This document shows positions 1 to 64,000 of a DNA stretch of 64,000 nt, one piece after another. Position 1 is the first letter of the stretch; each line of letters begins with the position of its first letter. A program made the translations under genes and the position numbers. Below the pieces are notes generated by a model that was not told where the DNA came from, made no database searches, and worked only from the letters and a program-made list of their open reading frames with translations. Origin of the DNA: Trypanosoma brucei. Its lineage: Eukaryota. The stretch spans positions 800,001 through 864,000 of the forward strand of contig CP000068.1 of assembly GCA_000002445.1 (NCBI GenBank), in the 5' to 3' direction.

Positions 1-164
1 AAAGGGAAGAGGAGGAAGAGAAAGAAGAAAAGGTGTACCAATACACAATAAAAAAAAAAAGGACAGTGACGAACTTCCAGAAAGAGAAGTGTAAAAAAAC
101 AACAAAAATAAAATATTAAACAGTTCAGGATTTGTGCTGTTACGGTGAGTCCCAATTACATTTC

Positions 165-2062
165 ATGAGCAGTGAGCCAACTGTTGATGAATCATCTAAG
201 CAGCATTGTAACCAGTTAGCCGTCCCAGAGGCTGCGGTAGCGCCAACAGAACCCCAACACACCACCAATTCTCATTTAAATGACGGAAAGGAAGTAAGTG
301 TGCAACTCGGGGAGCTTGACGAAACACCAGAACATTTACACCCTCTGGTTCATCAAATTAATACATTAAATGAGTGTGATCTCCTTCACATTGCTGAAAT
401 AACGGAATATGTCGTCACTCGAGATGTCTATTCGAGTTTACCATGCCGAGGTGGCAGTTGGTTCCTGCCAGAGGTACGTAACGTGGAGGATAATGAACCG
501 CAGAGGTGTCTTTCATGCATTGGTCGCGGTACAGTTTGCGTGACAATTTGTGGGCGGCGCATTATGTTTCCCATCCTGAGGATGTGTTTGTGTGCGATGA
601 TAATTGCCCTTGTGTGGTTTACGCTCTGGAATGCGTTACCACATTCCTTGCTTGAGCCCGGTGGGTATATTTGGGATACGGCTACTATTGTAATTGTTTC
701 TTCATTCCTCGGTGGCTTAGTATGCCGAGTATTACAGCTTCCAGCACTTGTAGGAGTTCTTTGGGTTGCCATTGCTTGGAATAATATTCCTTACGAGGGG
801 TATCTAACATCAGGTATCGGGTTAGGTATAAAAGACATTTCTTCCAAATTTGGTCTTACTGTGATCATGGTGCGTGCCGGGTTCTCCGCCTACTTAAGTG
901 GTATCGCTCTTCACTGGAAGCATACGCTAATGCTATCATTTATTCCTTTTGCCCTTGAAACAGTCGCGCATGCACTTATCGCCAGCGCTGTTTTCCCCTA
1001 CTACGATTTTAACTGGGCCGTTGTGCAAGGCTCAATTTGCTCTATTGTATCGCCTGCCGTAGTGGTACCCGGTGTGCTTTATTTACAAAATATGGGTTAT
1101 GGTCGTGGCTCTGGGCCCCTTTCTCTCATGGTGTCATCAGTGGGTATAGAGGTGGCAGTTGGGGTTTGGCTTGCAAGCACTTTTTTGGAGAGGATATTTT
1201 TTCAGCAAAGCCTCTTGACTTTCGGGCTTGTTGGTATTGCACAGCTTTTTGGTGGTGCGGGTCTCGGTATAATACTTGGGGTTGCCTTCTTCTACTTTGT
1301 GGAGTTATTTAAAGGCGATGTGCAACGACTTCCGAATGGTAAATTGCAGAAGAAATATCTCTTTCCCGTATTAGACCTGGTCACGTTTGTATTCCTTACA
1401 GTTGCCGCCCTTTTGGTTTTTTCGGGTATGCCGTTAGCCTTGCCGGTGGAGGTTGTATTGCATGCGTATTGTTTGCGAGCACAATGACTCATATGTGTCT
1501 GAGGAAAGGTAATCCAGAATTGGAGGCGCAAAGGAAATATATTGGTAAACGACTTGCACAAGTGTGGGACAACTTGATGATGCCCATCCTTTTCGCCATG
1601 ATGGGAGCAAAGTTAAGTACCGCATCTGTATTTAGCAGAGACTTCTTTCCAAAAGTCCTCGCATGTTTCTTTGGAAGTACGGCTGTTAGATTGGCCGCAA
1701 TATTTATTGTTCAAACTCGCTCTGGATTATCACTGCGGGAGAAACTGCTTGTTTGCGTGGGTTACTGTGGTAAAGCCTCAGCACAGGCATCACTTGGCCC
1801 CGTAGCGACCGCTTTGGTGGCTACTAAAATGGCATCACTTTCTGATGGAGAAGAACCGAGTGTTGAACTCTTGAAGATGAAAAAGTTCGCAGAAAATGTG
1901 CAGCAGGCATCCGCTACATATGTCATGTTTCTGGCAGTTGTGGCTTCTGTGGGACTCATGCGCGGTGGTTTGGCGCTGTTTCAAAAGCAAGAGAGAAGAC
2001 TTCGGGAGGGATCTGAACAGGATAGCGGAACCAGGGAGGAAGAAATGGAACAGAAGGTGTAG
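165..2062 (+). pseudogene. Cation:proton antiporter (CPA/NHE)-like polytopic membrane protein. The reading frame is interrupted: the N-terminal part (165..1487, frame 0) and the C-terminal part (ORF 1469..2062, frame 2) overlap at 1439-1487.
   Basis: The 132..1487 ORF encodes about 10 hydrophobic helices, including a 'SIVSPAVVVPGVL' segment that resembles the CPA 'ATDPVAV' helix. The next ORF, in a different frame, continues with more TM helices ('MMPILFAMMGAKL', 'AAIFIVQ') and a hydrophilic tail. Together they are about 630 aa, the size of a Na+/H+ exchanger. Frame 2 has a stop at 1436-1438 and frame 0 stops at 1485-1487, so the frame change must lie within 1439-1487. The first in-frame ATG is at 165; the ORF-track start at 132 is TTG. 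Confidence 0.5.
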
Positions 2063-2720
2063 CACATTTAAAGGAGCCACAACAACTTTTAATTTTTTTT
2101 TTTGTAGGGAAGCGGAGACGGGAATTACCTTCTAGGGGAGCCGCTACGAGTGTTGCTTGTGGATGATAAAAAGTGAGTTTTGTGTTATAATTGAGGGACG
2201 TCGTTTTGTTTCAATTAAAAAAAATTCTTGAAGTTAGATGCCAAATTCAATTTGAGCATGGCAAGCGTATTTAGGATTGTTTTTTTTTTAAATTATTCTC
2301 CCTGTTTTTTTTAAAAACCAGGTATAGTGCGTATCTGTTTCTTTTCTTTTTTTAAAAAAATTTCCTCTCGAAATTATATTTAAATATTTTGTTCTCTCAA
2401 AAATACGTTGTGTATCTTCCCAACCTCTCCAGCCTTTACTGTTTTCTTTTTTTTTTTCTAAAAATTACTTCCTTTCTATGTGTATTTTGCGTCGTTTCTT
2501 TGTTTGTTTGTTTCTATTTTATTGTTTAGAGGCTACTGCGCTTACCATTGTCTTAACATCTGCGTGGTTCCCCAACGGAAAAGGGGTTTAAAGTATCTGC
2601 TAACACTATTATATGAGCGATTACTTACGACCTCTTTTTTACTTTTTTTTTTTTCCTCCCTCCCTCCCCATAATAAATATGTTGTATAATTTTTTATGAA
2701 TAAGTGGTGGTATACAAAAA

Positions 2721-2958
2721 AACAGCAACAACAACAATAGTAACAATAACAATAACGAACAACAGCAATAAAATCATCATCATCATTATTTTTTTGTTCC
2801 CTCTCTCTCTATACGCACATCCAATCAACTGACATTTGGTGTGGAATACTTAAGTAAATACACTTTACAGTTGTGTACACCAATTAACTAAATAGCTCTC
2901 TGTTGTTATTGTTGTTGATTTATTAATAATAATAATAATTGTTGTTGTTGTTGTTGTT
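2721..2958. repeat. Inverted pair of triplet microsatellites: (AAC/AAT)n at ~2721-2790 and (GTT/ATT)n at ~2901-2958.
   Basis: 'aacagcaacaacaacaatagtaacaataacaataacgaacaacagcaataaaatcatcatcatcatt' is followed about 110 nt later by 'tgttgttattgttgttgatttattaataataataataattgttgttgttgttgttgttgtg'. The second is an approximate reverse complement of the first. Confidence 0.6.
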
Positions 2959-3477
2959 GTGCGTGTCTGAATTTCTTCTTTCCTTATATTTCTCACTAGA
3001 AAGAAAAAGGAAAGGTGAGGCAACGTCATTACGAGCGAAAGAAACGTTGTTTAGATAGCATTAATAAATAAATAAATTTATTAACACGCCGCATTTACAT
3101 TGGATAGATAGCACAAGGAGAGGGGGAGGAAAAAAACAAACAAACAAACTTGTGAGGATCACGTGAGTGGTTGTGTGCCGCGTATTGTAAAGAAAAGAAG
3201 TTTTGTACACAAACGGAAATTATACACCGCGGTGCACAAGAGTGGTGATTTTACAAGAGCTGAGAGTTTAAAGAAAGAAAAAAAACGACAAAAGAAATTA
3301 GGAAGAGAAATAACAACAAAGAGGTGTACGGTAGCGGTAATACCGGCGCGCAACGATATTGGGAAGATTATATATACACACATATACACACACATATATA
3401 TATATATATAGTTTTTAGCATATAGATAAATTTATTTATATATTTCTTACACGTATACGAAGAAAAAAAAGAAGGAG

Positions 3478-3503
3478 ATTCCTTTTTTTTTGTTCACTCA
3501 GCA
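3478..3503 (+). promoter_or_regulatory. Polypyrimidine tract plus AG, a candidate spliced-leader trans-splicing acceptor region for the gene starting at 3555.
   Basis: 'gattcctttttttttgttcactcag' lies about 50 nt upstream of the first ATG. This is the typical kinetoplastid pre-mRNA processing signal. Confidence 0.45.
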
Positions 3504-3554
3504 AATTGCGAAAGTAGTGAGACTCATCAAGCAGAAAAGGAGGCATTGCATCCG

Positions 3555-5642
3555 ATGTCTCGACGTGTATTGTGGGAATCGGTTCGGCAGGAGGCACGTA
3601 GCAGGGTTGAAGGCGTCAATGCATCACCCATCAGCACGAATGGAATAATAGAGGCACGAGATAAAAGTGATGGTTTGATTACATACGAGGAAGGTGGAGG
3701 CGTCAGCGGCGTTGCAAACGATAATGAAGGGGGATCTCACGGTAAAATCGGGAATATGGCCACAGTGTCACAAGAGAATCGGGATACACAAAATCATGCA
3801 ACTGGTTCACACGATAGCATAATCGCCAGTTGTGATATTAGTTGCATTCCAAAAGATAAGCACGAGTTGCACGGGCCTCCTTCGCACCTTTCACGTTGTG
3901 GATCATCTCCTGAAGCTGAAGGAAATTGTTCCGCTACCGCAGACCCAACGCAGTCGCATTTAACGGATCTGGCTATTTCTGTGCTGCTGGAAACGGGAGG
4001 GGATACACATCAAGACAAGGGTTACAATACGGGGCTTGATGTAAACAACAGCCGCTTCAATAGTTCGGCTACAAACAACATACATCGAGAGCTGGCGCAG
4101 GAAAAACAAAAAAACATTGCTGCTGAGCAACGATTGCTGACGCTGGAGAAGAAAATCAGGGCCCTGCGCGAGGAGAATCAGCATTTACTACTTTCTTCCG
4201 CCACAAATGCAACTGACAGGAAGATGATGAAGGGCGCGACTTCGGCTTACGCTGAGGGTGAAGTTGTTGGCCATGGTGTGCAACGTGACTTTGCGGATGA
4301 AGTTACAGACACAGCTGGGGAAGAGCTACTAGCACTGAAGCGGCGTTGTGATGAGTTGGAGGTTCGGCTCGGTGAATTAACGGCACAGGTGCGACAGAAG
4401 GACCAAGAATTAGAGCAGAAGGAAAATCGAATAAGGCAATTAGAGCACATAATTGCCAACGATCTAATTCGCCGATCAGCGGATGTGAACAAAGAAGAGA
4501 ATACTCAAGGCAGAAGTGAGGGGGTCGGCCGCAGCTCCCCAAAAGTTGAATTTAGTGTGAAAAAAGACGTACCCGGGAAGAAGAACAGCTCAACCCAAGG
4601 AACAAACGGTGTAGTGAGTAGAGAATCACCAACGACAGCCGCTGCCCGCGAGACGGCTTCGTCCACAGCTGCAGCTCCACCCGGATTGAACTTAGGGGAC
4701 TTGCGTTCAGTCGAGGCTCTGCAACGACTGTTACTGTCCAGCATTGAGGCTACTAACTTATTGGTCGATAGTTCAAGAGTGTCTAAAGGAAAGGAAATGG
4801 ATACCTTATCGGTGCCCTCCTCCCTCACGCACGGGTCGTCGCATCTTGCCGAAGGGTACACGCGTGTGAGTACTTCAGATGTCAAGCAGCGTCCCCTCCG
4901 CGTAGTGAGACAAGGGGAAATAGTAAGCCATTCAGCGACCTCTAGAGCTTCATCAGCTGCAGGTGTGCGTGCGTCTCCCAGTCGCCATGGAGCGAGACAC
5001 CGCGCCTCCTCCGTCCCCGGAAGGTGCAGTGAGTCGCGTGCCTCTTCAGTGAGGGCAATTCGACAGAGAGGACCATCGAGTGATTCGCCCATGCGAGAAG
5101 CAGCGATGTTTGCGCGTATATCAAGCGCCCCCGGGTGTAGCAAAGCAACTTCGTCTCTCTCTTCACGTCGCCCTCCGACCCAAAAGCTTCTCAGTGGTCG
5201 CATTCCGTTACGCTCCACAGAACTCTTTAGCAATGTGACCCATATGAACCGCTTCTCACAGTACCAGAATGCTCGACGAACCTCGCGCCCGGACGCATGT
5301 GCATCCGCCGCCTCGCCAAAAAGTAGCTGCTCGACGAACAAATCAAACGGCCGAGCTCCGAACGTGAAAAAATATGTTACACCTAGGGCCCGTGCTCGAC
5401 CACGAATTGGCGTCGAGGCCACAGCCAGGAGTTTAAAATGCTCACCTCCACAGAAGCCTAGTACAACGGTCATCACCCGCGTTGAAAAGCAACGTGAAAG
5501 AACTCCACCAACACCTGTTCGCCGGGCAGAATATGTGAAAGAGGTGTTATCACAAGACCCATTTGTGTCTGAAATGTTTAAAACAACTTACCGACCCAAC
5601 CGACTGGTGCGGTGCAGCAAAGAGGAAGGGGAAAGTGTATGA
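3555..5642 (+). CDS. Hypothetical protein with a central coiled-coil ('LTLEKKIRALREENQHLL', 'LKRRCDELEVRLGELTAQVRQKDQELEQKENRIRQLEH') and a Ser/Arg/Pro-rich basic C-terminal tail.
   Basis: A 698-codon ORF with its first ATG at 3555; the track start at 3546 is TTG. A polypyrimidine tract lies at 3478-3503 upstream. The ORF is on the same strand as its neighbours. No family recognised. Confidence 0.55.
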   Translation: MSRRVLWESVRQEARSRVEGVNASPISTNGIIEARDKSDGLITYEEGGGVSGVANDNEGGSHGKIGNMATVSQENRDTQNHATGSHDSIIASCDISCIPKDKHELHGPPSHLSRCGSSPEAEGNCSATADPTQSHLTDLAISVLLETGGDTHQDKGYNTGLDVNNSRFNSSATNNIHRELAQEKQKNIAAEQRLLTLEKKIRALREENQHLLLSSATNATDRKMMKGATSAYAEGEVVGHGVQRDFADEVTDTAGEELLALKRRCDELEVRLGELTAQVRQKDQELEQKENRIRQLEHIIANDLIRRSADVNKEENTQGRSEGVGRSSPKVEFSVKKDVPGKKNSSTQGTNGVVSRESPTTAAARETASSTAAAPPGLNLGDLRSVEALQRLLLSSIEATNLLVDSSRVSKGKEMDTLSVPSSLTHGSSHLAEGYTRVSTSDVKQRPLRVVRQGEIVSHSATSRASSAAGVRASPSRHGARHRASSVPGRCSESRASSVRAIRQRGPSSDSPMREAAMFARISSAPGCSKATSSLSSRRPPTQKLLSGRIPLRSTELFSNVTHMNRFSQYQNARRTSRPDACASAASPKSSCSTNKSNGRAPNVKKYVTPRARARPRIGVEATARSLKCSPPQKPSTTVITRVEKQRERTPPTPVRRAEYVKEVLSQDPFVSEMFKTTYRPNRLVRCSKEEGESV

Positions 5643-6888
5643 ATATGATGGTGACAGCTTCAGCTTCTTATGGTTGTATTTTTTGCGTCTTCGTGATCAG
5701 TCGTAGGTGCATTGAGGAAGCACTTTGATGGCGGTAAAAAAAAGAAAAATAATAATGTGCTGGCTTTTAGAAGTCAGGAGCGGCTGTGGCGTATTCTTTA
5801 CCATAGAACTATACTTGTTACCATAGACAGTTGGCGGTCATAACAGGGACGCTATGAGGCAAATGGAAGGGAGCGAAATGAAAAGTTTGCGAGAAGGACG
5901 GTGCAGCGGGGTGGAAACATACATACATAATATACGTATATATGTTCATATATATATATATATATATATGAATTGGTTCGTGTGGTGAGTTCTCTACTGG
6001 GGGGCGGGGGTACAATTAGGTTGTTCGAGTGAAACTTTTTAGTTTCCTCACCCGCGGGTGAGTGATAGCCGGTTTTCATGCACTTTCTTCTTCTTATGCT
6101 TTATTACTACCACAACAATGATAATAATACGTTTGACTCCCCTTGACTCTCTGTGTCTCGTACTCAAATGCTCTTTTGTGGCTCATCCGTCTTGTTCTTG
6201 TTGTTGTTCATCCGCAGCAGAAACGGTTGGCACATATATTTGTATCAATCGTACTTGCTTTCGTTTCTGTTGCGGGAAGTGACCTATGAAGATATTGAAG
6301 GTGCATTTTTTTCTTCTGAATTGTTACAGCCAGTGCTCAGTGTGGTGACTTTAAGGACAGTATTATTTTTATTGGCGCGTTTTGACGTCGTCGGTGCTTC
6401 TTCTGTCTTAGTTTTTTTTTTTCGTTATTCTCCTTCATTTTTTTTCCTCCCTTATGCCGCTTCGTATCATTATTCTCCTTTGCACCATGTATGTTTGTTA
6501 GTTTGTTATGTTCCGTTATTCCTTATTATTCGGCGGGTTATAATGAGAACACAGTGGAGGTTGTGGAGGAGGGGATGAACCTAAAAACGGATTTAAAAAA
6601 CAAAACAAAGGGCTCCCCACGTTTTTTTTTAAAAAAATTATCGTCACGAAAGAAAATTATAATAATGTAAGTATCTTTATTTATTTATTGCTCATGTGTG
6701 CGGAGTTACATCAAATGTTGTCCGCTCCAATTGTTTAATTTCTTTGCACTACTCTCTTTATATGAGTGGGAGCGAAGGGAGCCGTTAAAAGGCGACATGG
6801 TCGCGTCCGTATAGTTCCCTTCAAGAACTCAAACGAAAAAGTTAGAAGAAAAATCAGGAGAAAAAAAAAAGGATTTGTGTTCTGTGAT

Positions 6889-6922
6889 ATGTGTGTGTGT
6901 GTGTGCGTGTGCGTGTACGTGG
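6889..6922. repeat. (GT)n / (GTGC)n microsatellite.
   Basis: 'gtgtgtgtgtgtgtgcgtgtgcgtgtacgtg' in the 5642-8307 intergenic region. A similar GT run lies at 37083-37102. Confidence 0.7.
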
Positions 6923-8306
6923 GAGATTGTTGTTGTAATTTATGTGTATTCCATTTAGTAATTTTCCAAATAACCTTCGTTTTTTAATTATTATTTAATT
7001 TAAAAAAAAAAAGGGAAACGAAGGAAAACAAGGGAGAATTGACTATAACAGCGACGTAATGTGTGTTTGTGTATGGATGGGGGGAAATTCAAGTGGAGTT
7101 TTCATATTGACTTTTGTGTGCTTCAGTCGATAGTGCGTCATAAACTTACTTACAATCAACATTTTGTGATTACGTGGTATCGTCAATGCTCTGCGATTAC
7201 ATTTTCATGCAAAAGCCAATGCTTTATCTTCCCTCTATGCTTCTCATTTTGCAACAGTTTCTGGTCGTAGTATACAAATGTGAATATGTGTTTCAACTGG
7301 TTTATTGTATGAAGTGAGGGAAAAATGCAGAGCGGGTGCTACACTGTTTCGCTTCTTTATGGAAATGTGTTAGTGGTTTAATTCGTGCCGAGTAGTGGAA
7401 ACCTCCGGTGGATATTGCGCTTGACGTTGGCTGTTACACCGCTCAACCATTTTAATGAATATGTGATGTTGCTTTGTATATGTCCATTAATTTGCAGAAA
7501 AGTGGGAAAGTTAGGTCGTTTACCTCACTATGTCTATTAAAATGGCAATAAGAAGAGAGTCACAAAAAAAAAAAAAGGAGGTGCAGCGGTAGTAATGCAC
7601 AGAACTGCCATTGCGATAATTCTGCAACATCATTCATGGGTATATATATTGCAACAAATGTGTTCAGATGATAATGAAGGGGGAAAAAAAGAAAAATCGA
7701 ATTTCATGTCATTACAGAGGAAGGAAGAGGATGGACGAGGTTAATTTATTAGGGCTCAAATTTAGGATAAGTGCAGTTATTAGTTTTTTTTGTTGCTATC
7801 ATTTTCATTTATTAGACGCTGTAGTGGAAAATCTATCATATTTTTGGGAAACTCCTTAGAGTTGCCCCTTTATTCACCTGTTTGATGAAGTTGTACATCA
7901 TCTATGCCTTTTTTCCCCTCTTTTTCCCCCTCGTTTTTTGTGTTATGTTTTTGAACAAACGCCGATTTGAATGCACACCAACAGTGGAAAAGAAAAGTAG
8001 GAGGAGAGACATTTGCTCAACAAGTAGGGAATATTAAAAGAAGGAAAGGGAATACGGAAATAGGCTTAAAACAAAAAGGAGCAGTGCGCTGACACGGCGA
8101 AGAAGAATTAACAATAAAACGTTGGGGCGGTGCCGCTGCGTTTGCTGTCCAGGTGTGCCCTGCGCAAGATATTCATGCGTGTGTGTATATAATCATAAAC
8201 TGGAGGGAAGGAAGGCCACGAACGGGGGTTTTCTTGTCCGTTTTGCTTTCCCGGTTGCGTGACAGTGTGAGTGTGTGCCATTACAGCTGGGCATTAATTG
8301 TAGGAA

Positions 8307-11300
8307 ATGAATCGCAAGGGGTATAAGGCTCTTCCAAGGGAATATGATGAGGGTTTTAGTGAGGAAAGAGTTAGGCATGCATTGAACAAAGATGCTCCCA
8401 GCAAAATATATGAGGAGTTCATTGTGCAGAGGTTGCAGGAAATTATGGAAACTGCTCAGTCTGATTCGAAGAAACCTGCCACATTCGGGCGTGCAGCCGC
8501 CGCAGACGTTTTTTTGCGTCAAGATGCACCCATTACTGTAACATTTGCTATGCTGGCGACTTCGTGCGCGATGCACCCCACTACCGACGTTGTTACGTTT
8601 TCAGTGTTGTTCGCCGCGCTGTACACGTCGTGCATGGCATTGCAGGTACTTCTTTTATGGTTACGCATAACCGAAAAGAGACAGTCAGCTATTTCTGTCA
8701 TGCAAAAAGTCCTCACACGGTGGAAAAAGCGTCTCGTAGAGGGACCACCGAGGGATAAATTGGATCGCCGCACTGTGTTTCGTTTGTTTTCTTCTTTCCT
8801 TCCAGCTAGCGCCTTTCGTATTGTGGCTGTTGTGGATACAACGACGGGGCGGCTAAAGCGTACTCTGAAATGTCTTGTGATGAAAGGGGCTCTTCGACTT
8901 CAAAGGACGACGTTGAAGGTGAGTCGTCACACGGAGCCAATTGAGTTATTTAAACTCGTCGACATCGTGCGAATGATACTGAAGGGTGAAGCCGTGATGT
9001 TGAGATCACTTCCAGATATGGCTCCTCCACCCCGGCACCCAAACGTAACCGTCGACGCCAACATCAATGGTACAGGGGTAGAAGGAAATGACGAGGACAT
9101 ATCAACAGATGAGAGTGATGACGAATACGACACGCGATGTGAGGCGAATAGTGTTCATGCGCTGTCGGTACCGCAACAGATGGCTTTTCTTGTGTATCGC
9201 TTCGTTCTTCTTGCTTGGTTGCTGGGCATCGTGGCGTGTACTTTTTCTGGTTACATATATCACGTACTCACCGATATCCCGCTGAGTGACGGCGTCTTTC
9301 TGAATCCTGCTGTAGCATTACTTGGGTTACTACCTGTAAACGCAAAGTTGCTGAATAGCATCCTCGTTATGTATGCGAATGTGAACCTTGAGTGTCTATT
9401 TCGTCATCTTGTCTCTAAAACCACACACGCTGTTGATGATCGGATTCCGAGACTTCCCTTCCGGGCAACTATGCAAGCTTTCCGCCGTGCCACATCAGCT
9501 ACCTGCAGTCGACCCCCATTATGTTTTTCTTCCTCATTGGTCGAAACACTTGGAACCACAACCGTCGTGGCTCTGCTCGACACAACAGGCGTAGTGACCG
9601 ATATGGTTCCTCTTCCCACACGGTTGCTTATGCTTAAGAGTTACACAGCACCGGAAACCCCCAGTAGCACAAGCAGCACTACAACCAGCGATAGCGATAA
9701 CGACGAATTTAATGGCGCTGCTGCCTTTACAGGTCTTGATCATAGCAATGACCCGGACCCGTTCCTGAGAGCAGCGAACTTTGACCCAGAGTATCGTTTG
9801 GCGTTGAAGCGTCAAGTCCGGCAAAAGAAAACACAGAAGAGGAGGTTCCTGGAGTTGCAACTTGCACCTGGTACCGATGATGATCTTGCTGTGCAGTTTG
9901 CCGACTGCAAGGAGCGGCAAAAGTGGGAAAAGAATGTGGACTCCCTTTCACTGTGTTTGTTGATTCATGCTATGGCACCTGAGCCGACCAAATTCGAAAC
10001 GTGGCAGGAGCCGCTTAGGTTTTGTGACCAAACACCCCGGTGGGGTCCCAGCATACACTGGGTGCCGCGTGCAAGCGAATTCGATGATTCATTAGCTAAG
10101 TCATTTCGAATTGTGGCACGTATATTTCATATCAATACGGTGTCTTGGCCGGGACGCTCCAGAGAGTGCCCGGAACAGACTTGCACGCTCCTGGTGGTCG
10201 CCAGTGATGGTCTATTACACGCATTTACTGTCGGTACCGTTTGTATGGTAACTCACAGTTGCCCATTTCACTTTAACGGCTATGAAATTGAAGGGTTCGA
10301 TGAAGAGTTACGAGAGGAAGTAGTTAATACTGGCACAGTGGTGTGGAAAGACGGAAGAGGATTGGAAACCGTGGCGGCCTCGCACGCTATGCTACCGGAC
10401 AAATTTCGTTCCTGTGCAGAGGCTTTGCCGCGGGAGGACGGCTCGTACGCTGAGTTTTTGTTTTATAATGGGGTGCAGATTACCGCTGAGAACTGTCTAG
10501 CCGAACTTAAGTTGTCTCCATCGGGGGAACCGTCGACAAATGGATGTGAGGGGACAAATGAAGGGGTACCACGCGAATGTTTCCTAGGAGTGCCGACGAA
10601 CACGAATGGTTCAACGCCTGCAACCTCTGAAGCAGACGTTATAGGTGCCATCAACAGCAACGAGAGAGATGCAATCAACGAAGGGAATAGCTTCTGTTGC
10701 AGCAAGGGATTTACAGACATTCATGGAAACTCCCGCCTTTCGTTTGTTCCCACTTCTGTTGAACTACTAGGCGACCTTCTTCATGTTCTTATTAACGGCT
10801 CGCACGCCTTCTTGGGGCTTGTTGGACTTCAGGATTCCATTCGCCCCAATGTACAGAATGCGATGTCAGTTCTTGATGAAGCAGGTATCCGTTGCATGTA
10901 CTTCTGCTCTGACGGTGAAAGGCGGACCAAAAGCCTCGGAAATCGCTTGGGCCTTGAAACGGATTGGAACTGCTGCATTTCTTTGGACGAAGGAGCCAAG
11001 GACCTTGACGCTCACAGCATTCGAGCACAGCTACCAGTGGGGATAAAGTCCATTAGGCGACATATCGTACACGTAGACTCCATTCCATTGCAGGTTAATA
11101 TGTTTTCCCACGCACACAGCGCATCGACGCGTGCGATGCTTTCCATCTTGCAAGACAACCACGAGGTTGTGTCCGCCATTGGGTCGACGTTCAACCATAG
11201 CAACGTTCGGAGCTACATTCAGGCGGACTTGTCTGTTGGAGTTCTTCCGCAGAGGCGCGGAGCTGTAGAAGACAAGGAGGGACTATGCTTAGAAAATCAA

Positions 11301-12506
11301 AAGCGTATTAGTGAATCATCTGATATTCGTAGTATGAAGTCTGAGACTGGTGATCAGTTACTCTATCGCGATGTAGTGGACCTGATTGGCTGTGCCTGCA
11401 CGCTCTCGGATACCTCGACCACCTCAATGTTACCGATAGTGACAACTTTGATTCGACAGGCAAGGTTTCGGCTAAGTGGAATAGGCAATTGCATTTCCTT
11501 TGTGATGCATGCAAACTTTTTTGTTACATTTTTGAATGTAATACCCTTGATAATTGGTGGGCCGCTCCTGATACAGCCAGCAGCTGCGGTGTTTGAGCTC
11601 AATGTTATCATACCCATCCTAGCTCTCTCGTGCACCTACACTGCGTATGCGGACAAGGACCCAATGAAGAGCATTCAATCGAGGCATAATCATTTCGTCC
11701 GACTTAAAATATTGCGTCACAGTGCTGTCGTGTGGTGCCTGCGGTACATTCCCTCACTTGCCGCGTTGTTGGCTCTGGGCATAACGTGTGGTTTACAAAA
11801 GTGTGATAAGGGAAGTTTGCATGAGCTCGCGCTCTCTTCATCCGATAAATGTATGGCTGCAACGCGTGGTTACATTGGACTCACGTTGAATTATTGGCTG
11901 ATGTTTCACAGCTGGACGCACATGAGTCGTTACGACAGACTTTCACCCGCATTTCTATTTAAACCTCGTTACGGTGGACAATACATGTACTTATTCACAT
12001 CTGCTCGGTGGGTCGCTGCCAATGCGCTAACCGTATTCTTCAGTGTTGCGTTTGTTGTCGCGGAAACCTTCTGGGACGGCATACTTGAAGACGCCTTCTT
12101 TCCATCACGCACTCACTTCTACATCTCCGCCTTCTTCCCCGTGCTGTTGGTGTTATTGGATATACCAATAAAGTCGTGGAGGTTGAAGCGCGCAACTTTA
12201 ATGCAAAAGTTCCGTCAGTTGTCTTTCGGTACGCGGCTGGGGATGCATTCACCGCGAGGAGACTATGAACCGGAAGTTGGTTCGGCCACCGGTTGTAGCG
12301 GAGGAGCCAATGAGTGCGGAGGCGGGGTACAGGGAAGCACATCAGACGCCAACGTACGTAATGAACTACCGCTGCGGCGTAGGTTGCAGGATGCCTTTTA
12401 TCGCTTCACAACCATGCGCAGGGGAAAACTGGAACTTAACTGCGTATGTTGTGATCATATCGGGGGTAACTACGCCACGTATCACATTAACGCAAACGAC
12501 ATGTAA
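8307..12506 (+). CDS. Large (1399 aa) polytopic membrane protein with a divergent P-type ATPase-like P-domain, possibly TMEM94-like.
   Basis: ATG at 8307. The segment 'LGLVGLQDSIRPNVQNAMSVLDEAGIRCMYFCSDGERRTKSLGNRLGLE' parallels the SERCA P-domain '[42 protein letters not shown]'. 'CTLLVVASDGLLHAFTVGT' sits where the phosphorylation motif 'ICSDKTGTLT' would be: the SD is kept but KTGT is lost. The C-terminal TM helix 'NVIPLIIGGPLLIQPAAAVFELNVIIPILAL' resembles the P-type M-helices. Multiple TM segments are present in both the N- and C-terminal regions. Confidence 0.6.
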   Translation: MNRKGYKALPREYDEGFSEERVRHALNKDAPSKIYEEFIVQRLQEIMETAQSDSKKPATFGRAAAADVFLRQDAPITVTFAMLATSCAMHPTTDVVTFSVLFAALYTSCMALQVLLLWLRITEKRQSAISVMQKVLTRWKKRLVEGPPRDKLDRRTVFRLFSSFLPASAFRIVAVVDTTTGRLKRTLKCLVMKGALRLQRTTLKVSRHTEPIELFKLVDIVRMILKGEAVMLRSLPDMAPPPRHPNVTVDANINGTGVEGNDEDISTDESDDEYDTRCEANSVHALSVPQQMAFLVYRFVLLAWLLGIVACTFSGYIYHVLTDIPLSDGVFLNPAVALLGLLPVNAKLLNSILVMYANVNLECLFRHLVSKTTHAVDDRIPRLPFRATMQAFRRATSATCSRPPLCFSSSLVETLGTTTVVALLDTTGVVTDMVPLPTRLLMLKSYTAPETPSSTSSTTTSDSDNDEFNGAAAFTGLDHSNDPDPFLRAANFDPEYRLALKRQVRQKKTQKRRFLELQLAPGTDDDLAVQFADCKERQKWEKNVDSLSLCLLIHAMAPEPTKFETWQEPLRFCDQTPRWGPSIHWVPRASEFDDSLAKSFRIVARIFHINTVSWPGRSRECPEQTCTLLVVASDGLLHAFTVGTVCMVTHSCPFHFNGYEIEGFDEELREEVVNTGTVVWKDGRGLETVAASHAMLPDKFRSCAEALPREDGSYAEFLFYNGVQITAENCLAELKLSPSGEPSTNGCEGTNEGVPRECFLGVPTNTNGSTPATSEADVIGAINSNERDAINEGNSFCCSKGFTDIHGNSRLSFVPTSVELLGDLLHVLINGSHAFLGLVGLQDSIRPNVQNAMSVLDEAGIRCMYFCSDGERRTKSLGNRLGLETDWNCCISLDEGAKDLDAHSIRAQLPVGIKSIRRHIVHVDSIPLQVNMFSHAHSASTRAMLSILQDNHEVVSAIGSTFNHSNVRSYIQADLSVGVLPQRRGAVEDKEGLCLENQKRISESSDIRSMKSETGDQLLYRDVVDLIGCACTLSDTSTTSMLPIVTTLIRQARFRLSGIGNCISFVMHANFFVTFLNVIPLIIGGPLLIQPAAAVFELNVIIPILALSCTYTAYADKDPMKSIQSRHNHFVRLKILRHSAVVWCLRYIPSLAALLALGITCGLQKCDKGSLHELALSSSDKCMAATRGYIGLTLNYWLMFHSWTHMSRYDRLSPAFLFKPRYGGQYMYLFTSARWVAANALTVFFSVAFVVAETFWDGILEDAFFPSRTHFYISAFFPVLLVLLDIPIKSWRLKRATLMQKFRQLSFGTRLGMHSPRGDYEPEVGSATGCSGGANECGGGVQGSTSDANVRNELPLRRRLQDAFYRFTTMRRGKLELNCVCCDHIGGNYATYHINANDM

Positions 12507-13342
12507 TTGATCGATTCGGGAATGTTGTTGTTGTTATTATTCTATTCCTCTTCAAAGTTGACGTGGTTACTTAGTGGTTGGGAGCTATCGGAGCGGTACC
12601 TCCACGCGTAACTTTTGGTGACCGACCTCGTCCAGGGTGATGGGTATGCAAAAGTGAATGTGTTGAGCAGCAAACGCGGGAACAGTTGAGTTGCTTAGCG
12701 ACCGTGTAGTTGGGTAGCAAGTATAGAAAAAGAGAAGGAAATATCAGATGGTAGAGCCTCTACCACGGCTTCGTAACCTTCGGTTAATCAACTATCGAAC
12801 CTAACCGTACTGCCCCTGTGCCTTCGAATCACTCTCACGATCTCCGTTTATTTTGTAATGTCTTTATGGAGGTAGTGAGTAGTGATGGAACAGGTGTGGG
12901 AATCATTTAAACTTCTGATACTGCCAGGGTGGCACCCAATACCAACTACTGAGTTAACATCAGAATGCATGAAAGGCAAAGGAGATGGGGTGTCGTTGTA
13001 AAAAAAAAAAATGCATCTCAGGCAGCTTCACTTACTTTTGTTTTCTGCGTCCTTCCTCTGGTTTTGCCTCCCGTTACACTGAAAGGCAACGTTTAATAGT
13101 TTTTTGATGCACATCTGCTCCTTTATAATTTCTTCTTTTCCATAACAAGCACACAAATAAGATTCCGTCACACCCTGAAGCGGATATTCGTAAGTGAAGT
13201 TGGGTGCGTGACGAGACTACTTTTTACATCCACCACAATTTAGCTTTTATTTTTCCGAAACGGTAATAAGAAGTGCACAATCAAGCGAAGGCCGCTGGAG
13301 GTGAAACAAACTAGTGAGAGCTAGCTGTAGAGCGATACAACA

Positions 13343-16087
13343 ATGGTGCCATCCATCCCTCAACTACTGCTTGAGCTTCCGGTGGTTTGTGTTAGTGAAA
13401 ATCATTTACTGAATGGTCGCCTTACTTTGTCCGTTAAAGATGCAACCGCTACCGCGCAGTCATATTACGGTGCTGTGGAGAAGTACTTGCAAGGTAGGGA
13501 ACCCCATCTGGACTTGGAAAAAGATGTTGTCCCAGCCATTGACTTTGCCCTGCGTCTTTTTAACGCGGAGAACTTTAGTGGGGAGTTAGTGCCAGCGGAG
13601 CGGGAGCAGCTGTCTACCGTGCTGGATCGCTACGCCACCGTTGACACGCTGCACGAGCGCTATGTACAGCGTTTGTTAATGAGCGATGGTGAAATGCCTC
13701 ATCCCTGTGTGCGACTTAGTAGGATGTTGCTGGCTGTTCTCGCTACTGCGTGCAGTTCGGTGAAGCATGCCGGACAGTCACAGCCGCAACCGCTGCTGCC
13801 TTACACCTCCGTTTGGCGTCTGCGTTGTCACATGCGTCACCAGCTAATCATGCAGCACCGTGCCCACTCAATATTTCTTCACCTCTCGTCTTGCGTGGAT
13901 GCTGCCCTCGCACTGCCAGACGAATCACTTACGGCTGAACATCTGCTGGAAGTCGGCCACGTGCAGAACTATTACCATCAACGTGAACTAGCAGCGGAAG
14001 TGTTTTGGCGTGCGGCGAGGAAAAGCGGTTTATCAGTCAGCGAAGACACCATGGTTGGCGTGCGAACCCGGTGGCAACAACAGCGGATGGTGCAGATGGT
14101 CGTGAACGCCAGCAGCCAGGTTCCCTTTGCTGCTCCAATATCCGAAAGTGACGCAACTGGAGGTGATGTGCCCCTAGCTGTGATGAGCGAAAAAGATGGA
14201 CATGATTTACTGGATCGACCCCGCGAAGCGGCTGAGGCTCCGGTGGCCGAATTGCAAGCGCTGCAACCACTGGATAAGGCTATCATGCTCGCTTTGTGTA
14301 TAGATATACGGAACACTAATCCATATCATGGGCTGACGCAGCACCGCATGCAGACGTACGTAGAGCGGCTTCTGTCTGATCCAGTTCCCGCACCTTTCAT
14401 CATACAGTGCCAAACACTGTTGCTGCGAGCTCGCCTAGAGCGAGGTCGGAACCGAGTTCAGGAGCGTGCCTTCATGCAGATGACTGAGCTAGTGGACCAA
14501 CATTCGGCCGGTCGTGATCCCAACCGCGCGACGTTTCACAGAACAGATAGCGACTACTTTTACAGTGTTGCCTATCCGTCAATTTGGCAATTGCGAAGTG
14601 AGTATGCTGACTTCTGCTTCGATGAGAGCCTTGTGAAAACGGCACTCGACGCTTATGAGCAGGTGCAAGACTGGGAGAACATCATAAAATGTTGTAAAGT
14701 TCTTGACAAGAGGAGGAGGGCAGAATCCCTAGCGCGAGACCTGTTGGAGTCTGACCCCTGCAACCCACTTTTGTGGGTGGCATTGGGGGAAGCCACGAGG
14801 GAAGCCGAGCACCTTACGAAGGCATGGGAATTGTCTGACCATCGATCTGCGGCACCCATGCGAGCTCTGGCGCGGTTGGCACTCGAGCGTGAAGAATATG
14901 AGCGGGTTGTGGAATGTTTCGATGAGGCAGTGCGTCTCAATCCAGTGTTTGGTGGAGACTGGTTTGCCTTAGGCTATGCTGCAATGCAATTAAAGCGATG
15001 GGAACGCAGTGGTGAAGCCTTCACTCGCGTCTGTCAGATTCAACCCAACGATGCGTACGCGTGGAATAACCTAGCATCAGTACTGCTTCGCACAGGGAAG
15101 CTTCGTCCCGCATTTAATGCGATGAACCAGGCACTGCGCAACAACCGGAGAGACTGGCGGATGTGGCAAAACTACTTCGCGATTGGGTGTGAATTGAAGG
15201 AGGTAACTGAGACAACAAATGCTCTCAACGTGTTGCTGGACATTGCCCAACGTAACGTTCATCTAGAGCGCGGTTCGCTGAACCGCTTTGTGGAGAATGC
15301 CATTGCGTATATGGAAGGACGGATACCCGCAAGTTGCAAAGATCAACAGATGACAGAAGAAGATCAAGAACAGGCGGTGGAGCAGGAAGCAGAAAATAGA
15401 GACGAAGGTGGGAGGATGCACCGAGCGGCTGTCACTAACACCTCGGCTACCCGCATGGGTGTGGAAGATGACAGCATCGCCACCAATGGAAATCATGTTA
15501 ATCCTTCTGATGAAGATGCGATGTGTGATATTGTGCCATTGTGTGCGGATATTGATTTACCAGACATGTGTTCTCCATCTACTAATGCGGCAGCTGCGGA
15601 GGAAGCTGAGCGCGTGCGTGAAGGTGTAATTAGCCGATATAAGTTCCGTTTGCGTGAGACATTTAAACGGATCATCGACCTATTTGTGACGGATCCGGAC
15701 ATATACGCCTGTGCGGCGAAGCTTCTACGATACATGGATGGACCGCTAACTGCTTACGAAATGCGGCAGAAGGAACTTCGGTGTTGTCAGCAAAAGGACC
15801 AATGGGAGCGCGACACTGCACGATTTGCACGGACATGTGAATGTCTTAATGATATGTCTAGGGATTTGTTGGATGCGGTTGATTATTGTGGGGATAGTGT
15901 GGATAATTTGAAGAAGAACAATATTGTAACGGTTTTAAGTGACACGGTGAATAACGTTATAGCCGCCCTTGAAGCGTCAGAGGAGTACATGGAAGAAACG
16001 GCAGAATACAAGCAACTGCGCGGCGAGCTTCTCCCACGTATGCGAAAAGCTCTTAAGGAGACCAAAACTCGCATTATGGCCGACTGA
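13343..16087 (+). CDS. TPR-repeat protein, possibly TTC27-like.
   Basis: 914-aa ORF with ATG at 13343. The C-terminal half has tandem TPR-like repeats (e.g. 'AYAWNNLASVLLRTGKLRPAFNAMNQALRNNRRDWRMWQNY', 'GDWFALGYAAMQLKRWERSGEAFTRVCQIQPND'). The TTC27 assignment is from memory of its architecture only. Confidence 0.6.
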   Translation: MVPSIPQLLLELPVVCVSENHLLNGRLTLSVKDATATAQSYYGAVEKYLQGREPHLDLEKDVVPAIDFALRLFNAENFSGELVPAEREQLSTVLDRYATVDTLHERYVQRLLMSDGEMPHPCVRLSRMLLAVLATACSSVKHAGQSQPQPLLPYTSVWRLRCHMRHQLIMQHRAHSIFLHLSSCVDAALALPDESLTAEHLLEVGHVQNYYHQRELAAEVFWRAARKSGLSVSEDTMVGVRTRWQQQRMVQMVVNASSQVPFAAPISESDATGGDVPLAVMSEKDGHDLLDRPREAAEAPVAELQALQPLDKAIMLALCIDIRNTNPYHGLTQHRMQTYVERLLSDPVPAPFIIQCQTLLLRARLERGRNRVQERAFMQMTELVDQHSAGRDPNRATFHRTDSDYFYSVAYPSIWQLRSEYADFCFDESLVKTALDAYEQVQDWENIIKCCKVLDKRRRAESLARDLLESDPCNPLLWVALGEATREAEHLTKAWELSDHRSAAPMRALARLALEREEYERVVECFDEAVRLNPVFGGDWFALGYAAMQLKRWERSGEAFTRVCQIQPNDAYAWNNLASVLLRTGKLRPAFNAMNQALRNNRRDWRMWQNYFAIGCELKEVTETTNALNVLLDIAQRNVHLERGSLNRFVENAIAYMEGRIPASCKDQQMTEEDQEQAVEQEAENRDEGGRMHRAAVTNTSATRMGVEDDSIATNGNHVNPSDEDAMCDIVPLCADIDLPDMCSPSTNAAAAEEAERVREGVISRYKFRLRETFKRIIDLFVTDPDIYACAAKLLRYMDGPLTAYEMRQKELRCCQQKDQWERDTARFARTCECLNDMSRDLLDAVDYCGDSVDNLKKNNIVTVLSDTVNNVIAALEASEEYMEETAEYKQLRGELLPRMRKALKETKTRIMAD

Positions 16088-17465
16088 CACTGTTATGCCT
16101 ATATATTTCCGTTTTTGGGACTTGGTTCGCGGGAATTATAGTATCTGGACTGTGTTGCGAAATAAATGCACGATCTTTGTCTGGATGTGGGAGCAGTCAA
16201 CAGTCACAATAAGATAATTAAACTCAGTGACTAACGCGTTTAAAGTGTTATAACTGTCTGTAACTGTATTCAGCCACGCCGTCCACCACAGGAGAACGGA
16301 TGTATACTTGAAGTGACAGCCTGAAGTTGTAATTTCAATTTATTTTCTTCTTTTCCCTTTTCCCTTTTCTTTTTTTGAAAATTTAGGAGCTGCTCTCAAA
16401 CACCTTCTATCGCAGACATACATCACGTTGGTTGAAACGAATGTTTCCACATAGATAGGCATGCGAACATCAGGGAGTTAGCGATAATAATGGACATTTT
16501 TCGTAACTTCAGCTACTAAGGAATTTTGAGCCCTGAAAGTAACTGAACCCTGCTGTTGGTTGTGATGTTTGGAAGGCACTTACCCAAATAAGTGAACAGT
16601 GGCGGTTGTGTGCCCTGTGATGTTAAACTCACTGTTACCTATAAGAAGCTTACATCAGGGCTAAAGTTTTCAGCATGTATGTATCCAATATGGCGTCTAT
16701 TAGTTGCTACCTGTTATACTCAGTTTATGTGGTGCGTCACGGTTTACCCTGGGGCTTCATTCTTTCCTATAGCCACTGTGACGGAATGTTTGACAGGTTT
16801 CTTTTTTTTTTTCTAAAAAAAAAATAACAGTGCCCCTTAATAGCTTTTTCGTTATATATTGTCTATTATTCTAAGCTTTGACGGAGCTGTGCATTAGTTA
16901 TGGAGAGTACAACTTCGTTACAATCGTGGAAACGTGTTTACTCACATACGGCCGTGGTCACACCCCTCACTCATTTCACTGAAAATACAAAATTTCATTT
17001 AAATTGGAAGGGGGAAAGACATGCAAAAAATTTTCTTTTTGGTGAAGAACCATGATATCATCCATTCGCTTATCTTTTAATTGGTAAAGAAACTAAATGT
17101 ACCAAAACTGATGTTACCGGCGTTCCAACCTCGTTTCGGCCCTTCCCTTTCCTTTCTTTCCTATTTTTTTTTTTCACTCTTATCAGCACCCCGTTGAAAC
17201 TGCACAACCGTAGAAGTGAGCGAAAAGCGGCGGCTTCGGTTAAGCAGCGAGAGGAGGGAAGGGAAGTTAAAGCAGTGCGTCAGCTAGAATATAGGTGAAA
17301 AAATTTAGGAACGTTTACATCAGGGAAAATTGTACGCAAACGAAAAAAAAAAGTAGCAACAGCAGCAACTGTTATTTTTACGCCAAGCAAAGTTAAAAAG
17401 TTAATATCTATCTGCCACGGAATTATTGATCTGGAAAAAAAAAAACCCTTTAACAACCAGAATTT

Positions 17466-20400
17466 ATGCCACCGCCCACATCTGTTGCCTCAACGGCACG
17501 CTCCAGCAGTGGTGCAACTATCAAACGAAAGGTGGATGACCGCATCCGCAAGGTTATTGAGAATGCCGTACACAAGCGGCATCGCGCACTTCTACTGCTT
17601 GTGGGTGACCGCGGAAAAGATCAAATTGTTAATCTTCACCAGATGGTTTCACACGCCAACCACAACGCAAAGGTGAATGTGTTATGGTGCATGAAGAAAG
17701 AACCGGACTTCGGATCAACAAGCCTTAAACAACAAGAGAAGAAGGCGCGACTTGAGGTGAAGGGTGGAATGTCTACCGATGCAACGAAAGAAGCCTTTCA
17801 GACATTTCTTTCGCAAACCATTATAAGGTTTTGTCAATACAAGGAAACACATAAAATACTTGGGCAAACGTTTGGTATGGCGGTGCTACAAGACTTCGAG
17901 GCTATGACACCCAACACATTGGCGCGAACTATTGAGACCGTGAAGGGAGGTGGCATTATTGTAATAATGTTTCGCGCAATGAAGTCACTGAAGCAGTTAT
18001 ACACCATTGCTATGGATGTCCACTCTCGGTATCGCACAGAGGCTCTTCAAGATGTGGTCCCGCGCTTCAACGAGCGATTCCTTCTTTCTCTAGTTGATTG
18101 CGACACATCACTTTGTGTGGATGATGATCTTAACGTGCTTCCAATCACCGCCAAAATGTGTGCCGTAGAGAGTGCACGAACAACGTCGTATGATGAAACA
18201 TTAGTTCTACAAGGGCGACAAAAGCACGAAGCGGACTTGGCTGCACTAAAGGAACGCCTACGGGCCAGTAATGAAGTGGGGCCACTCATTAGCCTATGCC
18301 AAACACTCGACCAAGGCAAGACCATTCTTTCACTTATGCAGACGGTTGTGGAGAAGTCGCTAAATACAACATGTGTTGTTACTGCTGGTAGGGGTCGTGG
18401 TAAATCTGCAGCACTTGGACTTGCGACTGCTGGCGCTGTGGCACAGGGGTACAGTAATATCTTCTGCACAGCACCATCGCCAGAAAATTTACAAACATTT
18501 TTCGAGTTCGTTGTGCGTGGGTTGCAGGAGCTTGGGTATAAGGAACGCACAGACTTTGAAGCCATGCAAAGCACGAACGTCGAGTTCAGCAAATGCATTA
18601 TACGTATTAACGTTTTCCGCGAGCACAGACAAACTGTTCAATACATTTCTCCGAACGACGCATCAAAGTTTGCACAGGCGGAGTTGGCGATTATTGACGA
18701 AGCTGCAGCCTTGCCGTTGCCGATTGTTAAACAAATGCTCGGCCCGTACTTAGTGTTTCTTTCTTCGACCATCTCCGGTTACGAGGGCACAGGCCGGAGC
18801 CTCTCCATGAAACTTGTTGCAGACATGCGAAAGCACAGTGGAAGCACTAATGCCTCAGTGGCAGGTGACGACCGCCGGCTTCTTCGCGAGTTATCCATGT
18901 CAGATCCTATTCGTTATGGTCCCAATGACCCTGTGGAGTTCTGGTTGAACAAACTGCTGTGCCTTGACGCCACCGTCCGACCGATCGCCGTGAAATCCTC
19001 TCCACACCCAAATTCTTGTGAGTTGTACTACGTGAACCGTGACGCACTCTTTTCTTATCACCCTTTGGCCGAACAGCTGCTGCAGGCAATTGTGGCCATG
19101 TTAGTTGCCGCCCACTACAAAAATCAACCCAATGACCTGCAGCTCATGTCCGATGCACCCGGTCATCACCTCTTCATACTATGTCCCTCTACTGTGGATG
19201 CAAAGAGCGGCATTCCAGACGTATTTTGTGTAATTCATGCATGCGAGGAGGGACACGTTTCGTCCGAAGCAATCAAAAGTAACCTCAGCCGGGGGTTGCG
19301 CCCTTCTGGGGACCTAATTCCCTACACCCTATCGCAGTATTATCTCGAAGAGGGATTTGCAAAACTTGCAGGTCTACGAATTGTTCGTATTGCCACAAAC
19401 CCGGAGTTGCAACGCGCCGGATACGGCTCGCGCGCTCTCGAGCTACTGCAGCAGTACTACACGGGCTCTGTGTCGTTACGTCCTGCCGCGTCTGCTGCTG
19501 CTACAGAAAACAATACGGAATTAAAAGCAGTGGACGATGCCGATGAAGTGAGTAGCACCATCTCACATACCATCAAACCGCGCAAACGCATACCCAGCCT
19601 TTTAGTGCCTCTCATTGAGAGACCTTATGAAGAGATTGACTACCTTGGCGTGAGTTTTGGTGTGACAACGCCTCTGTTTAACTTCTGGAAGCGGGGAGGG
19701 TTCGAGCCACTGTACCTACGTCACGCGGCGAATGAGTTAACTGGAGAGCATAGTTGCGTTATGGTTCGCTCGTTTGGATTTGACCTCGGGCTACTCCGTG
19801 CTGAGTTCCGTCGTCGATTTATTCCCCTTTTAGCGATGCCATTTCGCCAACTTCCAACAGAATTGGCACTGAGTATATTAAAGGATGTTGATGTTAATGA
19901 CCCACAAAAATTAGCAGCTGCCACTGACCTCTCTCATGTGGCGGAGCATAATGTCCGCGTGGCAGGCCAGCCTCAGTGTACATGGAAGGAACTGCAGGAA
20001 ATATTCAGCATCAGCGATTTGAAGAGGTTAAAGCTAAATGCCACTACATTTGTCGAGGGTGGCCACGTTTTGGACCTCGTTCCTGCTTTAGCGAAATTGT
20101 ATTTTGAGTCGCGTTTATTTCACCTTCCCGATGGGGCAGAGGGTGTCGTACTCTCCCACGCGCAGGCTGCAGTACTTTTAGGCGTTGGGCTTCAGTGCCA
20201 AACTATTGAGGAAGTTGGTCAGCAGGCGGTATTTTCTGGCGTACCAACACAGCAGCTGCGTGCCTTTCTACAGAAGGCAATTTCTCGTATAGTAGACCAT
20301 TTCACGCGCCTGCAGAAGCTGAAATTGACTGGATCAAAAGAAGAAGAGACTGTGAAAAGGAATGGGGGGAATGACGATGCGGATGAAAACACCCATGAGA

Positions 20401-20585
20401 TTTACGATAAGGAGGGACGTGTAGTTGGGTTATCCGTGGAAAAGAGAGTCCGGAGTGTAATTAATGTAGATTCGACTTTGCTGCGCGACGCGAAGTCGGC
20501 AACAGTCGGAGCAAGAAATGATGCAGGAGGAACAACAGGATTGCAGCGGGCGTTCAAGCGGTCAAAGAAAACTCGTCGCGGCTGA
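17466..20585 (+). CDS. NAT10: RNA cytidine acetyltransferase (NAT10/Kre33 family).
   Basis: 1039 aa. The N-terminus 'LLLLVGDRGKDQIVNLHQMV...VLWCMKKE' matches the NAT10 N-domain. 'HKILGQTFGMAVLQDFEAMTPNTLARTIETVKGGGIIV' and the Walker-A 'TAGRGRGKSAALGLATAGAVAQGYSNIFCTAPSPENL' match the NAT10 helicase module. 'VNVFREHRQTVQYI', 'ELAIIDEAAALPLP' and 'GPYLVFLSSTISGYEGTGRSLSMKL' are conserved. A GNAT region follows ('GLRIVRIATNPELQRAGYGSRAL'). Confidence 0.9.
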   Translation: MPPPTSVASTARSSSGATIKRKVDDRIRKVIENAVHKRHRALLLLVGDRGKDQIVNLHQMVSHANHNAKVNVLWCMKKEPDFGSTSLKQQEKKARLEVKGGMSTDATKEAFQTFLSQTIIRFCQYKETHKILGQTFGMAVLQDFEAMTPNTLARTIETVKGGGIIVIMFRAMKSLKQLYTIAMDVHSRYRTEALQDVVPRFNERFLLSLVDCDTSLCVDDDLNVLPITAKMCAVESARTTSYDETLVLQGRQKHEADLAALKERLRASNEVGPLISLCQTLDQGKTILSLMQTVVEKSLNTTCVVTAGRGRGKSAALGLATAGAVAQGYSNIFCTAPSPENLQTFFEFVVRGLQELGYKERTDFEAMQSTNVEFSKCIIRINVFREHRQTVQYISPNDASKFAQAELAIIDEAAALPLPIVKQMLGPYLVFLSSTISGYEGTGRSLSMKLVADMRKHSGSTNASVAGDDRRLLRELSMSDPIRYGPNDPVEFWLNKLLCLDATVRPIAVKSSPHPNSCELYYVNRDALFSYHPLAEQLLQAIVAMLVAAHYKNQPNDLQLMSDAPGHHLFILCPSTVDAKSGIPDVFCVIHACEEGHVSSEAIKSNLSRGLRPSGDLIPYTLSQYYLEEGFAKLAGLRIVRIATNPELQRAGYGSRALELLQQYYTGSVSLRPAASAAATENNTELKAVDDADEVSSTISHTIKPRKRIPSLLVPLIERPYEEIDYLGVSFGVTTPLFNFWKRGGFEPLYLRHAANELTGEHSCVMVRSFGFDLGLLRAEFRRRFIPLLAMPFRQLPTELALSILKDVDVNDPQKLAAATDLSHVAEHNVRVAGQPQCTWKELQEIFSISDLKRLKLNATTFVEGGHVLDLVPALAKLYFESRLFHLPDGAEGVVLSHAQAAVLLGVGLQCQTIEEVGQQAVFSGVPTQQLRAFLQKAISRIVDHFTRLQKLKLTGSKEEETVKRNGGNDDADENTHEIYDKEGRVVGLSVEKRVRSVINVDSTLLRDAKSATVGARNDAGGTTGLQRAFKRSKKTRRG

Positions 20586-21213
20586 AATCGAAGGGCTAAC
20601 AGTTATTCACGTGTTTGTAAGGAGGGTGAGCCTTGTGTACTAATGAGAAGAAAGCAGTGAAAATAAACGGGAAGAAATGAGAGTTAAGCCAAAAGTAACG
20701 CAACGCAATTTTTAGCGTCTATGCCATCCGAAATGAGCACCGATGCTCAAAGAAAAAAATAACGAAAAGGGGTATTCATTCACCTTTGGTACGTTTTGTA
20801 TGTGCATATCCGTGGCTGATTAAAAGATAATCGGGTAAACTAACTGTTAAACTGGGTTCTCTCTGTGGTGAACTCCACATGACCTCTCGATATGATAAGA
20901 TTTTTTTTAAAAAAAAGGGGACGCATCGTGTTGCTTTCCCCTTCTCTCCTGTTCCTAGTAAGATGTCATTACCGTCACTTATTTCCTCCGTCTTACTCCT
21001 GTCTCCATTTTTTTTTAAAGGAAAGTTGGTGACAACCAAGCACTCGTTGTGGCAAAAAAAAAAAAAGAACAGACCCCCAATACTGTTTTTTTTTCTTTTT
21101 CACCTTATATTTACTTTCATAAATACTAGCGTGCATACACATCATAGAGATATTCATTGGTGTTTGTACCTCTTTGCAGACACTTTGACGTCCTGTTACG
21201 TTTGTTGGTTATT

Positions 21214-22446
21214 ATGTCTGATTCTTCTCTGGTGTTCCTCATATTAAACTATGGGGCAGAAATGATATTTATTCTCGAAGCTCGCCTCAGCGCTCAGAAC
21301 GTTTCCGAAAAGACGGCTCGCATGGTCCTTCATGATGTCATAAAGCACATGTATAGTTCAGAGTTTATGGATGAGCTATTCCGACCTCAGATGCTCTACT
21401 CCTTCGCAGCAACAAGGGAGGTTTTCAAATCGTTGAGTCAAACCTCTGTTATGCAGTTGTCGCCGGCTTCAATGGCTAAACTCTTTGAGTTGATGACAAC
21501 GGGGTTAAAGTACAAAATATTTTCACTACGGCATCCACTCGAGCTGTTAGAGCTCACGTGGGCACATTTGGAAGAAGTAAAACGGATTGCTTCTCATGAA
21601 ACCCAATGTTTTGTTGATCCCATATTTTCTCGTGTAAACGACTTATTTCAGCAGCTCAACGTGGGGATGTTGGCGGAGGTTCGGAAAGATTTACTGAACT
21701 TTCTCGTAGGGCGTTGCACACCCGTGTCACTACTTTTAGAAAGTGGCGTGCAGGCTCAAAGCGGTTACTTTTACCTAAAGGAGGATAAAACCCTTCCTCC
21801 GCTTGTTGAATGTGAACCACCAGGTACCATTCGCTACTATGGTAATGGGAACCTTTTGGCTACCTGCACCTTCAAACACCGGGATGCCCACCTCCGGCAC
21901 CCGCTGGCGTTTCCGGTTGGACGGTGGGACCCTCGTAGTTCAACTGCGCCTCGTTTTACGAAGAGGAATGTCAACATGTACACTTCCAAGGACTTGGAAA
22001 CTAAAACTCAGAAACTAGCGCAGCCATCACAGAAGAGCGACGTTATTGCAGCGCATCCCGTAGGAACCAAACCCGAGGCCGTAAAGGCAGTTCAGCAAGA
22101 GATGAGCCAGTTGTTGCGTCTCGTTAGAGGTGAGTCGGAAAAACCACAGCATCTATTTAAACTAGCTTTGTGTTATGAATTTGAAGCAGAACATGGCACG
22201 CGAACTCCTACGACTGCTGAGGACGCCACTCTAAGTTGCAGTGGAACGGGCCCCCCGTCACCAAGAGCAAGTGACACCGCACCATCACTCCCTGTGAATC
22301 AAATGAGCAAAGCTGATGTGAGGAAAGAGAATGAGAAACTTTTTTCCCTAATGGGAGAACTAAACCTGGAGGAGGTTTCACGAAAAGGGGGACATAACTC
22401 CGTAGTGACTGGAGCTAACCTGCTGGACATTATGGATGAGGAGTGA
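21214..22446 (+). CDS. OSCP1: OSCP1 (organic solute carrier partner 1) homologue.
   Basis: 'LVFLILNYGAEMIFILEARLSAQNV' resembles human OSCP1 'LPLLFLNLGGEMLYILDQRLRAQNI'. 'FMDELFRPQMLYS' resembles 'FMEELFKPQELYS', and the C-terminus 'ANLLDIMDEE' resembles 'DDLLAMMDEL'. The first in-frame ATG is at 21214; the track start at 21157 is TTG. A polypyrimidine tract at 21060-21120 precedes it. Confidence 0.7.
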   Translation: MSDSSLVFLILNYGAEMIFILEARLSAQNVSEKTARMVLHDVIKHMYSSEFMDELFRPQMLYSFAATREVFKSLSQTSVMQLSPASMAKLFELMTTGLKYKIFSLRHPLELLELTWAHLEEVKRIASHETQCFVDPIFSRVNDLFQQLNVGMLAEVRKDLLNFLVGRCTPVSLLLESGVQAQSGYFYLKEDKTLPPLVECEPPGTIRYYGNGNLLATCTFKHRDAHLRHPLAFPVGRWDPRSSTAPRFTKRNVNMYTSKDLETKTQKLAQPSQKSDVIAAHPVGTKPEAVKAVQQEMSQLLRLVRGESEKPQHLFKLALCYEFEAEHGTRTPTTAEDATLSCSGTGPPSPRASDTAPSLPVNQMSKADVRKENEKLFSLMGELNLEEVSRKGGHNSVVTGANLLDIMDEE

Positions 22447-23008
22447 AACACAACAGGGTGTGCGTGGTTTTCGTTTTGCCCTCCTTCCCCCCTCCTTAAA
22501 ACATCTGCTTACAAATATGTGTTTGTCATTCTTGTTTTAGTGACAAATACGCGGATTGGAAAAAAAAAACGATTGTGTGCGATTGCAGACAGCAAACGAT
22601 AAAGGACAAAAGAAACACAAAAGGAAGAAGAGAGACGGGACTACTTTACCTGTCCGAATAGAACACACGAGTTGGTAGTACGATGCCGATAGAGAAATCT
22701 CACCCTTTTCCCCCTCCCTATTGTGCATTTAAATGCAAACCACTTGGGCATCGTTGCTCTGTATGTGAATAATCAGGTTCTGAGGAAGGAGCCTTTTTTA
22801 CCCTAACTTTTACCGTTTCTATATCACAGTCGTGCGTGATTTCATCCATTTGATCTTACATTTATTCAATACTTGTGACATGTGAGGCCTTTGTTGCATG
22901 TGGATTATATTGCAAATCTCGTAAACCCTTTTATAAATATTTGAACAACCGGTCGTAGATTCACTAAGAGACACAGATAGGGTAGGAAGGAGTAATAAGG
23001 AAACCGAG

Positions 23009-23977
23009 ATGCTTCGCCGGTTAGCATGCGGTGCTACTCCTATAGGAAGTAACACAGCTGCTGCCTCTGCTGCTGTGTCGGGGGTAATTTTGGCGTCCTG
23101 TACTATGAGGTTGTATCGCATCATTCCACATGTGTACAATGAAATAGAAGAACTGGCAGAGACACAGGAAGCAGGCCGCTGGCAAATTTCGCATCGGAAC
23201 TGCTTACAACAACCTTTGAAGAAGGCGGAGATTATGTGCGACAAGTTAAATCTTCGTGAAAGGCGACGCACGGGCAAACTACCGGAAAAGTCTGTGACAC
23301 GTCGCTTGAGTCAAACATACGCTGTGGATGGGAAAGAATACGAAAGCAAGTACAAGACAAAGATTATTAACATCACCGTCGTTGGTTTTGATGGACATCC
23401 ATACCACTTTCGCACATACCCGATGCCGGATGTCACACTCAACACATTAATTGACGGATCCGGTATGTGCCACGGATACGCGCATTACTGGGGAAAATGT
23501 AACAATCCCGACTGCGCAGACTGGAATCATGGCGATGGGTGTCTTGTAAATGTGGATATTGAAACTCTCGACCGCCTCCTTCCACCCAACCGGTGGGAGT
23601 ACACTTCGTTAACTAACTGGCGTTCGATGGATCGCGCTGACATTACATACAACACCCGCTTCAGCTGTCAGATCCCCGTCACTGAGGAACTGGATGGTGG
23701 TCTTTTCGCTTTAAAACAGTACTGGTCTCGGGCATTACGGGAGTCCGTCTCGGACTGGGGGCTCGTAGACGACATGGCGACGATTCATAGCGCCCGTAGT
23801 AGGAAAATTGAACCGTGGGCCCCACCCATCGAGGAGCCAACGAAAATAGACTTCCCCATCACTTTGGATATGTTGTGGGCGCAGAGTTACCAGGACATTC
23901 TCAAGGCCAAGTACCCTGATAGGAGGCGAAAGGATGGTTACCACACCAAACCTGAGATGTGGGCGGCGTATGTGTAA
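23009..23977 (+). CDS. Hypothetical protein (322 aa) with an N-terminal presequence-like region and a Cys/His/Trp-rich central segment.
   Basis: ATG at 23009. The N-terminus 'MLRRLACGATPIGSNTAAASAAVSG' looks like a mitochondrial targeting peptide (inference). No family recognised. An antisense ORF at 22819..23277 overlaps it and is judged spurious. Confidence 0.55.
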   Translation: MLRRLACGATPIGSNTAAASAAVSGVILASCTMRLYRIIPHVYNEIEELAETQEAGRWQISHRNCLQQPLKKAEIMCDKLNLRERRRTGKLPEKSVTRRLSQTYAVDGKEYESKYKTKIINITVVGFDGHPYHFRTYPMPDVTLNTLIDGSGMCHGYAHYWGKCNNPDCADWNHGDGCLVNVDIETLDRLLPPNRWEYTSLTNWRSMDRADITYNTRFSCQIPVTEELDGGLFALKQYWSRALRESVSDWGLVDDMATIHSARSRKIEPWAPPIEEPTKIDFPITLDMLWAQSYQDILKAKYPDRRRKDGYHTKPEMWAAYV

Positions 23978-24387
23978 ACGCAACAGGAGAAAATGCGCAT
24001 GCTAAAGGGGCTCAGAGGTGAAAGGAATAAAGAAAGCAAGTACTTGTTGCATTTACTGTGGCATAGTGAAAGTGAACGTGCATTAGGTAGTGTGCGGAGA
24101 AGGAAGTGTAGGGAGATGGTGCGGAAGTAGGTGGTTGAGAAATCAGTAGCGTCAAACTTAGTAAAATATAGCGGCAGCACATGCGGAAGGATAGTTTGGG
24201 GGGTCTGTAGTGTTTTAGGCGATTCCTTCTTAAGTGTTTGAGTACAATTGCTTTCCCAATTTTGTTTTTGTGTGCCCGCGTCGTTTGAAAGACTCGGTGT
24301 TCACTAAATCAAAGGCATCGTCACAATCTTTGGTAGTTTTGTTCGTTCCCCCGGTTTTTCTCGGGGTGCCACGACTCACTCTCCATT

Positions 24388-24490
24388 CTTTTTTTTGTTT
24401 CTGCGCTTCGCTTGTTCATTCTCTTGTTATTGCGTCTTCTGATCGCTTCCGCACTCAGACACACCCCTGTTTTTTTTTTGCTTGTTTAAG
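24388..24490 (+). promoter_or_regulatory. Long polypyrimidine tract with a terminal AG, upstream of the small ORF at 24534.
   Basis: 'cttttttttgtttctgcgcttcgcttgttcattctcttgttattgcgtcttctgatcgcttccgc...cccctgtttttttttttgcttgtttaag'. Confidence 0.45.
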
Positions 24491-24533
24491 ACAATACGAA
24501 AGCTGAGGTAAAACAACAAGTCCCAATACCATA

Positions 24534-24755
24534 ATGTCGAATCCTAACTTCTGGACAACTGTACTGAACTGGACCTTCGCGCGCGGTTACATCCGCATTC
24601 CAATCGTTTTTACGATTCCTATCGTCTTCAACAAGTACGCTTTGCATCAATTTGAGCCCCTCTTCCAGCAGTGGAACGCTGGGCACAACCAACGTGATAT
24701 ATGGGATCGTTTGGAGGGGAAGGTTGCACTGATGCTGGAAGAGGAAGCGGTATAA
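24534..24755 (+). CDS. Small (73 aa) hypothetical protein with one predicted TM helix ('GYIRIPIVFTIPIVF').
   Basis: ATG at 24534, immediately downstream of a strong polypyrimidine tract with an AG at 24388-24490. It is on the same strand as the flanking genes and fills an otherwise 1.5-kb gap between 23977 and 25553. Confidence 0.35.
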   Translation: MSNPNFWTTVLNWTFARGYIRIPIVFTIPIVFNKYALHQFEPLFQQWNAGHNQRDIWDRLEGKVALMLEEEAV

Positions 24756-25552
24756 TGTGACCACTAAGTTGCAATGTATGATGCAACTTATCTTGTCACA
24801 GCGTGAAGCGGCATAACGCGTGGAATGTATACATGTACATGCATGTTGCCTTGTTTACTAATATGACTGTTGAACCACCTTTAAAAATGTGTCAAGGTGG
24901 AGGGGGTGGGCTGGGTATTATAGTTGTCTCTGTGAGCTGTTTAATAGTAGGTTAGAAAAGAGCCGGAAGTCGGTCTAATGGCCCGAGCATCTGTATGCGC
25001 ATCGCGCAACTGACGCTTCATTACCATTATTATTATTATTGTTATTTTTTTCTTAGGAAGTACCGTCAGGTGGATATATATATACATGCGTATCCCTGTG
25101 TGTCGGTAACGGAAGGAAGAAGGGAAATCAAGTCAGATTCCTGTTGGCTTAACCCAACTTATTTTCGAACAAGGTGGTCCTTTTCGCTTGTATGTGTTTT
25201 TGTTGTCTCTTTTCCTGTAGTCTTCATGTGTTTTTTTTTAATCCAGAAGCTTCTTTTGGAAGCACTACAGGACGGTGTCACGTCCTTGCCCTAATTGCAT
25301 TATGCTTGCCTTTTTAATTTGCTTCTTTATACTTCAATTCTAGAGAAGATAAAACGAAACGCACTGTGCATACGTATATTACAAAATTTTGTAAAGAAGG
25401 TGGGAAGGAGGGTACAGCGAAGGATAAAAAAAATAAAGAAGGGGAAATCACAGCTTTAAAAGAGGAACATATAATATTAGTAATATTAATAATCATAAGT
25501 CAGGGAGCAACCTTGTACACAATCAGCGCAGGAAGTCCTTCAATACATAGCC

Positions 25553-27643
25553 ATGGAGGACGATGGCTTGATGTCGAACATCATCATTGTAAATGGCCTC
25601 CCGGCGAGAGTTACACCGGAGAAGCGTGCCATGTTCTTGCGTCACATGACGAAGAAAGTTTCCGACGTCCTTGGTCACGATAAATTCACAATCCATCCCG
25701 TCCTTGATGAGGAAACGGAGCACGTTGCTGGAGCCTTTCTCACTTTCGCTACGGTGAATAGCGCGGAGGATGCTCTCGCCCGCCTAAATCGCTTTCCCTT
25801 TACAAAGACCGATATTCTCTCGACATATAGGTGGTGCGCGCTTAAGGCAGCGAGTGAACCGCCGGAGGAGTACAAACCGCCAGAGATGGAGCAGGACACC
25901 GATGCGGATTTTGCTCACACAATGGCGGAAGACTCCATGGCGCGCCCGCAGTTCTTCATTAAGCAGGGCGAGTCCTTCGATGTAGAGTGGTATTGGTTTA
26001 ACTACACTACACTAAAGGCTGAATTATACCGCAAGCCCCGCCCCCTCAAGACAGATTCTGTTGGACAGTGGACGGAGATGGACCGTCGACAGAAGAGACT
26101 TGACCCCGGTCTTGTGTACGGCGCCTTGACGTCTGTTCGGCCGATGCCTGCATGGTCGACATTCGGTCGGATTATGGTTTCGCAGCATATGGGTGGCCTG
26201 AAACTGTGGGGTGGGCGCAAGATGCATATGTTATTCGAGGTTACTGAGCTTGATATCAAGGCCTTTTACATTTCTCCACAGGAAAAATACCTTGTAGTAA
26301 AGTCACCAAAGGAGGTGAGCGTATGGAATATCCGTTTATCAAAAAAGATTCGCGTACTGGGCGGTCTCGATCTTGCCGACTCAGATAAGTGGCCCATTGC
26401 CCGCTACAATGCGGAGGATGAGCTTGTCGCTATCTCGCATGCCTGTTTGGAGCCAATGGGACAAGGTAAATTATTTTTGTATCGAGCTGAGACAATGCGA
26501 GCTCTCCAGGTGGAGTCCAACAGTGAAACACCGGTGCATTCTTTGGTCATTCCCGGACTGAAGGTGGCCGAATGGAATCCGGCAGTCGGCAATCAGATGG
26601 CCATTCTAGTCCAAGGAGGCTCCAGTGAGGGATGGAAGATCATCATTCAAAACCTCGTTGTGAAGGATGACGTTGTGCGTGCGGAGGTAATTGAGCAGCG
26701 AAACTTCTTGCAAGCACAGCGACTTGACCTCCTATGGCACCCGCAAGGCACCCATTTGGTTGTCAAAGTAACGAAAACGAATTCAACAGAGTATTCGATT
26801 TTTTCTGTTGGTGTGAAAAGTGCTGCTGCTTACCAACTGAAGGTGGAGAACGGCTTAACTCCTGGACGTTTTGCTTGGAAACCAAGCGGCCCTCACTTCG
26901 CTGTTATATGCGAGGACCGTGCAAGGACGGGAAAGTTGGGTGACACCTCGGAAATTCGAATTTACTGCATAAAGAAACAGCTGAAACTTATTGGTCATTA
27001 TCCAACATCCGCAACCCACCTCTTCTGGGCACCGCGTGGTTCTCGTTTGGTTGCAACGAACTACGACAAATCAACGTTGCACTTCTACGGTATTAATGAT
27101 AGTGGCGCTTGCGTCCAACTCGAGCGAGTGACTTCACCCGTCACAGATACCGCGTGGGACCCAACTGGGCGATTCTACGCGGCGTGGGTGTCTGCGTTGC
27201 GGAACTCTGGCGATAACCAGTTCCGTATTTTTGATCTCAATGGTAGGGAACTCATGCAGAAGTCAGTGCGCCAACTTTCGCATTTTGCATGGCGGCCGCT
27301 CGCCCCCCCGGTGTTAACGGCAGCAGAGATCAAACACATACAAGATAATCTTCGAGAATACAGTCAACGATATCAAAACGAGGTTAAGGAACAAAAGGAA
27401 CGTGAAGAGGCGGAACTTCAGAGTAAAGAGCGCGAAAAGGAGGAACAATACAAGAAGCGCATGAAGGGGATTGCACGGCATCATGCCGATAAGGGACTAG
27501 CCCGTACACGTGAAGAGTTGATTGCCTCTTCGCGGTGGAGCCGTTTATGGGCGCGCCGCATGAAGAGCCTTCCACCAGAGGAGATGATTCTTCATGAGGT
27601 TGTCACGGAGGAGCGCATCGAGCGCCGGCGCCCGCTAAATTAG
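25553..27643 (+). CDS. EIF3B: Eukaryotic translation initiation factor 3 subunit b (eIF3b).
   Basis: 696 aa. It has an N-terminal RRM-like fold ('NIIIVNGLPARVTPEKRAMF...AFLTFATVNSAEDA'). The body has WD/beta-propeller repeats ('KYLVVKSPKEVSVWNI', 'LLWHPQGTHLVVKV', 'FAWKPSGPHFAVI', 'LFWAPRGSRLVATN'). The tail is charged ('EQKEREEAELQSKEREKEEQYKKRMKG'). This is the eIF3b architecture. Confidence 0.75.
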   Translation: MEDDGLMSNIIIVNGLPARVTPEKRAMFLRHMTKKVSDVLGHDKFTIHPVLDEETEHVAGAFLTFATVNSAEDALARLNRFPFTKTDILSTYRWCALKAASEPPEEYKPPEMEQDTDADFAHTMAEDSMARPQFFIKQGESFDVEWYWFNYTTLKAELYRKPRPLKTDSVGQWTEMDRRQKRLDPGLVYGALTSVRPMPAWSTFGRIMVSQHMGGLKLWGGRKMHMLFEVTELDIKAFYISPQEKYLVVKSPKEVSVWNIRLSKKIRVLGGLDLADSDKWPIARYNAEDELVAISHACLEPMGQGKLFLYRAETMRALQVESNSETPVHSLVIPGLKVAEWNPAVGNQMAILVQGGSSEGWKIIIQNLVVKDDVVRAEVIEQRNFLQAQRLDLLWHPQGTHLVVKVTKTNSTEYSIFSVGVKSAAAYQLKVENGLTPGRFAWKPSGPHFAVICEDRARTGKLGDTSEIRIYCIKKQLKLIGHYPTSATHLFWAPRGSRLVATNYDKSTLHFYGINDSGACVQLERVTSPVTDTAWDPTGRFYAAWVSALRNSGDNQFRIFDLNGRELMQKSVRQLSHFAWRPLAPPVLTAAEIKHIQDNLREYSQRYQNEVKEQKEREEAELQSKEREKEEQYKKRMKGIARHHADKGLARTREELIASSRWSRLWARRMKSLPPEEMILHEVVTEERIERRRPLN

Positions 27644-28610
27644 GTTGTGAAAGAAGGTGATGATATCGATGCGTTGGTGATGAGTCGTACCGGTGTCAGT
27701 GGATATATTTTTTAAAAAAAACCAACAACAGAGAATAAAGAAAAAAAGAATGCAAATAACTGAAGATTTTTTTAAAAGGAAGAGAAGGTGTAGGAGGTGA
27801 CGAGTAAACCCTATATAAAAAAATATGAGACTGAAGGTAGGATGAGGTATAGGCTTGTGCAAGAGCATCCCGGTACGCTCATCTGACAGCAAACAACCGA
27901 GGCAACGCTACTTCGTCGTGTGAATGCAGGCATAAATTTCACTACACCATGGAGCTATTCACTTTTTTATCCCTTTTGTTCTCTAACTGTGTCGCAGAGT
28001 TGTTATTGTTGTTCGGCAGATGGGGTGAAGGAGGCGTGTAAAAAGTGTAAGAGGCAAGAGAAATGAAGCGGTACGTACATTCGGTGATTGTGAAGGATGA
28101 TACGTATGCTTGTATGCCTTTCAATTTTTTTATCAAATAGGGGCGGAGACATGGTTTCACTCAACAATCTTTGTGGGAGTAAAATCCTTTTAAAATGGCG
28201 GATGGCTGTCGGAGTGTTTGCATTTTCGTCTCATCGCCCTCCCTTTGCGATGCAATCTCACCACAACACTTGATAACCGTTTTGGAGGGGAGGAAAAGAG
28301 AATATCCTGGCGCTTGCGTACGGTTACGGAGGTTATGATAGCAGCTGAGGTAGCGCTTTCTTCCATACCTTCTCTCAAATTGTGCCCTGTTACTGTGTTA
28401 CTTGTGTTTGTGACATCTATGCCCACGTACGCCCTTTATATTAATGTGAGAAGCTTATGGATTTTTTTTTGTTTTATTCAACAGCAACAACAAAACCCTA
28501 GTATAAGCGTTTGGTTTTCCAGTTTCTTTGAGACCTTTATTTTGATTGAACGCGCACATAATTTTTTAGAGTACATCTACATATCTATCTACGCACGACT
28601 TCATGAGCGC

Positions 28611-29498
28611 ATGGCAGTAATGAGGTGTATCTTGCGAATTCATGTTACCGATGGAATTAGCACGCGCTGCTTAGCGTATCGGGCTTCATTTCTCTGCGTA
28701 AAGAGGGCTCATTCCAACTTCAGAACTGGACAAGAAGATCAGTACACAACGAAACGGTCGGAAGACGAAAGCTTCGGTGAAGGGGATTCTCATTACCCTT
28801 CAAAAGATCGTACAACTACTTCTCCCACTTCATCTCAGGGCTCTTCAGATACTCATGAACACACCGCTGCCTCATCTGCTGAGGAGAAACTTTCATCTGC
28901 CAGTCGTGGTGCGAGGGATGACATCAGTCACCAGGAGCTGGAACCCATGCGTTGGCCACAAGAGGCCCCCGGCTCCCCAGCGCTTACGGAACCCATCATT
29001 GACGAGAAGGGACAGTTTATTGTTTCACGCATACAGTGGCCTACAGGTGAGTTGGCGTATGCAACACCGCCTCCACCTGACACGCGGGTTGCCCCTCGTT
29101 TTGGGTATAATGTCGTACAGGTAAAGAAGCATGTGTCGTGGTGGAAGCACTACCAGCAGCACCCCCGCATATCTGTTGCGTACATTAATATTCAACTTCT
29201 CTTCCTCCTTGGAGCCGCATGGTTAATGGCATTTCTCGTGGAGGAGTACCGACGTGTCACCGATGAATTGCGGACGCCGGGAGCAATGGTCGGGGAGCAC
29301 AGGGGCAGGGGCCCGGTTGAAAAGGGAAAGCAGAAAATATCCTTCACAAATGACGAAATGACATCACTAATTGGCCGTGCGCAGGACAACTGGATGGACG
29401 CTCGGGCGGAGGCAAACTACATTGGATCAAAAGATTACACAATGAAGAAGATACCGCGACCGAAAGAGTTTTCAGTTGATGACTTCCGTAAGCGCTAA
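28611..29498 (+). CDS. Hypothetical membrane protein, start uncertain (the frame is open from 28218; in-frame ATGs at 28335 and 28611).
   Basis: A polypyrimidine tract at 28450-28540 favours the 28611 ATG. That N-terminus 'MAVMRCILRIHVTDGISTRCLAYRASF' is presequence-like. One TM helix, 'ISVAYINIQLLFLLGAAWLMAFLV'. No family recognised. Confidence 0.45.
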   Translation: MAVMRCILRIHVTDGISTRCLAYRASFLCVKRAHSNFRTGQEDQYTTKRSEDESFGEGDSHYPSKDRTTTSPTSSQGSSDTHEHTAASSAEEKLSSASRGARDDISHQELEPMRWPQEAPGSPALTEPIIDEKGQFIVSRIQWPTGELAYATPPPPDTRVAPRFGYNVVQVKKHVSWWKHYQQHPRISVAYINIQLLFLLGAAWLMAFLVEEYRRVTDELRTPGAMVGEHRGRGPVEKGKQKISFTNDEMTSLIGRAQDNWMDARAEANYIGSKDYTMKKIPRPKEFSVDDFRKR

Positions 29499-30795
29499 AT
29501 CAAAGGAATAATGGGAAGGAGGAAGTTGAAAACGTGTTCGTGACAGTTATGTAAAATTTATAGGGAATTAGAACTCATGATGCCGCGGGCGGTGGTTGCG
29601 CGATAAGGGAAGAACTGACTATACGTGGTTACCAGCTAACGAAATGGTGAAAAGTGACTATTTGAGGAGTTAACAAAAGCGAGCGTACGCAAATTTCAGT
29701 GACGTCGGAGAAGCAGTGGTCACATCGGGAAAGACATGTAATATTACCGTGTGTGTGAGCGGAGGTGGTGGTGGGGCTACAGAACGACACACGAATATCC
29801 ACAGTAGTTGTTCCTGGGAGGCTAAACGTATTTCCTTTTCTCCTTGGGACTATAACGAAAGTCCGTATCGAATGTATTATTGTTACTACTATGATCATTA
29901 ATTCATTATGAAGTTGACGGACATCTTGAACACATACCGGCGCTGCAATGACAAAAATTTTGTAATTATGGGGGATAGGGTTACTTTCAGCTGTGGTTGT
30001 GCCGTACTGCTACATGTCTTTATCGTTTTTCACAGGGTATGTTGCAGAATAGTTTGAACGGTTAATTCAAATGTGGAAGATTTGTTTATCTACTACTACT
30101 GTTTTTTATTATATTTATTATTTATTTCGATATTTTAACATTTCTTTCTTCTATTTTTTTTTTCGTTAGCTCGTTATGCCTTCACGGGTGATGACTTAAG
30201 CTTGGTGTTAAGAGGAAGTGACGTTAAACACATAATAACTGCGCGAAAGACATTGAGACATGTTGAAGAAAGGTTAGCCGAGCCGCTTGCCCTCTCCCGC
30301 CCCCCCCCCGGACAATCATATCGCGCGCAGTTATTAAAAGAAAAAGAATTTAAAATATTAACAAATATTGAGCGCACGTTTTAGATCCGTTGAACATACT
30401 TGCTTTGGCTTATGGTACCAGCGAAAAACGCAGAGAAAGCAGAGGTGTTTGTCAACTTCGTCGGTAACAAAACCATTTTTTGGAGGTCAATGCGAAAATA
30501 ACTTTATTTTCATGTGAAAAAGTTTCTGATAATAGCCAAAGTACTTTCCTCACCAACGCGTCGCACTTTTATGTGCCTTCCACGAGGAAAAAAAAAAGAA
30601 CAATAATAAATGAGAACTTGTTTCGACTCGTATTTCTCTGTGATTCACTTCCCACTTGTTATTCCTTTCTTCCCTACAACTCTTTCTGAAACTCTCATTA
30701 ATTACGCCAAATTTGTTTCATAAAGGGGACTAAGGGTGATTAAAAGAACTTAGCGAGGAGCGAGTTGTTGAAATAATAAAATCACCACTTTTGAC

Positions 30796-31593
30796 ATGAA
30801 ACGAGAGCGAGGTGGAAGAGCGGACCCTTTTGAGTTTGTAACATACTCCGGAGAGGAGATTAAAGAGTCGAGTAGCGAAGAAAGGGTTAAGGAGGGGGCG
30901 AATAAAAGTTCACCTACACGAACTCGAATTCTTTCCGTTGCATTGTCACCAGCGGAAAGGGCCATCTTCGACGTGCCAATTGAAAACTGGCTTTCCATCG
31001 ATCGTAGTAGTCTTAGCGGTTGGAAATGCGCTGTGCCGCGACCTGTCACTATCGAGCAACTTCGTCCAGTGGATCCGTCTGATGCTATTCTACGTCACAT
31101 TGCACTTTATCGCGGACCAGTCACAGATTTACAGCTTGATGCTATAGTTAATGCCGCAAACACACGATGCCTTGGCGGCGGTGGCGTTGATGGTGCTATT
31201 CATAGGGTTGCAGGACCGTTGCTGCTCCGTGAGTGTGCAACTTTCAATGGTTGCCAAACAGGGGAATGCAGGTTAACAAAGGGGTATCAACTACCAGCGC
31301 GCTACGTTTTGCATACCGTTGGACCGGTGGGTGAGAAACCAGATATGCTCCGTAAATGTTATCGTTCGATTCTTTCATTAGCGTTGAAAAATGGGTTACG
31401 CAGCATCGGTTTCTGCTGCGTCAGTACTGGCGTATACGGATATCCACTTCTACCTGCAACCCGGATAGCGCTAGGGGAGACGAGGAAGTTTTTGGAAGAG
31501 CACGGAGGTGCACTAGATATGTGTTGCTTCGCGTGTTTTCAGGAAGACGAATACAAAACCTATGAAAAATGCGTTGGGAGGAGCAGTCTCTAA
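30796..31593 (+). CDS. Macro-domain protein (ADP-ribose binding/hydrolase, MacroD-like).
   Basis: 'LQLDAIVNAANTRCLGGGGVDGAIHRVAGPLLL' matches the macro-domain signature (N-A-A-N ... G-G-G-V-D-G-A-I-H-R-A-A-G). 'YVLHTVGP' and 'SIGFCCVSTGVYGYP' match downstream conserved blocks. Confidence 0.85.
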   Translation: MKRERGGRADPFEFVTYSGEEIKESSSEERVKEGANKSSPTRTRILSVALSPAERAIFDVPIENWLSIDRSSLSGWKCAVPRPVTIEQLRPVDPSDAILRHIALYRGPVTDLQLDAIVNAANTRCLGGGGVDGAIHRVAGPLLLRECATFNGCQTGECRLTKGYQLPARYVLHTVGPVGEKPDMLRKCYRSILSLALKNGLRSIGFCCVSTGVYGYPLLPATRIALGETRKFLEEHGGALDMCCFACFQEDEYKTYEKCVGRSSL

Positions 31594-31919
31594 TGCTTGC
31601 TTCCAACATGCAGGGAAGCAACTTACGGGCGTTCTTCTTGCTTATTCGCATGCATTTTGTAGGTGATCCCTTCAAAGAGGTTTTAACAAGGAAAACGATG
31701 TAGGATTGTCCCCTTTGTTTCCTCTTCTTTTTTGAAATTATGCATAGCATGTGTGAAACAAACAATTGATGCCGGAATAACAGTATTTGTATCACGAACT
31801 ACTTCAGACGTCACAGCGTGCGCACATTAGTATACGCATGCATTTGTTCATAATATCTCTGCCTGATTTTTCCCCCACTGTTCTGTAGATGGAAAGGGCC
31901 GTAGAGGGTAGGACTGGGA

Positions 31920-34712
31920 ATGTGCCACCGTCTCGTCCTTCCACTTCCTCCTTCGTTCCTTTGCGTCCCGTCCGTTGTTGAAGGCTACGGGGTTTTTGAT
32001 TACAGTTCGGGTGAAGGTGAAGTTGATGTCGTGTATGACTTCAGCAGCCAGCTCTGTTCTCAGCATCCGCAGCTGCGGTCGTATGTTGATCAACTGTGTG
32101 AATTCCTACATAAAACACGCCTCATTCAGTATAACCCTGATGATTTCTTTCGTCTTATGCCTGATGATTGCGACGAAGGCGGTGACTGTTGTGAGGCGCT
32201 GCGGCATCCGGACGGACGATTAGTTGAGTTGGAGGAGTTGCAACGTATGCGTCACCTCTGCGATTCCTTCGCAACAATAATGCCGAGTGGGGCCGCTTTA
32301 TTTGACGTGATGAACGTACTTATCAGGGACGGTCCACCTCCGGCAGCGGCGGATTGTTTGCATTCCTTCTACTCTGAAACAAGGCTTCTCATGATGAACA
32401 GGAAGAGAAGACAACAAAACGACGCGGCACGCTTAACGCTGTGCTTACCACAGGAAACAGATAGGAAGGAGGCGGAAGATGCAGAAGGGCAACAAAAACA
32501 GCGGCAACGAACAGACCGCGTGATGCGAGCACTTTTGGGACACGGCATGGGGCCCAAGAAGCAGCATGAGGTGCGCGTCATGCGTGACACCGTAATTGAT
32601 GTGATTAGCTGCTGCAACCGCTCACTACATCCAGAAGAGTGTGTTCGGACGGTAATGAATGTTGGTGAGGGGAAGGGATACGTTTCCCGTGCGTTCGCTC
32701 TCTGTGACGGGCTGCAGGTTGTTGGGCTTGACTGTAATCCTGCACACAAGGAACGAGCAGTAGAACGCGTTTCTCATCTTCTGCATGGATATCTAAATGT
32801 GGACGCGTCCTGCCCATCTATGACTGGCCGCGACATGATTAACTTCTTGTATGAACCCAGAGGGCACATGGCAACTGTTGTCTGCACGGTAAAAGCATCC
32901 GTAGACTGGTGTGCCGTGTTGCGCGGACACGTGCGATTACTGAAAGGCGGTGAATGCTGTTCACACGATTCAATAGTTTCTATTGATGAAAAGGCTTTGG
33001 CAAACCCGTGGGAGCTGGAGGAATATGGGATTGTGGGGGATGAACCAACAGAAAAAAGAAGGGGGAACGGTTTAAGTTGCTTACGAGATCAACTCGCTAG
33101 TGCAACAGCAAAGTTACAATGCCTTATCTGTGGTCACATTCTTGTTCGAAGTGCTCCAACAGCAATTGTCCGGCACGCGCGACACCACCTTCAATCCGAC
33201 CATACCAAAGCCTCAGATACGGAAGCCGCGCCATTCCCATCAAGAGATGTAGTGAATAAATGGAACTGCGATTTACCTGTTGGGGCATTCGTTGCGAAGT
33301 TAATAGACGCATTTTTTATCGAAATCAAAGCCGAACGCCGCAATACCCCCATCGCCGTTAAGCATTCGCGCTCCGCATCTCAAAATGATGACTTTAACCG
33401 GGAGGAGAGCACGGAGGTGGAGAAAAGAAAATTCGTGTCTGGACAGCGTTTGCTTTATGGAGAATGGACGGACGTGCGGTTACCACGAGGAACACGCGCA
33501 GAGGTTCTGGCACCGATTAAAGGAAAGCAACATCAAGAGCAGGAGGTTAATAATCGGGGCACTTGCACAACAAATGGCACTACTGAAGATGTCGTGTATT
33601 CCTACGCCGAAATCTGTGTCACTATTGTTGGCTACGACTGTGCACACAACCAACACTTCATCATACGGGATGATGGAAGGCGCAAAGAGGGAATTACACT
33701 GCTGCAGCACTCTCAGCCTATAGCGACGCCGCTTGATGAGTCCCCCAAACGTAGCGTTAATACTCCAGCGGCGGAGACTGCATGGTCAGAAAAGGTAATG
33801 TTTCTTTTGCGCATACAACCGTTTCCACCGACGGTAGCACCCGCCATTCGTGTCCCTAGTCTCAGCAACGTCCTGATGATGGGACTGCACACGTGCGGGG
33901 ACCTCGGCTCTAACATTTGCCGGCTTTTTGTGTCTGGTGCCTCACCAGGGCTTGTGCTTGTCAGCTGTTGTTGGCACGCACTAACAAATGATGGTTTTCC
34001 ACTCAGTCGCGAGTTTCAGCAGCGCGGGTGGCGCGTAGAAATGCTGTCACTGATGCTGGCTACACAACCATTTGACATGTGGACAACAGCATCTCCAGAG
34101 GGGCATCGCGACTCGGCAGCTCTGCTATTTTATCGAAGTTTGCTGAAGCGATTGTGGGTGCGCCTGCAGGGACGTTGGCGGCAGCTGACCGTGAATATGA
34201 GCCAGTCTACATCATCATGTTGTTGTTCTCTGGTTAATGTACCACATCTGGAGCCGGCTTTCCTGCGTCGGATGGCCAAGGTGAAACATAGTGTAACTTT
34301 AGACACGTTGTACATGGAGGCCTGCCGTGAGTATTTTTCCTCCGACTCTGATGGAAAATGGGAACACATGTGGCATCACACCTCCTGTGAACAGCGGGTT
34401 TGCCACTCGTGTCGGGCAGCACAAATGAAGTTCTTGGCGGATGAGGAAAATATAGCACTTGCATCTCGAATGGGGCGTGAATACTTCGACAAGTATTTCT
34501 CGCCCTTTCTCGGTCTCACAATCCTACGAATGTGGATGTGTCACCTAGTGGAAACATTACTTCTTTTGGATAGGACATTTTATCTAACTGAGTCTCTGAT
34601 AACTGAGGGTCGTGGTGGTGGTTCTGTGGTTTCTCTTGTTCCGCTTTTTGATGGTTCTATTTCCCCACGCATGTACGGCATTTTGGCCCGTCGTTTTCCC
34701 GTGGCGCAATAA
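31920..34712 (+). CDS. Methyltransferase-like protein (Methyltransf_32 / METTL25-RRNAD1-like) with an internal C2H2-type zinc finger.
   Basis: 930 aa. 'NVLMMGLHTCGDLGSNICRLF' matches the 'GLHACGDL' core of the METTL25/RRNAD1 family. 'CLICGHILVRSAPTAIVRHARHH' fits C-x2-C-x14-H-x3-H. The start may lie downstream of 31920, because the N-terminus is not obviously conserved. Confidence 0.55.
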   Translation: MCHRLVLPLPPSFLCVPSVVEGYGVFDYSSGEGEVDVVYDFSSQLCSQHPQLRSYVDQLCEFLHKTRLIQYNPDDFFRLMPDDCDEGGDCCEALRHPDGRLVELEELQRMRHLCDSFATIMPSGAALFDVMNVLIRDGPPPAAADCLHSFYSETRLLMMNRKRRQQNDAARLTLCLPQETDRKEAEDAEGQQKQRQRTDRVMRALLGHGMGPKKQHEVRVMRDTVIDVISCCNRSLHPEECVRTVMNVGEGKGYVSRAFALCDGLQVVGLDCNPAHKERAVERVSHLLHGYLNVDASCPSMTGRDMINFLYEPRGHMATVVCTVKASVDWCAVLRGHVRLLKGGECCSHDSIVSIDEKALANPWELEEYGIVGDEPTEKRRGNGLSCLRDQLASATAKLQCLICGHILVRSAPTAIVRHARHHLQSDHTKASDTEAAPFPSRDVVNKWNCDLPVGAFVAKLIDAFFIEIKAERRNTPIAVKHSRSASQNDDFNREESTEVEKRKFVSGQRLLYGEWTDVRLPRGTRAEVLAPIKGKQHQEQEVNNRGTCTTNGTTEDVVYSYAEICVTIVGYDCAHNQHFIIRDDGRRKEGITLLQHSQPIATPLDESPKRSVNTPAAETAWSEKVMFLLRIQPFPPTVAPAIRVPSLSNVLMMGLHTCGDLGSNICRLFVSGASPGLVLVSCCWHALTNDGFPLSREFQQRGWRVEMLSLMLATQPFDMWTTASPEGHRDSAALLFYRSLLKRLWVRLQGRWRQLTVNMSQSTSSCCCSLVNVPHLEPAFLRRMAKVKHSVTLDTLYMEACREYFSSDSDGKWEHMWHHTSCEQRVCHSCRAAQMKFLADEENIALASRMGREYFDKYFSPFLGLTILRMWMCHLVETLLLLDRTFYLTESLITEGRGGGSVVSLVPLFDGSISPRMYGILARRFPVAQ

Positions 34713-35331
34713 AAAGGAGCCACACTCTCCTGCTGCCCTTCTCGTCAGTGTTATTCACATGAGTGGCTGCTTATGTGCTGTTATGTCATAACACAAATTT
34801 TGGTTGCTGTTAACTTTTCTCATGCATTGGGCAGTGCATGTTCACTTGTACTTACGGCAGCTGGGGAAGTTGATGCATGGTTGCCATCACTATTATTATT
34901 ATTATTTATTGGTGCGGTTTACTTTCGTGGTAATGCTCGAACTTCCGGATTCCATTAACATTCTTCAGCAGGTAGCACTGTAAAGTGTTCTGTGGTTGAC
35001 GTTGACTTGTTGTTCGCTCGCAACACGTACCAGCACGCGTTTGTACAGCTTATGAAATGAGTTTAACGCTGTGTCCTTACCTTGGGAGTTTGAAGCGAGG
35101 GTAGCAGTTGAAATGGAACATTCAAATGCAGACACACACCAGCACGCATGCCTAGAAATGTGGTGAAGTGCAATACCGTCCAATCTTTTTTTCTGCTTTC
35201 TTATATTAGTTTCTTCATTACTACATTTCCCAATTCAAAACGACACACCACGGGAGTTCGCTATCTTCGGGTTGCTTTGAAATTCCGAAGCCGATCCCGC
35301 TTTAGCAGTGGGGGTCACTACCCGTTCTATT

Positions 35332-36249
35332 ATGAACAGTGACCCCAATGCCTCCGTTACGCGCCTTAATCTCTCAGAGAGTGTTGCTGCTCTACCAACA
35401 TCAGGAGGCTCGTCGATGCCGTCCTGGGCGGATACGTCACTTCTAGTAAACGCGTACTCGACTCAAACGGGAATGGGCAACGACGGGAAACCCCCCGTTG
35501 TCCACTCGTTGAAGACAGACATTGCTCCACACTATTCTGGTCGATTGCATTGTGTGCAGAGGGAACCGGTCGCTGGCGCATCAAATGCTTCTAACTTGAC
35601 ACGAACGGAACGTAATTACCATGCTGAAATTAGTGTTCTGTGGCGGCTACTGCATTCGGAACGGGCTGCACTTCAAGCCACTGAGCGACGCGTGTTTGAG
35701 GAGCAGGAGAGGGGTATGCGAGGCATTATAAGCACTGAGGCCAATTATGGTGCCAAACTTCTTCACGCGTTTCTACTCGAATCATTAGACTTACAAACAA
35801 CCACTGATGATTGGACACCCCCTGTGAGGGAAAAAAAAGATAGGTGCCCCCGAATTCACATGGAAAGGGCAAAGGCGCGGTCTGCGGGTAAAAAAACACC
35901 GTTAGATTCAAATCAAAGCGCTCCACCGGACTCGTCTTCCCCTTCAGTTCCATCGTACGAGCAACTGCGTGAAGAGAACCGTCTGCTGCGTGCCGAGGTG
36001 GAGCGGTACAAGGCAATAGATACGGAAGATCGCCTAGAGCTGAACAAGATGCACCGCAGCATGAGGGCGACGATTACCCAACTCGTTCATGAGTGTTCAA
36101 AACTTCACGCGGAACTTTCCAGACACGAAAAAGCTCCAGGCGCGGCACCAGTAGCTGTGGTACAGTCACCTTGTTTAGGTGAGTCGGATTCCGCTTTTGC
36201 TGAGGTTTCATATAGTTGGGCCAATCATGCATCACATCACACCAAATAA
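35332..36249 (+). CDS. Hypothetical coiled-coil protein (305 aa).
   Basis: The first ATG is at 35332; the track start at 35308 is GTG. Coiled-coil region 'LREENRLLRAEVERYKAIDTEDRLELNKMHRSMRATITQLVHECSKLHAELSRHEKA'. A polypyrimidine tract at 35160-35235 lies upstream. Confidence 0.5.
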   Translation: MNSDPNASVTRLNLSESVAALPTSGGSSMPSWADTSLLVNAYSTQTGMGNDGKPPVVHSLKTDIAPHYSGRLHCVQREPVAGASNASNLTRTERNYHAEISVLWRLLHSERAALQATERRVFEEQERGMRGIISTEANYGAKLLHAFLLESLDLQTTTDDWTPPVREKKDRCPRIHMERAKARSAGKKTPLDSNQSAPPDSSSPSVPSYEQLREENRLLRAEVERYKAIDTEDRLELNKMHRSMRATITQLVHECSKLHAELSRHEKAPGAAPVAVVQSPCLGESDSAFAEVSYSWANHASHHTK

Positions 36250-37627
36250 ACGGAGGACGCGCGCCTTACCGTTACATGGTTGTCGATGACAAGGAGCCAA
36301 CGCAATTTTTGGTTACGCGGCAAGCCGAGCCCGCTCTCGTGTGGGACATCGTGGGAACGGTAACATCAGCATTCAAAAGGCGGGAAGGAACCACACCAAA
36401 CGAATGAAAATGTGTGGGACCGGAGCTCTTTTGTTGGGGGATGTGATTTTGTGGTGAATCAGAGGGGTCTTAACGTCTGTTGTTTTCCCTTTCATCCCTA
36501 CTTTCTGTGGGGGCTCATATCGCTTCTCGCACTGTTAGTGATGTACCATGCACTTCATCTGATCCTTTACTTCTTTTTTGCGTTCGACACCATTTTTGCC
36601 GGTCGTACTCGCCAAGTTTCACTGCGTTTCCAGTTGGTCGCTATGTGAATTTTTTTTGTGAAGTGGAGGCTTCTTTTCCTCATCTTTTCTCCACCCAGTA
36701 CCAGTCTCTAAACTTTTCTTCAGTGACAGTTGCTTTTGTACTTTAAGGTGGTATGCGGCTCCAAGGTATGTGCAGCCCCATGTTTCCATAACCCAGAACT
36801 GAGGGTGGCTTCATACGGATACTTTCATTGTCGCGATATCTCTTGTTTAGAGAAAACTGCTTTAATATTGTTGGGCCGTGTGATTAGTGGTAGGTGTTTT
36901 AGTGCCTATTCTCATTGTCTAATCACATACCTTCCCCGGTCTACTGGTGGTACGTGGGGTCAATAGGCATCAAGAAAGCGAGCAGGTTAGGGATATGTGG
37001 AGACTTGCCTCACTTATGCTTCGGGCTAACTCTGTATTTGTGTGACTCGGTATCACTGCTTCATATGCACTTCCGTGCTACCGCGTGTGTGTGTGTGTCT
37101 GTGTTTGCTTCGGCTGCCTCATTTTGGTCGGCAGTGCCTTCCACTGGAGTGACGCGTCAGCTTTGGAATCTCTGGGTGGCACTTCTTTCGCAAGATGTTT
37201 TGATTCAGTCATTTCACCCATATTTTGTTTTTGGCGTTACCTGCTGCTTTTCTTTTCGTGTGTTCATTTTTAAGTAAAGTTTAACTTTAAAAAGAAAAAA
37301 GAGAAGGAATAAGGAAATAGAGGGATAATCGGTAAGGAGCCACATTCAGGGAGACAAAGGGTTTCGGGTAAAGGGAGAGGAAGTAATTATAACCACAGAA
37401 ACTGAAACAAAGGTGGAAGAAAGTTAAGTAAACAGTAGGAAAGAGAGCAGGAGAGAAGTAAAACGGACCATAGGGGAACACCCATATACTTTTCACTTCT
37501 GTAGACAGGAAATAGGGAAGAAAGTGAAGAAGATATTATTCGACACTAATCCGCAGGAACGGTATACATAAGTTTTCAAAACTTATTTGTGTTTCTGGTG
37601 TCGGCTTTCCGCAGACGTTCAGTGGAA

Positions 37628-38986
37628 ATGCACGTACTTGGCAGAGATCCTACGTCCAACTGCCTCCCCAATGCTAGTGGAGATGAGGCCAAACAAATGA
37701 ATGGGCGTGCACGTAACCCTTATGCTGCAAGAAATGGTTTCAATGTCAACAGCGGGGAAGAAACGCAATGTAGCCCGATTGGTTCACCTATAAACCCACA
37801 TTGTCGCGAGGGTTCTGGAGAATACGCGGTGCAACCCGTTAACGTACAGGCGCGTTACCGTCTGCAAAGCCCACCAATATCTTTTGCATCGGGAAATCCA
37901 TCATTTCCCACCTCACCGCGTGATAGTGCTCTACATTCCACGCCACACGTGCGTAGTTGCAGTAACTCTTTTCCTTGCGATGGATTTTGTAGGCCAAACC
38001 CTTCTGGCCAGACGTTTAGCCCGGCGATGGGGAGGTCCCCTGATTTTAGTAACGATCCCAACATGTGCATGCCACCGTACCCCGGCGGTTACACGCCTTC
38101 AGGTTTTGTTATGCCTCCTGCACTTGCAACGGCTGCACCACCACCTCGTACTGATGTGATGGGGCGCGCACCGGTACCCGACGGTCAAGCGTCCATGCGA
38201 CCCAAGCGGCCGGTGAGTTCACCCATCGCTTGCGGTCATGGCTCCCGTTACGTCTCACCGGTTGTGTTGTCCGTTTCACCAAATTATCAAGTTGGATCCC
38301 ACCCGCTGTGTAACCCAACAGGTCCCCAATCCGTTGGGTGTAATAATGTGCATGTTGCAGTTGGCAGCGTGGAGCCCGCTCAAAGCGCACACTCCAAAAT
38401 GACTACGGGTGATGGGAGTTCAACCGTGTCTGGTGGTAGTGGTAGCTCTATTCGTGAGGACTTACCCTTGTGTTCCAATGATGGCGTATGCACGTTAATT
38501 AACGACCGCAAACATCAGCGACGGTTTGCACATACCTGTCGTCTGTTCCCTTGTTATCATGGACACATAGCGCGGCATTCAAAACTGTTCCGGCATGCAC
38601 CTGGACAAGTTGCACAGTCGGAGGAACTGCTCAACAACGGCGATGGGTCAAAGAAACTTCCTGCAGAGGCGCTGACAAGCGTAAGTTTCAGTTCTATCAG
38701 TCGCGAGGCCGCCAACGCCTATCGTATCATTGTTAGTCACAGAAATAAAAGTTATGAAATATTCGGTGACTGGATGAATGTCCGTGTGCATACCTTTAAG
38801 CGTTACTTAAATCAGGTGTATAACGTGCCGCCACCATCGCAAGTGCTAGTGCGGGAGGAAGGCAATGTCCCACTCGATGACGATCTTGAATCTGTAGGAC
38901 ATTATGGCATTAAACAGGATGGTGTGGTGATTCTAAGGTGGAAGGATGAAGATGAGCCTCTTGCTGTTTCTCTTGAACAGCTGTAA
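37628..38986 (+). CDS. Hypothetical protein with a Cys/His putative zinc-binding motif and a C-terminal ubiquitin-like domain.
   Basis: The first ATG is at 37628; the track start is GTG. 'CSNDGVCTLINDRKHQRRFAHTC' (C-x5-C-x7-H-x5-H) is reminiscent of PBZ-type fingers but does not fit the consensus. The C-terminus 'PPSQVLVREEGNVPLDDDLESVGHYGIKQDGVVILRWKDE' has a ubiquitin-like pattern (inference). The N-terminal half is Pro/Ser-rich low complexity. Confidence 0.5.
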   Translation: MHVLGRDPTSNCLPNASGDEAKQMNGRARNPYAARNGFNVNSGEETQCSPIGSPINPHCREGSGEYAVQPVNVQARYRLQSPPISFASGNPSFPTSPRDSALHSTPHVRSCSNSFPCDGFCRPNPSGQTFSPAMGRSPDFSNDPNMCMPPYPGGYTPSGFVMPPALATAAPPPRTDVMGRAPVPDGQASMRPKRPVSSPIACGHGSRYVSPVVLSVSPNYQVGSHPLCNPTGPQSVGCNNVHVAVGSVEPAQSAHSKMTTGDGSSTVSGGSGSSIREDLPLCSNDGVCTLINDRKHQRRFAHTCRLFPCYHGHIARHSKLFRHAPGQVAQSEELLNNGDGSKKLPAEALTSVSFSSISREAANAYRIIVSHRNKSYEIFGDWMNVRVHTFKRYLNQVYNVPPPSQVLVREEGNVPLDDDLESVGHYGIKQDGVVILRWKDEDEPLAVSLEQL

Positions 38987-41900
38987 GAAGGTTTCATTAC
39001 TTTGTTTTTTTTCTTTTACCGCATGGCATCGTGGTAAAAGGAAAAAAATATATATATATATATGTGTATGTGTTTATATATATATATACGTGTTTATATA
39101 TGTTTATAAAGAACGAAAGGAAAAGGAAAAAAAAGAGCAGTGGGAAGGTGATGCCAAAAATAAACGCTGTTTCGTGCTAATGAACTGGTGGTGGAAAATG
39201 TGGAGAGGAAGAGGAAAAAAAAAAGAAAAAGAAAGGAGCGAATTCGTAATTATATTCAATTATACACGCGCGCACCTGCCACGGAACATTGGCAAAAAAT
39301 ACATAAATCTATTGATATATATATATATATATATCAACAAATATATCTCTCCCTCGAATTTTAACAAACCCTTCACTTCCCAATATAATAAAATGCAACC
39401 GGCAAGCCAAAGGTGCGGTGACACCTCAACATTTGGAAAAAAAAATAAGTCAACACAAACATACGCAGACAACGAGAGAAAGAGAGAGAGAGAAGAAGAA
39501 ACAGAAAGAAAAGAAATAAGAAAAAAATTTATAATAATAACGATGATGATGATAATACTGAACGGAAGCAGAAAAATTATATATATATATATATATATGA
39601 GTTATCATACGTATGTATATTTAGGTGAAGGTATTCCGAAGAAGAAGGAGGGGGGAAAAGTAGAGAGTGTGAAAGTGTAAAAGAGTTGAAGAGGAAAAAA
39701 AATAAATAAAAGAATATATATATATATATATTATATATATAAGAATTGAGATGAGATGAAATGGAAAAAGGTGAAGCAACTGAGTTAAATGAAAAAAAAA
39801 AATGCTCCTTCAATAGCCTAATGGCTGTAGTGCAGTTGGCAACACAAATGTGGCGTTGTTGTTGTGCTTTGCGGCTTCAACTATTGTGTTATTTGTTTAG
39901 TAATACTGTGGTTGTTTTCTCTACTAATCTTGTCATCATATATTTGTATGTCTGCATACGCCTGTGTTTTTATAAATTGGAGAGGAGGATAATGAGAGTT
40001 CCACTAAGGAAGAGAGAAAGAAAGAAAGAAAGAAAAGGACAAATGTGAGGGAAAATTTAAAAAAGATATATATATGAGTTAAATGACTTGGTTGTGGTGA
40101 GATGAGAAATAAATAAATAAATAAAAGACGTTGAAGCATTATAGACAACACGAAAGAATGAGTAAATAGACAACTTTACGACATTTATACCTAAACTCTT
40201 TTTTTTCCTTTGTTTGTTCGTTTGTTTTGAAAAGAAGAGAAGAGAATAAAGGAACTTAGGGATATTGAAACAGTAACGAGTGTGTGAGGGAAAAGTAGTC
40301 AAAAGGAGAGAAGAAGGTGAAAAAACAAAAAAAACAAAAGAAAAGAAGAAAAACGAAAAAGTTGTGACGGTAAAGAGGGGTTCATTTTTTTTCCTTTTCT
40401 TTAATTTTATTTTTCATTTGGTTGTTTCTTTTGTTTAAAAAAAAAAAAGAAAAAAGATGTGAAGTTATTGCGGAAGGTGACTAAATAAATAATTAAGTAA
40501 CGTGGACTTCACGCACGATGATAAGGAGACACAAACGCACAGGCACACAAAAATAAATAAATAAATAACGACAGGGATAAAAAGAAGAGGTTAATTTAAG
40601 CTTAAAAACAAAAAAAAAATATATATATATATATAACAAACGCTCCTTTGAAATTATTAATTGTTTTTTTTATCAATCTAAAGGAAAAGATATGCAAATA
40701 TAAATGAATGCATACTGAAATTTTAAAGAATAAAGAAAAAAGTTTAAACCAGAGCGATTAATAAAGATAAAAGAAAATTAAGATGATAATGAAAAAGAAA
40801 AAAGAAAAAAAACGTTCCCAATTAATTTAAATGGGTGATGTTCCTCATGTTTTCAATTGTTTATTGTTTCCTTTTTCCAATGTCAGAGAAGACAACAACA
40901 AAAGATTAAATGTCCCCCTTTTTTTTCCTTTTGTTTTTTTTTGCGTACTTCCGTCTTTTTTTTTCCTTGTATCGTTCATAATAAATCCTTCTAGTGAATG
41001 CAATGGAAAGAAAAAGTGAAGAAGAGATAAGGTTCTCCTTCTTCCATTTTTTCTTTTTTTTATTGTATATCTCTCGTGTTATTTATGTATTTATATATAT
41101 TTTTTCCCTCTAAAGTTCGAGGGAACAAAAACGATATGTTTACTGCGGAATTCCAAGATTAATGAAGGGCAAGTGCCGAAAGGGAAAGAGAGAAGGGGAG
41201 GGGAGGGGAGAGGGGGAAAAAAAAAGAAGTAAACAAAGTGGGAAATATTTGTTTTTCCTTTTGATTTTTTTAATTTTTGTTTTTAAAGGAAGAACTGACG
41301 CATCTCTGGATGCGTGATGTGTGTGAGATAAAAGGGAAAAAGGGAGATTAATGAGGCGTTGAGGGGAGTGGGTAAATTAATATATACAATTTGTTTTCAT
41401 GCGATTTTGTTCCGAATTGTTTTCTTATGTTTTTTGTGTCCACTTCATTTTTGTTTGGTTTCATTCTTTTTTTTTCCTCTATTTTGCTGTTTGTTCTTCA
41501 CAATTTATCTCTTCTTTTTTTGTTTTTTTTGTGCTTATATATATATATATATATATTTATTTATATTTGTTTATGGTGTTACTTTCTCTCCATTTACTAT
41601 TAATTGCCTTTCAATTTTTTTTCTTACACTTACTCTTTACCTTTAATTGTTTCTTCTTTACTTTTCAATTTAAATATTTTGTTTTTTTTTCTCCTTACAA
41701 AAGAAAAAAAATTCCTTAACTAACTTCATATAATTGTAGACTCTCTGTGATTGAAGGTAAATATGAGTGGCAGTTTGAGTGAGGTTTTGATGTGACTTCC
41801 TTTTCGTTTTTGTGTTTTTTTTATTTTTGTCGTTGTTTCCTTTCTTCTCTTTTTTTTTTTTAGAAAAAAAATCCCCTACATTATTCGCCAGCATAACTTT

Positions 41901-44009
41901 GTTTTCTTTTTCTTTTTTCATTTTCATTTCTCTCCCTTCCTCCTTTTCCCCTCCTTTTAGTAACTTATTTGGGATATTTGGCAACAGAAGAGATGAAAAC
42001 GGAGGGAACCGCATTGTATCTTCTCATTTTTTGTTTTTTTTGTTTTTGCACCTTTTCCTTTAAATTCCATATCTTATGTTGTGTCGTGAGATGGTGACTT
42101 TTTTTATGTTTTTTTTTTAAAGAAAATTAATTAATGAGAAAATGTGTATTTTAAACATTTCATGTCGCCGTTTGTGTGTGTGTGTGTTGTTGTTGTTGTT
42201 TTTTAGCGAAGAGACAAAATAGCGGAAATGACAAAAAAACCAAAAGAGTAAAAAGGAGGAGTGAAGGTTAGGGCTGGAGTGGAATAAATTAAAAAAAAAG
42301 AAAAGGAGACAAAGAGAAGTAAAAACACAAAACGATTCTGAAATTTAAAAATAAAAAAAGGGGAAGGCAGGTAGCGAATGCGTCAAGCGGTGAGAAAACG
42401 CGTTCAGCTCTCGACACTTCCGCATTTTTTTTTCCCTGTCGTGTTGGTGTTTTATTTCGTTTTTAATAACCGGAACATGTTCGATTTTTTTTTTTTCTGA
42501 AAAAGAAAAAAAAAGGGAAGTTGAGGATATGAGTGAGTAAATGCGCGTCTTATTTTTGAGTTTGTGGCACTTCTGATTTTAATAAAGAACAGTGTGAGGG
42601 GTAGGGGAGAGAGAAAAAGTCCTTTTCATCTTGTTTACGTGACCCGCTACACTTTTGAATTAAGTTGCGGCAGTTAATCCCACAGTCTTTTTTTTTTGCG
42701 TAAATGAGATGCAAATTAAACAGGAAGGGAAAGAGAATAAACAGAGAGAAGAGAGGGGGGGGGGGGAAATAGAATGGTGAAAGAGTTTTCGTGATTTTAT
42801 TCCCTCTTGTGTTTTTTTTTTCCTCCTCTCCCCCCCATGATGTGGAAGATCCTCTTGATTTGTGGTGTATTTCATTTTGGTAGTGTTCCAACTCTCTCAA
42901 TTTTTCCCCATTTTTTCTTAAAAACCTTACGAGTTTGTTTGTTTGTTTGTTTTCCCCCCTCCTCCTCCTCTATGTTTCCATCCATCCATCCATCCATCCA
43001 TCCATCTCCTAAATTGACCTTCAGTTGTATATAAATACGACCCCATCCCTTCTAATTTTTTGTTGATGTTTTCCCGTTTTTTTTCTCTCTCTGCATGTGT
43101 GTGTGTGTGTGGTGTGTGGTGATTATTGTTAAAATTACTACTATTAATATTATTATTACCTTATATATTTTTTTTCCCTTTTCAATTTTGTGTTACACAT
43201 ATCAAAATAACGTACGCCACCTCAACCACCTCGTCTACTCGATTGCTTTCTTTTTTGTGTGTGTGTACGACAAAAAAGAAAATTCCACACAAACACACCA
43301 CACACATGCGCATTACACTCCAAAGTGTTTAACATGAAATGAAGGAAAAAACAAAATAAAATAAAGGAGGAAAGGAAGAAGGAAGGAAGGAAATAAAGGA
43401 GAGCGCGCATTAAAATGCATGGTGATGTTTGAGCAGCGCTAAACTTCCACATCTTTTTTTGCTTCCTTTTATATTTAACAACCTGATTTACTTCTTTTTT
43501 GTTTTTTACTCCCCTCTCCCTTCATTTTTTTGTTCTAGTCACTAACCTTCATCGCCATCAATCCCTCTTTTTCGTTTGTTTATTGTTTCGCTGTTTTTTT
43601 TTTCACTTTTTCGTTTACACGTTTTTGCTCTCGGTGGTGGTGGCGGCGGTGTTTTTTTTTTCTTTTTTTTTCCTCACTTGTTGATCTCTCTCCCTATAGC
43701 TGTGTTCGGTAATTGTAGTTGTAGAAGTTACACCGCTGTTTAACGTCTGCTATTTTACATATTTGCATTTGCGTAGGAGTGCAGTTGTGCATTAAAGCTC
43801 CTCTTTTCCCTCTTTCCTTTTTTCTTCTTTTTTGAACTCTTTTTTTTTTTAAAAAAAAAACATTTTAACTTGCCTTTTCTTCTTCTTGTTGTTGGATATG
43901 CTTTTAGCGTCGTGTGGTGTCGCATATAGCACAAGAAGCGAGAGGGAGGAAGAGGGAAAAGAAAAAAGAAAAGAATTCCCTTTCCGCACATAGTTCGCAC
44001 AGTTATATC
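38987..44009. repeat. A ~5 kb ORF-free, AT-rich low-complexity region made of alternating homopurine (GAAA/AAAT/AG-rich) and homopyrimidine (T/CT-rich) blocks with many microsatellites.
   Basis: No credible ORF on either strand; the track ORFs here translate poly-Lys/Phe/Ile repeats. (TA)n runs lie near 39048-39070, 39315-39335, 39578-39600, 39715-39740, 40620-40637 and 41538-41560. (AAAT)n lies at 40108-40125 and 40551-40566. (GT)n lies near 42174-42190 and 43093-43118. (CCAT)n lies at 42978-43006. A G12 run lies at 42755-42766. Confidence 0.6.
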
Positions 44010-44729
44010 ATGGCCTTTTGGGAAAAGATATGGTGCCGTCTTTTCGGCCGTGTAAATATCCCTGGTGTAGTTTACAGTGATGAAATTGATGCAACTGCCA
44101 CATATGACCGTCAGCAGCGGGAATCCATGTGGCGAGGTAACTTACGTAATGTCCGTCTCGACACGGTGCCACCGCTTTTGTTACGAACGAGTGGCGCCGA
44201 AAATGCCTTATTGGGACCCGAAGAGGAACCCTACACATTTTGGGAGCGGGTTGGTGTTGTTCCTGTACATCCCTCACGCGTGCGGCCCCGGCAATATTAT
44301 CATCCGATAACTGATTTTGGGTTGTACGATTATGATGAGGTGTCGCCGGAGGAGCGGGATTTAACGGCACGTTGGTTGGCGAAGGTGTTGGAGTTCAACG
44401 CAGCGGTGCCACTCGGCATTCTCTGTGCAGCTGGTTGTTTAGTGCTTCCTTTACACACGGTATATCGTATGCCCCTTTTGGTTGCATCGGCGGCAACGGG
44501 GGTAATGTTTGAGATCACACATTCGTACATGAATGCGGGGAAGGAACGACAGGATCTTGACGACTTCATATTGGCAAAGGAAATTTGGTATATCAAAAAC
44601 GTGGAGGCGTATCAGTTAGACATTCCGCTCATTCCCAAAGGACGTGAGGCGGAGTACCAGGCATTCCTGGATGGCTCTAATGGAACTTCGCAAATGTTGC
44701 CTGATGAGCTAGCGGAGGCCCTCCACTAA
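44010..44729 (+). CDS. Hypothetical protein (239 aa from the first ATG).
   Basis: The first in-frame ATG is at 44010; the track start at 43914 is GTG and its first 32 codons are Lys/Glu low complexity. A hydrophobic segment 'AVPLGILCAAGCLVLPL' is present. An antisense ORF at 44008..44370 is judged spurious. Confidence 0.45.
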   Translation: MAFWEKIWCRLFGRVNIPGVVYSDEIDATATYDRQQRESMWRGNLRNVRLDTVPPLLLRTSGAENALLGPEEEPYTFWERVGVVPVHPSRVRPRQYYHPITDFGLYDYDEVSPEERDLTARWLAKVLEFNAAVPLGILCAAGCLVLPLHTVYRMPLLVASAATGVMFEITHSYMNAGKERQDLDDFILAKEIWYIKNVEAYQLDIPLIPKGREAEYQAFLDGSNGTSQMLPDELAEALH

Positions 44730-45230
44730 AACAACAGTGGAAGGGCAATGCAAAAAGGCGGAGACATCAGTGTTTGGTTTCATCCGTCGCGTCGGTACGG
44801 AATTGGTGGAGAAGGGCGGGGTGGGGGGGGGGGGAGTAAACTCGTGTTGGGTTTCTTTCCCTTTTTTAAAAAAATAAAGGTTGTAAATGGTTTTGTTTTG
44901 TGCGGTATTTGCTGTTGTTCTGTTTCATTTTCACTTTGTCACGAGTTTCCTTTTTGTGCATGAGTGGGTCGCATTATCGATGCTTATGGTGCGACCGCCA
45001 TGCTCCTGTGGTTTTGCTGTATCACACACGAAAACACAAAAAAATATATTGTAAGTTGTGCCCGCTTGTACGAGGTGTTTCTTGGTGTATTCTACTTTTT
45101 CCCGTTTCTTAAGTATAACACAACCTTTTTTTTGGTTGTTCTTTGTTATTTACACCTTCTGATCTCTCTTGTCCCTTACCTAGTAGTCACATTACTGCAT
45201 TTTACCGGCTTAGTGGAGAGGCTGGTGCTC

Positions 45231-46064
45231 ATGTCTTACAGATTTTTCGCGTCGAAGCTAAAACCATGGAAAGACATTGTTACGGAAAGTGTTGATTGTT
45301 TAGTTGTTGCAGCCCTCTGCGGATCGTTCAACCCTATGCACAAAACGCACGTTGAGATGTACAACCTCGTAGAGGAGGTTCTGAAAGGAACGGTATGGCA
45401 AAAGTCTCTGTTAGTTGGTGGGTTTGTCTCTCCGGTGAACGATGGTTATGAAAAGGAAGGACTCCACAGTTTTGAGGAACGCGTCGCCGTCTGCGATGCG
45501 TCACTTGCTGGTCACCCTGCGTTATCTGTTGATCGTTGGGAAGGACTGCAGCCGGATTTTGTAAACACTTTTTGGGTGTTGGACCACATCCAGCGACAGG
45601 TGCAGAATTGGTACGAAAATGATGCCAATCCAAATGAGGCGCAGTTGTCGTGGTTACGCGAACACCCAGTGCGTGTACTGTTCGTTTGTGGAAGTGACCT
45701 TTCGGCGACATTTCTCATACCAGGCGTTTGGGAGCTACCGTTGCTTAAAAGGCTTCTAGATAACTTTGGTATTGTTGTGTACCGACGGCCGGGAACACCG
45801 AGCTGGAAGGAGTTGTTAGAAGCTGAGGGATCAGTTGTGCACGATGATCTCGTTGAAGAAGACGGAAGCATGACGCCATTATCTTTGGACCTCTCTTCCT
45901 ATTCAATTATTGAAACCGATCTGTTGAATAGCTTCATATCGGCTACGGATATTCGTAAGCAGCTGCTGATGGAGCCAGCAGCTGATCTTACTGCGTTTGT
46001 CATCCCCACCGCGGAGGAGCTTATCCGTAAGTTTTATGGGAAAGAGCCGGTGAGTATCTCCTAA
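45231..46064 (+). CDS. NMNAT: Nicotinamide/nicotinate mononucleotide adenylyltransferase (NMNAT).
   Basis: 'AALCGSFNPMHKTHVEM' resembles human NMNAT1 'LLACGSFNPITNMHLRL', the (H/T)xGH-type nucleotidyltransferase motif. 'VGGFVSPVNDGYEKEGL' resembles 'VKGIISPVGDAYKKKGL'. 'VLFVCGSDLSATFLIPGVW' resembles 'VKLLCGADLLESFAVPNLW'. 'ISATDIRKQL' resembles 'ISSTKIRRAL'. The start was set to the ATG at 45231; the upstream part of ORF 44964.. starts at GTG and reads as UTR. Confidence 0.8.
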   Translation: MSYRFFASKLKPWKDIVTESVDCLVVAALCGSFNPMHKTHVEMYNLVEEVLKGTVWQKSLLVGGFVSPVNDGYEKEGLHSFEERVAVCDASLAGHPALSVDRWEGLQPDFVNTFWVLDHIQRQVQNWYENDANPNEAQLSWLREHPVRVLFVCGSDLSATFLIPGVWELPLLKRLLDNFGIVVYRRPGTPSWKELLEAEGSVVHDDLVEEDGSMTPLSLDLSSYSIIETDLLNSFISATDIRKQLLMEPAADLTAFVIPTAEELIRKFYGKEPVSIS

Positions 46065-46495
46065 TGGCGATTTTTGGGGTAAATATTTAATCGAAAATTA
46101 TACGCTTCACTTTTGTAGGCACTGGATGTAAGGACTCCCAGTTCGCGATGTCTCAAGGACTTCTCGGTTATCGTGCATAAATCAGGTTGTGTCCTTGCGC
46201 GAGTTGCTTGAATCCTTTCAAACATCTTCGCGTGTCTATCGCGATATTAGAGTTACCAAGGTCTTCACAATGTGAATAACTCTGTGAAGGTTTCGTGAAC
46301 AATACTGCGAAAGCGTGATCAACTTCCCTATTGTCGTTTCTGTTTTATCCCATATGATCTTCGCCCCTTGCCTCCACATAATAGGTTTTTTTTTCTTTGA
46401 AAAGGGTTAACAACCGGCACATTAACCCAAATAGGAGATACGATCACAAACCAGAAAAAATTTACTCGGACCATTGTTAGTCACGTTACGCTTAA

Positions 46496-46556
46496 ATTCT
46501 TTTTAGCTTCGTGAGTTTTTCCCCCTTAATTCGCTATCCATTCATAGCAACCTTTT
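46496..46556 (+). promoter_or_regulatory. Polypyrimidine tract plus AG upstream of the ALO gene.
   Basis: 'cttaaattctttttagcttcgtgagtttttcccccttaattcgctatccattcatag' lies immediately 5' of the ATG at 46561. Confidence 0.45.
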
Positions 46557-46560
46557 GTAT

Positions 46561-48123
46561 ATGGGACAGGAGACGATGTCCGATGGGACTTGGACTAACT
46601 TTGCAAATATTGGAAAGTGTTTTCCTCGTAAACATCACTACCCCAATACTGTGGAAGAAGTTTCTTCTATTATAAAAGTTATTAACTCCGCTGGTGAGCG
46701 GTGCCGCGTGGTGGGTGGAGGGAAGAGCCCCAATTCATGTACATTTACTAATGGTCACCTGATTCACATGGATCGACTTAACCGCATTACTTCCATTGAC
46801 GAAAAATCTATGACTATCGTGTGTGAAGGTGGTGCATTAATAAGTGATGTGTTTGAGCGGTTGAGCGCCCATGATCTGATGCTCCGTTGTGTTCCATCTT
46901 TCGTGCAGACAACTGTTGGGGGTGTCATTGCTACTGCCACACACAGTAGTGGCATACGGTCCCGCTCCATCTCTGATTGTGTCGTCCGCCTTCAGCTGGT
47001 TGATGGACGCGGTATTCTTCATACGTTTGACGCCTCCACACCGAAGGAATTATCACTTTCCGCATGCCATCTCGGTATGTTAGGCGTCGTTGTTTCTGTG
47101 ACACTTCAGGCTGAGAAAAAACGACTGTGGCGCATAGAGAGCCGTCCCATTCCGTTCCGAAAATTGACTGAAGGCGATACACTTAAAAAACGCATTGCCG
47201 AGTCGGAGTTCTACCGCTTTTTCTGGATGCCCAATACAGACCAATGTTATGAGTCTACTGCTGAATTTGTTGGCGAAGAGGGGGCCGATCAGACGAAAAG
47301 AGTCGACGAATCTATCAAACTTGCGATGGGGAAGAAGCATGAGGCAACGTTACCAATGACCGCAGGAAACACAATTACAAAGCTAACCTCCAGCAAGTTG
47401 AGGAATTTTTCTTCCGAAAAGTGCAACAGCACGGGGGAGGACTATCAGATGTGGCTGCGAAATCAGCGGACCCTTCGAACTCGGATCTGCAAAATTCTTA
47501 AAGGTAGCTGGCTGCGCCACGGTGTGGTGGAGGCCGCACTTGCAGCAGCTGTCATTCAACCGGGTATACAACCTTACATTAATCGCACGTATCGTCGTCT
47601 CTTCTACAATGCTCCAGAAGTTCAATATGGCACCTCATTGGAATGCTTCACGTTCGACTGCCTCTTCAAGCAGTGGGCATGCGAGTGGGCGATTGACATT
47701 AGCAATGTCATGCCCGCGTTTCATTATCTTCGTGGCCTTATTTCCTCTGAAAACCTGAGTGTTCATTTCCCCGTTGAGTTCCGCTTTACTGGTGCTGATA
47801 CAGCTGCTCTGTCACCTGCGCATGGCCGTCAAACGTGTTGGATCGGTATCGTAATGTACCGTCCTTACTTGCGGCACGCTAGAGACACATTACGTTACTA
47901 CGATGCATTCAGCAAAGCCATGACGGTGATGGGTGGTAGGCCGCATTGGGCAAAATATTACACTTGGGGACCGGAGCAAATGCTGAAAGCTTACGGAAAG
48001 AATTGGGAGGATTTTCTGCTCTTTCGCAAGAAAATGGACCCGGAAGGTGTCTTTTTGAATGGTTGGTTCAATAGCCTCAGTGGAAACAGCCCAGTACTTA
48101 ACAGCACTATTAGTCATCTGTAG
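46561..48123 (+). CDS. ALO: FAD-linked sugar-1,4-lactone oxidase (GULO/ALO/GAL oxidase family; ascorbate biosynthesis, final step).
   Basis: Colinear with GULO. 'CRVVGGGKSPNSC' corresponds to 'VKVVGGGHSPSDIAC'. 'VQTTVGGVIATATHSSGI' corresponds to 'VSDVTVAGVIGSGTHNTGI'. 'EFYRFFWMPNTD' corresponds to 'EYFRFLWFPHTE'. 'HFPVEFRFTGADTAALSPA...IVMYRP...GGRPHWAKYY' corresponds to 'HYPVEVRFTRGDDILLSPC...IIMYRP...GGRPHWAKAH'. Confidence 0.8.
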   Translation: MGQETMSDGTWTNFANIGKCFPRKHHYPNTVEEVSSIIKVINSAGERCRVVGGGKSPNSCTFTNGHLIHMDRLNRITSIDEKSMTIVCEGGALISDVFERLSAHDLMLRCVPSFVQTTVGGVIATATHSSGIRSRSISDCVVRLQLVDGRGILHTFDASTPKELSLSACHLGMLGVVVSVTLQAEKKRLWRIESRPIPFRKLTEGDTLKKRIAESEFYRFFWMPNTDQCYESTAEFVGEEGADQTKRVDESIKLAMGKKHEATLPMTAGNTITKLTSSKLRNFSSEKCNSTGEDYQMWLRNQRTLRTRICKILKGSWLRHGVVEAALAAAVIQPGIQPYINRTYRRLFYNAPEVQYGTSLECFTFDCLFKQWACEWAIDISNVMPAFHYLRGLISSENLSVHFPVEFRFTGADTAALSPAHGRQTCWIGIVMYRPYLRHARDTLRYYDAFSKAMTVMGGRPHWAKYYTWGPEQMLKAYGKNWEDFLLFRKKMDPEGVFLNGWFNSLSGNSPVLNSTISHL

Positions 48124-48469
48124 TAGCGGACGTAACAGATCATAAGATTTTGGCACCAATAGTCGGAGGCAACCATGCCCTGCCATTACGATTTGTGGAT
48201 CATTCCCACTTTTATAATTTTTTTTAATAATCACCTAAAGGACGACGTCCCAAAGGTTGCAACTAAGTGCAATGGCTACGTTCATAGTTTCGACAAACGA
48301 ACGAAAGGAGTAGTGAAGAAATAAACGCGGGATGTTCCACCGTCGTTTGCGTCTACAAGCACATTTAGTCACATGGCTAAGAAGTGGTAGTGAAGAGAGG
48401 CTTTAAAACACGCTTAACCCTCTTGTGGACCGTGGAAAGTAGCCACTGACTGTCGCCTTCATAATGATT

Positions 48470-48608
48470 ATGTAAAACATTTAACTCATTTCTCTTGCGA
48501 CTGTACCTTTATTTTTGTCGTACTATTTTACACTGCTACCGAAATCGTTCGTGTTACCACTTTTCTTCTTCAACTTGTCTTATTCTTATTCAGAATACTG
48601 CAGGAAGT
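48470..48608 (+). promoter_or_regulatory. Extended polypyrimidine-rich region ending in 'ttattcag', upstream of SDA1.
   Basis: 'catttctcttgcgactgtacctttatttttgtcgtactattttacactgctaccgaaatcgttcgtgttaccacttttcttcttcaacttgtcttattcttattcag'. Confidence 0.45.
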
Positions 48609-48660
48609 CCTTAGTCACTAGCTGCAACCACAAAAAAAGAGAAAGAATTTGCAGGCGGGA

Positions 48661-51243
48661 ATGACGGAAACAGCGTTTCGAGGGACACTACTGCTTCTTC
48701 AAAACCGCACGCGTCGGGACCCGGAGGCCTACCGTGACGAGTTTCTCACACAACTTGACCACTTCAAGGCACTCACTCAAACCGTCGCGACACAAAAAGA
48801 GACAAACCCGCAGTATGTGGCAGTGCTCAATTTTGTTTGTCATGTCGGGCACTGCTACCCTAAGGAGTGTGAAGATGTAGCGGAAATTGTATTGAAGTTG
48901 CTGCAGGACTTTAAGGGAAGCACTATGACGTCGGATTTACGGCTCGTACTGGTTAAATCTCTGGCGCTTCTTCGTTCCAAAAACATCGTCTCTGCTGAGC
49001 GTTCCTTTCCATTGTTCTTCGAGCTGCTTCAAGAGCGTGACAAGGTCCTGAGACGCGTAATTCTTTCCCATATTGTCAGTGACATCCGCAGGGTGAACAT
49101 GCCAGGCGCCAAGAACGGTGCCGCCGTAAATAAAAAGGCACAGAACTTCTTGTTTGGTGTGATGGCAGATGACGACCCAGTGCAGGCTCGCTGCGCTGAA
49201 ATGGTGATGATTGATTTGTACCGCCGCCGTGTGTGGGCCGACGAGCGAACAGTGGAGGTGCTTACGCAAGCTTGTTTTTCAAGGCACACCGCCATTATCC
49301 GAACTGCACTACGTTTCTTCCTCCTACAGATGCCGAAAATAACTTCCATGGACAGCAAAAATGAAGACGATGATGATGACGACCCGGGAAGAGCCATATC
49401 GAAAATGAAACAGAAGCTGAAGATCAAAAAGAAGACAGGTAAACGAGAACGAATACTGAAACGTGAGGTTGGGGCAGTAAAGCGGAAGTACAACAAGGAA
49501 GAGAAAGAAGAGGAGCTACTCGCGAAGCAGCACGTGGATCCCATAAGGCTGCTGCGGAACCCACAGCAATTTGTTGAACGGTTGCTCGCACGTCTACAGA
49601 AGACAAGTGAGCGGTTCGAGGTTCGTGTTCTCTACTTGAATGTTATTGCGCGGACGGTTTCCGAACATGAGGTGGTACACCTTCCTTTATATGGTTTTCT
49701 AGAGCGCTACATGGAACCCTCGCAACTTCACTCCACACAACTGCTGGCGCTTTCTGTCATGTGCACTCACCGTATGGTGCCCCCTGACGCCCTCGAACCG
49801 CTCGTGAGAGCCATCGCAAACCACTTCGTTTCTGACCGATCGTCTCCCGATGCCATTACGGTTGGGTTGAACACAATACGCGAAATATGCAAACGTCAGC
49901 CCCTTGCAATGAACGCGGATCTTCTAAAGGACCTTGTTGAATATAAATCGCAGCGTGGTGACAAGGGTGTAGTAATGGCTGCCCGCGCTCTCATTCAGTT
50001 ATTCCGTCATGTTTACCCGGAGCTGCTTCCGGGTAAACTACGAACAAGGACAGTCGATGCCTCTACTGGGGAGGCGCCCAAACCCGTATACGGGAAGGAG
50101 CATGTGTACACAGATATTCCCGGTTTGGAGTTGCTTTATGCTGATGAGGGAAGCGACGCGTCTTCTCACAGCTGTTGCTCTGGCAGTAGTGATGACGACG
50201 ATGACAGCGATGGTACATGGGTAACGGATAGTAGCGACTGCGACCCAGACGATATTGAAGGTAGCTTTGTCGATGCCTCTGAATGCAGTAGTTGTGATGA
50301 AGAACACGAAGAGTGCCCCCAACTTGTAACCGTCAAACCTTCTTCAGGAGAACCACCATGTAAAGTAACAAAATATGAAAACAATGCAATAGGTGCTGAA
50401 TCGCAACCCTCTTTTCGTGAGGACATGCCATCCCAAGTACACAAGCCTTCTAACCAAGACAGCGACACGCCAAGTGAAGAATCGGGTGGCAGCAGCGAAC
50501 TGGAAGAGGAACTGGAAGAGTTTGAAGAAGTCGAAGGGGAGAGTTACGATGAGGAGGAAGGTGATGATAGTGATGTTGAGGAAGGAAGTGAAGAGGAGGG
50601 AGATGATTCTTCGTTTTGCTCTGAAGAGTGGGAAGATGAGGAGGAGGAAGCAGATGAAGAAGAGGATCAACCCTCACAAAAGGGCGAAAAAGACGTTGAA
50701 GGGGCAGGTGAGTGGTTTGAGGACGTTGACATTAACTCGACGCAACCATCGCAACGTTCAACAGTATCCAAACTGTCGTCGTCAGCGGCGCGCATTCTAA
50801 CGGACGAAGACTTTGCTCGCATCCGAGCCCTTCAAAAGAAGCAACAACAGGGTAAACTACTCTCAAAGCGTAAAGGAAAAGATGCAGAGGCACGAGCGAA
50901 GAAACGCGAAGCTCTCATTCACAGCGTTTCAGCGGATCTCACAGCAGAGGTCATTGAGCATTTCACTGAAAAGAAACGTACAGAAGACCGACAGGAAAAG
51001 ATTGCTCGCACTGAGGAACTGAGGCGGTCAAAGTCCAAGTTTGAGGCTCGAAAGAAGAAGAAGAGCAAGCTCAACTCTACTCATGTGGAGCATTCGAAGA
51101 GAGGAAAGTTGTTTAACATGACAAAGCGCTCACGACGGGTCGGGGCAAAGTTGAAATCTTCTGTGGCTGACCGTTCGAACCGAAATAAGGAAAACAAAAA
51201 GAAGGACATTAAGTTCCGCATCCGCCGTGGATGGAAGGCATAA
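48661..51243 (+). CDS. SDA1: SDA1 (severe depolymerisation of actin 1 / SDAD1) 60S ribosome-biogenesis/export factor.
   Basis: 'RRDPEAYRDEFLTQLDHFKA' resembles human SDAD1 '[20 protein letters not shown]'. 'VGHCYPKE' resembles 'ISHCYPEY'. 'IDLYRRRVWADERTVEVLTQACFS' resembles '[24 protein letters not shown]'. 'ERFEVRVLYLNVIAR' resembles 'ERFEVKMMLMNLISR'. 'TVGLNTIREICKRQPLAMN' resembles 'TVGINAIKEITARCPLAMT'. 'ILTDEDFARIRA' resembles 'VLTQEDFQKIRM'. The acidic Asp/Glu/Ser tracts are typical. Confidence 0.85.
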   Translation: MTETAFRGTLLLLQNRTRRDPEAYRDEFLTQLDHFKALTQTVATQKETNPQYVAVLNFVCHVGHCYPKECEDVAEIVLKLLQDFKGSTMTSDLRLVLVKSLALLRSKNIVSAERSFPLFFELLQERDKVLRRVILSHIVSDIRRVNMPGAKNGAAVNKKAQNFLFGVMADDDPVQARCAEMVMIDLYRRRVWADERTVEVLTQACFSRHTAIIRTALRFFLLQMPKITSMDSKNEDDDDDDPGRAISKMKQKLKIKKKTGKRERILKREVGAVKRKYNKEEKEEELLAKQHVDPIRLLRNPQQFVERLLARLQKTSERFEVRVLYLNVIARTVSEHEVVHLPLYGFLERYMEPSQLHSTQLLALSVMCTHRMVPPDALEPLVRAIANHFVSDRSSPDAITVGLNTIREICKRQPLAMNADLLKDLVEYKSQRGDKGVVMAARALIQLFRHVYPELLPGKLRTRTVDASTGEAPKPVYGKEHVYTDIPGLELLYADEGSDASSHSCCSGSSDDDDDSDGTWVTDSSDCDPDDIEGSFVDASECSSCDEEHEECPQLVTVKPSSGEPPCKVTKYENNAIGAESQPSFREDMPSQVHKPSNQDSDTPSEESGGSSELEEELEEFEEVEGESYDEEEGDDSDVEEGSEEEGDDSSFCSEEWEDEEEEADEEEDQPSQKGEKDVEGAGEWFEDVDINSTQPSQRSTVSKLSSSAARILTDEDFARIRALQKKQQQGKLLSKRKGKDAEARAKKREALIHSVSADLTAEVIEHFTEKKRTEDRQEKIARTEELRRSKSKFEARKKKKSKLNSTHVEHSKRGKLFNMTKRSRRVGAKLKSSVADRSNRNKENKKKDIKFRIRRGWKA

Positions 51244-51763
51244 CAACCACTCAAACTCCGTTTTAGTGAGGTGTGTGCACACAACGTTTGTGAGGTCGTT
51301 TCATTACATTTTGTGTCTTGCCTGCGTTCACAGACCTCAATTTAAAAAGGGGTTTACCAATGCCAAAGGACTTTAATGTACTGACGTTTAAAGTAACAGT
51401 TTAAATCTTTTGGCCAAACTTCGGGCCCTCAGTCACTCTATGTTTCCTTTCTTGTGGAATTTAATTTCCAGCACCAAACCTCATGCCCACCGCTGTGGGG
51501 ACTTCATAGCCAAATATTTACCTCTTTTTCTCCCTTCAATTTGTTGGAAACATTCCTCACTGTTTTTTGAAGGAGGGGTGGTACCTACCATTAAGGGGAG
51601 TTCAACTGATTCTTTTTTTTTTTTGAGTTCACGTGGGAGCCACGCGGTTGCACACAAGTCAGAGAGAAAAGGAAGTAAAAGTTTTTCTGGTGGGTGAGAC
51701 GCTACATTTGACCCCGTCATACTCCACTGTAGCAGCGCGTAACGTCTTTTTAAAAGTTGTTTC

Positions 51764-52147
51764 ATGCCTCTATGGTCCTTTGTGGAGTTGTCGAGCAGCT
51801 TCCTGAGCCCCGTAACCGTTGGCGTATCTCCTTTTTTCCGGCCACTGGAGGAGCGACTTAACACGGAACCGCCAGCTGTGCGGGAGGTCGTTTGGGAATA
51901 CATGCACTGCACGAAGCGCGCCATCAACACGCGAATTATAGGGTTCTGCGAGCCAACACTAAACAAATGTGTGGATGATTTGCGATTGTACCTTAAAGCA
52001 TCAGCGGCTGGTGGGAGTGACGAGGCTTCTCTCGCGGAAGTATTGAGGCGCCGTCGTGGTGAGGTGGATGCGGATTCGTTACCTTGGGAATCACGTGCGG
52101 AGTACAAGGAGTGGCTCCGCACTCAGGGAAGGTTGAAGTGTGGGTAA
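51764..52147 (+). CDS. Small (127 aa) hypothetical protein.
   Basis: ATG at 51764, preceded by a long polypyrimidine tract at 51430-51617. It is on the same strand as its neighbours and the protein is non-repetitive ('VWEYMHCTKRAINTRIIGFCEPTLNKCVDDLRLYLKA'). A larger antisense ORF at 51481..52122 (-) overlaps it and is judged less likely. Confidence 0.4.
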   Translation: MPLWSFVELSSSFLSPVTVGVSPFFRPLEERLNTEPPAVREVVWEYMHCTKRAINTRIIGFCEPTLNKCVDDLRLYLKASAAGGSDEASLAEVLRRRRGEVDADSLPWESRAEYKEWLRTQGRLKCG

Positions 52148-52515
52148 GCACGTGAGGGCACATACATGGTGAGCACGTTACGAAGCAGTACGGGGCCGTA
52201 CCGAATGTGATTTGGTGTTGTTATCTTTTTCTCAAGGTTGTTCATGCAAAGGGTAACGCGGGTTCGCTCATAATACCGTTACCACACTGTTCCTGTTGTG
52301 GCTGACCAACCAGTGACGGCGTCCCTTTTTTGCTTGGGATGTTTACATATCGTAAGGAGTGGGCATCTCCTCTTCGCTCGTTGCACGTGTTCGTTACGAT
52401 TTTCATTTATTTATTGCTTTTGCCCTAGAATTTTGTTGGTGAAATCACAAAACAGTCCCTAAGTTGTATTCCCTTTTCCCCCCTCTCTTTACTGTTAGCA
52501 TAGTGTGTGTCAACA

Positions 52516-54771
52516 ATGGTCGATGAAAAATTACCGACGTTATTTTCACCTAGCGCCACGGTGTCTTTCGCCGCGCGCTCCACGTTGAGTCGTGCCACAC
52601 TCTTTACAACATTGCTGCCTTCCTTAGGAACAACCAAAGTAGAATCCCCGCGGCCCCCGCCTTCTTCACGCCTTTACGCAAAACGTCATAGCTCCGTCTA
52701 CTCGCGCCACCCGCTTGAAACAATTGTTACTGATCAGTCATCATCATCGTCCGCGTGGTGGGCGGCCAACACGGAGAATAAGCGGTATGCCTCCATTGCC
52801 ACCATGAAGGTGCAGGCACTTGAAGAGAAGTTCAACGAGCAGCTGAAGTCATATAATGCTTTCCATCCCGTTGTCGTTGATGGAGGTGCTTACAGCACGC
52901 AGGCTATACAAAGGCGGTTTAACGGTGAGTCTGTTAGTGATTCTCTGTCAAAACTCACTGATTTCGCCGCGACCAGGTCTGTTAGAAGCACCTTCGACGA
53001 TAGTTTCGTCTCCACCATGGAAAAGATATCTGGTGTACAGGGAAACTTCACTCCACGGACTGTGGAAAGGAAAAGAGCGGCAGTAATAACACCTGATGGC
53101 TTGGAACTGTCAAGTAGCTCCTTGTCCCTTCACAGCGACAAGTTCACCGCCGGTATTGAACTTTGGCTGCGTGAGAATAAAGCTTCAGAAGAAGAACTTA
53201 GGCAGAAACGGCTCTTCTACGATTCTCAGCGCGCGAAGAGCGAGCAAAGGGAGCGTTCGCAGTATCGTCAGAAGTGGCAAGCAAAACTCGATGCACTGCA
53301 CGACGAACGGTTAGATGCGTTTGCGCATTCCAAACACTCAAATGTGCTAAGTAAGAGGGTGTCCATCGTGGAAAACTTAACTGCAGCGACTGAGCAGCGG
53401 ATTCTTTGGAGCAAGTTCCTCTCCAGTGAGGCCAATGCTGAATCCGCCGGAAGCCCTCGTACGAAATTTACGAGCACGTGGACTTCTAACAAATCCGCTA
53501 GTAACAATGAATTGCACGAATGGATTGAAGGAAAGTGGCACAACAGTACGCACCGTCATGAGGAAGCAGCACTCAAAATTCAATGTGCATACAGATGTTT
53601 TTGCGCAAAGGAAGAAGTAGCTAGAAGACGTTATGCAAGGCGGATGGTCTTCGCTGGGGTATTGAGCCGTGAAAAAGAAGCGGAAGCAAAGTGGGAAAAT
53701 GCCCTGCGGATGCGCGTGAGCTCGTACGATACCGGTGGTAACACGATGAACCGCTTGAATCCTTCTATTAAACTTTTGAAGGAAAAGTTACTTGCAGTTG
53801 TTGTAAGGCGGAGGAATGCGAAAGCGCAAGAAGAAAGGTACCGGCGCGAAATTGAGGAGTACGCTGCCACGTCCATTCAGCGAGTTTATCGAGGTTACCT
53901 GGGACGGTTTTGGGTGAAACTGATGAGAAATGGTGATCCCGTGGAACAGCTTCGGTTAATCCGAATAGGGAGGGTGGTTGTGTGCTTGCAGGCCCGCTGG
54001 CGTGGATGCCTTGCTCGCGCGGCGATTGAGCGGCAGCGCGCTGCGGTCCTCGTTCTCCAGCGACTTGTGCGCTCAAGAGCGGCGTTTCTTGATCTTTGTA
54101 GAAAGCGCCGTGAAAGGAGGATGGAAGTGGAATATGGTATTCACAAACACTACATAAAGGTTATTATCCGCTTTCTCAAACGATGTGTAAACGACCGCAA
54201 AGAGTACATGAAGGAGCGTTGGGACCAGCTCTTCCTGATTCAACGTATAGGCCGAGGCCGCATTGGCCGTGGTATTGTGGAAAAGAGTTACAAACGTAGA
54301 TGCGCTGCCCAGCTTGTGGTGGCTCTGGCAATTCAGCGACGTTACAGAGGTTGGCGCGGCCGTGTAAAGGCGCAGTACGAACGCGAGCAGCGTGCCGAGA
54401 AATACTTGCAGCTATGTCGTACTGATGCTGTCCAAGTTATTGAGAGGTCGTGGCGCTTTGCGCGCGGATATTACATTGAAAAGAGCAGGAAGGCCAGAAA
54501 GGAGGCGGAGAGAATAGCTCGCATTCTGAGGCGGCAGCGGAGGGAGAAGTTGAACCTGCGGCGCATGAGAATAGCAGCATTGAAGATTCAGTATTGGTAC
54601 TTCAACGCCCGCTATGTCCGGGAGGTGCGGATGAAACGGATTGAGCAACGTAGGGAATTGGTCCGGAGCGAAAGTGCTGAGCGGATTCTTCGCTTCTACC
54701 GTGAGTACAAATTCAGAGCGAATAGGCAGTCGCCGGTGGAAACGGCACCAGCCGCAGAAGAAGAGAATTAA
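52516..54771 (+). CDS. IQ-motif (calmodulin-binding) repeat protein.
   Basis: It has at least six IQ-like motifs: 'ALKIQCAYRCFCAKEEVARRRY', 'ATSIQRVYRGYLGRFWVKL', 'VVCLQARWRGCLARAAIER', 'ALAIQRRYRGWRGRVKAQY', 'VQVIERSWRFARGYYIEK' and 'ALKIQYWYFNARYVREVRMKR'. The first ATG is at 52516; the track start is GTG. Confidence 0.65.
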   Translation: MVDEKLPTLFSPSATVSFAARSTLSRATLFTTLLPSLGTTKVESPRPPPSSRLYAKRHSSVYSRHPLETIVTDQSSSSSAWWAANTENKRYASIATMKVQALEEKFNEQLKSYNAFHPVVVDGGAYSTQAIQRRFNGESVSDSLSKLTDFAATRSVRSTFDDSFVSTMEKISGVQGNFTPRTVERKRAAVITPDGLELSSSSLSLHSDKFTAGIELWLRENKASEEELRQKRLFYDSQRAKSEQRERSQYRQKWQAKLDALHDERLDAFAHSKHSNVLSKRVSIVENLTAATEQRILWSKFLSSEANAESAGSPRTKFTSTWTSNKSASNNELHEWIEGKWHNSTHRHEEAALKIQCAYRCFCAKEEVARRRYARRMVFAGVLSREKEAEAKWENALRMRVSSYDTGGNTMNRLNPSIKLLKEKLLAVVVRRRNAKAQEERYRREIEEYAATSIQRVYRGYLGRFWVKLMRNGDPVEQLRLIRIGRVVVCLQARWRGCLARAAIERQRAAVLVLQRLVRSRAAFLDLCRKRRERRMEVEYGIHKHYIKVIIRFLKRCVNDRKEYMKERWDQLFLIQRIGRGRIGRGIVEKSYKRRCAAQLVVALAIQRRYRGWRGRVKAQYEREQRAEKYLQLCRTDAVQVIERSWRFARGYYIEKSRKARKEAERIARILRRQRREKLNLRRMRIAALKIQYWYFNARYVREVRMKRIEQRRELVRSESAERILRFYREYKFRANRQSPVETAPAAEEEN

Positions 54772-55380
54772 TAAGCATCACCCCGTGTTGGGAATATTAT
54801 GTTATTTTTCCATTTGTTTCTTTGTTTCGTGCCATTTATAGGCTTCTAGATGCATATTCGACTTGGATCCTGGACTACCTTCTCATGTATTCAAGGGGTA
54901 CCTGGATGAGAGTAAGAGAAACTGAATCGCATTGGATGTTTGGTTGTTATTCGCCCTTCTTCCCTTATTTTTTGACATGTTTGTTGGTCTGCAATATTTA
55001 TTGTAGACCATGCTGTTTTGTCGGACAAAACATGTTAAAGATGAAGCTTCAATGCTGAACTGTGCGGTTTTTCTTCTTGTAGTATATATGTATATGTACT
55101 GATGTTTTTGTAGCCCATTACGTGAGACACACGTAGTGTGGATTTTCCGCATGTAAAAAAGGTGGTCACGTCCGTTACAAAAAAAAAAGGTTTTTTTTCC
55201 AGAATATGTTTGACTCTGGGCTTTCAGGGTCGAATTCTTTCTCTTTAAATTTCTCTTCCCCCATTTGACCACATCATCCCCATCTCCACGGTATAGGAAT
55301 TCTCTTATAGTGTAGCACTGTTACCACATCCCATTAACTGATTATATATATATATATATATTACATATTGTCGAATACCA

Positions 55381-56232
55381 ATGCCAATAAATAACTGTGA
55401 ATTGGACGCTGCTCTGCAGTTAGCCCTCCGGGCTGCTCATGGGGTTGCATGCACTATTGATAAAGCCATGGAAGAGCGGGACACAACACTACTTGACATT
55501 CAAACCAGGGAAAATGGGGAGGGTTTGATTACACAATATGATAAGCAGTGCGAGGAAGAAATAATTGCCATCCTTCGCTTAGGCGCACCGAGTTACGATA
55601 TCATCAGCGAGGAGCTTCACAGCGACACGGTACTGACGGACGCACCGACGTGGATGGTGAGCACCATCAACGGGACTTCTAGCTTTATCCATGGCCTTTT
55701 CGACTGCTGCGTCTCTATAGCCCTCGTTGTAGACAAGGAACCTGTCATCGGCGTTGTTAATGCTCCGAGACTGCATGAAGTTTATTCTGCTATTCGGGGT
55801 CGTGGTGCATATCTCAATGGTCAACGCATTCGAGTCTCAGAGACGCGTAGCATTAACCAATCTGTTGTGTACCTTCACAACCCTTGCGGAGAAGGAGAGG
55901 TTGTGGTGAACACCGTAATTGAGATGCAGAAGGAATTTACGAGGATGCCCGTGCACGCTCTTCGTGTTCATGGTTCTGTCGCGCTTGACATGTGCTTCAT
56001 TGCCACGGGTCGTGCTGAGCTCTTTCTTAAAGTTGGTGTGCATCCGTGGGATGTTGCCGCCGCCACCGTCATTGTGCGTGAGGCAGGAGGAGTTGTCCAC
56101 GATATTGACAATTTAAACATCCTGGATCTCACAACGTGCACGGTGTGCTGTGCTAACTCGAGCGAGATCTCTAACATAGGAGTGGGAGTTGCAGCTAAAC
56201 ATGGCTACAAAAAATCGGTGTTAGGATGCTAG
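55381..56232 (+). CDS. Inositol monophosphatase (IMPase/FIG superfamily)-fold protein with a degenerate metal-binding motif.
   Basis: It aligns to human IMPA1. 'IISEELHSDTVLTDAPTWMVSTINGTSSFIHG' corresponds to 'FIGEES...[22 protein letters not shown]'. 'GVHPWDVAAATVIVREAGGVV' corresponds to 'GIHCWDVAGAGIIVTEAGGVL'. The canonical DPIDGT reads STINGT here. Confidence 0.7.
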   Translation: MPINNCELDAALQLALRAAHGVACTIDKAMEERDTTLLDIQTRENGEGLITQYDKQCEEEIIAILRLGAPSYDIISEELHSDTVLTDAPTWMVSTINGTSSFIHGLFDCCVSIALVVDKEPVIGVVNAPRLHEVYSAIRGRGAYLNGQRIRVSETRSINQSVVYLHNPCGEGEVVVNTVIEMQKEFTRMPVHALRVHGSVALDMCFIATGRAELFLKVGVHPWDVAAATVIVREAGGVVHDIDNLNILDLTTCTVCCANSSEISNIGVGVAAKHGYKKSVLGC

Positions 56233-56632
56233 TGGGTTCTTGAAAGCGCACGTTTTCCTTAATAGGAGAATTTCTTATTTCTATCCACACCATTCTATAC
56301 TCCAATTTTTACTATGTTTCCTTCATCAGTGAGTAGGTCCTCCTTTTTTTTCAGCTTGCGTGGTGTCCTTAGCCACTTACTGGCACAATGGTGTGGCAAA
56401 GGTTTTTTTAGACACCAGACGGAGAACGGGCGGAGCGAGTAATACGACAGGCAGATGAACTTTTGATGCCCAATCGTGGGCGCACTTGCACGTGCGAATC
56501 AGTGTGCTCTCTTTCTTATATTCTTTCTACTATACTCTTAGTCTGGTCACACGGTTTTAGTCTAAGGTACGTGTGCTTAGTGGAAGCTGCTCATAAGCCG
56601 CATATCAGCCATCGCCACCCTCCGCTACTGAA

Positions 56633-57439
56633 ATGTCAGAGCATGCAACGACCGATTTAGAAGGCAGATATGCCCAGTTGGCCACAATTCAGAGTGAAAT
56701 CGACGCAGCACCACTACTTTCCCCTACTGTCGAAAAACTCGGAGACGGCTGTAACTTAATGACTGAATTTTCTGACAACCCGCCGATGCTCGTCAAAGTT
56801 GTTTCCCTCTGGAGGAACGAAGAAACCAAATACAAGGGTATACGCTATGCACGCCGCGATGGGAACTGTTTCTACCGTTCAGTGGTGTTTGGCATGCATG
56901 AGTCGCTACTGAACAATAAGGAGCGTGCCGGTGCCCACCTTGAGCGGATTACGGACCTCAGTAGGCAAGTTGTGGCCGATTACGGCAACTTTGCCGAAGA
57001 TTTCTGCCATCCCGCCGTCGAAATGGCTAAGAAAATAGAGTCGGGTGAGTGCTCAACGGTGGAGCAGCTGTATGAACTGTCCACTAATGGAGAAGCGGAG
57101 TACGCACTCTACTTCTACCGATATGCCGTGTCACATCATATTCGTACACATGAAGATGACTTTCTGCCGTTTGTAGTTGGAATGGGCCACGAAACGGTGT
57201 CGGAGTTCTGCTCAGTGGAAGTTGATGCGGTCGCGAGCGAGGCAGATAATGTGCAGGTGGTGGCCTTCGCGCAATGCTTCGACGTGCGCGTTATTGTGGA
57301 GTATGTGGATGGCAGAGAAGGCGACTGCACTACACGGCATACATTTCAGCAAAAGGACTCACACGACGCTAACGAGTACACCACTATCGAGGTAACGCTA
57401 CTCTATCGACCGGGTCATTACGACCTTCTTTACAAGTAG
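56633..57439 (+). CDS. OTU-domain ubiquitin thioesterase, otubain-like.
   Basis: 'ARRDGNCFYRSVVFG' carries the catalytic Cys, as in OTUB1 'RPDGNCFYRAFGF'. The C-terminus 'LLYRPGHYDLLYK' corresponds to 'YRPGHYDILYK', which carries the catalytic His. ATG at 56633. Confidence 0.8.
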   Translation: MSEHATTDLEGRYAQLATIQSEIDAAPLLSPTVEKLGDGCNLMTEFSDNPPMLVKVVSLWRNEETKYKGIRYARRDGNCFYRSVVFGMHESLLNNKERAGAHLERITDLSRQVVADYGNFAEDFCHPAVEMAKKIESGECSTVEQLYELSTNGEAEYALYFYRYAVSHHIRTHEDDFLPFVVGMGHETVSEFCSVEVDAVASEADNVQVVAFAQCFDVRVIVEYVDGREGDCTTRHTFQQKDSHDANEYTTIEVTLLYRPGHYDLLYK

Positions 57440-58157
57440 TTATACGGGTTGAGCTTGCACTAAGTCCTTCTTACATGTTTGTTCCTGTTCGGTGAAAAGG
57501 GGGTTATTTACACCCCTCCCCGCCTCTTCTTAGGCGTGAAAAGCATTGAATAGATCTGAGAGGGAAAGATAAAGCGAAGCGAGAGTTTGAATGGCAAAAG
57601 AGGTAATAGAGTTGGATGTCATCACTACTTGCATACCTTTTTTTTTTTGCTTTAACACGAGTAAGTGGTGAGGCTGGCAAGAGTGACACTCCAATGTCAA
57701 ATCATAAATAGTAACCATTTTTGGTCGCAGGACAGGGTGTGTTTGTACCTTTCGGTTTGGAAAAAAAAAATGGAGTTGAGAGAGGTGTTGTCAGTTTTGC
57801 CATCTTTACGAGGGTGATGCCACGTACAAACCCCTCCTTTCATGAGCAGTTATTGAACTCTCACGGCTGCTTTCGCAGTTCTTTTATGTATCATGGACTC
57901 TCCAACGTGCATTGCCATCCAAAATTACCCCCGACTCCTCTCTTCCTATTGCTAACATGATCAACATCTGAATTCTCGCTGTAGAAGTTACCACGGCGAA
58001 GGGAATAGGTGCAAAAAAAAAAATTGCATCGAAGGTGAACTGCATTTGATCAGCTCCGTGATTTGGGGAAGCGGGAGGGGAGGTCGACCAACACAATCTA
58101 GCAGAGGAGCGAGTTCCTGTGAAAACCCCCGTTAAGATACCGCTCCATCTTTAATTG

Positions 58158-60932
58158 ATGAGCTCTTCACAAGGAGAAATGCCCCGACCGGTGGTATCGG
58201 GTGCGGGTGCACTTCGGTGGGGAGAGAGCACCAACAACAACACCAGTAGTGGTAATGCGAGTTGCGTTACTACCACGGTATCTGTTTTTCGGCAGAGTGT
58301 TGATAATTGTAGCGGTGAGTGTTCGAACAAAACAGCGGTAGTAGCGTCGTTGCCCAGTTTGTTTAGCGGCATGGAGGTAACGAGAACACAGTGCAGGAGA
58401 CGTGCAGCGGCCGAAAGAACGGGAACATCGCATACTTCCCGAGCCGAATCTTTAGTTTCAGGAACACTTCATAGTGAGGTAGTTTCAACCGAAGTGAAAA
58501 CTGTAGAAAGTGTCTTCACGGGAGCTGTTGGAAACCAAACATTTTCTTATGAAAGTGAGCAAGGGGTGGAGGAAAGAGGTGAATTCAATGCGAGGTTCCA
58601 GGAGGTTGATGAAACCCCTGTTCGACGCAGCCCATTAGCGACCCAAGAGGATGCCAGAGCTGCAGTCTTGATGGGGAACGTCAAAGAAGCCGTTAGTACT
58701 CCTTCGGTAAACTCCGCTGTTGAAATGAGTGCTCCTCAACATAATGTGAAACCTAGCAACGTGATGTTCCCTGAGAGAGGTACACTCTCGTTTATGAAGT
58801 CCGCATTTGGATTTATCTCCGGCCAAGGCGAAAAACATGAAAACTCGGGAGAGGTGGCTGATTACGATGCCAAAAACGACGTTGGAGGGAGTGATGATGC
58901 ACCCATTATCCCACCACTTTGCGCACTTTATGGGTCCAAAATTCTTTCTGGTAATTGTTCAGAAAAAACACAACATGCTGAAGAAGCAGCAGCAGCACTT
59001 GTGCTTCCCCTGCAACATGAATTTAAAGGAAACCTTACCACGGAGAGCATGAACGATGGAAGGTGTGATTATGTTGCCATTAATTCTTGTTGCTTTCCCA
59101 CCAGGGGTGAAGGGAACTACGTGAGCACGGTGGATGACCGAGAAGATCGCCTGAACAATCAAGTGAGAGCTGTGGGCACTTTGGAACCTTACAATACTTC
59201 AAATATCTTGGGGGAAGGCGTGGAAATGGATCAGCAACAGGTCACACACCCAAGGAATATCTCTGGGAGTGTTAAAAACAGAAAACCGTGGGAAGAACGA
59301 TGGGACAGGCGCCGCCAAGAGGTTCGCGAGGCGGAGCGCAACGTCCTGAAAGCAGTTGAAACTATCGCGATCAAACTTGGCGAAGTCCATGCTTCCATTG
59401 AGGAGCGTCGAAAGATTGTACGCGCGGCCTCCGAAGTGGAAAAACGTATCGAGCAATGTATCATCGAGGAGGCATTTGACGGGGCAGAGGCTCTAAACGC
59501 AGAGCTGACACACCTGTTCCACCGTGTGGCAGAGCTGGATGACGAGACGCTGAACTCATTTTTACCGTCCTTAACCAAGTATGGCACTCATTTGCAATCA
59601 GAGGTGATAGCTTTCGCAGAACTTCTTCGTCAGCACCATCAAGATGTTTTGGATTCCGGAGATACCGCTGAATTGGAGATCCAAACTTTCATTACAGAAT
59701 CAACGCAACGTCTCAACAGTCTTCTTAAAGATATCGCCTCCCAAATGGAGAGGTCGATAGGGAAGCAGCAGATTGCACAGCAAAAGATGAATGAGATATG
59801 CGAACGTAAGGATGGTATAATGAAGACAATACGAGAGCAGAACTACGGAACACTGGAAATACAACAACAGTTAGGCAGCGAGGTGGCGGAAATCGATGAG
59901 GAAATGGAAGAGCTGGAAGCGAAGCTTGCAGAGCTGAGACGCCTTCGTGCAATCAAGATGGAAAAAATGAAAGAGATGGAACAACGGGTAAGATGTAGCT
60001 TGGATGAGCGCCGCATGCTGGAAAGTGAGTTGGACAAACTCATCACACGGGCGGAAAAGAATTTATTCGCGGCAAACGAAGAGGTTGAGAAGCTGCGTGT
60101 CGAACTGGAGTCGTATGAAAGTGGTAGGGCAGCGTTTGAAGTGAAGAAGGAGCTTATTCTTGAGGAGTGGGAGTGTGAAACCTCCACAGCCGGAGGTTGC
60201 GATCTGCGTCGCGTATCGCTGGAAACGCAAACACTTACTTCTGTACGTGAATATACGTCGTCACTCACCACCCTCTTGCGGCTACGAAGCGACGGCATTT
60301 GTTTTCTTGGTGACGTGGCGCCATCCATTGATCCCTCTTCACCGGAATCCCAAGACTGCCTCCTATCGGTTACACACAACCTCCGGAAGAAGTTGAGCGA
60401 TCTTGAGATGGAGAACGAAATGAATGATAAGTTGGTCAAATTACTTGACGTTAAATTAGTAGAAATGCGAAGCAGTTTAGCTGTACTAGGGGCAATGAAA
60501 CAAACTGCCATTCAGGCGAGACAATTCAGAGAGGCGCAGGCGAAATCCGATGAGATACGTGAACTTTCTGATGCCATCAAAAGAGAGGAGGAAACTCGAA
60601 CCAACATCCAAAAGAGGTTACAAACAATTGGCGATCTTCGAGAGGAGCTTCAAAAGAGGTTGTGTGACGAAAACAGTCAATGTGAAGTTAAGGTCAGGGA
60701 GTATCTATTCAACTATAAAAGTTGTATCGACAAGACGGAGGAGGCGGGTGCTGCATTGGTGGACGCGCTTCATAATTCCATCGGTAAGGAATCGATGCTT
60801 GGAAGTGTTGACCTCGTAGAGGCAACACAGCAGCTGGTGGATGTACTGAGGGAAGAACTCGAAGGTGCAAGTATGGCTTCGTCTTTAAATCCAGTGGATC
60901 AACAGAGCTCTGAGGCGGTCAAATACGAGTGA
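58158..60932 (+). CDS. Large hypothetical coiled-coil protein (924 aa).
   Basis: The first ATG is at 58158; the track start is TTG. The N-terminal ~350 aa are Ser/Thr/Glu-rich. The C-terminal ~550 aa are heptad-rich (e.g. 'EEMEELEAKLAELRRLRAIKMEKMKEMEQRVRCSLDERRMLESELDKLITRAEKNLFAANEEVEKLRVELESYESG'). The antisense ORF at 59843..60511 is judged spurious. Confidence 0.55.
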   Translation: MSSSQGEMPRPVVSGAGALRWGESTNNNTSSGNASCVTTTVSVFRQSVDNCSGECSNKTAVVASLPSLFSGMEVTRTQCRRRAAAERTGTSHTSRAESLVSGTLHSEVVSTEVKTVESVFTGAVGNQTFSYESEQGVEERGEFNARFQEVDETPVRRSPLATQEDARAAVLMGNVKEAVSTPSVNSAVEMSAPQHNVKPSNVMFPERGTLSFMKSAFGFISGQGEKHENSGEVADYDAKNDVGGSDDAPIIPPLCALYGSKILSGNCSEKTQHAEEAAAALVLPLQHEFKGNLTTESMNDGRCDYVAINSCCFPTRGEGNYVSTVDDREDRLNNQVRAVGTLEPYNTSNILGEGVEMDQQQVTHPRNISGSVKNRKPWEERWDRRRQEVREAERNVLKAVETIAIKLGEVHASIEERRKIVRAASEVEKRIEQCIIEEAFDGAEALNAELTHLFHRVAELDDETLNSFLPSLTKYGTHLQSEVIAFAELLRQHHQDVLDSGDTAELEIQTFITESTQRLNSLLKDIASQMERSIGKQQIAQQKMNEICERKDGIMKTIREQNYGTLEIQQQLGSEVAEIDEEMEELEAKLAELRRLRAIKMEKMKEMEQRVRCSLDERRMLESELDKLITRAEKNLFAANEEVEKLRVELESYESGRAAFEVKKELILEEWECETSTAGGCDLRRVSLETQTLTSVREYTSSLTTLLRLRSDGICFLGDVAPSIDPSSPESQDCLLSVTHNLRKKLSDLEMENEMNDKLVKLLDVKLVEMRSSLAVLGAMKQTAIQARQFREAQAKSDEIRELSDAIKREEETRTNIQKRLQTIGDLREELQKRLCDENSQCEVKVREYLFNYKSCIDKTEEAGAALVDALHNSIGKESMLGSVDLVEATQQLVDVLREELEGASMASSLNPVDQQSSEAVKYE

Positions 60933-61329
60933 GTATGCAAAACAAAGTAAGAAAATATTATTCAAGGCAGCGTGTACAGCCGAACAGTTGATTAGTATAA
61001 TTTGTTCCTTGAATTGCATTCTCTTGAGGGTTAATGTGACACCGTCAGCGCAAGTTTTCATCGGTGCATTGTCAAGTTTTGCAAACAAAAGCAGCGTCTC
61101 CTATAGCTGAGTTTACAACCAACATTGTTGCTGCACCCCCTCTTCTTTTCACACATCTTTTTATATGTATTGTTGGTGTTACTGCGTTCATTTGTCACAT
61201 TTTCAACATTGTTCACGCTGGTACATAAATAGTACCCGCTGAGTGTACACTTCTTTTTTTTAAAAAAAACGTACGAAGCTGCCTAACGTTCATAGTGTGA
61301 GGGAAACCTTTTTTGTAGCATTGTTGCCA

Positions 61330-61432
61330 CTGCCACACAATTTTATCGTTGTTTTTTTTTCTCTGTGCAGTAATGCCTCATTCACCTTTTTTTTTTGTTG
61401 AACTCTCTTCTCGTGCTCAGATTCATCTGCAA
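61330..61432 (+). promoter_or_regulatory. Polypyrimidine tracts with AG dinucleotides upstream of ZPR1.
   Basis: 'gttgtttttttttctctgtgcag...ccttttttttttgttgaactctcttctcgtgctcag' lies within about 100 nt of the ATG at 61441. Confidence 0.45.
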
Positions 61433-61440
61433 GAGCTTTA

Positions 61441-62856
61441 ATGGCTGAAACACCAAAGGAGATTCCGCCGGATGAAGCACCGCTACGAGCGGCGATGGGG
61501 GAGGTTCAGGAAGATGTCGCGCATAACACGGAGGGCGATGAGGAGAGTACCGCAAATTGTATTCGGACGGAACTAGGCGAAATGAATGAAATTGAATCCC
61601 GGTGCCCGCGGTGCGGAGGGAACGGGACCACGCGCCTCATGATTACGAACATACCCCACTTTAAAGAGGTGATCGTCAGCAGTTTTGAATGTCCTCACTG
61701 TGGTGAGCGAAATAACGAAGTTACATTTGGAGGTGAGTTTGGACCAAAATCAGTGCGGTACGAACTAGAGGTGAAATCAAAGAAGGATTTGGATCGTCAG
61801 GTTGTAAAGTCAGAGTACGCAACAATTCGTATACCTGAGTTGGATCTGGAAATACCTCGGGAGTCGCAACGAGGTGTGCTTAACACTGTCGAGGGGTTTC
61901 TGGAGCAAACGGAGTCTGGTTTACAGCTTCAGCAACCACTTCGTCGAATACAGCATCCCGAATTGTATGAGAAACTTGAGACCTTCTGTGAGAAGGTCCG
62001 ACAATATCGCACTGGAGATGTGCCCTTTACATTCATCATTGATGACCCCGCAGGTAACAGTTACGTCGAGGCTTACTATGATTACTACCACCCAACCATT
62101 GATCCTCAATTGACACGGTATGAAAAGGAGCGGACGAACATTGACCGTCAACTTCTCGGGTTAACAATTGAATACAATACGCAGAGAACGGATGCGGAGC
62201 AGCGTGAGGTGCAGGAGGGGCAATTTGATGACGTAGTACGTATGGAAACAGAGTGCAGTGCATGCAAAAAACCTGGATTCATAAATATTCAGCAGGTTAA
62301 TATCCCATATTTCAAGGAAACCGTCATTATGGCGTTCCGTTGTGATTTCTGCGGTTACAAGAGTAACGAAGTGAAATCTGGTGGTGCAGTAGCAGAGAAG
62401 GGACTTAAAATAACACTTGAAGTGAAGTCGGAGAGCGATCTGAAGCGTGATGTCCTCAAATCCGACAGCACAACATTGTTGATCCCCGAAGTCGCGCTAG
62501 AGTTGGCCCCTGGAACGCTTGGCGGCTTCTTTTCAACAGTTGAGGGAACACTCATGATGGTGCGTGACCAGCTGAAAAGTTTACCACAGGCGCAATTTGC
62601 TAAAGGTGATGCGGCGGCTACCGATCCGGAGGCTAAAACGCTAACTACCTTCGTAAAAGAACTTGAGCATCTGTTGGAGCTGAAGAGGCCTTTCACATTC
62701 ATTCTCGACGACCCGTTGGCGAACGTTTACATTCAAAACCCCCGTGAGCATCTGCCACCACCGGAGAATGAAGACCCGCAGTTGACAAAAACATATTATA
62801 CCCGTACTTTCGAACAGGACGAAGAACTTGGCTTCCATCAGATGAATGTCAACTAG
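61441..62856 (+). CDS. ZPR1: ZPR1 zinc-finger protein.
   Basis: Two ZPR1-type C4 fingers are each followed by an A/B domain. The first is 'CPRCGGNGTTRLMITNIPHFKEVIVSSFECPHCGERNNEV'. The second is 'CSACKKPGFINIQQVNIPYFKETVIMAFRCDFCGYKSNEV'. The two-module architecture (471 aa) is typical of ZPR1. Confidence 0.9.
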   Translation: MAETPKEIPPDEAPLRAAMGEVQEDVAHNTEGDEESTANCIRTELGEMNEIESRCPRCGGNGTTRLMITNIPHFKEVIVSSFECPHCGERNNEVTFGGEFGPKSVRYELEVKSKKDLDRQVVKSEYATIRIPELDLEIPRESQRGVLNTVEGFLEQTESGLQLQQPLRRIQHPELYEKLETFCEKVRQYRTGDVPFTFIIDDPAGNSYVEAYYDYYHPTIDPQLTRYEKERTNIDRQLLGLTIEYNTQRTDAEQREVQEGQFDDVVRMETECSACKKPGFINIQQVNIPYFKETVIMAFRCDFCGYKSNEVKSGGAVAEKGLKITLEVKSESDLKRDVLKSDSTTLLIPEVALELAPGTLGGFFSTVEGTLMMVRDQLKSLPQAQFAKGDAAATDPEAKTLTTFVKELEHLLELKRPFTFILDDPLANVYIQNPREHLPPPENEDPQLTKTYYTRTFEQDEELGFHQMNVN

Positions 62857-63825
62857 CGTATAAATGGCCGCCGGATCTGAAAAATGGATGCTTGTAAGGG
62901 CGTCCCACGTGTTACCTTTACTCCTTACTAACTTTAAGTGTCATAGCTCTTTGAATCCCCTTATGGCTTCAATCAGCGTATATTTAGGACGAAGACGAGT
63001 CGCATTTAAGTGTAATATTTTCCACTTTCGCTGGGGATTTTTGAATCGTCTCATGCACTATGTTAGTCTCACCCGGTTGGTTCCTCTCTTTCTAATGAAG
63101 CACGTACAAAAAAAACACTGCGCGATATCATCCGGCAACACTTTCATTTGTTTACCTCCTGTTTTTTTCTTTTTTGTGCGGTGTTATTAAAGCTTAGGGA
63201 TGCAGCGGCCGAAAACGAAGGGGACAGCATACGGGGGAAAAAATAGGAGGGTGAAGAATTGATAATAATTACGTCCATTGACACAACCGATAGTCCAAAT
63301 CACTCGTATTTGGCGGAATCGCGTGAACTCTTACACAAAATAGACATTTAATGTGGTAAATCACCTCAGCAGTTGATTAAACCCTTGCTGCTTAGGAATG
63401 AAAAGAATAAAACATGTGCGGTTAGTCAAGTCAATCGACCTGATGTTTCGTGTGTTATGTAGTGGTGCCATTACTGATGCAGATAGCTGGCGGCTTCAAG
63501 TTGGCTTTGCAATTTTGTTTCACGTAATTGCTTATCTTCTGTATTTATTTATTATTATTATTATTTTGCACTGTATTTACACCATAGTAGCGTACGTAAA
63601 CATATGCGTGTTAGAACCAGAACCTTTGCCTTCGCCGACTCATATCAGGTGTGGGATGTTTACTCTGTTCTCAAAGACGATTTTGAAGCTCTTTCTCTCC
63701 ACTACATCACCTACGTTATATCAATATTACTGTTATTTTGACCATCACTTAACATTTACAATTTGGAACTCCAGCGGGAGCGCGGACATAAGCCACGTCC
63801 AAATAGAAACAAGTGGAATACAAAG

Positions 63826-64000
63826 ATGAGCAGCGATTCAAAAGCCATCCGCAACACCGACGCTTTGGGGCGCGCTTACATGCAGCTGCTTTCTTGCACC
63901 CTCGGTTTAGAGAAGGAGGTTGAAAAATATTATGTCCGAGAAGAGGCCATCATTCGCGAGCGTGTTATGCTACTCGACAAAATACAAAGTAACATCGCGG
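63826..64000 (+). CDS. 5' end of a hypothetical protein gene; the CDS continues beyond the window.
   Basis: ATG at 63826 opens a frame that runs to the window edge ('MSSDSKAIRNTDALGRAYMQLLSCTLGLEKEVEKYYVREEAIIRERVMLLDKIQSNIA'). It is on the same strand as the cluster. The upstream ORF at 63398..63829 is a Phe/Ile-rich UTR translation. Confidence 0.35.
   Translation, partial: MSSDSKAIRNTDALGRAYMQLLSCTLGLEKEVEKYYVREEAIIRERVMLLDKIQSNIA

Follow-up and report, generated by a model that had tools for sequence, protein, structure and literature searches.

Single-base frameshifts that interrupt conserved genes have already been described in Trypanosoma brucei. In strain Lister 427, the length of the coding sequence (CDS) differs between alleles in 123 genes, with 1-bp frameshifts among these differences (Cosentino et al. 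2021, PMC8445201). The frameshift alleles examined there (for example Tb427_090051600 and Tb427_110082100) were phased and followed by RNA-seq and Ribo-seq, and are heterozygous; they are transcribed normally, show no mRNA decay, and are translated as far as the premature stop, with no reinitiation beyond it. A related case is Tb927.2.5860/Tb927.2.5870, a pair of consecutive ORFs in the TREU927 reference that is proposed to be a single gene split by mistake and that is intact in another strain (PMC8445201, Fig. 2F legend). Here we compare with these cases a gene split over two reading frames in TREU927, whose product resembles a further described system, the mitochondrial/endosomal sodium/hydrogen exchanger 9B2 (SLC9B2/NHA2) of the CPA superfamily and the Pfam family PF00999.

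The gene lies near the start of a 64,000-nucleotide stretch of the reference sequence (contig CP000068.1, positions 800,001 to 864,000), hereafter the window. All ten ORF products tested, taken from across the window, match deposited T. brucei brucei TREU927 chromosome 5 proteins exactly (XP_844922 to XP_844944). A supplement table of PMC8445201 identifies the 344-aa upstream neighbour of the split gene as Tb927.5.2480, the 695-aa downstream neighbour (window 3555-5642) as Tb927.5.2500 and a 1399-aa gene (window 8307-12506) as Tb927.5.2510. By the numbering between Tb927.5.2480 and Tb927.5.2500, the disrupted locus is Tb927.5.2490.

Table 1. Features of the disrupted locus, in window coordinates (ORF analysis and comparison with intact alleles).
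Feature	Position	Strand	Description
Whole disrupted gene	165..2062	+	SLC9B/NHA-like Na+/H+ exchanger family member (PF00999); 632 aa with the missing A restored
5' ORF, frame 0, 440 aa	165..1487	+	Start ATG at 165; residues 1-419 native, then 21-aa out-of-frame tail SGMPLALPVEVVLHAYCLRAQ; stop TGA 1485-1487
Lesion, T6 run	1417..1422	+	Arose by loss of A between 1417 and 1418
3' native coding part, now frame 2	1418..2062	+	Residues 419/420-632; stop TAG 2060-2062; frame 2 open from 1343

An initial annotation had read this locus as a polytopic transporter of about 630 aa encoded in two frames, and the ORF analysis and the PF00999 match bear that out (Table 1). Its account of the junction needs revision. 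It had both frames open only across 1439-1487, but upstream of the junction frame 2 is last closed by a stop at 1340-1342, which gives a shared open stretch of 1343-1484; a stop at 1435, apparently the one behind the earlier limit, belongs to the third frame. It had also seen no homopolymer in the region of the shift, whereas the true interval holds two T runs, T4 at 1411-1414 and T6 at 1417-1422. The lesion sits at the T6 run and thus falls outside the interval first proposed. A promoter/terminator scan with bacterial models, an Rfam search and a tRNA scan returned nothing relevant.

We used as search query the repaired translation, in which one T was added to the T6 run. It aligns over 100% of its length, at about 99.7% identity, with a 632-aa protein of T. 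b. gambiense DAL972 (P0001). Intact 632-aa alleles are also present in T. b. equiperdum IVM-t1, T. equiperdum OVI and the read-archive assembly ERR7929161, the proteins of these three being drawn from the 90% cluster. Single-ORF orthologues occur in T. congolense, T. vivax, T. cruzi, T. grayi, T. theileri, Leptomonas, Leishmania, Strigomonas and Bodo saltans, and the orthologues found, 30-plus, are all single proteins, trypanosomatid and Bodo alike. The alignment of orthologues over the junction for which the initial annotation had called shows every one of these kinetoplastid sequences as one ORF, not two genes. In this protein alignment, orthologues match frame 0 as far as ..AALLVF and frame 2 starting with FGYAVSLAGGGC.., and a conserved block, VF(F/L)GY..LAGGGC, crosses the junction.

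The domain evidence points the same way. On the intact gambiense allele, PF00999 matches residues 177-552 in one stretch, covering profile positions 1-346 of 375 with 54.1 bits against a gathering cut-off of 26.2, and so places the protein in the PF00999/CPA family. The frame-2 part alone scores 37 bits, and the frame-0 part alone gives no match at E <= 0.1. Single orthologues, together with a conserved block and one PF00999 match that cross the junction, support the single disrupted gene that had been proposed. We read window 165..2062 as a single conserved gene, present in one copy, for an SLC9B/NHA2-like protein of the Na+/H+ exchanger family.

SLC9B2/NHA2 is the sole solved relative that was found by sequence. 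The nearest structures are those of bison (7b4l, E = 2.7e-18) and human (7p1i, E = 4e-15), and the alignment covers residues ~140-550 (142-550 for 7b4l), which crosses the junction and establishes homology to a structurally characterised exchanger. Motifs common to SLC9B2/NHA2 and the T. brucei protein include SPAVVVP, GYG and K-A-(S/T)-(A/V)-Q-A, and both are polytopic, the T. brucei protein with about a dozen hydrophobic segments. Kinetoplastid homologues carry the JGI name 'solute carrier family 9B member 1/2'.

The likeness does not extend to the ion-binding site. Unlike in NHA2, where paired aspartates lie in ..GSFDDILAIT.., the aligned positions of the T. brucei protein are E-V in ..SVGIEVAVGV.., and the adjacent aspartates (DD) of electrogenic CPA2/NHA-type antiporters (NhaA, NHA2) are therefore absent. 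The HMMER alignment sets NHA2 'fDDil' opposite 'iEVav'; a one-residue shift would pair I-E with D-D, and either way one acidic residue is left. This residue, E329, varies hardly at all among kinetoplastid orthologues, where it is flanked by hydrophobic residues and is the only acidic residue conserved. Because the DD site is missing, 'Na+/H+ antiporter' is used here as a family label, and cation/proton exchange by the kinetoplastid proteins is putative. Literature searches found no functional study of kinetoplastid SLC9B-like proteins.

The substitution is general among the relatives: at window 1140-1175 (residues ~325-335), a single glutamate (..SVG-I/V/M-E-I/V..) replaces the ion-binding DD of NHA2 in proteins P0001 to P0028. 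With a single glutamate in place of the pair, ion specificity or stoichiometry in kinetoplastid SLC9B-like proteins may differ from that of NHA2/NhaA. Also unlike NHA2, the kinetoplastid proteins carry a conserved N-terminal extension of ~130 aa that has no Pfam match. It corresponds to window 165-560 (residues 1-130), where the block PEHLHPL..I..L...D...I...T.....RD.YS.LPY.GS.WFLP is kept from T. brucei to Bodo saltans. We read the extension as an addition peculiar to kinetoplastids that precedes the exchanger domain. The gene in the window is, in addition, truncated after residue 419.

To define the lesion, the CDS of the window was aligned at the DNA level with those of T. b. gambiense (L001), T. 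b. equiperdum IVM-t1 (L002) and ERR7929161 (L003). The intact alleles read GGTATTTTTC where the window reads GGTTTTTTC, and the missing A is the sole CDS indel in 1.9 kb relative to these three T. brucei-group sequences. Of the two events first envisaged, a 1-nt deletion or a 2-nt insertion, it is the deletion that the alignment bears out, with exactly one nucleotide missing. In the intact alleles a lone A breaks up the T's (T-A-TTTTT), and its loss brings the T's on either side together as the T6 run. Because the lost base is this lone A and not a T of the run, the lesion is no classic homopolymer-length miscount.

The ORF is thus disrupted relative to intact alleles and orthologues, as expected of a unitary frameshift pseudogene, and is otherwise in good order. 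The same alignment holds ten CDS substitutions, eight synonymous and two conservative (L/I), and no second lesion. We therefore see neither the further lesions nor the excess of nonsynonymous change that would mark relaxed constraint, and conclude that the event is either recent or an artefact.

The flanks are more variable. At ~2150 in the 3' flank, TREU927 lacks a 7-nt TGTTGCT that is present in gambiense and IVM-t1, and A/T runs at ~50, ~93 and ~2098 differ by single bases in length between TREU927 and the same two genomes. Indel polymorphisms or errors are frequent in these non-coding flanks, and the CDS has only one.

Translation from the ATG at 165 would be normal for 419 residues, continue for 21 wrong ones and end at the stop at 1485-1487; V418 and F419 are kept by coincidence. 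The frame-0 product is without the last 213 residues, and with them go several nearly invariant columns (LAGGGC, WD..MMP.LF, LLVC.GY.GKASAQAS) as well as no fewer than three or four hydrophobic segments. The lost LAGGGC helix, WD..MMP.LF helix and GKASAQAS motif are all parts of the one PF00999 transmembrane domain. As the last third of one continuous domain is absent, the truncated allele should give no working transporter. By analogy with the Lister 427 alleles, it would be transcribed within its polycistron and translated to the stop only, and ribosomes would not start again on the 3' ORF.

No protein from the locus is on record. The 440-aa and 192-aa fragments, products from alternative Met starts and the repaired protein are all absent from a collection of 15 billion proteins in which 10 of 10 neighbours tested are present. 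Similarly, the table that relates Tb427v10 to the TREU927 proteome (TriTrypDB v42; PMC8445201 supplement) jumps from Tb927.5.2480 to Tb927.5.2500, so that the 2019 TREU927 proteome used in that study has no protein for the locus. We infer from the missing protein that the locus is annotated as a pseudogene in TREU927, although a missing deposited protein does not tell the cause of its absence. Literature searches on Tb927.5.2480 to Tb927.5.2510 (including 2490), on a T. brucei Na+/H+ antiporter and on pseudogene or frameshift found no statement on the locus, and the supplements of genome-wide papers gave only the IDs of neighbouring genes and none for the disrupted locus.

Elsewhere in the window, three regions deserve mention. 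The orthologue of Tb927.5.2500 is annotated at 472 aa in IVM-t1 (L002 9089-10507), whereas the protein has 695 aa in each of TREU927, gambiense and T. equiperdum OVI; the short form is possibly a frameshift or truncation, or an annotation artefact. An RNA cytidine acetyltransferase (NAT10-like, window 17466-20585) is one in-frame codon shorter in TREU927 (1039 aa) than in gambiense, T. equiperdum and IVM-t1 (1040 aa). Finally, about 4.9 kb within the plus-strand gene array (window 38986-43914) contains no ORF of at least 250 aa. This tract is of low complexity, with TA-rich, A-rich and TCCA microsatellites and no Rfam or tRNA match, and probably represents a UTR or intergenic region of unusual length.

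Several explanations of the split frame can be weighed against one another. Two adjacent separate genes, for membrane proteins of 440 and 192 aa, would account for the length of both ORFs and for an in-frame ATG at 1484 in the second. However, the ORFs overlap, which leaves no room for an intergenic or trans-splicing region, no protein is recorded for either of them, the 30-plus orthologues are single proteins throughout, and both the one PF00999 domain and the alignment to SLC9B2 pass straight over the junction. Having rejected the two-gene layout on the intact-allele, orthologue and SLC9B2 alignments and on PF00999 continuity, we give it next to no weight. Recoding, in which a -1 slip of the ribosome or stuttering of the polymerase on T6/U6 would let the frameshifted DNA yield the full-length transporter, was already thought much less likely at the outset, and that judgement holds. 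Passage from frame 0 to frame 2 requires a -1 shift, and a -1 slip after UUU at 1419-1421 would yield LLVFFGY, the exact wild-type peptide without substitution; this restoration is a coincidence of how the deletion made the T6 run. The frame-0 codons (CTT TTG GTT TTT TCG GGT) offer no X XXY YYZ heptamer and permit only P-site re-pairing on UUU. The 98 nt downstream (1423-1520) fold no more stably than shuffled sequence (MFE -25.4 kcal/mol versus a shuffle mean of -25.15, z = -0.08), and the two-frame layout occurs in no allele or orthologue, the close alleles having the interrupting A. A six-T run is, moreover, short for appreciable transcriptional slippage. To our knowledge, kinetoplastid U-insertion RNA editing acts on mitochondrial transcripts and not on nuclear mRNAs, and on this general ground we rejected nuclear editing as a rescue. 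In favour of recoding, premature-stop transcripts are not degraded in T. brucei, but ribosome occupancy falls at the premature stop in the 1-bp frameshift alleles of Lister 427 (PMC8445201). Programmed recoding thus failed on the slippery heptamer, on downstream structure and on conservation of the split; we rejected it, and consider production of the full-length transporter by recoding extremely improbable. A real deletion combined with low-rate -1 slippage, ribosomal or transcriptional, on T6/U6 would make the allele a leaky hypomorph that still yields a little full-length exchanger in TREU927, which we regard as very improbable.

The initial annotation had offered a pseudogene or an assembly error as its main pair of readings, and the single nucleotide missing relative to intact alleles supports that pair. 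We think that a genuine mutation of the TREU927 strain, or of one allele in it, is probable. The lost base is a lone A that stands outside any homopolymer in the intact allele, no other ORF is disrupted within the 64-kb window, and the 2019 proteome still has no protein for the locus. A real frameshift allele is also plausible because 1-bp frameshift alleles are common in the T. brucei diploid (PMC8445201). The deletion may be present on only one of the two TREU927 homologues and, since the gene is otherwise undamaged, would be recent. The lack of further decay nevertheless counts against a genuine mutation, as it fits an error in the reference just as well as a very recent event. If the reference is wrong, TREU927 has GGTATTTTTC on both homologues and a functional gene, and the A would have gone missing in the 2005 Sanger assembly, as an artefact of base calling or of the consensus that arose, for example, from two collapsed haplotypes. 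Consistent with such an error are the lone lesion in an otherwise perfectly conserved ORF, with substitutions that fit purifying selection (8 synonymous : 2 conservative), and an intact gene in every other T. brucei-group genome found. Additionally, false frameshifts from haplotype collapse are documented in this heterozygous diploid, and at least one gene of the TREU927 reference, the Tb927.2.5860/5870 pair, appears to have been split in error (PMC8445201). No independent sequence with the deletion was found, and none of the split products (440, 451, 192 and 197 aa) occurs in the gene-position index, a weak search in that this index also missed a known TREU927 neighbour that is present in the protein collection. 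An error has to contend with a lone A between T's, which leaves no run-length ambiguity, with the undisrupted state of the other ORFs in the window and with the gap in the 2019 proteome (PMC8445201), and we regard it as possible rather than probable.

If the deletion is real, TREU927, a tsetse-transmissible reference strain in wide use, has a null allele of a kinetoplastid-wide transporter under purifying selection. Were it homozygous as well, TREU927 would be without the transporter altogether, a mild hint of dispensability. A real deletion also calls for caution among users of TREU927 gene lists, as analyses built on the proteome miss the gene. Should the deletion prove an error, one reference gene model would need restoring. 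Neither outcome touches recoding or open mechanistic questions, and the consequences are mostly housekeeping.

The locus has close counterparts within its own species. As in the Lister 427 frameshift alleles, an indel of one base divides a gene that is otherwise conserved into a short first ORF and a second one, and an intact version exists in other strains; those alleles were characterised by phasing and by RNA and ribosome profiling, the TREU927 locus by sequence comparison. The locus likewise resembles Tb927.2.5860/Tb927.2.5870 in presenting one gene as two consecutive TREU927 ORFs, except that both halves of that gene are annotated proteins and neither half of the disrupted locus is on record. 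Thus, whether it is a strain-specific pseudogene allele or a reference error, the lesion is an ordinary single-base frameshift of a kind already described in T. brucei.

What the first reader, a model, noticed from the sequence alone, without database searches (positions are those of the whole stretch)
8307..12506. Giant P-type-ATPase-like membrane protein with a degenerate phosphorylation motif
The 1399-aa protein retains a recognisable P-domain/hinge segment ('LGLVGLQDSIRPNVQNAMSVLDEAGIRCMYFCSDGERRTKSLGNRLGL', matching SERCA '[14 protein letters not shown]...[25 protein letters not shown]') and P-type-like TM helices. At the position of the invariant DKTGT it reads 'ASDGLLHAF': the Asp is kept and KTGT is lost. 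The TGDN and GDGxND equivalents are also altered ('CSDGE'). I could find no TGES actuator motif. This looks like a pseudo-ATPase or a highly derived P-type family member, plausibly TMEM94-like. The function would be unknown in trypanosomatids.
Basis: partly seen in the sequence, partly recalled or inferred. Interest (0 to 1): 0.6.

Follow-up and report, generated by a model that had tools for sequence, protein, structure and literature searches.

The report
Trypanosome TMEM94/ERMA-like pseudo-P-type ATPase
It is an ordinary member of a known but disputed family, not a new kind of protein.

Summary
The 1399-aa ORF (8307-12506, +) is real. It is identical to T. b. brucei TREU927 XP_844923.1 / UniProt Q582B6, annotated 'hypothetical protein, conserved'. 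The best PDB matches are human TMEM94/ERMA (E = 5.9e-20 with one sequence, 2.6e-31 with a trypanosomatid profile). An AlphaFold model (pTM 0.79) matches TMEM94 structures first (Foldseek E = 2.4e-32) and P2-type pumps next.

The DKTGT equivalent is D425-T-T-G-V-V-T, the only DxTG in the protein. D425 is invariant in trypanosomatids and is Asp in 77 of 80 family members. 'ASDGLLHAF' (632-640) is a beta-hairpin turn of the N-like domain just before the KGAPE equivalent.

Lost or changed: the Lys of DKTGT, TGES, the KGAPE Lys, K684, and GDGxND (now GSTFNHSN). No Pfam model matches.

The family spans eukaryotes. The Leishmania mexicana orthologue (LmxM.17.1230) already carries InterPro 'Transmembrane protein 94' and has been knocked out: viable, slightly slower growth. 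Whether TMEM94 pumps Mg2+ is disputed for the human protein and cannot be settled here.

Verdict: ordinary new member of a known kind, with modest comparative value.

The parts
8307..12506 (+). Complete ORF of 1399 aa plus stop. Identical to T. b. brucei TREU927 XP_844923.1 / UniProt Q582B6.
8526..8741 (+). TM1 and the long TM2 helix (aa 74-145).
   Evidence: Model 1 helices at aa 74-89 and 93-145; hydropathy.
8742..9167 (+). A-like (actuator-like) domain, aa 146-287. It keeps the strand pattern 'V-x-x-D/G...LVMKGA' (PGD equivalent K193-G194-A195). There is no TGES.
   Evidence: Family consensus 'V.RDG.....P..LLV.GD'; alignment to canonical pumps; human numbering.
8979..8999 (+). L225-K-G-E228-A-V-M, the best but uncertain candidate for the TGES position. 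The residue at 228 is D or E in 6 of 8 trypanosomatids, and many other family members have G-[DE] here.
   Evidence: It aligns with 'LTGE' in 2 of 3 canonical hits, and the third hit aligns differently.
9105..9119 (+). T267-D-E-S-D, the conserved core of an acidic insert found only in Euglenozoa, just before TM3. It resembles TGES by eye, but it sits in a disordered loop that the rest of the family lacks.
   Evidence: T267, D268, S270 and D271 are invariant; the insert is absent outside Euglenozoa; pLDDT is below 50.
9168..9416 (+). TM3 and TM4 (aa 288-370). TM4 is broken at L342-P343 within L339-G-L-L-P343-V-N-A. This is the equivalent of human PILP and canonical PEGL.
   Evidence: DSSP break in model 1; P343 is Pro in 40 of 45 family members; alignment to 'VPEGLP'.
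9564..9605 (+). Phosphorylation-loop equivalent: V-V-A-L-L-D425-T-T-G428-V-V-T431-D432-M. This is the true counterpart of DKTGTLT.
9606..10796 (+). N-like domain (aa 434-830), with two disordered low-complexity inserts at aa 450-488 and 739-815.
   Evidence: Secondary structure and pLDDT of models 1 and 2.
10200..10256 (+). It is followed by the KGAPE equivalent F640-T-V-G643-T, in which the ATP-binding Lys has become V642.
   Evidence: It aligns with human TMEM94 700-736 and with 'VKGAPD' of Ca-ATPases. Model strands are aa 623-631 and 637-643. G643 is Gly in 92 of 95 family members.
10812..10955 (+). It contains D843-S-I-R846-P (DPPR equivalent), G860-I-R-C-M-Y-F, and C867-S-D869-G-E (TGDN equivalent).
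10950..11105 (+). The most conserved block of the family: GLETDWNCCISL...RAQLPVGIKSIRRHIVHVDSIPLQVNMF (aa 882-933). N888, H919, D924 and P927 are invariant from Discoba to animals. No canonical counterpart was identified.
11103..11204 (+). F933-S-H-A-H-S-A-S-T941-R942, where the canonical K684 position is T941. Then G959-S960-T-F-N963-H-S-N966, the GDGxND equivalent, in which D703 has become Ser and D707 has become His.
   Evidence: the human equivalent GSSANL is described in PMC13322241
11427..11648 (+). The long TM5 helix and TM6 (aa 1041-1114). They contain R1053, H1068-A-N1070 (N1070 corresponds to SERCA N768 and to human Q1100, called 'Q1110' in the paper), and F1096-E1097-L-N-V-I-I-P1103. 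E1097 occurs only in trypanosomatids.
   Evidence: This is the strongest stretch against canonical pumps, i-Evalue 6e-14.
11691..12230 (+). TM7 to TM10 (aa 1129-1308), with a very long TM10 helix at aa 1268-1308.
   Evidence: models 1 and 2
12219..12275 (+). Family hallmark L-S-F-G-T-R-L-G-M-H1314-S-P-R-G-D-Y-E-P-E. It is the equivalent of the human 'GMN motif' but reads GMH here.
12372..12482 (+). C-terminal extension specific to the kinetoplastid-like sequences. Two predicted helices are followed by L-E-L-N-C-V-C-C-D-H-I-G-G-N-Y-A-T-Y.
   Evidence: Invariant in trypanosomatids; the [NQ]CVCC motif is present in all kinetoplastid-like relatives and absent elsewhere; moderate pLDDT.

Best explanation
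Identity (shown, about 0.95). The gene encodes the single T. brucei orthologue of TMEM94 (KIAA0195, also called ERMA). This is a pan-eukaryotic family that branched off the P-type ATPase superfamily and is nearest to the P2-type pumps. The protein has 10 TM helices, with A-, P- and N-like cytoplasmic domains.

Kept:
- the phosphorylation-site Asp (D425, in D-T-T-G-V-V-T);
- the helix-breaking Pro of TM4 (P343);
- the TM5 Asn (N1070);
- the P-domain strands.

Lost:
- the Lys of DKTGT;
- TGES;
- the ATP-binding Lys of KGAPE (now V642);
- K684 (now T941);
- the Mg2+-binding Asp residues of GDGxND (now G-S-T-F-N-H).

It therefore cannot run the textbook Post-Albers cycle with the textbook residues.

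Mechanism (inferred, about 0.45). I think it most likely works as the ERMA model proposes for the human protein. That is a non-canonical cation (Mg2+-type) transporter of an internal membrane that depends on D425. The ion would sit at the unwound TM4 (backbone carbonyls of G340 and L342) and at the side chain of N1070 on TM5. The headpiece would energise or gate transport by chemistry that is still unknown. The protein is dispensable for growth in culture, judging from the Leishmania knockout.
For: Identity:
- PDB matches to TMEM94 have E = 5.9e-20 and 2.6e-31 with a profile, in colinear stretches.
- The AlphaFold models have pTM 0.79 and 0.77.
- Foldseek gives TMEM94 at E = 2.4e-32 with TM 0.60/0.68, then SERCA, Na/K, H/K and SPCA pumps at 1e-17 to 1e-14.
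- The family profile reaches bona fide Ca-ATPases at 1e-19 to 1e-11 against 5.8 billion sequences, with motif-by-motif colinear alignment.
- There is one orthologue per trypanosomatid species.
- 704 representative clusters match at E <= 1e-3. The sampled members come from Discoba, CRuMs, Amoebozoa, fungi, choanoflagellates, animals and alveolates.
- The L. mexicana orthologue carries InterPro IPR039720 'Transmembrane protein 94', and its orthology was verified with the paper's own primers.

Mechanism:
- D425 is Asp in 77 of 80 family members and G428 is Gly in 71 of 80. That is deep purifying selection on the loop.
- Human D427N, P334V and Q1110A/L lose Mg2+ uptake, and an ion-like density sits at the PILP carbonyls and Q1110 (PMC13322241). 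The Tb equivalents are D425, G340-L-L-P343 and N1070.
- TM4 is broken at L342-P343 in the model.
Against: - The human protein showed no ATPase activity, no bound nucleotide at the canonical site, no Mg2+ binding and no conformational change under six conditions (PMC12134183). Both structural groups saw one conformation only.
- The D703, D707, K684 and K515 equivalents are absent family-wide, so Mg2+-dependent phosphoryl transfer by the known route is implausible.
- The proposed non-canonical ATP-site Lys (human 'K1101') is N1061 in T. brucei and is Lys in only 6 of 118 family members.
- The 'GMN' motif reads GMH here and is N in only a minority of the family.
- The polar TM5 position is variable across the family: N, Q, S, C, H or Y.
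- Nothing about localisation, substrate or activity was or could be tested for the T. brucei protein.
Confidence: 0.6

Rival explanations
1. It is a catalytically inert P-type scaffold, a true pseudo-ATPase. The protein keeps the fold and the Asp for structural or ligand-binding reasons. It would act as a lipid-binding, lipid-handling or regulatory membrane protein and would pump nothing.
For: - The Mg2+-binding residues (D703, D707), K684, the KGAPE Lys and TGES are lost across the whole family.
- For human TMEM94 there is no ATPase activity, no nucleotide or Mg2+ density, and identical structures under six conditions. A phosphatidic-acid-like lipid is buried next to TM4, and the cytosolic entrance is positively charged (PMC12134183).
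- The Leishmania null mutant is viable with only a mild growth delay.
- The best-conserved block of the family (aa 882-933) has no counterpart in pumps.
Against: - The Asp and Gly of the phosphorylation loop have been kept from Discoba to animals, in 77 of 80 and 71 of 80 sequences. That would be unusual for a dead active site.
- The human D427N mutant loses function, and proteoliposomes are reported to take up Mg2+ in an ATP-dependent way (PMC13322241).
- Trypanosomatids carry an extra invariant Glu (E1097) and polar residues (N345, H1068, N1070) in the TM4-6 region. That fits an ion site better than a lipid groove.
Confidence: 0.33
2. It is a fully functional canonical P-type pump running the Post-Albers cycle with autophosphorylation and dephosphorylation, and its motifs are merely divergent in sequence.
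For: - The overall fold is that of a P-type pump. D425 sits at the canonical position after the first P-domain strand, and D-T-T-G-V-V-T shares 4 of 7 positions with DKTGTLT.
- D869 is kept at the TGD position, and D843 and R846 are kept at DPPR.
- A semi-conserved acidic residue (E228) aligns with the Glu of TGES in 2 of 3 alignments.
Against: - No Pfam P-type model matches, and NCBIfam scores are 13-19 bits against cut-offs of 62-1240.
- The PROSITE-type signature D-K-T-G-T-[LIVM]-[TIS] is not met.
- The D703, D707, K684 and K515 equivalents are Ser, His, Thr and Val.
- The motif-based census of trypanosomatid P-type ATPases did not pick the protein up.
Confidence: 0.05
3. One reading: the phosphorylation site is 'ASDGLLHAF', where only the Asp survives.
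For: Only the visual resemblance of a hydrophobic strand followed by Asp.
Against: - Three independent alignments put DKTGT at aa 425-429.
- Residues 632-640 align with human TMEM94 at about 692-701 and with the strand before KGAPE in Ca-ATPases.
- In the model they form a hairpin turn inside the N-like domain.
- D634 is not invariant, being Asp in 6 of 8 trypanosomatids.
Confidence: 0.02

Closest known systems
Human TMEM94 / ERMA (KIAA0195). Structures 9JJK, 9JJN, 9JJO, 9JK3, 9JK4, 9JK5, 9YYD and 9YWQ. InterPro IPR039720.
   Same: - 10 TM helices with A-, P- and N-like domains.
- A non-canonical phosphorylation loop that keeps the Asp (human DKQGILS, Tb DTTGVVT).
- G-S-x-x-N-x-x-N in place of GDGxND.
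- No TGES.
- An unwound TM4 with Pro.
- A polar TM5 residue at the proposed ion site (human Q, Tb N).
- The GLETxWNC...RAxLPxGI..IR.H...VD.xPL block.
- A very long TM10 ending in F-x-T-[KR]-L-G-M-x-S-P.
- A disordered loop after the L-x-x-G-[DE] strand of the A domain.
   Different: - Overall identity is only about 14-20%.
- The residue after the Asp is Thr, not Lys.
- Position 3 is Thr, as in canonical pumps, not Gln.
- The first Pro of PILP is Gly (G340).
- Human D186 (the paper's 'D196') is A195 in T. brucei.
- Human K1091 (the paper's 'K1101') is N1061.
- 'GMN' reads GMH.
- Trypanosomatid-only features: E1097 in TM6, GIRCMYFC instead of CIRFVYFS, an acidic T-D-E-S-D insert, and an 83-aa C-terminal extension with an NCVCCDH motif.
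P2-type P-type ATPases (SERCA, SPCA/PMR1, PMCA, Na+/K+- and H+/K+-ATPases, bacterial Ca2+-ATPases)
   Same: - The fold matches: Foldseek E = 1e-17 to 1e-14.
- The profile alignment is colinear over the A-domain strands, TM4, the phosphorylation loop, the KGAPE strand, the hinge with TGD, the GDG strand and TM5-6.
- The Asp, the DPPR Asp and Arg, the TGD Asp and the TM5 Asn are retained.
   Different: - TGES is missing, as are the Lys of DKTGT, K515, K684, D703 and D707.
- The Ca2+ ligands E309, E771, N796, T799 and D800 are V, V, L, I and I.
- No Pfam or NCBIfam model is passed.
Leishmania mexicana LmxM.17.1230 (TransLeish screen, PMC11696137)
   Same: It is the direct orthologue. The paper's primers map inside the L. 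infantum orthologue's ORF, and the downstream TPR gene is syntenic. It is classed under TCDB 3.A.3 with an InterPro TMEM94 signature.
   Different: It comes from another genus. It is the only trypanosomatid member with any experimental data: the null mutant is viable and its promastigote doubling time is about 8-8.4 h against 6.5-7.3 h for the parent.

Membership tests
TMEM94 / ERMA family (IPR039720) | Significant, colinear, near full-length sequence similarity to TMEM94. | tested here: met
   phmmer E = 5.9e-20 in 3-4 colinear stretches; profile E = 2.6e-31 in 6 stretches.
TMEM94 / ERMA family (IPR039720) | Structure closest to the solved TMEM94 structures: 10 TM helices plus three cytoplasmic domains. 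| tested here: met
   Model pTM 0.79. The top four Foldseek hits are TMEM94, at E = 2.4e-32 to 6e-31 and TM 0.59-0.68, ahead of all pumps. TM9-10 come from model 2.
TMEM94 / ERMA family (IPR039720) | A non-canonical phosphorylation loop, D-x-x-G-[TIV]-[LIV]-[STA], with the Asp conserved. | tested here: met
   D425-T-T-G-V-V-T. Asp is present in 77 of 80 family members and Gly in 71 of 80.
TMEM94 / ERMA family (IPR039720) | G-S-x-x-N-x-x-N in place of GDGxND. | tested here: met
   G959-S-T-F-N-H-S-N966. Family counts: G 148/152, S 126/152, N966 143/152. The human sequence GSSANL is given in PMC13322241.
TMEM94 / ERMA family (IPR039720) | The family-specific P-domain block GLETxWNC...RAxLPxGI..IR.H...VD.xPL.V.LF. 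| tested here: met
   aa 882-933. N888, H919, D924, P927, L928, V930 and F933 are invariant across 24-32 diverse sequences.
TMEM94 / ERMA family (IPR039720) | The motif F-x-T-[KR]-L-G-[ML]-x-S-P at the end of a long TM10. | tested here: met
   F1307-G-T-R-L-G-M-H-S-P1316. The TM10 helix spans aa 1268-1308. In kinetoplastids the motif is internal rather than at the C-terminus.
TMEM94 / ERMA family (IPR039720) | ER localisation and ATP-dependent Mg2+ uptake (the function claimed for ERMA). | not testable with these tools
   This needs tagging and ion-flux assays in T. brucei. It is also disputed for the human protein (PMC12134183 against PMC13322241).
Canonical P-type ATPase (Pfam PF00122 and PF00702; PROSITE-type signature D-K-T-G-T-[LIVM]-[TIS]) | The curated family models are passed. 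| tested here: not met
   No Pfam hit at E <= 10 apart from noise. The best NCBIfam hit scores 18.6 bits against a cut-off of 798, and the generic TIGR01494 scores 15.7 against 62.3.
Canonical P-type ATPase (Pfam PF00122 and PF00702; PROSITE-type signature D-K-T-G-T-[LIVM]-[TIS]) | The phosphorylation signature DKTGT[LIVM][TIS]. | tested here: not met
   The sequence is D-T-T-G-V-V-T, with K changed to T and T5 changed to V. It is the only DxTG in the protein.
Canonical P-type ATPase (Pfam PF00122 and PF00702; PROSITE-type signature D-K-T-G-T-[LIVM]-[TIS]) | The TGES dephosphorylation loop in the A domain. | tested here: inconclusive
   There is no TGE or TGES string. Profile alignments to pumps put TGES either on K226-G-E228-A or on C215/K216.
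Canonical P-type ATPase (Pfam PF00122 and PF00702; PROSITE-type signature D-K-T-G-T-[LIVM]-[TIS]) | GDGxND (the Mg2+-binding Asp residues) and the K684-type Lys. | tested here: not met
   D703 is S960, D707 is H964 and K684 is T941.
Canonical P-type ATPase (Pfam PF00122 and PF00702; PROSITE-type signature D-K-T-G-T-[LIVM]-[TIS]) | The KGAPE nucleotide-binding Lys. | tested here: not met
   The sequence is F640-T-V642-G643-T. The Lys position is hydrophobic in all trypanosomatids.
Canonical P-type ATPase (Pfam PF00122 and PF00702; PROSITE-type signature D-K-T-G-T-[LIVM]-[TIS]) | The overall fold, with A, P and N domains, a broken TM4 and a long TM5. | tested here: met
   Foldseek finds 247 PDB matches at E <= 0.001, and the ranks listed after TMEM94 are all P-type pumps. 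Secondary structure is given.
Canonical P-type ATPase (Pfam PF00122 and PF00702; PROSITE-type signature D-K-T-G-T-[LIVM]-[TIS]) | Formation of an aspartyl-phosphate intermediate. | not testable with these tools
   This needs a biochemical assay.

The most novel reading that the evidence does not exclude
Kinetoplastid TMEM94 proteins could be real, active cation pumps that have rebuilt both the catalytic site and the ion site with different residues. The phosphorylation loop is closer to canonical at position 3 (D-T-T-G). Acidic candidates for the lost functions are E228 (or the T-D-E-S-D loop) and D432. The TM4-6 pocket has an invariant Glu (E1097) together with N345, H1068 and N1070.

If so, the genetically tractable trypanosome protein would be the cleanest system for showing that the TMEM94 family forms a phosphoenzyme, which would settle the ERMA dispute. 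It would also add a fifteenth pump, unrecognised until now, to the T. brucei P-type inventory.
Probability: 0.12. Interest if true: 0.7.

Novelty: new member of a known kind. Interest (0 to 1): 0.33.

Why it matters
The gene is an ordinary orthologue of a known family. Automated annotation has already caught the link: InterPro labels the Leishmania orthologue 'Transmembrane protein 94', and UniRef gives Q582B6 a 'P-type ATPase C-terminal domain' name.

Its value is comparative. Whether TMEM94/ERMA is a real ATP-driven Mg2+ pump is disputed between two structural studies, and an orthologue this distant shows which features selection has actually kept.

- Kept: the phosphorylation Asp and Gly, the TM4 Pro, the G-S-x-x-N-x-x-N loop, the GLETxWNC...VD.xPL block, and the C-terminal LG[ML]xSP.
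- Not kept: the 'GMN' Asn, the proposed ATP-site Lys 'K1101', the A-domain Asp 'D196', and the Lys after the Asp.

The work also shows that the motif-based census of 14 T. brucei P-type ATPases misses one superfamily member. It points to tractable organisms (T. brucei, and a Leishmania null mutant that already exists) for testing D425 dependence and organellar Mg2+ handling.

Tried and rejected
- Pfam scan of the whole protein: nothing but noise. The relationship appears only with PDB sequences, NCBIfam below threshold, and family profiles.
- Full MAFFT of about 100 long homologues in the sandbox timed out. I replaced it with an HMM numbered by Tb residue and local hmmsearch alignments. As a result, N-terminal regions are covered by fewer sequences (20-45) than the P domain (about 150).
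- The second named-database search, with the family profile, returned no eukaryotic relatives beyond the 8 trypanosomatids because of its word prefilter. It did return canonical bacterial Ca-ATPases. Taxonomy of the eukaryotic relatives came from cluster look-ups instead.
- I considered T267-D-E-S-D as a displaced TGES and rejected it as unsupported. It lies in an insert restricted to Euglenozoa, is disordered in the model, and sits about 20 residues before the TM3 helix. It could equally be a CK2-type acidic cluster.
- I considered human G195/D196 as a TGES equivalent and rejected it. It maps to the PGD strand 'LLVEGDII'.
- Literature searches for TMEM94 together with Trypanosoma, and for the UniProt and RefSeq accessions, found nothing. 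The Vishnu 2024 and Palmgren 2024 papers are not held.
- I could not measure residue-level 3D distances (E228 or TDESD to D425, or clustering of N345, H1068, N1070 and E1097), because model coordinates are not exposed to the sandbox.
- tRNA, Rfam and tandem-repeat scans of the window were empty.

Full report

The ORF at 8307-12506 (+) exists, starts with ATG and encodes 1399 aa. The protein is identical to T. brucei brucei TREU927 XP_844923.1 / AAZ11364.1 / UniProt Q582B6. [quoted passage not shown] All ORFs of at least 250 aa but one lie on the + strand, as expected for a trypanosome polycistron.

A motif scan finds no DKTG, TGE or GDG, and a single DxTG, at residue 425. Pfam finds nothing. 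NCBIfam finds only P-type ATPase models, far below their cut-offs, and every hit falls on aa 827-886.

**2. What is it?**

*Sequence.* A search of all PDB chains puts human TMEM94 ('ER magnesium-transporting P-type ATPase', 9JJK and others; 9YYD; 9YWQ) far ahead of everything else. E = 5.9e-20, in colinear stretches covering the phosphorylation loop, the hinge, the rest of the P domain with TM5-6, and the C-terminal motif. A profile of eight trypanosomatid orthologues (T. congolense, T. grayi, T. vivax, T. cruzi marinkellei, T. conorhini, Leishmania infantum and Phytomonas, at 43-63% identity, one per species) raises this to 2.6e-31.

*Structure.* Two AlphaFold2 models together cover aa 20-1399 (pLDDT 75.3 and 74.5, pTM 0.79 and 0.77). 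They show:
- ten TM helices;
- TM4 broken at L342-P343;
- a long TM5;
- a very long TM10 (aa 1268-1308);
- A-, P- and N-like domains;
- three disordered inserts.

Foldseek against the PDB ranks four TMEM94 structures first (E = 2.4e-32 to 6e-31, TM 0.59-0.68). SERCA, Na+/K+, H+/K+, SPCA and ACA8 pumps follow at 1e-17 to 1e-14.

*Family size and spread.* An exhaustive HMMER search of 1.84 billion representatives finds 704 clusters at E <= 1e-3 and 474 at E <= 1e-10. Sampled members come from:
- a diplonemid (Lacrimia);
- Euglena;
- Heterolobosea (Willaertia, Acrasis);
- CRuMs (Rigifila);
- Amoebozoa (Thecamoeba);
- fungi (Lobosporangium, Polychytrium);
- a choanoflagellate (Salpingoeca);
- animals (Saccoglossus 'KIAA0195-like', Antedon 'TMEM94-like', lamprey);
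- an alveolate (Vitrella).

The family is therefore ancient and pan-eukaryotic, and the window gene is its kinetoplastid orthologue.

*Link to real pumps.* A profile of 24 diverse members also reaches bona fide bacterial Ca2+-ATPases, which carry Pfam PF00122, PF00702, PF00689 and PF00690, at E = 1e-19 to 1e-11 in a database of 5.8 billion sequences. Descent from the P-type superfamily is thus visible in sequence as well as in fold.

**3. Where the motifs really are**

I built HMMs whose positions equal T. brucei residue numbers. I aligned them to the 150 best family members and to canonical Ca-ATPases.

| Canonical motif | T. brucei equivalent | Conservation |
|---|---|---|
| DKTGTLT | D425-T-T-G-V-V-T | Asp in 77/80 family members, Gly in 71/80. 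The next residue is K or R in 62/80 but T, A or Q in the eight trypanosomatids. |
| KGAPE | F640-T-V-G643-T | Gly in 92/95. The Lys position is hydrophobic in trypanosomatids. |
| DPPR | D843-S-I-R846 | D843 and R846 invariant in trypanosomatids. |
| TGDN | C867-S-D869-G | Family consensus is S-P-E-N. |
| K684 | T941 | T, V or I in most of the family. |
| GDGVND | G959-S-T-F-N-H | G 148/152, S 126/152; N966 143/152. |
| PEGL | P343-V-N-A | Pro in 40/45. |
| TM5 N768 | N1070 | Polar but variable across the family. |

The Ca2+ ligands E309, E771, N796, T799 and D800 are V, V, L, I and I.

In the model it is the turn and second strand of a beta-hairpin in the N-like domain. Its Asp (D634) is present in only 6 of 8 trypanosomatids.

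*TGES.* No such string exists. Two of three profile alignments to pumps place L-T-G-E on L225-K-G-E228, and the third places it nine residues upstream. The family has a semi-conserved L-x-x-G-[DE] there (human L-E-P-G-D, 211-215, followed by the loop 218-239 that is invisible in the cryo-EM map). The look-alike T267-D-E-S-D lies in an acidic, disordered insert restricted to Euglenozoa. I leave the TGES equivalent unresolved. The ERMA authors also say it has yet to be identified.

**4. How it probably works**

The human protein is contested.

- Li et al. 2025 (PMC12134183) solved six structures under conditions that mimic the Post-Albers states. All were identical, with no nucleotide or Mg2+ density. 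They found no Mg2+ binding and no ATPase activity, a buried phosphatidic-acid-like lipid, and a positively charged entrance.
- Venkatesan et al. 2026 (PMC13322241) report ATP-dependent Mg2+ uptake in cells and proteoliposomes. They see an ion-like density at the carbonyls of the unwound TM4 (P334, L336) and at Q1110. Function is lost in D427N, P334V, Q1110A/L, K1101A and K1266A. They propose a non-canonical ATP site near TM8.

Mapping these residues onto T. brucei:

| Human residue (paper numbering) | T. brucei | Kept? |
|---|---|---|
| D427 | D425 | yes |
| P334-I-L-P337 | G340-L-L-P343 | backbone site plausible |
| Q1110 | N1070 | similar amide |
| K1101 | N1061 | no (Lys in only 6/118 of the family) |
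| D196 | A195 | no |
| 'GMN' | G-M-H1314 | no |

Across the family the C-terminal motif reads LGMHSP in 51 sequences, LGMWSP in 14, LGLHSP in 12, LGMNSP in 11 and LGMYSP in 9. It is the literal C-terminus in 78 of 106.

My reading is this. The deep conservation of the Asp-Gly loop argues that the site still does something. The loss of every known Mg2+ and gamma-phosphate ligand argues that it does not perform textbook autophosphorylation. My estimates are:
- about 0.45 for a non-canonical, D425-dependent cation (Mg2+-type) transporter of an internal membrane;
- about 0.33 for an inert scaffold with a lipid or regulatory role;
- about 0.05 for a canonical pump.

All mechanistic steps are inferred. 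Only fold, homology and residue conservation are shown.

**5. What is already known in trypanosomatids**

- The motif-based census of Meade 2019 lists 14 T. brucei P-type ATPases and does not include this gene.
- The TransLeish screen (PMC11696137) does list LmxM.17.1230 as 'Hypothetical protein, conserved'. It gives InterPro IPR023298, IPR036412 and IPR039720 ('Transmembrane protein 94'), TCDB class 3.A.3 and no prior literature. A null mutant was obtained, with a modestly longer promastigote doubling time (about 8-8.4 h against 6.5-7.3 h, p = 8.7e-5).
- I verified orthology. The paper's two ORF primers hit the L. infantum orthologue's ORF with 2 and 0 mismatches, against 0 expected by chance. 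The downstream TPR gene is syntenic with the window.
- No held paper mentions TMEM94 together with Trypanosoma, or any of the accessions.

**6. Lineage-specific features (unexplained)**

Some are confined to trypanosomatids and some extend to the wider kinetoplastid-like or euglenozoan sequences:
- an invariant Glu in TM6 (E1097; L, I or M elsewhere), in trypanosomatids only;
- H1068 on TM5, mainly in trypanosomatids;
- N345 on TM4, which is shared with part of the wider family;
- GIRCMYFC instead of GIRFVYFS, in trypanosomatids;
- the acidic T-D-E-S-D insert, in Euglenozoa;
- an 83-aa extension after LGMHSP, with two predicted helices and an invariant L-E-L-N-C-V-C-C-D-H-I-G-G-N-Y-A motif, shared by all kinetoplastid-like sequences and absent elsewhere.

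**7. Verdict**

The finding is a genuine but ordinary orthologue of a known, odd family. Novelty: new member of a known kind, already flagged by automated annotation. Interest is modest (0.33). It rests on the comparative leverage the orthologue gives to the TMEM94/ERMA dispute, and on the availability of tractable parasites in which to test it.

Noticed in passing
window 12372-12482 (aa 1356-1392): A C-terminal extension after the family's usual end is found only in the kinetoplastid-like sequences. It ends in an invariant L-E-L-N-C-V-C-C-D-H-I-G-G-N-Y-A-T-Y. The Cys3-His cluster suggests S-acylation or metal binding. Diplonemids have a different 32-aa tail, and most other eukaryotes stop 1-2 residues after LG[ML]xSP.
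   Followed up: partly
window 12219-12275 (aa 1305-1323), and family members P0009-P0158: The 'GMN motif' of human ERMA, which has been likened to CorA and MRS2, is not general to the family. The position is H in 63 sequences, W in 15, N in 13 and Y in 10 (of 106). The motif is the literal C-terminus in 78 of 106 members. The proposed non-canonical ATP-site Lys (human 'K1101') is Lys in only 6 of 118. Both points bear on the ERMA dispute.
   Followed up: partly
window 10950-11105 (aa 882-933): The best-conserved block of the whole family is GLETDWNCCISL...RAQLPVGIKSIRRHIVHVDSIPLQVNMF. N888, H919 and D924 are invariant from Discoba to animals. I could identify no counterpart in canonical pumps and no assigned role.
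   Followed up: partly
window 9105-9119 (aa 267-271): An acidic insert restricted to Euglenozoa has a conserved T-D-[EDS]-S-D core. It resembles TGES by eye and also resembles a CK2-type acidic cluster. It is disordered in the model.
   Followed up: partly
window about 38900-44100: A stretch of about 5 kb is AT-rich (GC 0.26-0.39) and has no ORF of at least 250 aa, no tRNA, no Rfam match and no tandem repeat. It is an unusually long gap in an otherwise dense + strand polycistron.
   Followed up: no
window 13343-16087, and L001 from 8475: The downstream 914-aa ORF is syntenic with a 954-aa gene with faint TPR hits downstream of the L. infantum orthologue. Gene order around the locus is therefore conserved between Trypanosoma and Leishmania.
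   Followed up: partly
window 4505-5476 (-): This is the only ORF of at least 250 aa on the minus strand. It lies entirely inside the + strand ORF 3546-5642 and is probably a spurious antisense ORF.
   Followed up: no
protein P0105 (family member, 1095 aa): It carries a 194-aa extension after LGMHSP that looks like a short-chain dehydrogenase (YGQSKLCNV...NCLHPGAVKTEL). This could be a gene fusion or an assembly or gene-model artefact.
   Followed up: no
PMC11696137, Fig. 3C legend: The legend labels the control 'deltaIFT88 (LmxM.17.1230)' and also lists 'delta LmxM.17.1230 (P-ATPase)'. The first looks like a typing error in the paper. The supplementary tables consistently give LmxM.17.1230 as the TMEM94-like gene.
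   Followed up: partly

Follow-up and report, generated by a model that had tools for sequence, protein, structure and literature searches.

[quoted passage not shown] Among the closest described counterparts of the locus considered here is the 3′ UTR of RBP10, which measures 7.3–8.5 kb and abounds in low-complexity sequence as well as (AU)10 and poly(A) tracts (PMC8982893; PMC9380746). Elements of this type, (AU)n and poly(A) tracts among them, control expression from long 3′ UTRs elsewhere in T. brucei. Unused pyrimidine tracts are abundant in 3′ UTRs, and DRBD18 has been proposed as the protein that masks them (DRBD18 study, PMC9380746). Poly(A) sites precede the following spliced-leader site by a median of 142 nt, with an interquartile range of 123–178 nt (Kolev 2010).

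The locus lies in a 64,000-nt window of T. brucei TREU927 chromosome 5, so the trypanosomatid source suggested in the initial annotation is correct. Adding 800,000 to a window position gives the Tb927_05 coordinate, an offset obtained from the CDS coordinates of Tb927.5.2500, 2520, 2610, and 2720, which agree with Tb927_05_v4. The gene-free block of about 5 kb that the initial annotation placed between two same-strand genes is exactly the gap between the Tb927.5.2620 and Tb927.5.2630 CDSs (table 1), and all large ORFs in the window, those of both flanking genes included, are on the + strand. The range of 0.3–1.5 kb that had been given for the other spacers is too narrow, as the one following Tb927.5.2500 measures 2,664 bp (5643..8306), of which 2,185 nt are 3′ UTR (Kolev 2010 tables). 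Both flanking CDSs belong to a single uninterrupted RNA polymerase II (Pol II) unit, Tb927.5.2160–Tb927.5.2760, that spans the spacer (Kolev 2010, Table S14), which is the setting of an inter-CDS spacer or long 3′ UTR. Table 2 of Carter 2020 lists Tb927.5.2620 as “Cytoplasm (points)”, class Gene Expression, and the gene is a hit of the tethering screen of Erben 2014 as relayed by Carter 2020. This is in keeping with the association of long 3′ UTRs with regulators.

Table 1. Features of the Tb927.5.2620–Tb927.5.2630 interval in window coordinates; features called candidate are predicted from sequence.
Feature	Position	Strand	Details
Tb927.5.2620 5′ UTR	37276..37627	+	Spliced-leader site 37275/37276; Kolev 2010 Table S12 837276/837275, 352–353 nt
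Tb927.5.2620 CDS	37628..38986	+	452 aa, ubiquitin-like-domain protein; exact match XP_844934/AAZ11375; gene ID from coordinates
Non-coding spacer	38987..44009	+	Gap between Tb927.5.2620 stop codon and Tb927.5.2630 ATG; 5,023 bp
Tb927.5.2620 predicted maximal 3′ UTR	38987..43766	+	~4.78 kb; end predicted, ~142 nt back from 43908
Proximal purine-rich segment	38987..40850	+	Purine 0.63, GC 0.30; 15 purine and 3 pyrimidine tracts of at least 12 nt
(AAGA)7.5	40006		
(AAAT)n	40107 and 40551		
Distal segment	40851..43797	+	Pyrimidine-rich blocks alternating with short purine-rich ones; many polypyrimidine tract + AG combinations, candidate cryptic processing sites
Candidate pyrimidine tracts, distal segment	40913-40942; 41033-41061; 43491-43536	+	
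G-quadruplex motif GGGGAGGGGAGGGGAGAGGGGG	41195..41216	+	Sole canonical one in spacer; within 52-nt homopurine tract 41178-41229
Candidate pyrimidine tract + AG	41836-41861	+	AG 41862-3
Candidate pyrimidine tract + AG	41897-41958	+	62 nt; AG 41959-60
(TG)n	42173 and 43096		
G12 run	42755..42766	+	Inside 116-nt segment missing in DAL972
(TCCA)7.5 microsatellite	42977..43006	+	(CCAT)n of the initial annotation; two units shorter in DAL972
Tb927.5.2630 trans-splicing polypyrimidine tract	43798..43833	+	36 nt; longest within 200 nt upstream of mapped site (Kolev's definition)
Second pyrimidine-rich stretch near Tb927.5.2630 acceptor	43870-43893	+	
Tb927.5.2630 AG splice acceptor	43906..43907	+	Read from the sequence; abuts mapped site 843908 on its upstream side
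Tb927.5.2630 5′ UTR	43908..44009	+	102 nt; Kolev 2010 Table S12, single site 843908, dispersion 0
Tb927.5.2630 CDS	44010..44729	+	239 aa, conserved; exact match XP_844935/AAZ11376; UniProt name transmembrane protein

We favor the view that the block is an inter-CDS spacer in the interior of a Pol II unit and is probably, for most of its length, a 3′ UTR of Tb927.5.2620 of about 4.8 kb. At the 3′ edge of the spacer, a polypyrimidine tract and an AG precede the spliced-leader site of Tb927.5.2630; a forecast made independently by the tract-plus-AG rule coincides with the position mapped in procyclic forms (Kolev 2010), that is, 43908. Because the 5′ UTR of Tb927.5.2630 is so short, nearly the whole block belongs to the 3′ side of Tb927.5.2620. 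The suggestion of an unusually long UTR pair therefore fits best among the options raised by the initial annotation, although the pair is very unequal. Neither flanking gene is among the undetected ORFs of Kolev 2010 (Table S2). Pol II would transcribe the spacer within a polycistronic precursor, and trans-splicing of Tb927.5.2630, which would use the 36-nt tract and its AG, would set the poly(A) site of Tb927.5.2620 about 140 nt further upstream. Since in trypanosomes such a trans-splicing event fixes the upstream poly(A) site, the 3′ UTR most likely reaches the stated length, and a single transcript would cross nearly the whole interval to give a Tb927.5.2620 mRNA of about 6.6 kb. At the preceding junction, the poly(A) site of Tb927.5.2610 is 110 nt ahead of the spliced-leader site of Tb927.5.2620 (Kolev 2010 tables). 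RNA-binding proteins such as DRBD18 would normally silence the internal pyrimidine tracts, which may also yield shorter Tb927.5.2620 isoforms, for example one that ends near 40.8 kb; such a 3′ UTR could also have a regulatory role. What speaks against a single long 3′ UTR is that the distal 3 kb contain tract-plus-AG combinations at least as strong as real acceptors in the window, such as the 62-nt tract at 41897-41958, so that sequence alone would forecast internal processing.

The composition of the spacer is that of an extreme yet, most likely, ordinary feature of the T. brucei genome. Its GC content is 32.2% overall (18–45% in 100-bp bins), not about 25% as first estimated. The purine fraction per 100-bp bin ranges from 0.19 to 0.83 with a variance of 0.034; shuffles give 0.002, and no other spacer exceeds 0.019. 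Tracts of 12 nt or more that consist purely of purines or purely of pyrimidines occupy 21.7% of the spacer, as against 0.3% in shuffles and 0–13% in other spacers. The A/G-rich blocks lie where they had been placed, at 39.09–40.79 kb (interrupted), 41.19–41.39 kb, and 42.19–42.39 kb, and the 100-bp bins add others at 42.69, 43.29, and 43.89 kb. Every microsatellite that had been named is present, as is the G12 run. There are six (TA)n sites, five of which fall in the proximal segment together with (AAGA)n, (AAAT)n, and numerous A runs. At ~40.85 kb the composition switches sharply, from purine-rich sequence with few pyrimidine tracts to sequence in which they are frequent (purine 0.44 and 25 pyrimidine tracts of at least 12 nt in 40851..44009). 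Such A and U runs, (UA)n, and tracts of purines or pyrimidines are what trypanosome UTRs usually consist of, and the low-complexity sequence of the spacer is created and reshuffled by replication slippage, through which it turns over rapidly. Comparison of the spacer with itself, a check proposed in the initial annotation for hidden long repeats, returned low-complexity similarity alone, and a search of the window's other 59 kb for copies of a dispersed repeat or retroposon remnant of the RIME, ingi, or SIDER-like kind gave no match outside low-complexity sequence.

In each of nine related ~20-kb loci, as in the window itself, the orthologous spacer exceeds all others in length, and this status holds in all six trypanosomatid lineages compared. 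Its length is 4,480–5,048 bp in Trypanozoon, 3,691 bp in T. vivax, 2,551 and 1,440 bp in T. cruzi, 2,226 bp in T. theileri, 2,202 bp in T. grayi, and 3,056 bp in L. mexicana. Neither nucleotide comparison nor tblastx detected cross-species conservation of the spacer sequence. This pattern of a longest spacer without sequence conservation suggests that in the Tb927.5.2620 orthologues selection acts on the length of the UTR or on its processing architecture. Within T. brucei, the spacer has accumulated 2.3 substitutions per 100 bp, compared with 0.7–1.7 in neighboring spacers, and 8.5% gap columns, compared with at most 3.4%. It thus evolves faster than its neighbors, so that most of it is subject to little constraint, a point that counts against the preferred reading. 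In both GCA_003543875.1 and T. b. gambiense DAL972, the G-quadruplex motif is shorter by 12–13 nt and is therefore not conserved.

Several other explanations for the block can be considered, among which a missed or decayed protein-coding gene is barely credible. The DAL972 annotation does place two hypothetical ORFs, of 106 aa (+) and 100 aa (−), in the orthologous spacer, but their counterparts in the window are low-complexity phenylalanine- and lysine-rich strings with strongly negative coding scores, and the tblastx searches against the spacers of other species likewise speak against a gene. The earlier statement that the block has no credible ORF stands, the longest being a low-complexity ORF of 244 aa (38946..39680). 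A codon log-odds score, trained on 22 genes of the window and applied in six frames, rose above zero in no 219-nt or 300-nt window of the spacer, whereas it did so in 99% of in-frame windows in real genes, and two small genes held out of the training scored +0.12 and +0.23. For ten spacer ORFs, a collection of 15 billion sequences contained no identical protein. By these measures the spacer lacks protein-coding capacity. A cluster of snoRNAs, tRNAs, or other structured RNAs is not supported either, as ARAGORN found no tRNA gene in the spacer and no Rfam family reached its gathering score there (best E-value matches 17–29 bits, cut-offs 90–100). It is very unlikely that the spacer is a chromatin or replication landmark, in which the A/T runs and purine/pyrimidine tracts would exclude nucleosomes and harbor an ORC site, an origin that lies dormant, or a place of Pol II pausing or attenuation marked by base J or H3.V. 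The spacer is indeed 7–10 times richer in A and T runs of 8 nt or more than the rest of the window, and inter-CDS regions that carry poly(Y) and poly(A) motifs are where R-loops and nucleosome depletion have been mapped (Briggs 2018, PMC6294496), so that a strong signal at the spacer is plausible, though generic. However, R-loops and origins show little correlation (Briggs 2018, PMC6294496), and every mapped origin and nearly every core ORC1/CDC6 site is at a unit boundary or an H4K10ac site (Tiengwe 2012). The spacer is in the interior of unit Tb927.5.2160–2760, for which no internal transcription start was called (Kolev 2010), and an origin or ORC1/CDC6 site is disfavored by this position. 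A Pol II termination region does not fit, because the downstream genes Tb927.5.2630–2720 have mapped spliced-leader sites, so that transcription does not stop at the spacer, and the unit continues to Tb927.5.2760; the origin and pause or termination options of the initial annotation are accordingly disfavored. The conspicuous G-rich elements, moreover, are shortened or deleted in DAL972. The same holds against a non-B DNA element, that is, tracts that fold into triplexes (H-DNA) or G-quadruplexes and thereby serve a specific function, which we regard as extremely unlikely: the G-quadruplex motif is 12 nt shorter in DAL972, the 116-nt segment with the G12 run is absent there, and similar G-rich motifs occur outside the spacer at 37349 and 44814 (+), with a C-rich one at 30290. 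The spacer does contain 12 purine and 7 pyrimidine tracts that measure 20 nt or more, up to 52 nt, as well as one canonical G-quadruplex motif and the G12 run. The proposal that mirror tracts form triplexes is nonetheless weak, since only 42028-42047 forms a perfect purine/pyrimidine mirror repeat whose arms reach 10 nt or more, the remaining mirror matches are (TA)n, and the long purine tracts lack the mirror symmetry of H-DNA. Overall, nothing in these results speaks for a missed gene or a structured RNA at the spacer, nor for an origin or a terminator.

Two further explanations concern the fate of the transcript. It is possible, though doubtful, that the Tb927.5.2620 mRNA ends near 40.8 kb, before the tract cluster at 40913-41061, and that the distal 3 kb give rise to one or more spliced-leader-capped, polyadenylated lncRNAs. 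The sharp switch at ~40.85 kb and the numerous strong tract-plus-AG sites of the distal part would agree with such an arrangement; more than 1,400 lncRNAs, many of them intergenic, are reported as annotated in T. brucei (the set of Guegan 2022 comprises 1,428), and depletion of DRBD18 frees such RNAs from distal 3′ UTRs (DRBD18 study, PMC9380746). In contrast, Table S7 of Kolev 2010 contains no novel procyclic transcript on chromosome 5 between 785,591 and 872,003, Table S5 of Kruse and Goringer 2023, based on nanopore sequencing of two life stages, contains no novel lncRNA at the spacer, and Tb927.5.2620 is not among the genes for which Kolev 2010 records alternative 3′ processing. Furthermore, unused pyrimidine tracts are commonplace in 3′ UTRs. 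A more speculative idea, and one that we hold to be unlikely, is that the spacer is a length-conserved decision zone for alternative polyadenylation, in which masking or unmasking of ~25 tracts by DRBD18-type proteins would set the amount of full-length mRNA of Tb927.5.2620, a candidate post-transcriptional regulator, and from which the distal 3 kb could also give spliced-leader-capped functional non-coding RNAs. If this were true, selection would act on length and tract density and not on sequence, which would account for the spacer being the longest in its locus from Leishmania to T. brucei even though its sequence has turned over completely.

Returning to the long 3′ UTR of Tb927.5.2620 that we prefer, the 5-kb purine/pyrimidine gene desert is most likely the raw-sequence appearance of a very long trypanosome 3′ UTR, and it has little significance beyond the Tb927.5.2620–2630 locus. 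The switch at ~40.85 kb offers a handy natural test case for how the trans-splicing machinery ignores internal tracts, and the longest-spacer trend across six lineages may be of specialist interest with regard to the Tb927.5.2620 orthologues.

Among known systems, the R-loop-prone, nucleosome-depleted inter-CDS regions (Briggs 2018, PMC6294496) are characterized by polypyrimidine and poly(A) motifs, which are extremely dense in the spacer; this property is generic and genome-wide, and nothing beyond its size singles the spacer out. Like the spacer, grumpy (Guegan 2022, PMC9200285) and the Tb5.NT transcripts (Kolev 2010) lie between same-strand CDSs; these RNAs are spliced-leader capped, polyadenylated, and non-coding, whereas the interval described here has no transcript entry in the catalogues of Kolev 2010 and Kruse and Goringer 2023. 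The final ~210 nt of the spacer are a textbook example of the standard trypanosomatid processing region (Matthews 1994; Kolev 2010; Siegel 2010), from which the spacer differs in that its upstream part is ~12 times as long as the median 3′ UTR (388 nt); relative to most neighboring spacers, its purine/pyrimidine tracts are about two to three times denser. The RBP10 3′ UTR differs in how it is known, as its extent, isoforms, and regulatory fragments were demonstrated by Northern blots and reporters, whereas the 3′ end of Tb927.5.2620 is predicted. RBP10 is an RRM protein, and Tb927.5.2620 has a ubiquitin-like domain instead. We know of no developmental regulation of Tb927.5.2620. The resemblance to RBP10 is nevertheless close: in both cases several non-coding kilobases follow a CDS within a polycistronic unit, these contain low-complexity stretches, (AU)n, poly(A) tracts, and many internal polypyrimidine tracts, and the Tb927.5.2620 product is, like RBP10, a candidate regulator of gene expression.

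The ORFs on either side of the spacer have translations identical to T. brucei brucei TREU927 proteins, that is, XP_844934/AAZ11375 upstream, named ubiquitin-like domain-containing protein in UniProt (the UBL gene below), and XP_844935/AAZ11376 downstream, and both proteins map to one 1.6-Mb chromosome. The Tb927_05_v4 CDS coordinates (Kolev et al. 2010, PMC2936537 supplement) exceed those of the window by exactly 800,000, with three anchors listed in the table, and the v4 and v5.1 coordinates of chromosome 5 are in agreement at the left end. Based on this coordinate match, the upstream gene is Tb927.5.2620 and the downstream gene is Tb927.5.2630. The NAT10 gene (window 17466..20585) is Tb927.5.2530. 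Near the window's left edge, two + strand ORFs (132..1487 and 1469..2062) share 19 nt (4 nt from the first ATG); they may represent two genes or a single frameshifted one.

The stop-to-ATG gap between the two flanking genes (38987..44009) had been described as alternating homopurine and homopyrimidine blocks, and these are present where the initial annotation placed them, together with a few more. The purine fraction per 100 bp runs from 0.19 to 0.83, and its variance across bins is 0.034, where shuffles give 0.002 and no other spacer exceeds 0.019. Uninterrupted purine or pyrimidine tracts (12 nt or longer) occupy 21.7% of the spacer, against 0.3% in shuffles and 0-13% in other spacers, and A and T runs that reach 8 nt or more have 7-10 times the density seen in the remaining window. 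All of the microsatellites that had been named and the G12 run were found in the spacer. The observed composition is real and far beyond chance, and three details are corrected. The GC content, given as ~25%, is 32.2% (18% to 45% in 100-bp bins); the range of 0.3-1.5 kb for other spacers was slightly narrow, the real one being 270-2,664 bp; and the supposed mirror tracts are nearly absent under strict symmetry, with only one purine/pyrimidine mirror repeat having arms of at least 10 nt. Comparison of the spacer with itself revealed no hidden long repeats, only low-complexity families, and comparison with the rest of the window gave no match outside low complexity. Known 3' UTR motifs (RBP10 UAUUUUUU, AREs, PUF and CAUAGAA) are not enriched in the spacer over local composition. 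A junction from a T run of 9-12 into an A-rich run of 8-12 recurs six times (window 40432, 41684, 41850, 42109, 42485 and 43840), with a few bases, often including an AG, between the runs; such junctions might act as cryptic splice acceptors or fold into U/A hairpins in the RNA. Outside the spacer, the G-rich motif GGGCGGGGTGGGGGGGGGGGG at window 44814-44834, which combines a G12 run and a G4 pattern, sits just after Tb927.5.2630, in the spacer of 270 bp that separates it from the following gene.

Anchors, small genes and orthologous spacers
Feature	Position	Length	Remark
Tb927.5.2500	803555-805642		offset anchor, Tb927_05_v4
Tb927.5.2610	835332-836249		offset anchor, Tb927_05_v4
Tb927.5.2720 (ZPR1)	861441-862856		offset anchor, Tb927_05_v4
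Tb927.5.2560	window 24534..24755	73 aa	mapped spliced-leader site; scores as coding
Tb927.5.2670	window 51764..52147	127 aa	mapped spliced-leader site; scores as coding
Spacer after UBL gene, T. b. brucei TREU927 (window)		5,023 bp	stop-to-ATG gap
Spacer after UBL gene, T. b. gambiense DAL972		4,972 bp	
Spacer after UBL gene, T. equiperdum		5,048 bp	
Spacer after UBL gene, GCA_003543875.1		4,480 bp	
Spacer after UBL gene, T. vivax		3,691 bp	
Spacer after UBL gene, T. cruzi		2,551 and 1,440 bp	two assemblies
Spacer after UBL gene, T. theileri		2,226 bp	
Spacer after UBL gene, T. grayi		2,202 bp	
Spacer after UBL gene, L. mexicana		3,056 bp	

The spacer was said to contain no credible ORF, and its ORFs are short or of low complexity. 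With a codon log-odds score that takes 22 genes of the window as its training set and intergenic triplets, the spacer itself being left out, as its background, no 219-nt or 300-nt spacer window in any of the six frames scores above zero, and the outcome is unchanged when the spacer forms part of the background. As a positive control, 99% of in-frame windows of real genes score positive, and two small genes outside the training set reach +0.12 and +0.23. Ten spacer ORFs were searched for as identical proteins in a large collection with no match, a tRNA search of the spacer was negative, and Rfam gave no match at gathering scores, the best lenient matches reaching 17-29 bits against cut-offs of 90-100. 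The DAL972 annotation does place two "hypothetical protein" genes in the orthologous spacer (12082-12402 on the + strand and 14744-15046 on the - strand of L001, the DAL972 locus). These correspond to about window 41399..41719 and ~43.7 kb. Both are of low complexity, both score negatively for coding, and the annotation is probably artefactual. A protein-coding gene overlooked in the spacer is excluded by these tests as far as sequence can exclude it, and we regard its probability as close to negligible. When ORFs below 150 aa are left off the map, two gene-bearing stretches of the window look like empty spacers (see the small genes in the table).

Published transcript mapping, carried out in procyclic forms (Kolev 2010), bears directly on the ends of the spacer. 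Tb927.5.2630 has one spliced-leader site, at 843908, with a 102-nt 5' UTR and a dispersion of 0 (Kolev 2010 Table S12, PMC2936537). This site (window 43908) is preceded by AG at 43906-7 and by a 36-nt polypyrimidine tract at 43798-43833, and the 3' end of the spacer forms a textbook trans-splice signal for Tb927.5.2630. In the same table Tb927.5.2620 has its spliced-leader site at 837275/6. Its own 5' UTR (window 37276..37627) is long, 352 nt compared with a median of ~130 nt. In published mapping, poly(A) sites lie a median of 142 nt (IQR 123-178) upstream of the following spliced-leader site. At this distance from 43908, the predicted coupled poly(A) site would fall near 43766; were it that of Tb927.5.2620, the gene would have a 3' UTR of ~4.78 kb and an mRNA of ~6.6 kb. 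Within the window, the poly(A) site of Tb927.5.2610 lies 110 nt upstream of the next spliced-leader site (Kolev 2010, PMC2936537). The second-longest spacer is 5643..8306 (2,664 bp), and the transcript end of Tb927.5.2500 at 807827 gives a 2,185-nt 3' UTR with alternative 3' processing (Kolev 2010, PMC2936537). A Logan contig carrying Tb927.5.2620 (ERR7929161) spans no more than 37345-39071, ending inside the first (TA)n array, and is uninformative on the UTR. On balance, we think it likely that the spacer is an ordinary though extreme inter-CDS region, made up mostly of the long low-complexity 3' UTR of Tb927.5.2620.

The initial annotation had also entertained an lncRNA or a chromatin landmark. 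Table S7 of Kolev 2010 lists no novel transcript in procyclic forms between 785,591 and 872,003 of chromosome 5, and none of the novel lncRNAs that Kruse and Goringer (2023) list from nanopore sequencing falls in this stretch of the chromosome. The candidate lncRNA nt_1667.1 (Tb927_05_v5.1:929,096-929,834) was considered as a spacer transcript and rejected, the window being 800-864 kb. Tb927.5.2620 may nevertheless have shorter isoforms that stop near 40.8 kb, or the part of the spacer beyond ~40.85 kb may yield RNAs of its own. The content of pyrimidine tracts of at least 12 nt shifts sharply along the spacer, from only 3 in the proximal 1,864 bp (purine 0.63) to 25 in the remaining 3,159 bp (purine 0.44). 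Several of the distal tracts are followed by AG and are at least as long as those at real acceptor sites in the window, which makes such RNAs possible. Unused polypyrimidine tracts are many in 3' UTRs, where the RNA-binding protein DRBD18 is proposed to mask them, and DRBD18 depletion yields shortened mRNAs and spliced-leader-capped RNAs of the distal UTR (PMC9380746). Tb927.5.2620 and Tb927.5.2630 are both absent from the Kolev 2010 tables of undetected ORFs and alternative 3' processing.

A replication or chromatin landmark within the transcription unit, such as an ORC site, an origin or a Pol II pause, is in our judgment very unlikely. Origins without exception, and almost every core ORC1/CDC6 site, map to unit boundaries or H4K10ac sites (Tiengwe et al. 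2012), whereas the spacer is interior to the Pol II unit running from Tb927.5.2160 to Tb927.5.2760, which has no internal start (Kolev 2010 Table S14, PMC2936537). Termination at the spacer is opposed by the mapped spliced-leader sites of genes downstream of it. R-loops and nucleosome depletion follow poly(Y) and poly(A) motifs throughout the inter-CDS regions (Briggs 2018, PMC6294496), and both are therefore expected here as generic features. That the spacer harbors an H-DNA or G4 element with a function seems to us most improbable, since mirror repeats are almost lacking and a sister subspecies has lost the G-rich elements. The sole G4 motif of the spacer (41195-41216) is shorter in DAL972, and the G12 run lies inside a 116-nt segment missing there.

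Synteny of the UBL gene, the 239-aa gene, an NMNAT-like gene, (cytochrome b5), ALO and SDA1, in this order, holds in every related locus examined, bar some gene losses. Cytochrome b5 lies between the NMNAT-like gene and ALO in T. cruzi, T. theileri, T. grayi and L. mexicana, but not in the window (46065..46560). In T. vivax, tblastn found no arabinonolactone oxidase gene at 17076-19275 of its locus (L003), where it is present in the other species. The spacer that follows the UBL gene is the longest in every locus (among annotated spacers within ~20 kb), and between species no similarity, nucleotide or translated, is left after low-complexity masking. Thus, length persists and sequence does not, and the one mildly notable point is that spacer length has been kept across trypanosomatids despite complete sequence turnover. 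In T. brucei, T. theileri and T. cruzi the spacer shifts from a purine to a pyrimidine bias along its length, a trend that T. grayi shows weakly. Compared with DAL972, the spacer has 2.26 substitutions per 100 bp, and gaps fill 8.5% of columns, against 0.7-1.7 and at most 3.4% in other spacers and 0.15-0.28 substitutions in the two flanking CDSs. Spacer indels fall in (TA)n, (AAAT)n, (TCCA)n, G-rich or T-rich tracts. In GCA_003543875.1, 489 bp (window 39588-40076) are missing, and the (TA)nGAGTTA direct repeats that flank the gap (~39578-39603 and ~40066-40081) suggest a repeat-mediated deletion or an assembly collapse.

A 3' UTR of the predicted size would have counterparts in T. brucei, in which 3' UTRs have a median of 388 nt and extend up to ~6 kb according to published mapping. 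The fraction above 2 kb is 6%, some are at least 5 kb, and the longest tend to belong to mRNAs of RNA-binding proteins and kinases (PMC8982893). [quoted passage not shown] A Pfam search of the Tb927.5.2620 protein gave no domain at E <= 0.01. Carter et al. 2020 (PMC7568655) give its localization as "Cytoplasm (points)" and report a 15-fold over-representation in melarsoprol survivors; citing the Erben 2014 tethering screen, they assign it to the gene-expression class. A very long 3' UTR on such a putative regulator would fit the published trend.

What the first reader, a model, noticed from the sequence alone, without database searches (positions are those of the whole stretch)
55381..56232. 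IMPase-fold protein with both canonical metal-ligand aspartates substituted (DPIDGT to STINGT)
The protein aligns colinearly with inositol monophosphatase. It keeps the 'EE' and 'WDxAAG' motifs. The signature D-P-I-D-G-T is S-T-I-N-G-T, so the two Asp residues that coordinate the catalytic Mg2+ ions in IMPA1 (Asp90 and Asp93) are replaced by Ser and Asn. This suggests a catalytically impaired pseudo-phosphatase or an enzyme with altered metal and substrate chemistry.
Basis: partly seen in the sequence, partly recalled or inferred. Interest (0 to 1): 0.5.

Follow-up and report, generated by a model that had tools for sequence, protein, structure and literature searches.

The report
Trypanosome inositol monophosphatase, broken metal site
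This is an annotated Trypanosoma brucei "inositol monophosphatase 1" gene whose protein keeps the enzyme fold but has lost two of the four acidic residues that hold the catalytic magnesium ions; its positional counterparts in at least two other parasite lineages lost such residues independently, so it is most likely a conserved non-catalytic pseudo-phosphatase.

Summary
Window 55381..56232 (+) encodes a 283-aa protein identical to T. b. brucei TREU927 XP_844941.1, "inositol-1(or 4)-monophosphatase 1, putative" (chromosome 5; Tb927.5.2690 by inference).

- **Family and fold:** it matches Pfam PF00459 (E 2.7e-52) and models confidently as an IMPase fold (pLDDT 89.8; TM 0.91 to human IMPA2).
- **Motif:** DPIDGT reads STINGT, so human D90 becomes S94 and D93 becomes N97. 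E213 is also changed, to K217. E70/E71, the T95/D47 pair and D220 are kept.
- **Not an error:** the T. b. gambiense assembly has the same codons.
- **Family context:** D90 and D220 are Asp in 74/74, and D93 in 73/74, non-kinetoplastid homologues.
- **Recurrent loss:** syntenic orthologues in T. vivax, T. cruzi and Leptomonas are canonical. T. congolense, T. theileri/T. melophagium and Leishmania/Porcisia have each lost different catalytic residues.
- **Selection:** degenerate lineages remain under purifying selection (dN/dS 0.19–0.28, against 0.13–0.15 for intact pairs). Their changes at conserved positions are concentrated in the active site.

Best reading: a pseudo-phosphatase kept for a non-catalytic role. 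This is inferred; no assay exists. Residual or altered activity is not excluded. One Trypanozoon haplotype keeps Asp at position 97. I could not retrieve the second T. brucei IMPase (Tb927.9.6350).

The parts
55381..56232 (+). Complete CDS (283 aa plus stop) of the T. brucei IMPase-family protein, identical to XP_844941.1 / Q57ZU5, 'inositol-1(or 4)-monophosphatase 1, putative'
55660..55677 (+). Degenerate motif A, S94-T95-I96-N97-G98-T99 (AGC ACC ATC AAC GGG ACT), in place of D-P-I-D-G-T. S94 corresponds to human D90 (ligand of Mg-I and Mg-II) and N97 to D93 (Mg-II). T99 corresponds to the catalytic T95 and is kept.
   Evidence: ligand roles from PMC4954947
55609..55614 (+). E77-E78, corresponding to human E70/E71 (ligand of Mg-I and Mg-III); retained
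55540..55542 (+). D54, corresponding to human D47 (Thr/Asp dyad partner); retained here, but lost in T. theileri/T. melophagium (Thr) and Leishmania (Glu)
   Evidence: dyad mentioned in the bioRxiv paper read
55522..55524 (+). G48, replacing an Asp (human D41) that is at least 90% conserved in the family; it lies next to the low-confidence mobile loop (residues 37-45)
56029..56031 (+). K217, replacing human E213 (an inositol-binding residue by my own knowledge; not checked against a source here). It is Glu in 64/74 non-kinetoplastid homologues and at least 90% conserved in the 27 intact kinetoplastid orthologues.
56047..56091 (+). Motif B, W223-D224-x11-G236-G237 (WDVAAATVIVREAGG); retained, including D224, which corresponds to human D220 (Mg-II ligand)

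Best explanation
The gene encodes a stably folded IMPase-family protein that can no longer build the canonical magnesium centre, so it is a catalytically dead or near-dead pseudo-phosphatase. Shown: the fold is intact. Shown: the carboxylate that bridges Mg-I and Mg-II (D90) is Ser, and the second Mg-II ligand (D93) is Asn. The acidic pocket therefore falls from four carboxylates to two. Shown: the Glu that contacts the inositol ring (E213) is Lys. Shown: the positional orthologue has lost different catalytic residues independently in at least three trypanosomatid clades. In those clades the rest of the protein stays under purifying selection. Inferred: selection on catalysis was dropped, probably because a second IMPase gene and inositol uptake cover that need. 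Inferred: the protein is kept for a non-catalytic property of the fold. That property is most plausibly protein binding or dimerisation, possibly with the second IMPase, Tb927.9.6350. Binding of a phosphorylated ligand without turnover is another possibility. It sits in the cytoplasm and flagellum (TrypTag localisation quoted in PMC7595295).
For: - Fold and family: Pfam PF00459 at E 2.7e-52. AF2 model pLDDT 89.8 and pTM 0.90, with the motif at a strand-helix junction at pLDDT about 91. Foldseek to IMPA2 2czi gives E 9e-26 and TM 0.91.
- Ligand loss: with ligand roles from PMC4954947.
- Family invariance: D90 74/74, D93 73/74 and D220 74/74 in non-kinetoplastid homologues.
- True orthology: the IQ-protein / IMPase / otubain gene order is conserved in T. 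b. gambiense, T. vivax, T. cruzi, T. theileri, T. melophagium and Leptomonas; the IQ gene lies upstream in Leishmania.
- Recurrent decay: T. congolense has E70K, E71D, I92T, D93N and T95S. T. theileri/T. melophagium have D47T, E70G/R, D93G/A, T95A and D220N. Leishmania/Porcisia have D47E, D90G/S and D220N/S. T. vivax, T. cruzi, T. grayi, T. rangeli, T. conorhini, Leptomonas, Novymonas, Phytomonas, Strigomonas and Neobodo are canonical. The NJ tree follows the species tree.
- Continued constraint: dN/dS is 0.22 (T. theileri/T. melophagium) and 0.19-0.28 (Leishmania pairs), against 0.15 and 0.13 for intact pairs. pN is below pS at p no higher than 6e-15.
- Where T. brucei changed: 5 of 14 pre-defined active-site positions against 6 of 60 other conserved positions (p = 0.028). 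The same enrichment is seen in 7 of the 8 other degenerate species tested.
- Modest acceleration only: 1.3-3x faster than intact sister lineages. It is gene-specific, because the neighbouring otubain control gives 0.64x and 1.02x.
- Overall conservation: T. brucei to T. cruzi identity is 61%, higher than the adjacent otubain gene at 55%.
Against: - No enzymatic measurement exists for this protein in anything I could read.
- T. brucei still has E70/E71, the T95/D47 dyad, G94, W219 and D220. Ser and Asn side chains can ligate metal ions, so weak or altered activity is possible.
- One Trypanozoon haplotype (P0123, Logan assemblies) reads STIDGT, with Asp at position 97.
- dN/dS could not be measured for the T. 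brucei lineage itself. dS is saturated against T. vivax and T. cruzi, there are only 4 differences from T. b. gambiense, and no T. congolense DNA was available.
- PMC7595295 lists both IMPase genes as individually non-essential in bloodstream forms. De novo inositol synthesis is described as required for GPI synthesis (PMC4114554). This could mean the two genes are redundant, which would imply that this one is active.
- The catalytic integrity of Tb927.9.6350 was not checked.
Confidence: 0.6

Rival explanations
1. It is still a working phosphatase with altered chemistry. The remaining E77/E78, D224, the T99/D54 dyad and the oxygen atoms of S94 and N97 would hold one or two metal ions more weakly, or a different metal. 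K217 and V200 would retune the substrate pocket away from inositol monophosphate towards another phosphoester.
For: Retained residues are shown. The STIDGT haplotype keeps the D93 equivalent. Both IMPase genes are reported individually dispensable in bloodstream forms although de novo inositol synthesis is needed, which would fit redundancy. IMPase-family enzymes are known to take varied substrates such as histidinol phosphate, and an entry described as dephosphorylating a riboflavin-pathway intermediate is PDB 9mmi.
Against: D90 is invariant in 74/74 homologues and bridges both tight metal sites. The sister species T. congolense has additionally lost E70, E71 and T95, and two other clades lost D47, T95 and D220. 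That pattern is expected when catalysis is not under selection, not when it is being retuned. The different lineages show no convergent new motif.
Confidence: 0.22
2. It is a redundant gene in slow decay with no remaining function, an incipient unitary pseudogene that has not yet acquired a stop codon.
For: It is non-essential in bloodstream forms. Protein evolution is accelerated 1.6-2.5x relative to T. vivax and to the otubain control. TREU927 versus T. b. gambiense shows 2 nonsynonymous and 2 synonymous differences. Five amino-acid positions vary among four Trypanozoon haplotypes.
Against: The ORF is intact and of constant length in every Trypanozoon entry, in T. congolense and in all other degenerate lineages. 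54 of 60 conserved non-active-site positions are kept, against about 46% change at variable positions. It is more conserved than the neighbouring otubain gene. dN/dS is about 0.2 with p below 1e-14 in the other degenerate clades. A tagged protein gives a cytoplasm/flagellum signal.
Confidence: 0.13
3. It is a sequencing, assembly or alignment artefact, and the real gene has DPIDGT.
For: Intact DPIDGT is present in T. vivax, T. cruzi and many other orthologues.
Against: The codons are identical in the independent T. b. gambiense assembly. The protein is identical in TREU927 and T. equiperdum. D to S needs two base changes. The alignment register is gap-free and anchored by the invariant P89, T90 and W91 before the motif and G98 after it.
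Confidence: 0.01

Closest known systems
Human inositol monophosphatases IMPA1 and IMPA2 (PDB 1imc/2bji, 2czi)
   Same: Same five-layer alpha-beta fold and colinear sequence (28-35% identity; TM 0.83-0.91). EE, G94, T95, D47 and the WD-x11-GG motif are kept.
   Different: D90 to Ser, P91 to Thr, D93 to Asn, E213 to Lys, A196 to Val and D41 to Gly. The Mg-I/Mg-II centre lacks its bridging carboxylate, so catalysis in the IMPA1 manner is not expected.
Canonical positional orthologues in T. cruzi, T. vivax, T. grayi, Leptomonas and Neobodo
   Same: Same locus (IQ protein / IMPase / otubain), same length, 51-62% identity.
   Different: They keep all seven catalytic residues tested. T. brucei departs at 11 of 74 highly conserved positions, against 0-3 for the intact trypanosomatid species compared (9 for the distant bodonid Neobodo).
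Degenerate orthologues in T. congolense, T. theileri/T. melophagium and Leishmania/Porcisia
   Same: Same orthogroup, and the same kind of event: loss of metal ligands or dyad residues while the ORF is retained under purifying selection.
   Different: Different residues are hit in each clade, for example E70K in T. congolense, D47T/T95A/D220N in the T. theileri group and D47E/D90G/D220N in Leishmania. The losses are therefore independent.
Bacterial SuhB (IMPase fold acting as a Nus factor in rRNA antitermination; PDB 6tqn, 6ib8)
   Same: An IMPase-fold protein used as a protein-binding module. It appears among the sequence and fold matches. By my own knowledge, not verified here, the regulatory role of SuhB does not need phosphatase activity.
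   Different: SuhB keeps an intact active site and is an active IMPase. There is no evidence that the T. brucei protein binds transcription factors.
Trypanosomatid 'prozymes': dead paralogues that activate AdoMetDC, deoxyhypusine synthase and PRMT1 (PMC5201418, PMC3663545, bioRxiv 10.1101/776112)
   Same: A catalytically degenerate paralogue of an oligomeric enzyme, retained in a trypanosomatid genome beside a second copy.
   Different: Known prozymes are dead in all trypanosomatids and essential. Here the loss is lineage-specific and recurrent, and the gene is reported non-essential in bloodstream forms. No heteromer has been shown.

Membership tests
IMPase family (Pfam PF00459; Li+-sensitive, Mg2+-dependent phosphomonoesterase superfamily) | Sequence match to the family profile above the curated threshold | tested here: met
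   178.4 bits against a cut-off of 27; E 2.7e-52
IMPase family (Pfam PF00459; Li+-sensitive, Mg2+-dependent phosphomonoesterase superfamily) | Five-layer alpha-beta-alpha-beta-alpha fold | tested here: met
   AF2 pLDDT 89.8 and pTM 0.90. Foldseek top hits are IMPA2, SuhB and IMPA1, with TM up to 0.91.
IMPase family (Pfam PF00459; Li+-sensitive, Mg2+-dependent phosphomonoesterase superfamily) | Motif A, D-P-[ILV]-D-[GS]-[TS], supplying the D90 and D93 metal ligands | tested here: not met
   The motif reads S-T-I-N-G-T. It is D..D in 73-74 of 74 homologues.
IMPase family (Pfam PF00459; Li+-sensitive, Mg2+-dependent phosphomonoesterase superfamily) | Glu70/Glu71 metal ligand pair | tested here: met
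   E77/E78
IMPase family (Pfam PF00459; Li+-sensitive, Mg2+-dependent phosphomonoesterase superfamily) | Motif B, W-D-x11-G-G, with the D220 metal ligand | tested here: met
   W223 D224 ... G236 G237
IMPase family (Pfam PF00459; Li+-sensitive, Mg2+-dependent phosphomonoesterase superfamily) | Thr95/Asp47 dyad that activates the nucleophilic water | tested here: met
   T99 and D54
IMPase family (Pfam PF00459; Li+-sensitive, Mg2+-dependent phosphomonoesterase superfamily) | Inositol-contacting residues (human E213, A196) | tested here: not met
   K217 and V200. E213 is Glu in 64/74 homologues and at least 90% conserved in intact kinetoplastid orthologues.
IMPase family (Pfam PF00459; Li+-sensitive, Mg2+-dependent phosphomonoesterase superfamily) | Mg2+-dependent, Li+-inhibited inositol monophosphate hydrolysis | not testable with these tools
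   Needs an enzyme assay. No published assay was found.
Pseudoenzyme / trypanosomatid prozyme | Lacks residues required for catalysis in the parent family | tested here: met
   D90S and D93N, plus E213K
Pseudoenzyme / trypanosomatid prozyme | Retained under purifying selection after loss of the catalytic residues | tested here: inconclusive
   Met for the Leishmania and T. theileri clades (dN/dS 0.19-0.28). For T. brucei the evidence is only indirect: 54/60 non-active-site conserved positions are kept and the ORF is intact in all haplotypes and in T. congolense.
Pseudoenzyme / trypanosomatid prozyme | A catalytically competent paralogue exists in the same genome | not tested
   The literature lists a second IMPase gene, Tb927.9.6350. 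Its sequence could not be retrieved, so its motifs were not examined.
Pseudoenzyme / trypanosomatid prozyme | Forms a heteromer with the active paralogue and activates it | not testable with these tools
   Needs co-purification and activity assays, or multimer modelling with the paralogue sequence.

The most novel reading that the evidence does not exclude
The IMPase-1 orthogroup of trypanosomatids has a second, catalysis-independent function. In T. brucei, T. congolense, the T. theileri group and Leishmania this is now its only function. One attractive form is a fourth trypanosomatid 'prozyme' system, in which the dead subunit heterodimerises with the active IMPase (Tb927.9.6350) and controls the de novo inositol supply for GPI anchors. 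Alternatively it could be a non-hydrolysing sensor of inositol phosphate.
Probability: 0.12. Interest if true: 0.7.

Novelty: new variant of a known kind. Interest (0 to 1): 0.45.

Why it matters
Reviews and pathway maps of T. brucei inositol and phosphoinositide metabolism count Tb927.5.2690 as one of two inositol monophosphatases. That pathway supplies GPI anchors and is being explored for drug targets. If this protein is inactive, the essential dephosphorylation of inositol-3-phosphate rests on the other gene or on an unidentified phosphatase. Knock-down results for "IMPase 1/2" would then need re-reading.

The repeated, independent loss of catalytic residues in syntenic orthologues, with purifying selection maintained, is a clean natural experiment. 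It points to a non-catalytic role for a eukaryotic IMPase fold. It also gives matched active (T. cruzi, T. vivax) and degenerate (T. brucei, Leishmania) proteins for direct comparison.

Tried and rejected
1. **Second T. brucei IMPase (Tb927.9.6350).** It is not among the 120 listed hits, which means below about 123 bits to the query. No available query would rank it, and no eukaryotic genome collection is searchable by name. I ran no further search on a low-odds attempt.
2. **dN/dS on the T. brucei branch.** pS against T. vivax and T. cruzi is 0.76-0.84, which is saturated. T. b. gambiense differs at only 4 codons. I substituted relative-rate tests and conserved-site tests.
3. **Literature on activity.** Cestari et al. 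2016 (PMC4876820) and Martin & Smith 2006 (PMC3793301) are not held. A search for SuhB D87N found nothing. Searches for trypanosome or Leishmania IMPase characterisation found only pathway tables.
4. **Sequencing error.** Rejected.
5. **Alignment shift that would restore the Asp residues.** Rejected. The register is fixed by the invariant P89, T90 and W91 before the motif and by G98 and F102-x-H104-G105 after it, with no gaps.
6. **D93N as a shared ancestral change of T. brucei and T. congolense.** Considered, then weakened by the STIDGT haplotype P0123.
7. **Functional link to the nearby arabinonolactone oxidase gene**, by analogy with plant VTC4. Considered and regarded as coincidence, because trypanosomatid polycistrons are not operons (own knowledge).
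8. **Model coordinates.** They are not downloadable, so active-site geometry and the dimer interface could not be measured.

Full report
**What is there.** Window 55381..56232 (+) is a complete ORF of 283 codons.

- The protein matches Pfam PF00459 (Inositol_P) at E 2.7e-52.
- It matches human IMPA2 and IMPA1 in the PDB at E 1.5e-40 and 4e-39.
- It is residue-for-residue identical to XP_844941.1 / AAZ11382.1 / Q57ZU5 of Trypanosoma brucei brucei TREU927, "inositol-1(or 4)-monophosphatase 1, putative". That entry lies on a 1.6-Mb contig.
- It is 99% identical to the T. b. gambiense DAL972 protein on record FN554968.1.
- The literature lists exactly two T. brucei IMPase genes, Tb927.5.2690 and Tb927.9.6350 (PMC7595295; PMC5921579). 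By chromosome, this one is Tb927.5.2690. That assignment is an inference. The papers disagree on which gene is called "1" and which "2".
- All ORFs of at least 200 aa in the window, apart from three antisense ORFs (two of which overlap larger + ORFs), lie on the + strand, as expected for one trypanosomatid polycistron.
- The neighbours are an IQ-motif protein upstream and an otubain (Peptidase_C65) downstream.

HMMER alignments to IMPA1 and IMPA2 are gap-free across the motif. They set STINGT (aa 94-99, nt 55660-55677) against DPIDGT. MAFFT alignments with 24, 43 and 80 other sequences give the same register. In human numbering:

| Human residue | T. brucei | Status |
|---|---|---|
| D90 | S94 | changed |
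| P91 | T95 | changed |
| D93 | N97 | changed |
| E70 / E71 | E77 / E78 | kept |
| T95 | T99 | kept |
| D47 | D54 | kept |
| W219 / D220 | W223 / D224 | kept |
| WD-x11-GG spacing | intact | kept |

The third motif is WDVAAA rather than WDxAAG.

According to PMC4954947, Mg-I is held by E70, D90 and the I92 carbonyl. Mg-II is held by D90, D93 and D220. Mg-III is held by E70 only. The apo pocket carries four carboxylates: E70, D90, D93 and D220. This protein has two of the four and has lost the one that bridges both tight sites.

**Not an artefact, and unusual for the family.**

- The T. b. gambiense CDS differs at four codons only (M30I, H221D and two synonymous changes). Its motif codons are identical: AGC ACC ATC AAC GGG ACT.
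- Asp to Ser needs two base changes.
- Among 74 non-kinetoplastid homologues (animals, algae, bacteria), D90 is Asp in 74, D93 in 73 and D220 in 74.
- The AF2 model is confident (pLDDT 89.8, pTM 0.90). The motif lies at a strand-helix junction at pLDDT about 91. Only the mobile loop 37-45 is poorly predicted.
- Foldseek returns IMPA2, SuhB and IMPA1 with TM up to 0.91.

**Comparative picture.** The orthologues are positional. The IQ-protein / IMPase / otubain order is found in T. b. gambiense, T. vivax, T. cruzi, T. theileri, T. melophagium and both Leptomonas species. The IQ gene lies upstream in Leishmania and T. conorhini.

Of 44 aligned sequences, 29 keep all of D47, E70, E71, D90, D93, T95 and D220. 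These include T. vivax, T. cruzi, T. grayi, T. conorhini, T. rangeli, Leptomonas, Novymonas, Phytomonas, Strigomonas and Neobodo.

The degenerate sequences form clades that follow the species tree:

1. **T. brucei and T. congolense.**
   - T. brucei: D90S, P91T, D93N, E213K.
   - T. congolense: E70K, E71D, P91V, I92T, D93N, T95S.
   - Their sister T. vivax is intact.
2. **T. theileri and T. melophagium:** D47T, E70G/R, D93G/A, T95A, D220N.
3. **Leishmania and Porcisia:** D47E, D90G/S, variable E70/E71/T95, D220N/S. These are nested among intact Leishmaniinae.
4. **A long-branch group of unnamed Logan sequences (P0041, P0042, P0046, P0050).** It is even more degenerate, and its origin is unknown.

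The catalytic residues have therefore been lost at least three times independently. Within each clade these positions keep changing, as expected for sites released from constraint.

**The rest of the protein is still constrained.**

- Nei-Gojobori dN/dS is 0.22 for T. theileri/T. melophagium and 0.19-0.28 for Leishmania pairs. Intact pairs give 0.15 (T. cruzi/T. conorhini) and 0.13 (the two Leptomonas). pN is below pS at p no higher than 6e-15 in every pair.
- dS is saturated for T. brucei against T. vivax and T. cruzi, so only indirect tests are possible for that lineage.
- T. brucei departs from 11 of the 74 positions that are at least 90% conserved in intact kinetoplastid orthologues. The intact trypanosomatid species compared depart at 0-3; the distant bodonid Neobodo departs at 9.
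- Five of those departures fall in 14 pre-defined active-site positions and six in the other 60 (Fisher p = 0.028). About 46% of the variable positions differ from T. vivax or T. cruzi.
- The same enrichment appears in seven of the eight other degenerate species tested.
- The T. brucei branch is 1.57 times the T. vivax branch for this gene, but 0.64 times for the adjacent otubain gene. T. theileri against T. cruzi gives 2.39 times for this gene and 1.02 times for otubain.
- This is a gene-specific acceleration of about 2.5-fold, far from neutral.
- The protein is also more conserved between T. brucei and T. cruzi (61%) than otubain is (55%).

**Interpretation.** The best-supported reading is a pseudo-phosphatase. 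The fold is kept and the magnesium centre is dismantled. Selection on catalysis is gone, while selection on something else persists.

What that other function is has not been shown. IMPases are dimers. A bacterial member of the fold, SuhB, serves as a structural Nus factor (PDB 6tqn and 6ib8 among the hits). That its regulatory role does not need catalysis is my own recollection. Trypanosomatids repeatedly use dead paralogues as activating subunits, as with AdoMetDC, DHS and PRMT1. A partner or regulator role, possibly with Tb927.9.6350, is therefore the most attractive mechanism. I give it only about 0.12.

**Arguments for caution.**

- T. brucei is the least degenerate of the degenerate lineages. 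E70/E71, the dyad and D220 are all intact.
- Ser and Asn can ligate metals.
- A Trypanozoon haplotype from Logan assemblies (P0123) reads STIDGT. N97 is therefore either polymorphic or recently reverted. The shared D93N of T. brucei and T. congolense may not be inherited.
- Both IMPase genes are tabulated as individually dispensable in bloodstream forms. De novo inositol is described as feeding essential GPI synthesis through an IMPase activity placed in the ER (PMC4114554). That could indicate redundancy between the two genes.
- The protein has no obvious signal peptide or C-terminal PTS1 (read directly from the sequence) and is reported as cytoplasm/flagellum.

**Novelty.** The gene is annotated and has been used in knock-down studies as an IMPase. 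In the papers I could search, I found no mention of its degenerate metal site or of the recurrent loss across trypanosomatids. I class it as a new variant of a known kind: an IMPase-family pseudoenzyme candidate. Interest is moderate. It corrects a pathway annotation in a drug-target pathway and offers a tidy case of parallel pseudoenzyme evolution. The functional claim still needs a bench assay.

Noticed in passing
Protein P0123 (same 90% cluster as window 55381-56232); codon 97 = window 55669-55671: A Trypanozoon haplotype seen on 4 Logan contigs reads WMVSTIDGTSS, with Asp rather than Asn at position 97, together with I30 and K83. D90S is common to all haplotypes seen, but N97/D97 varies by one transition. 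The source organism or strain is unknown.
   Followed up: partly
Proteins P0041, P0042, P0046, P0050 (Logan assemblies): This is a long-branch clade of IMPase-1-like proteins at the base of the trypanosomatid group. It is even more degenerate (for example ISRL / DPIGGA and ISKV / NPVGGF). It could be a further independent loss or an old dead paralogue.
   Followed up: partly
Literature: PMC7595295 versus PMC5921579: The labels 'IMPase 1' and 'IMPase 2' are swapped between papers from the same laboratory. Tb927.9.6350 is called IMPase 1 in one and IMPase 2 in the other. The NCBI name of the chromosome-5 gene is '...monophosphatase 1'. Knock-down results are therefore hard to assign to a gene.
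   Followed up: no
window 46555-48123 (+): A D-arabinono-1,4-lactone oxidase gene (Pfam ALO plus FAD_binding_4; ascorbate synthesis) lies about 7 kb upstream of the IMPase-like gene. Plant VTC4, an IMPase-family enzyme, works in ascorbate synthesis (own knowledge). The proximity is probably coincidental in a polycistron.
   Followed up: no
window 55343-55361: A (TA)n microsatellite of about 19 bases lies 20 bases upstream of the start codon, preceded by pyrimidine-rich tracts (about 55240-55262) that could serve trans-splicing.
   Followed up: no
window 58155-60932 (+) and 43914-44729 (+): Two ORFs (925 aa and 271 aa) have no Pfam match. The 925-aa ORF is conserved in synteny downstream of otubain in T. 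b. gambiense, T. vivax, T. cruzi, T. theileri and T. melophagium, as genes of 918-1000 aa.
   Followed up: no
window 1-64000: All ORFs of at least 200 aa lie on the + strand apart from three antisense ORFs, two of which overlap larger + ORFs. This is consistent with a single directional polycistronic transcription unit. Other identified neighbours are SDA1 (48649-51243), ZPR1 (61441-62856) and a cytidylyltransferase-like protein (44964-46064).
   Followed up: partly
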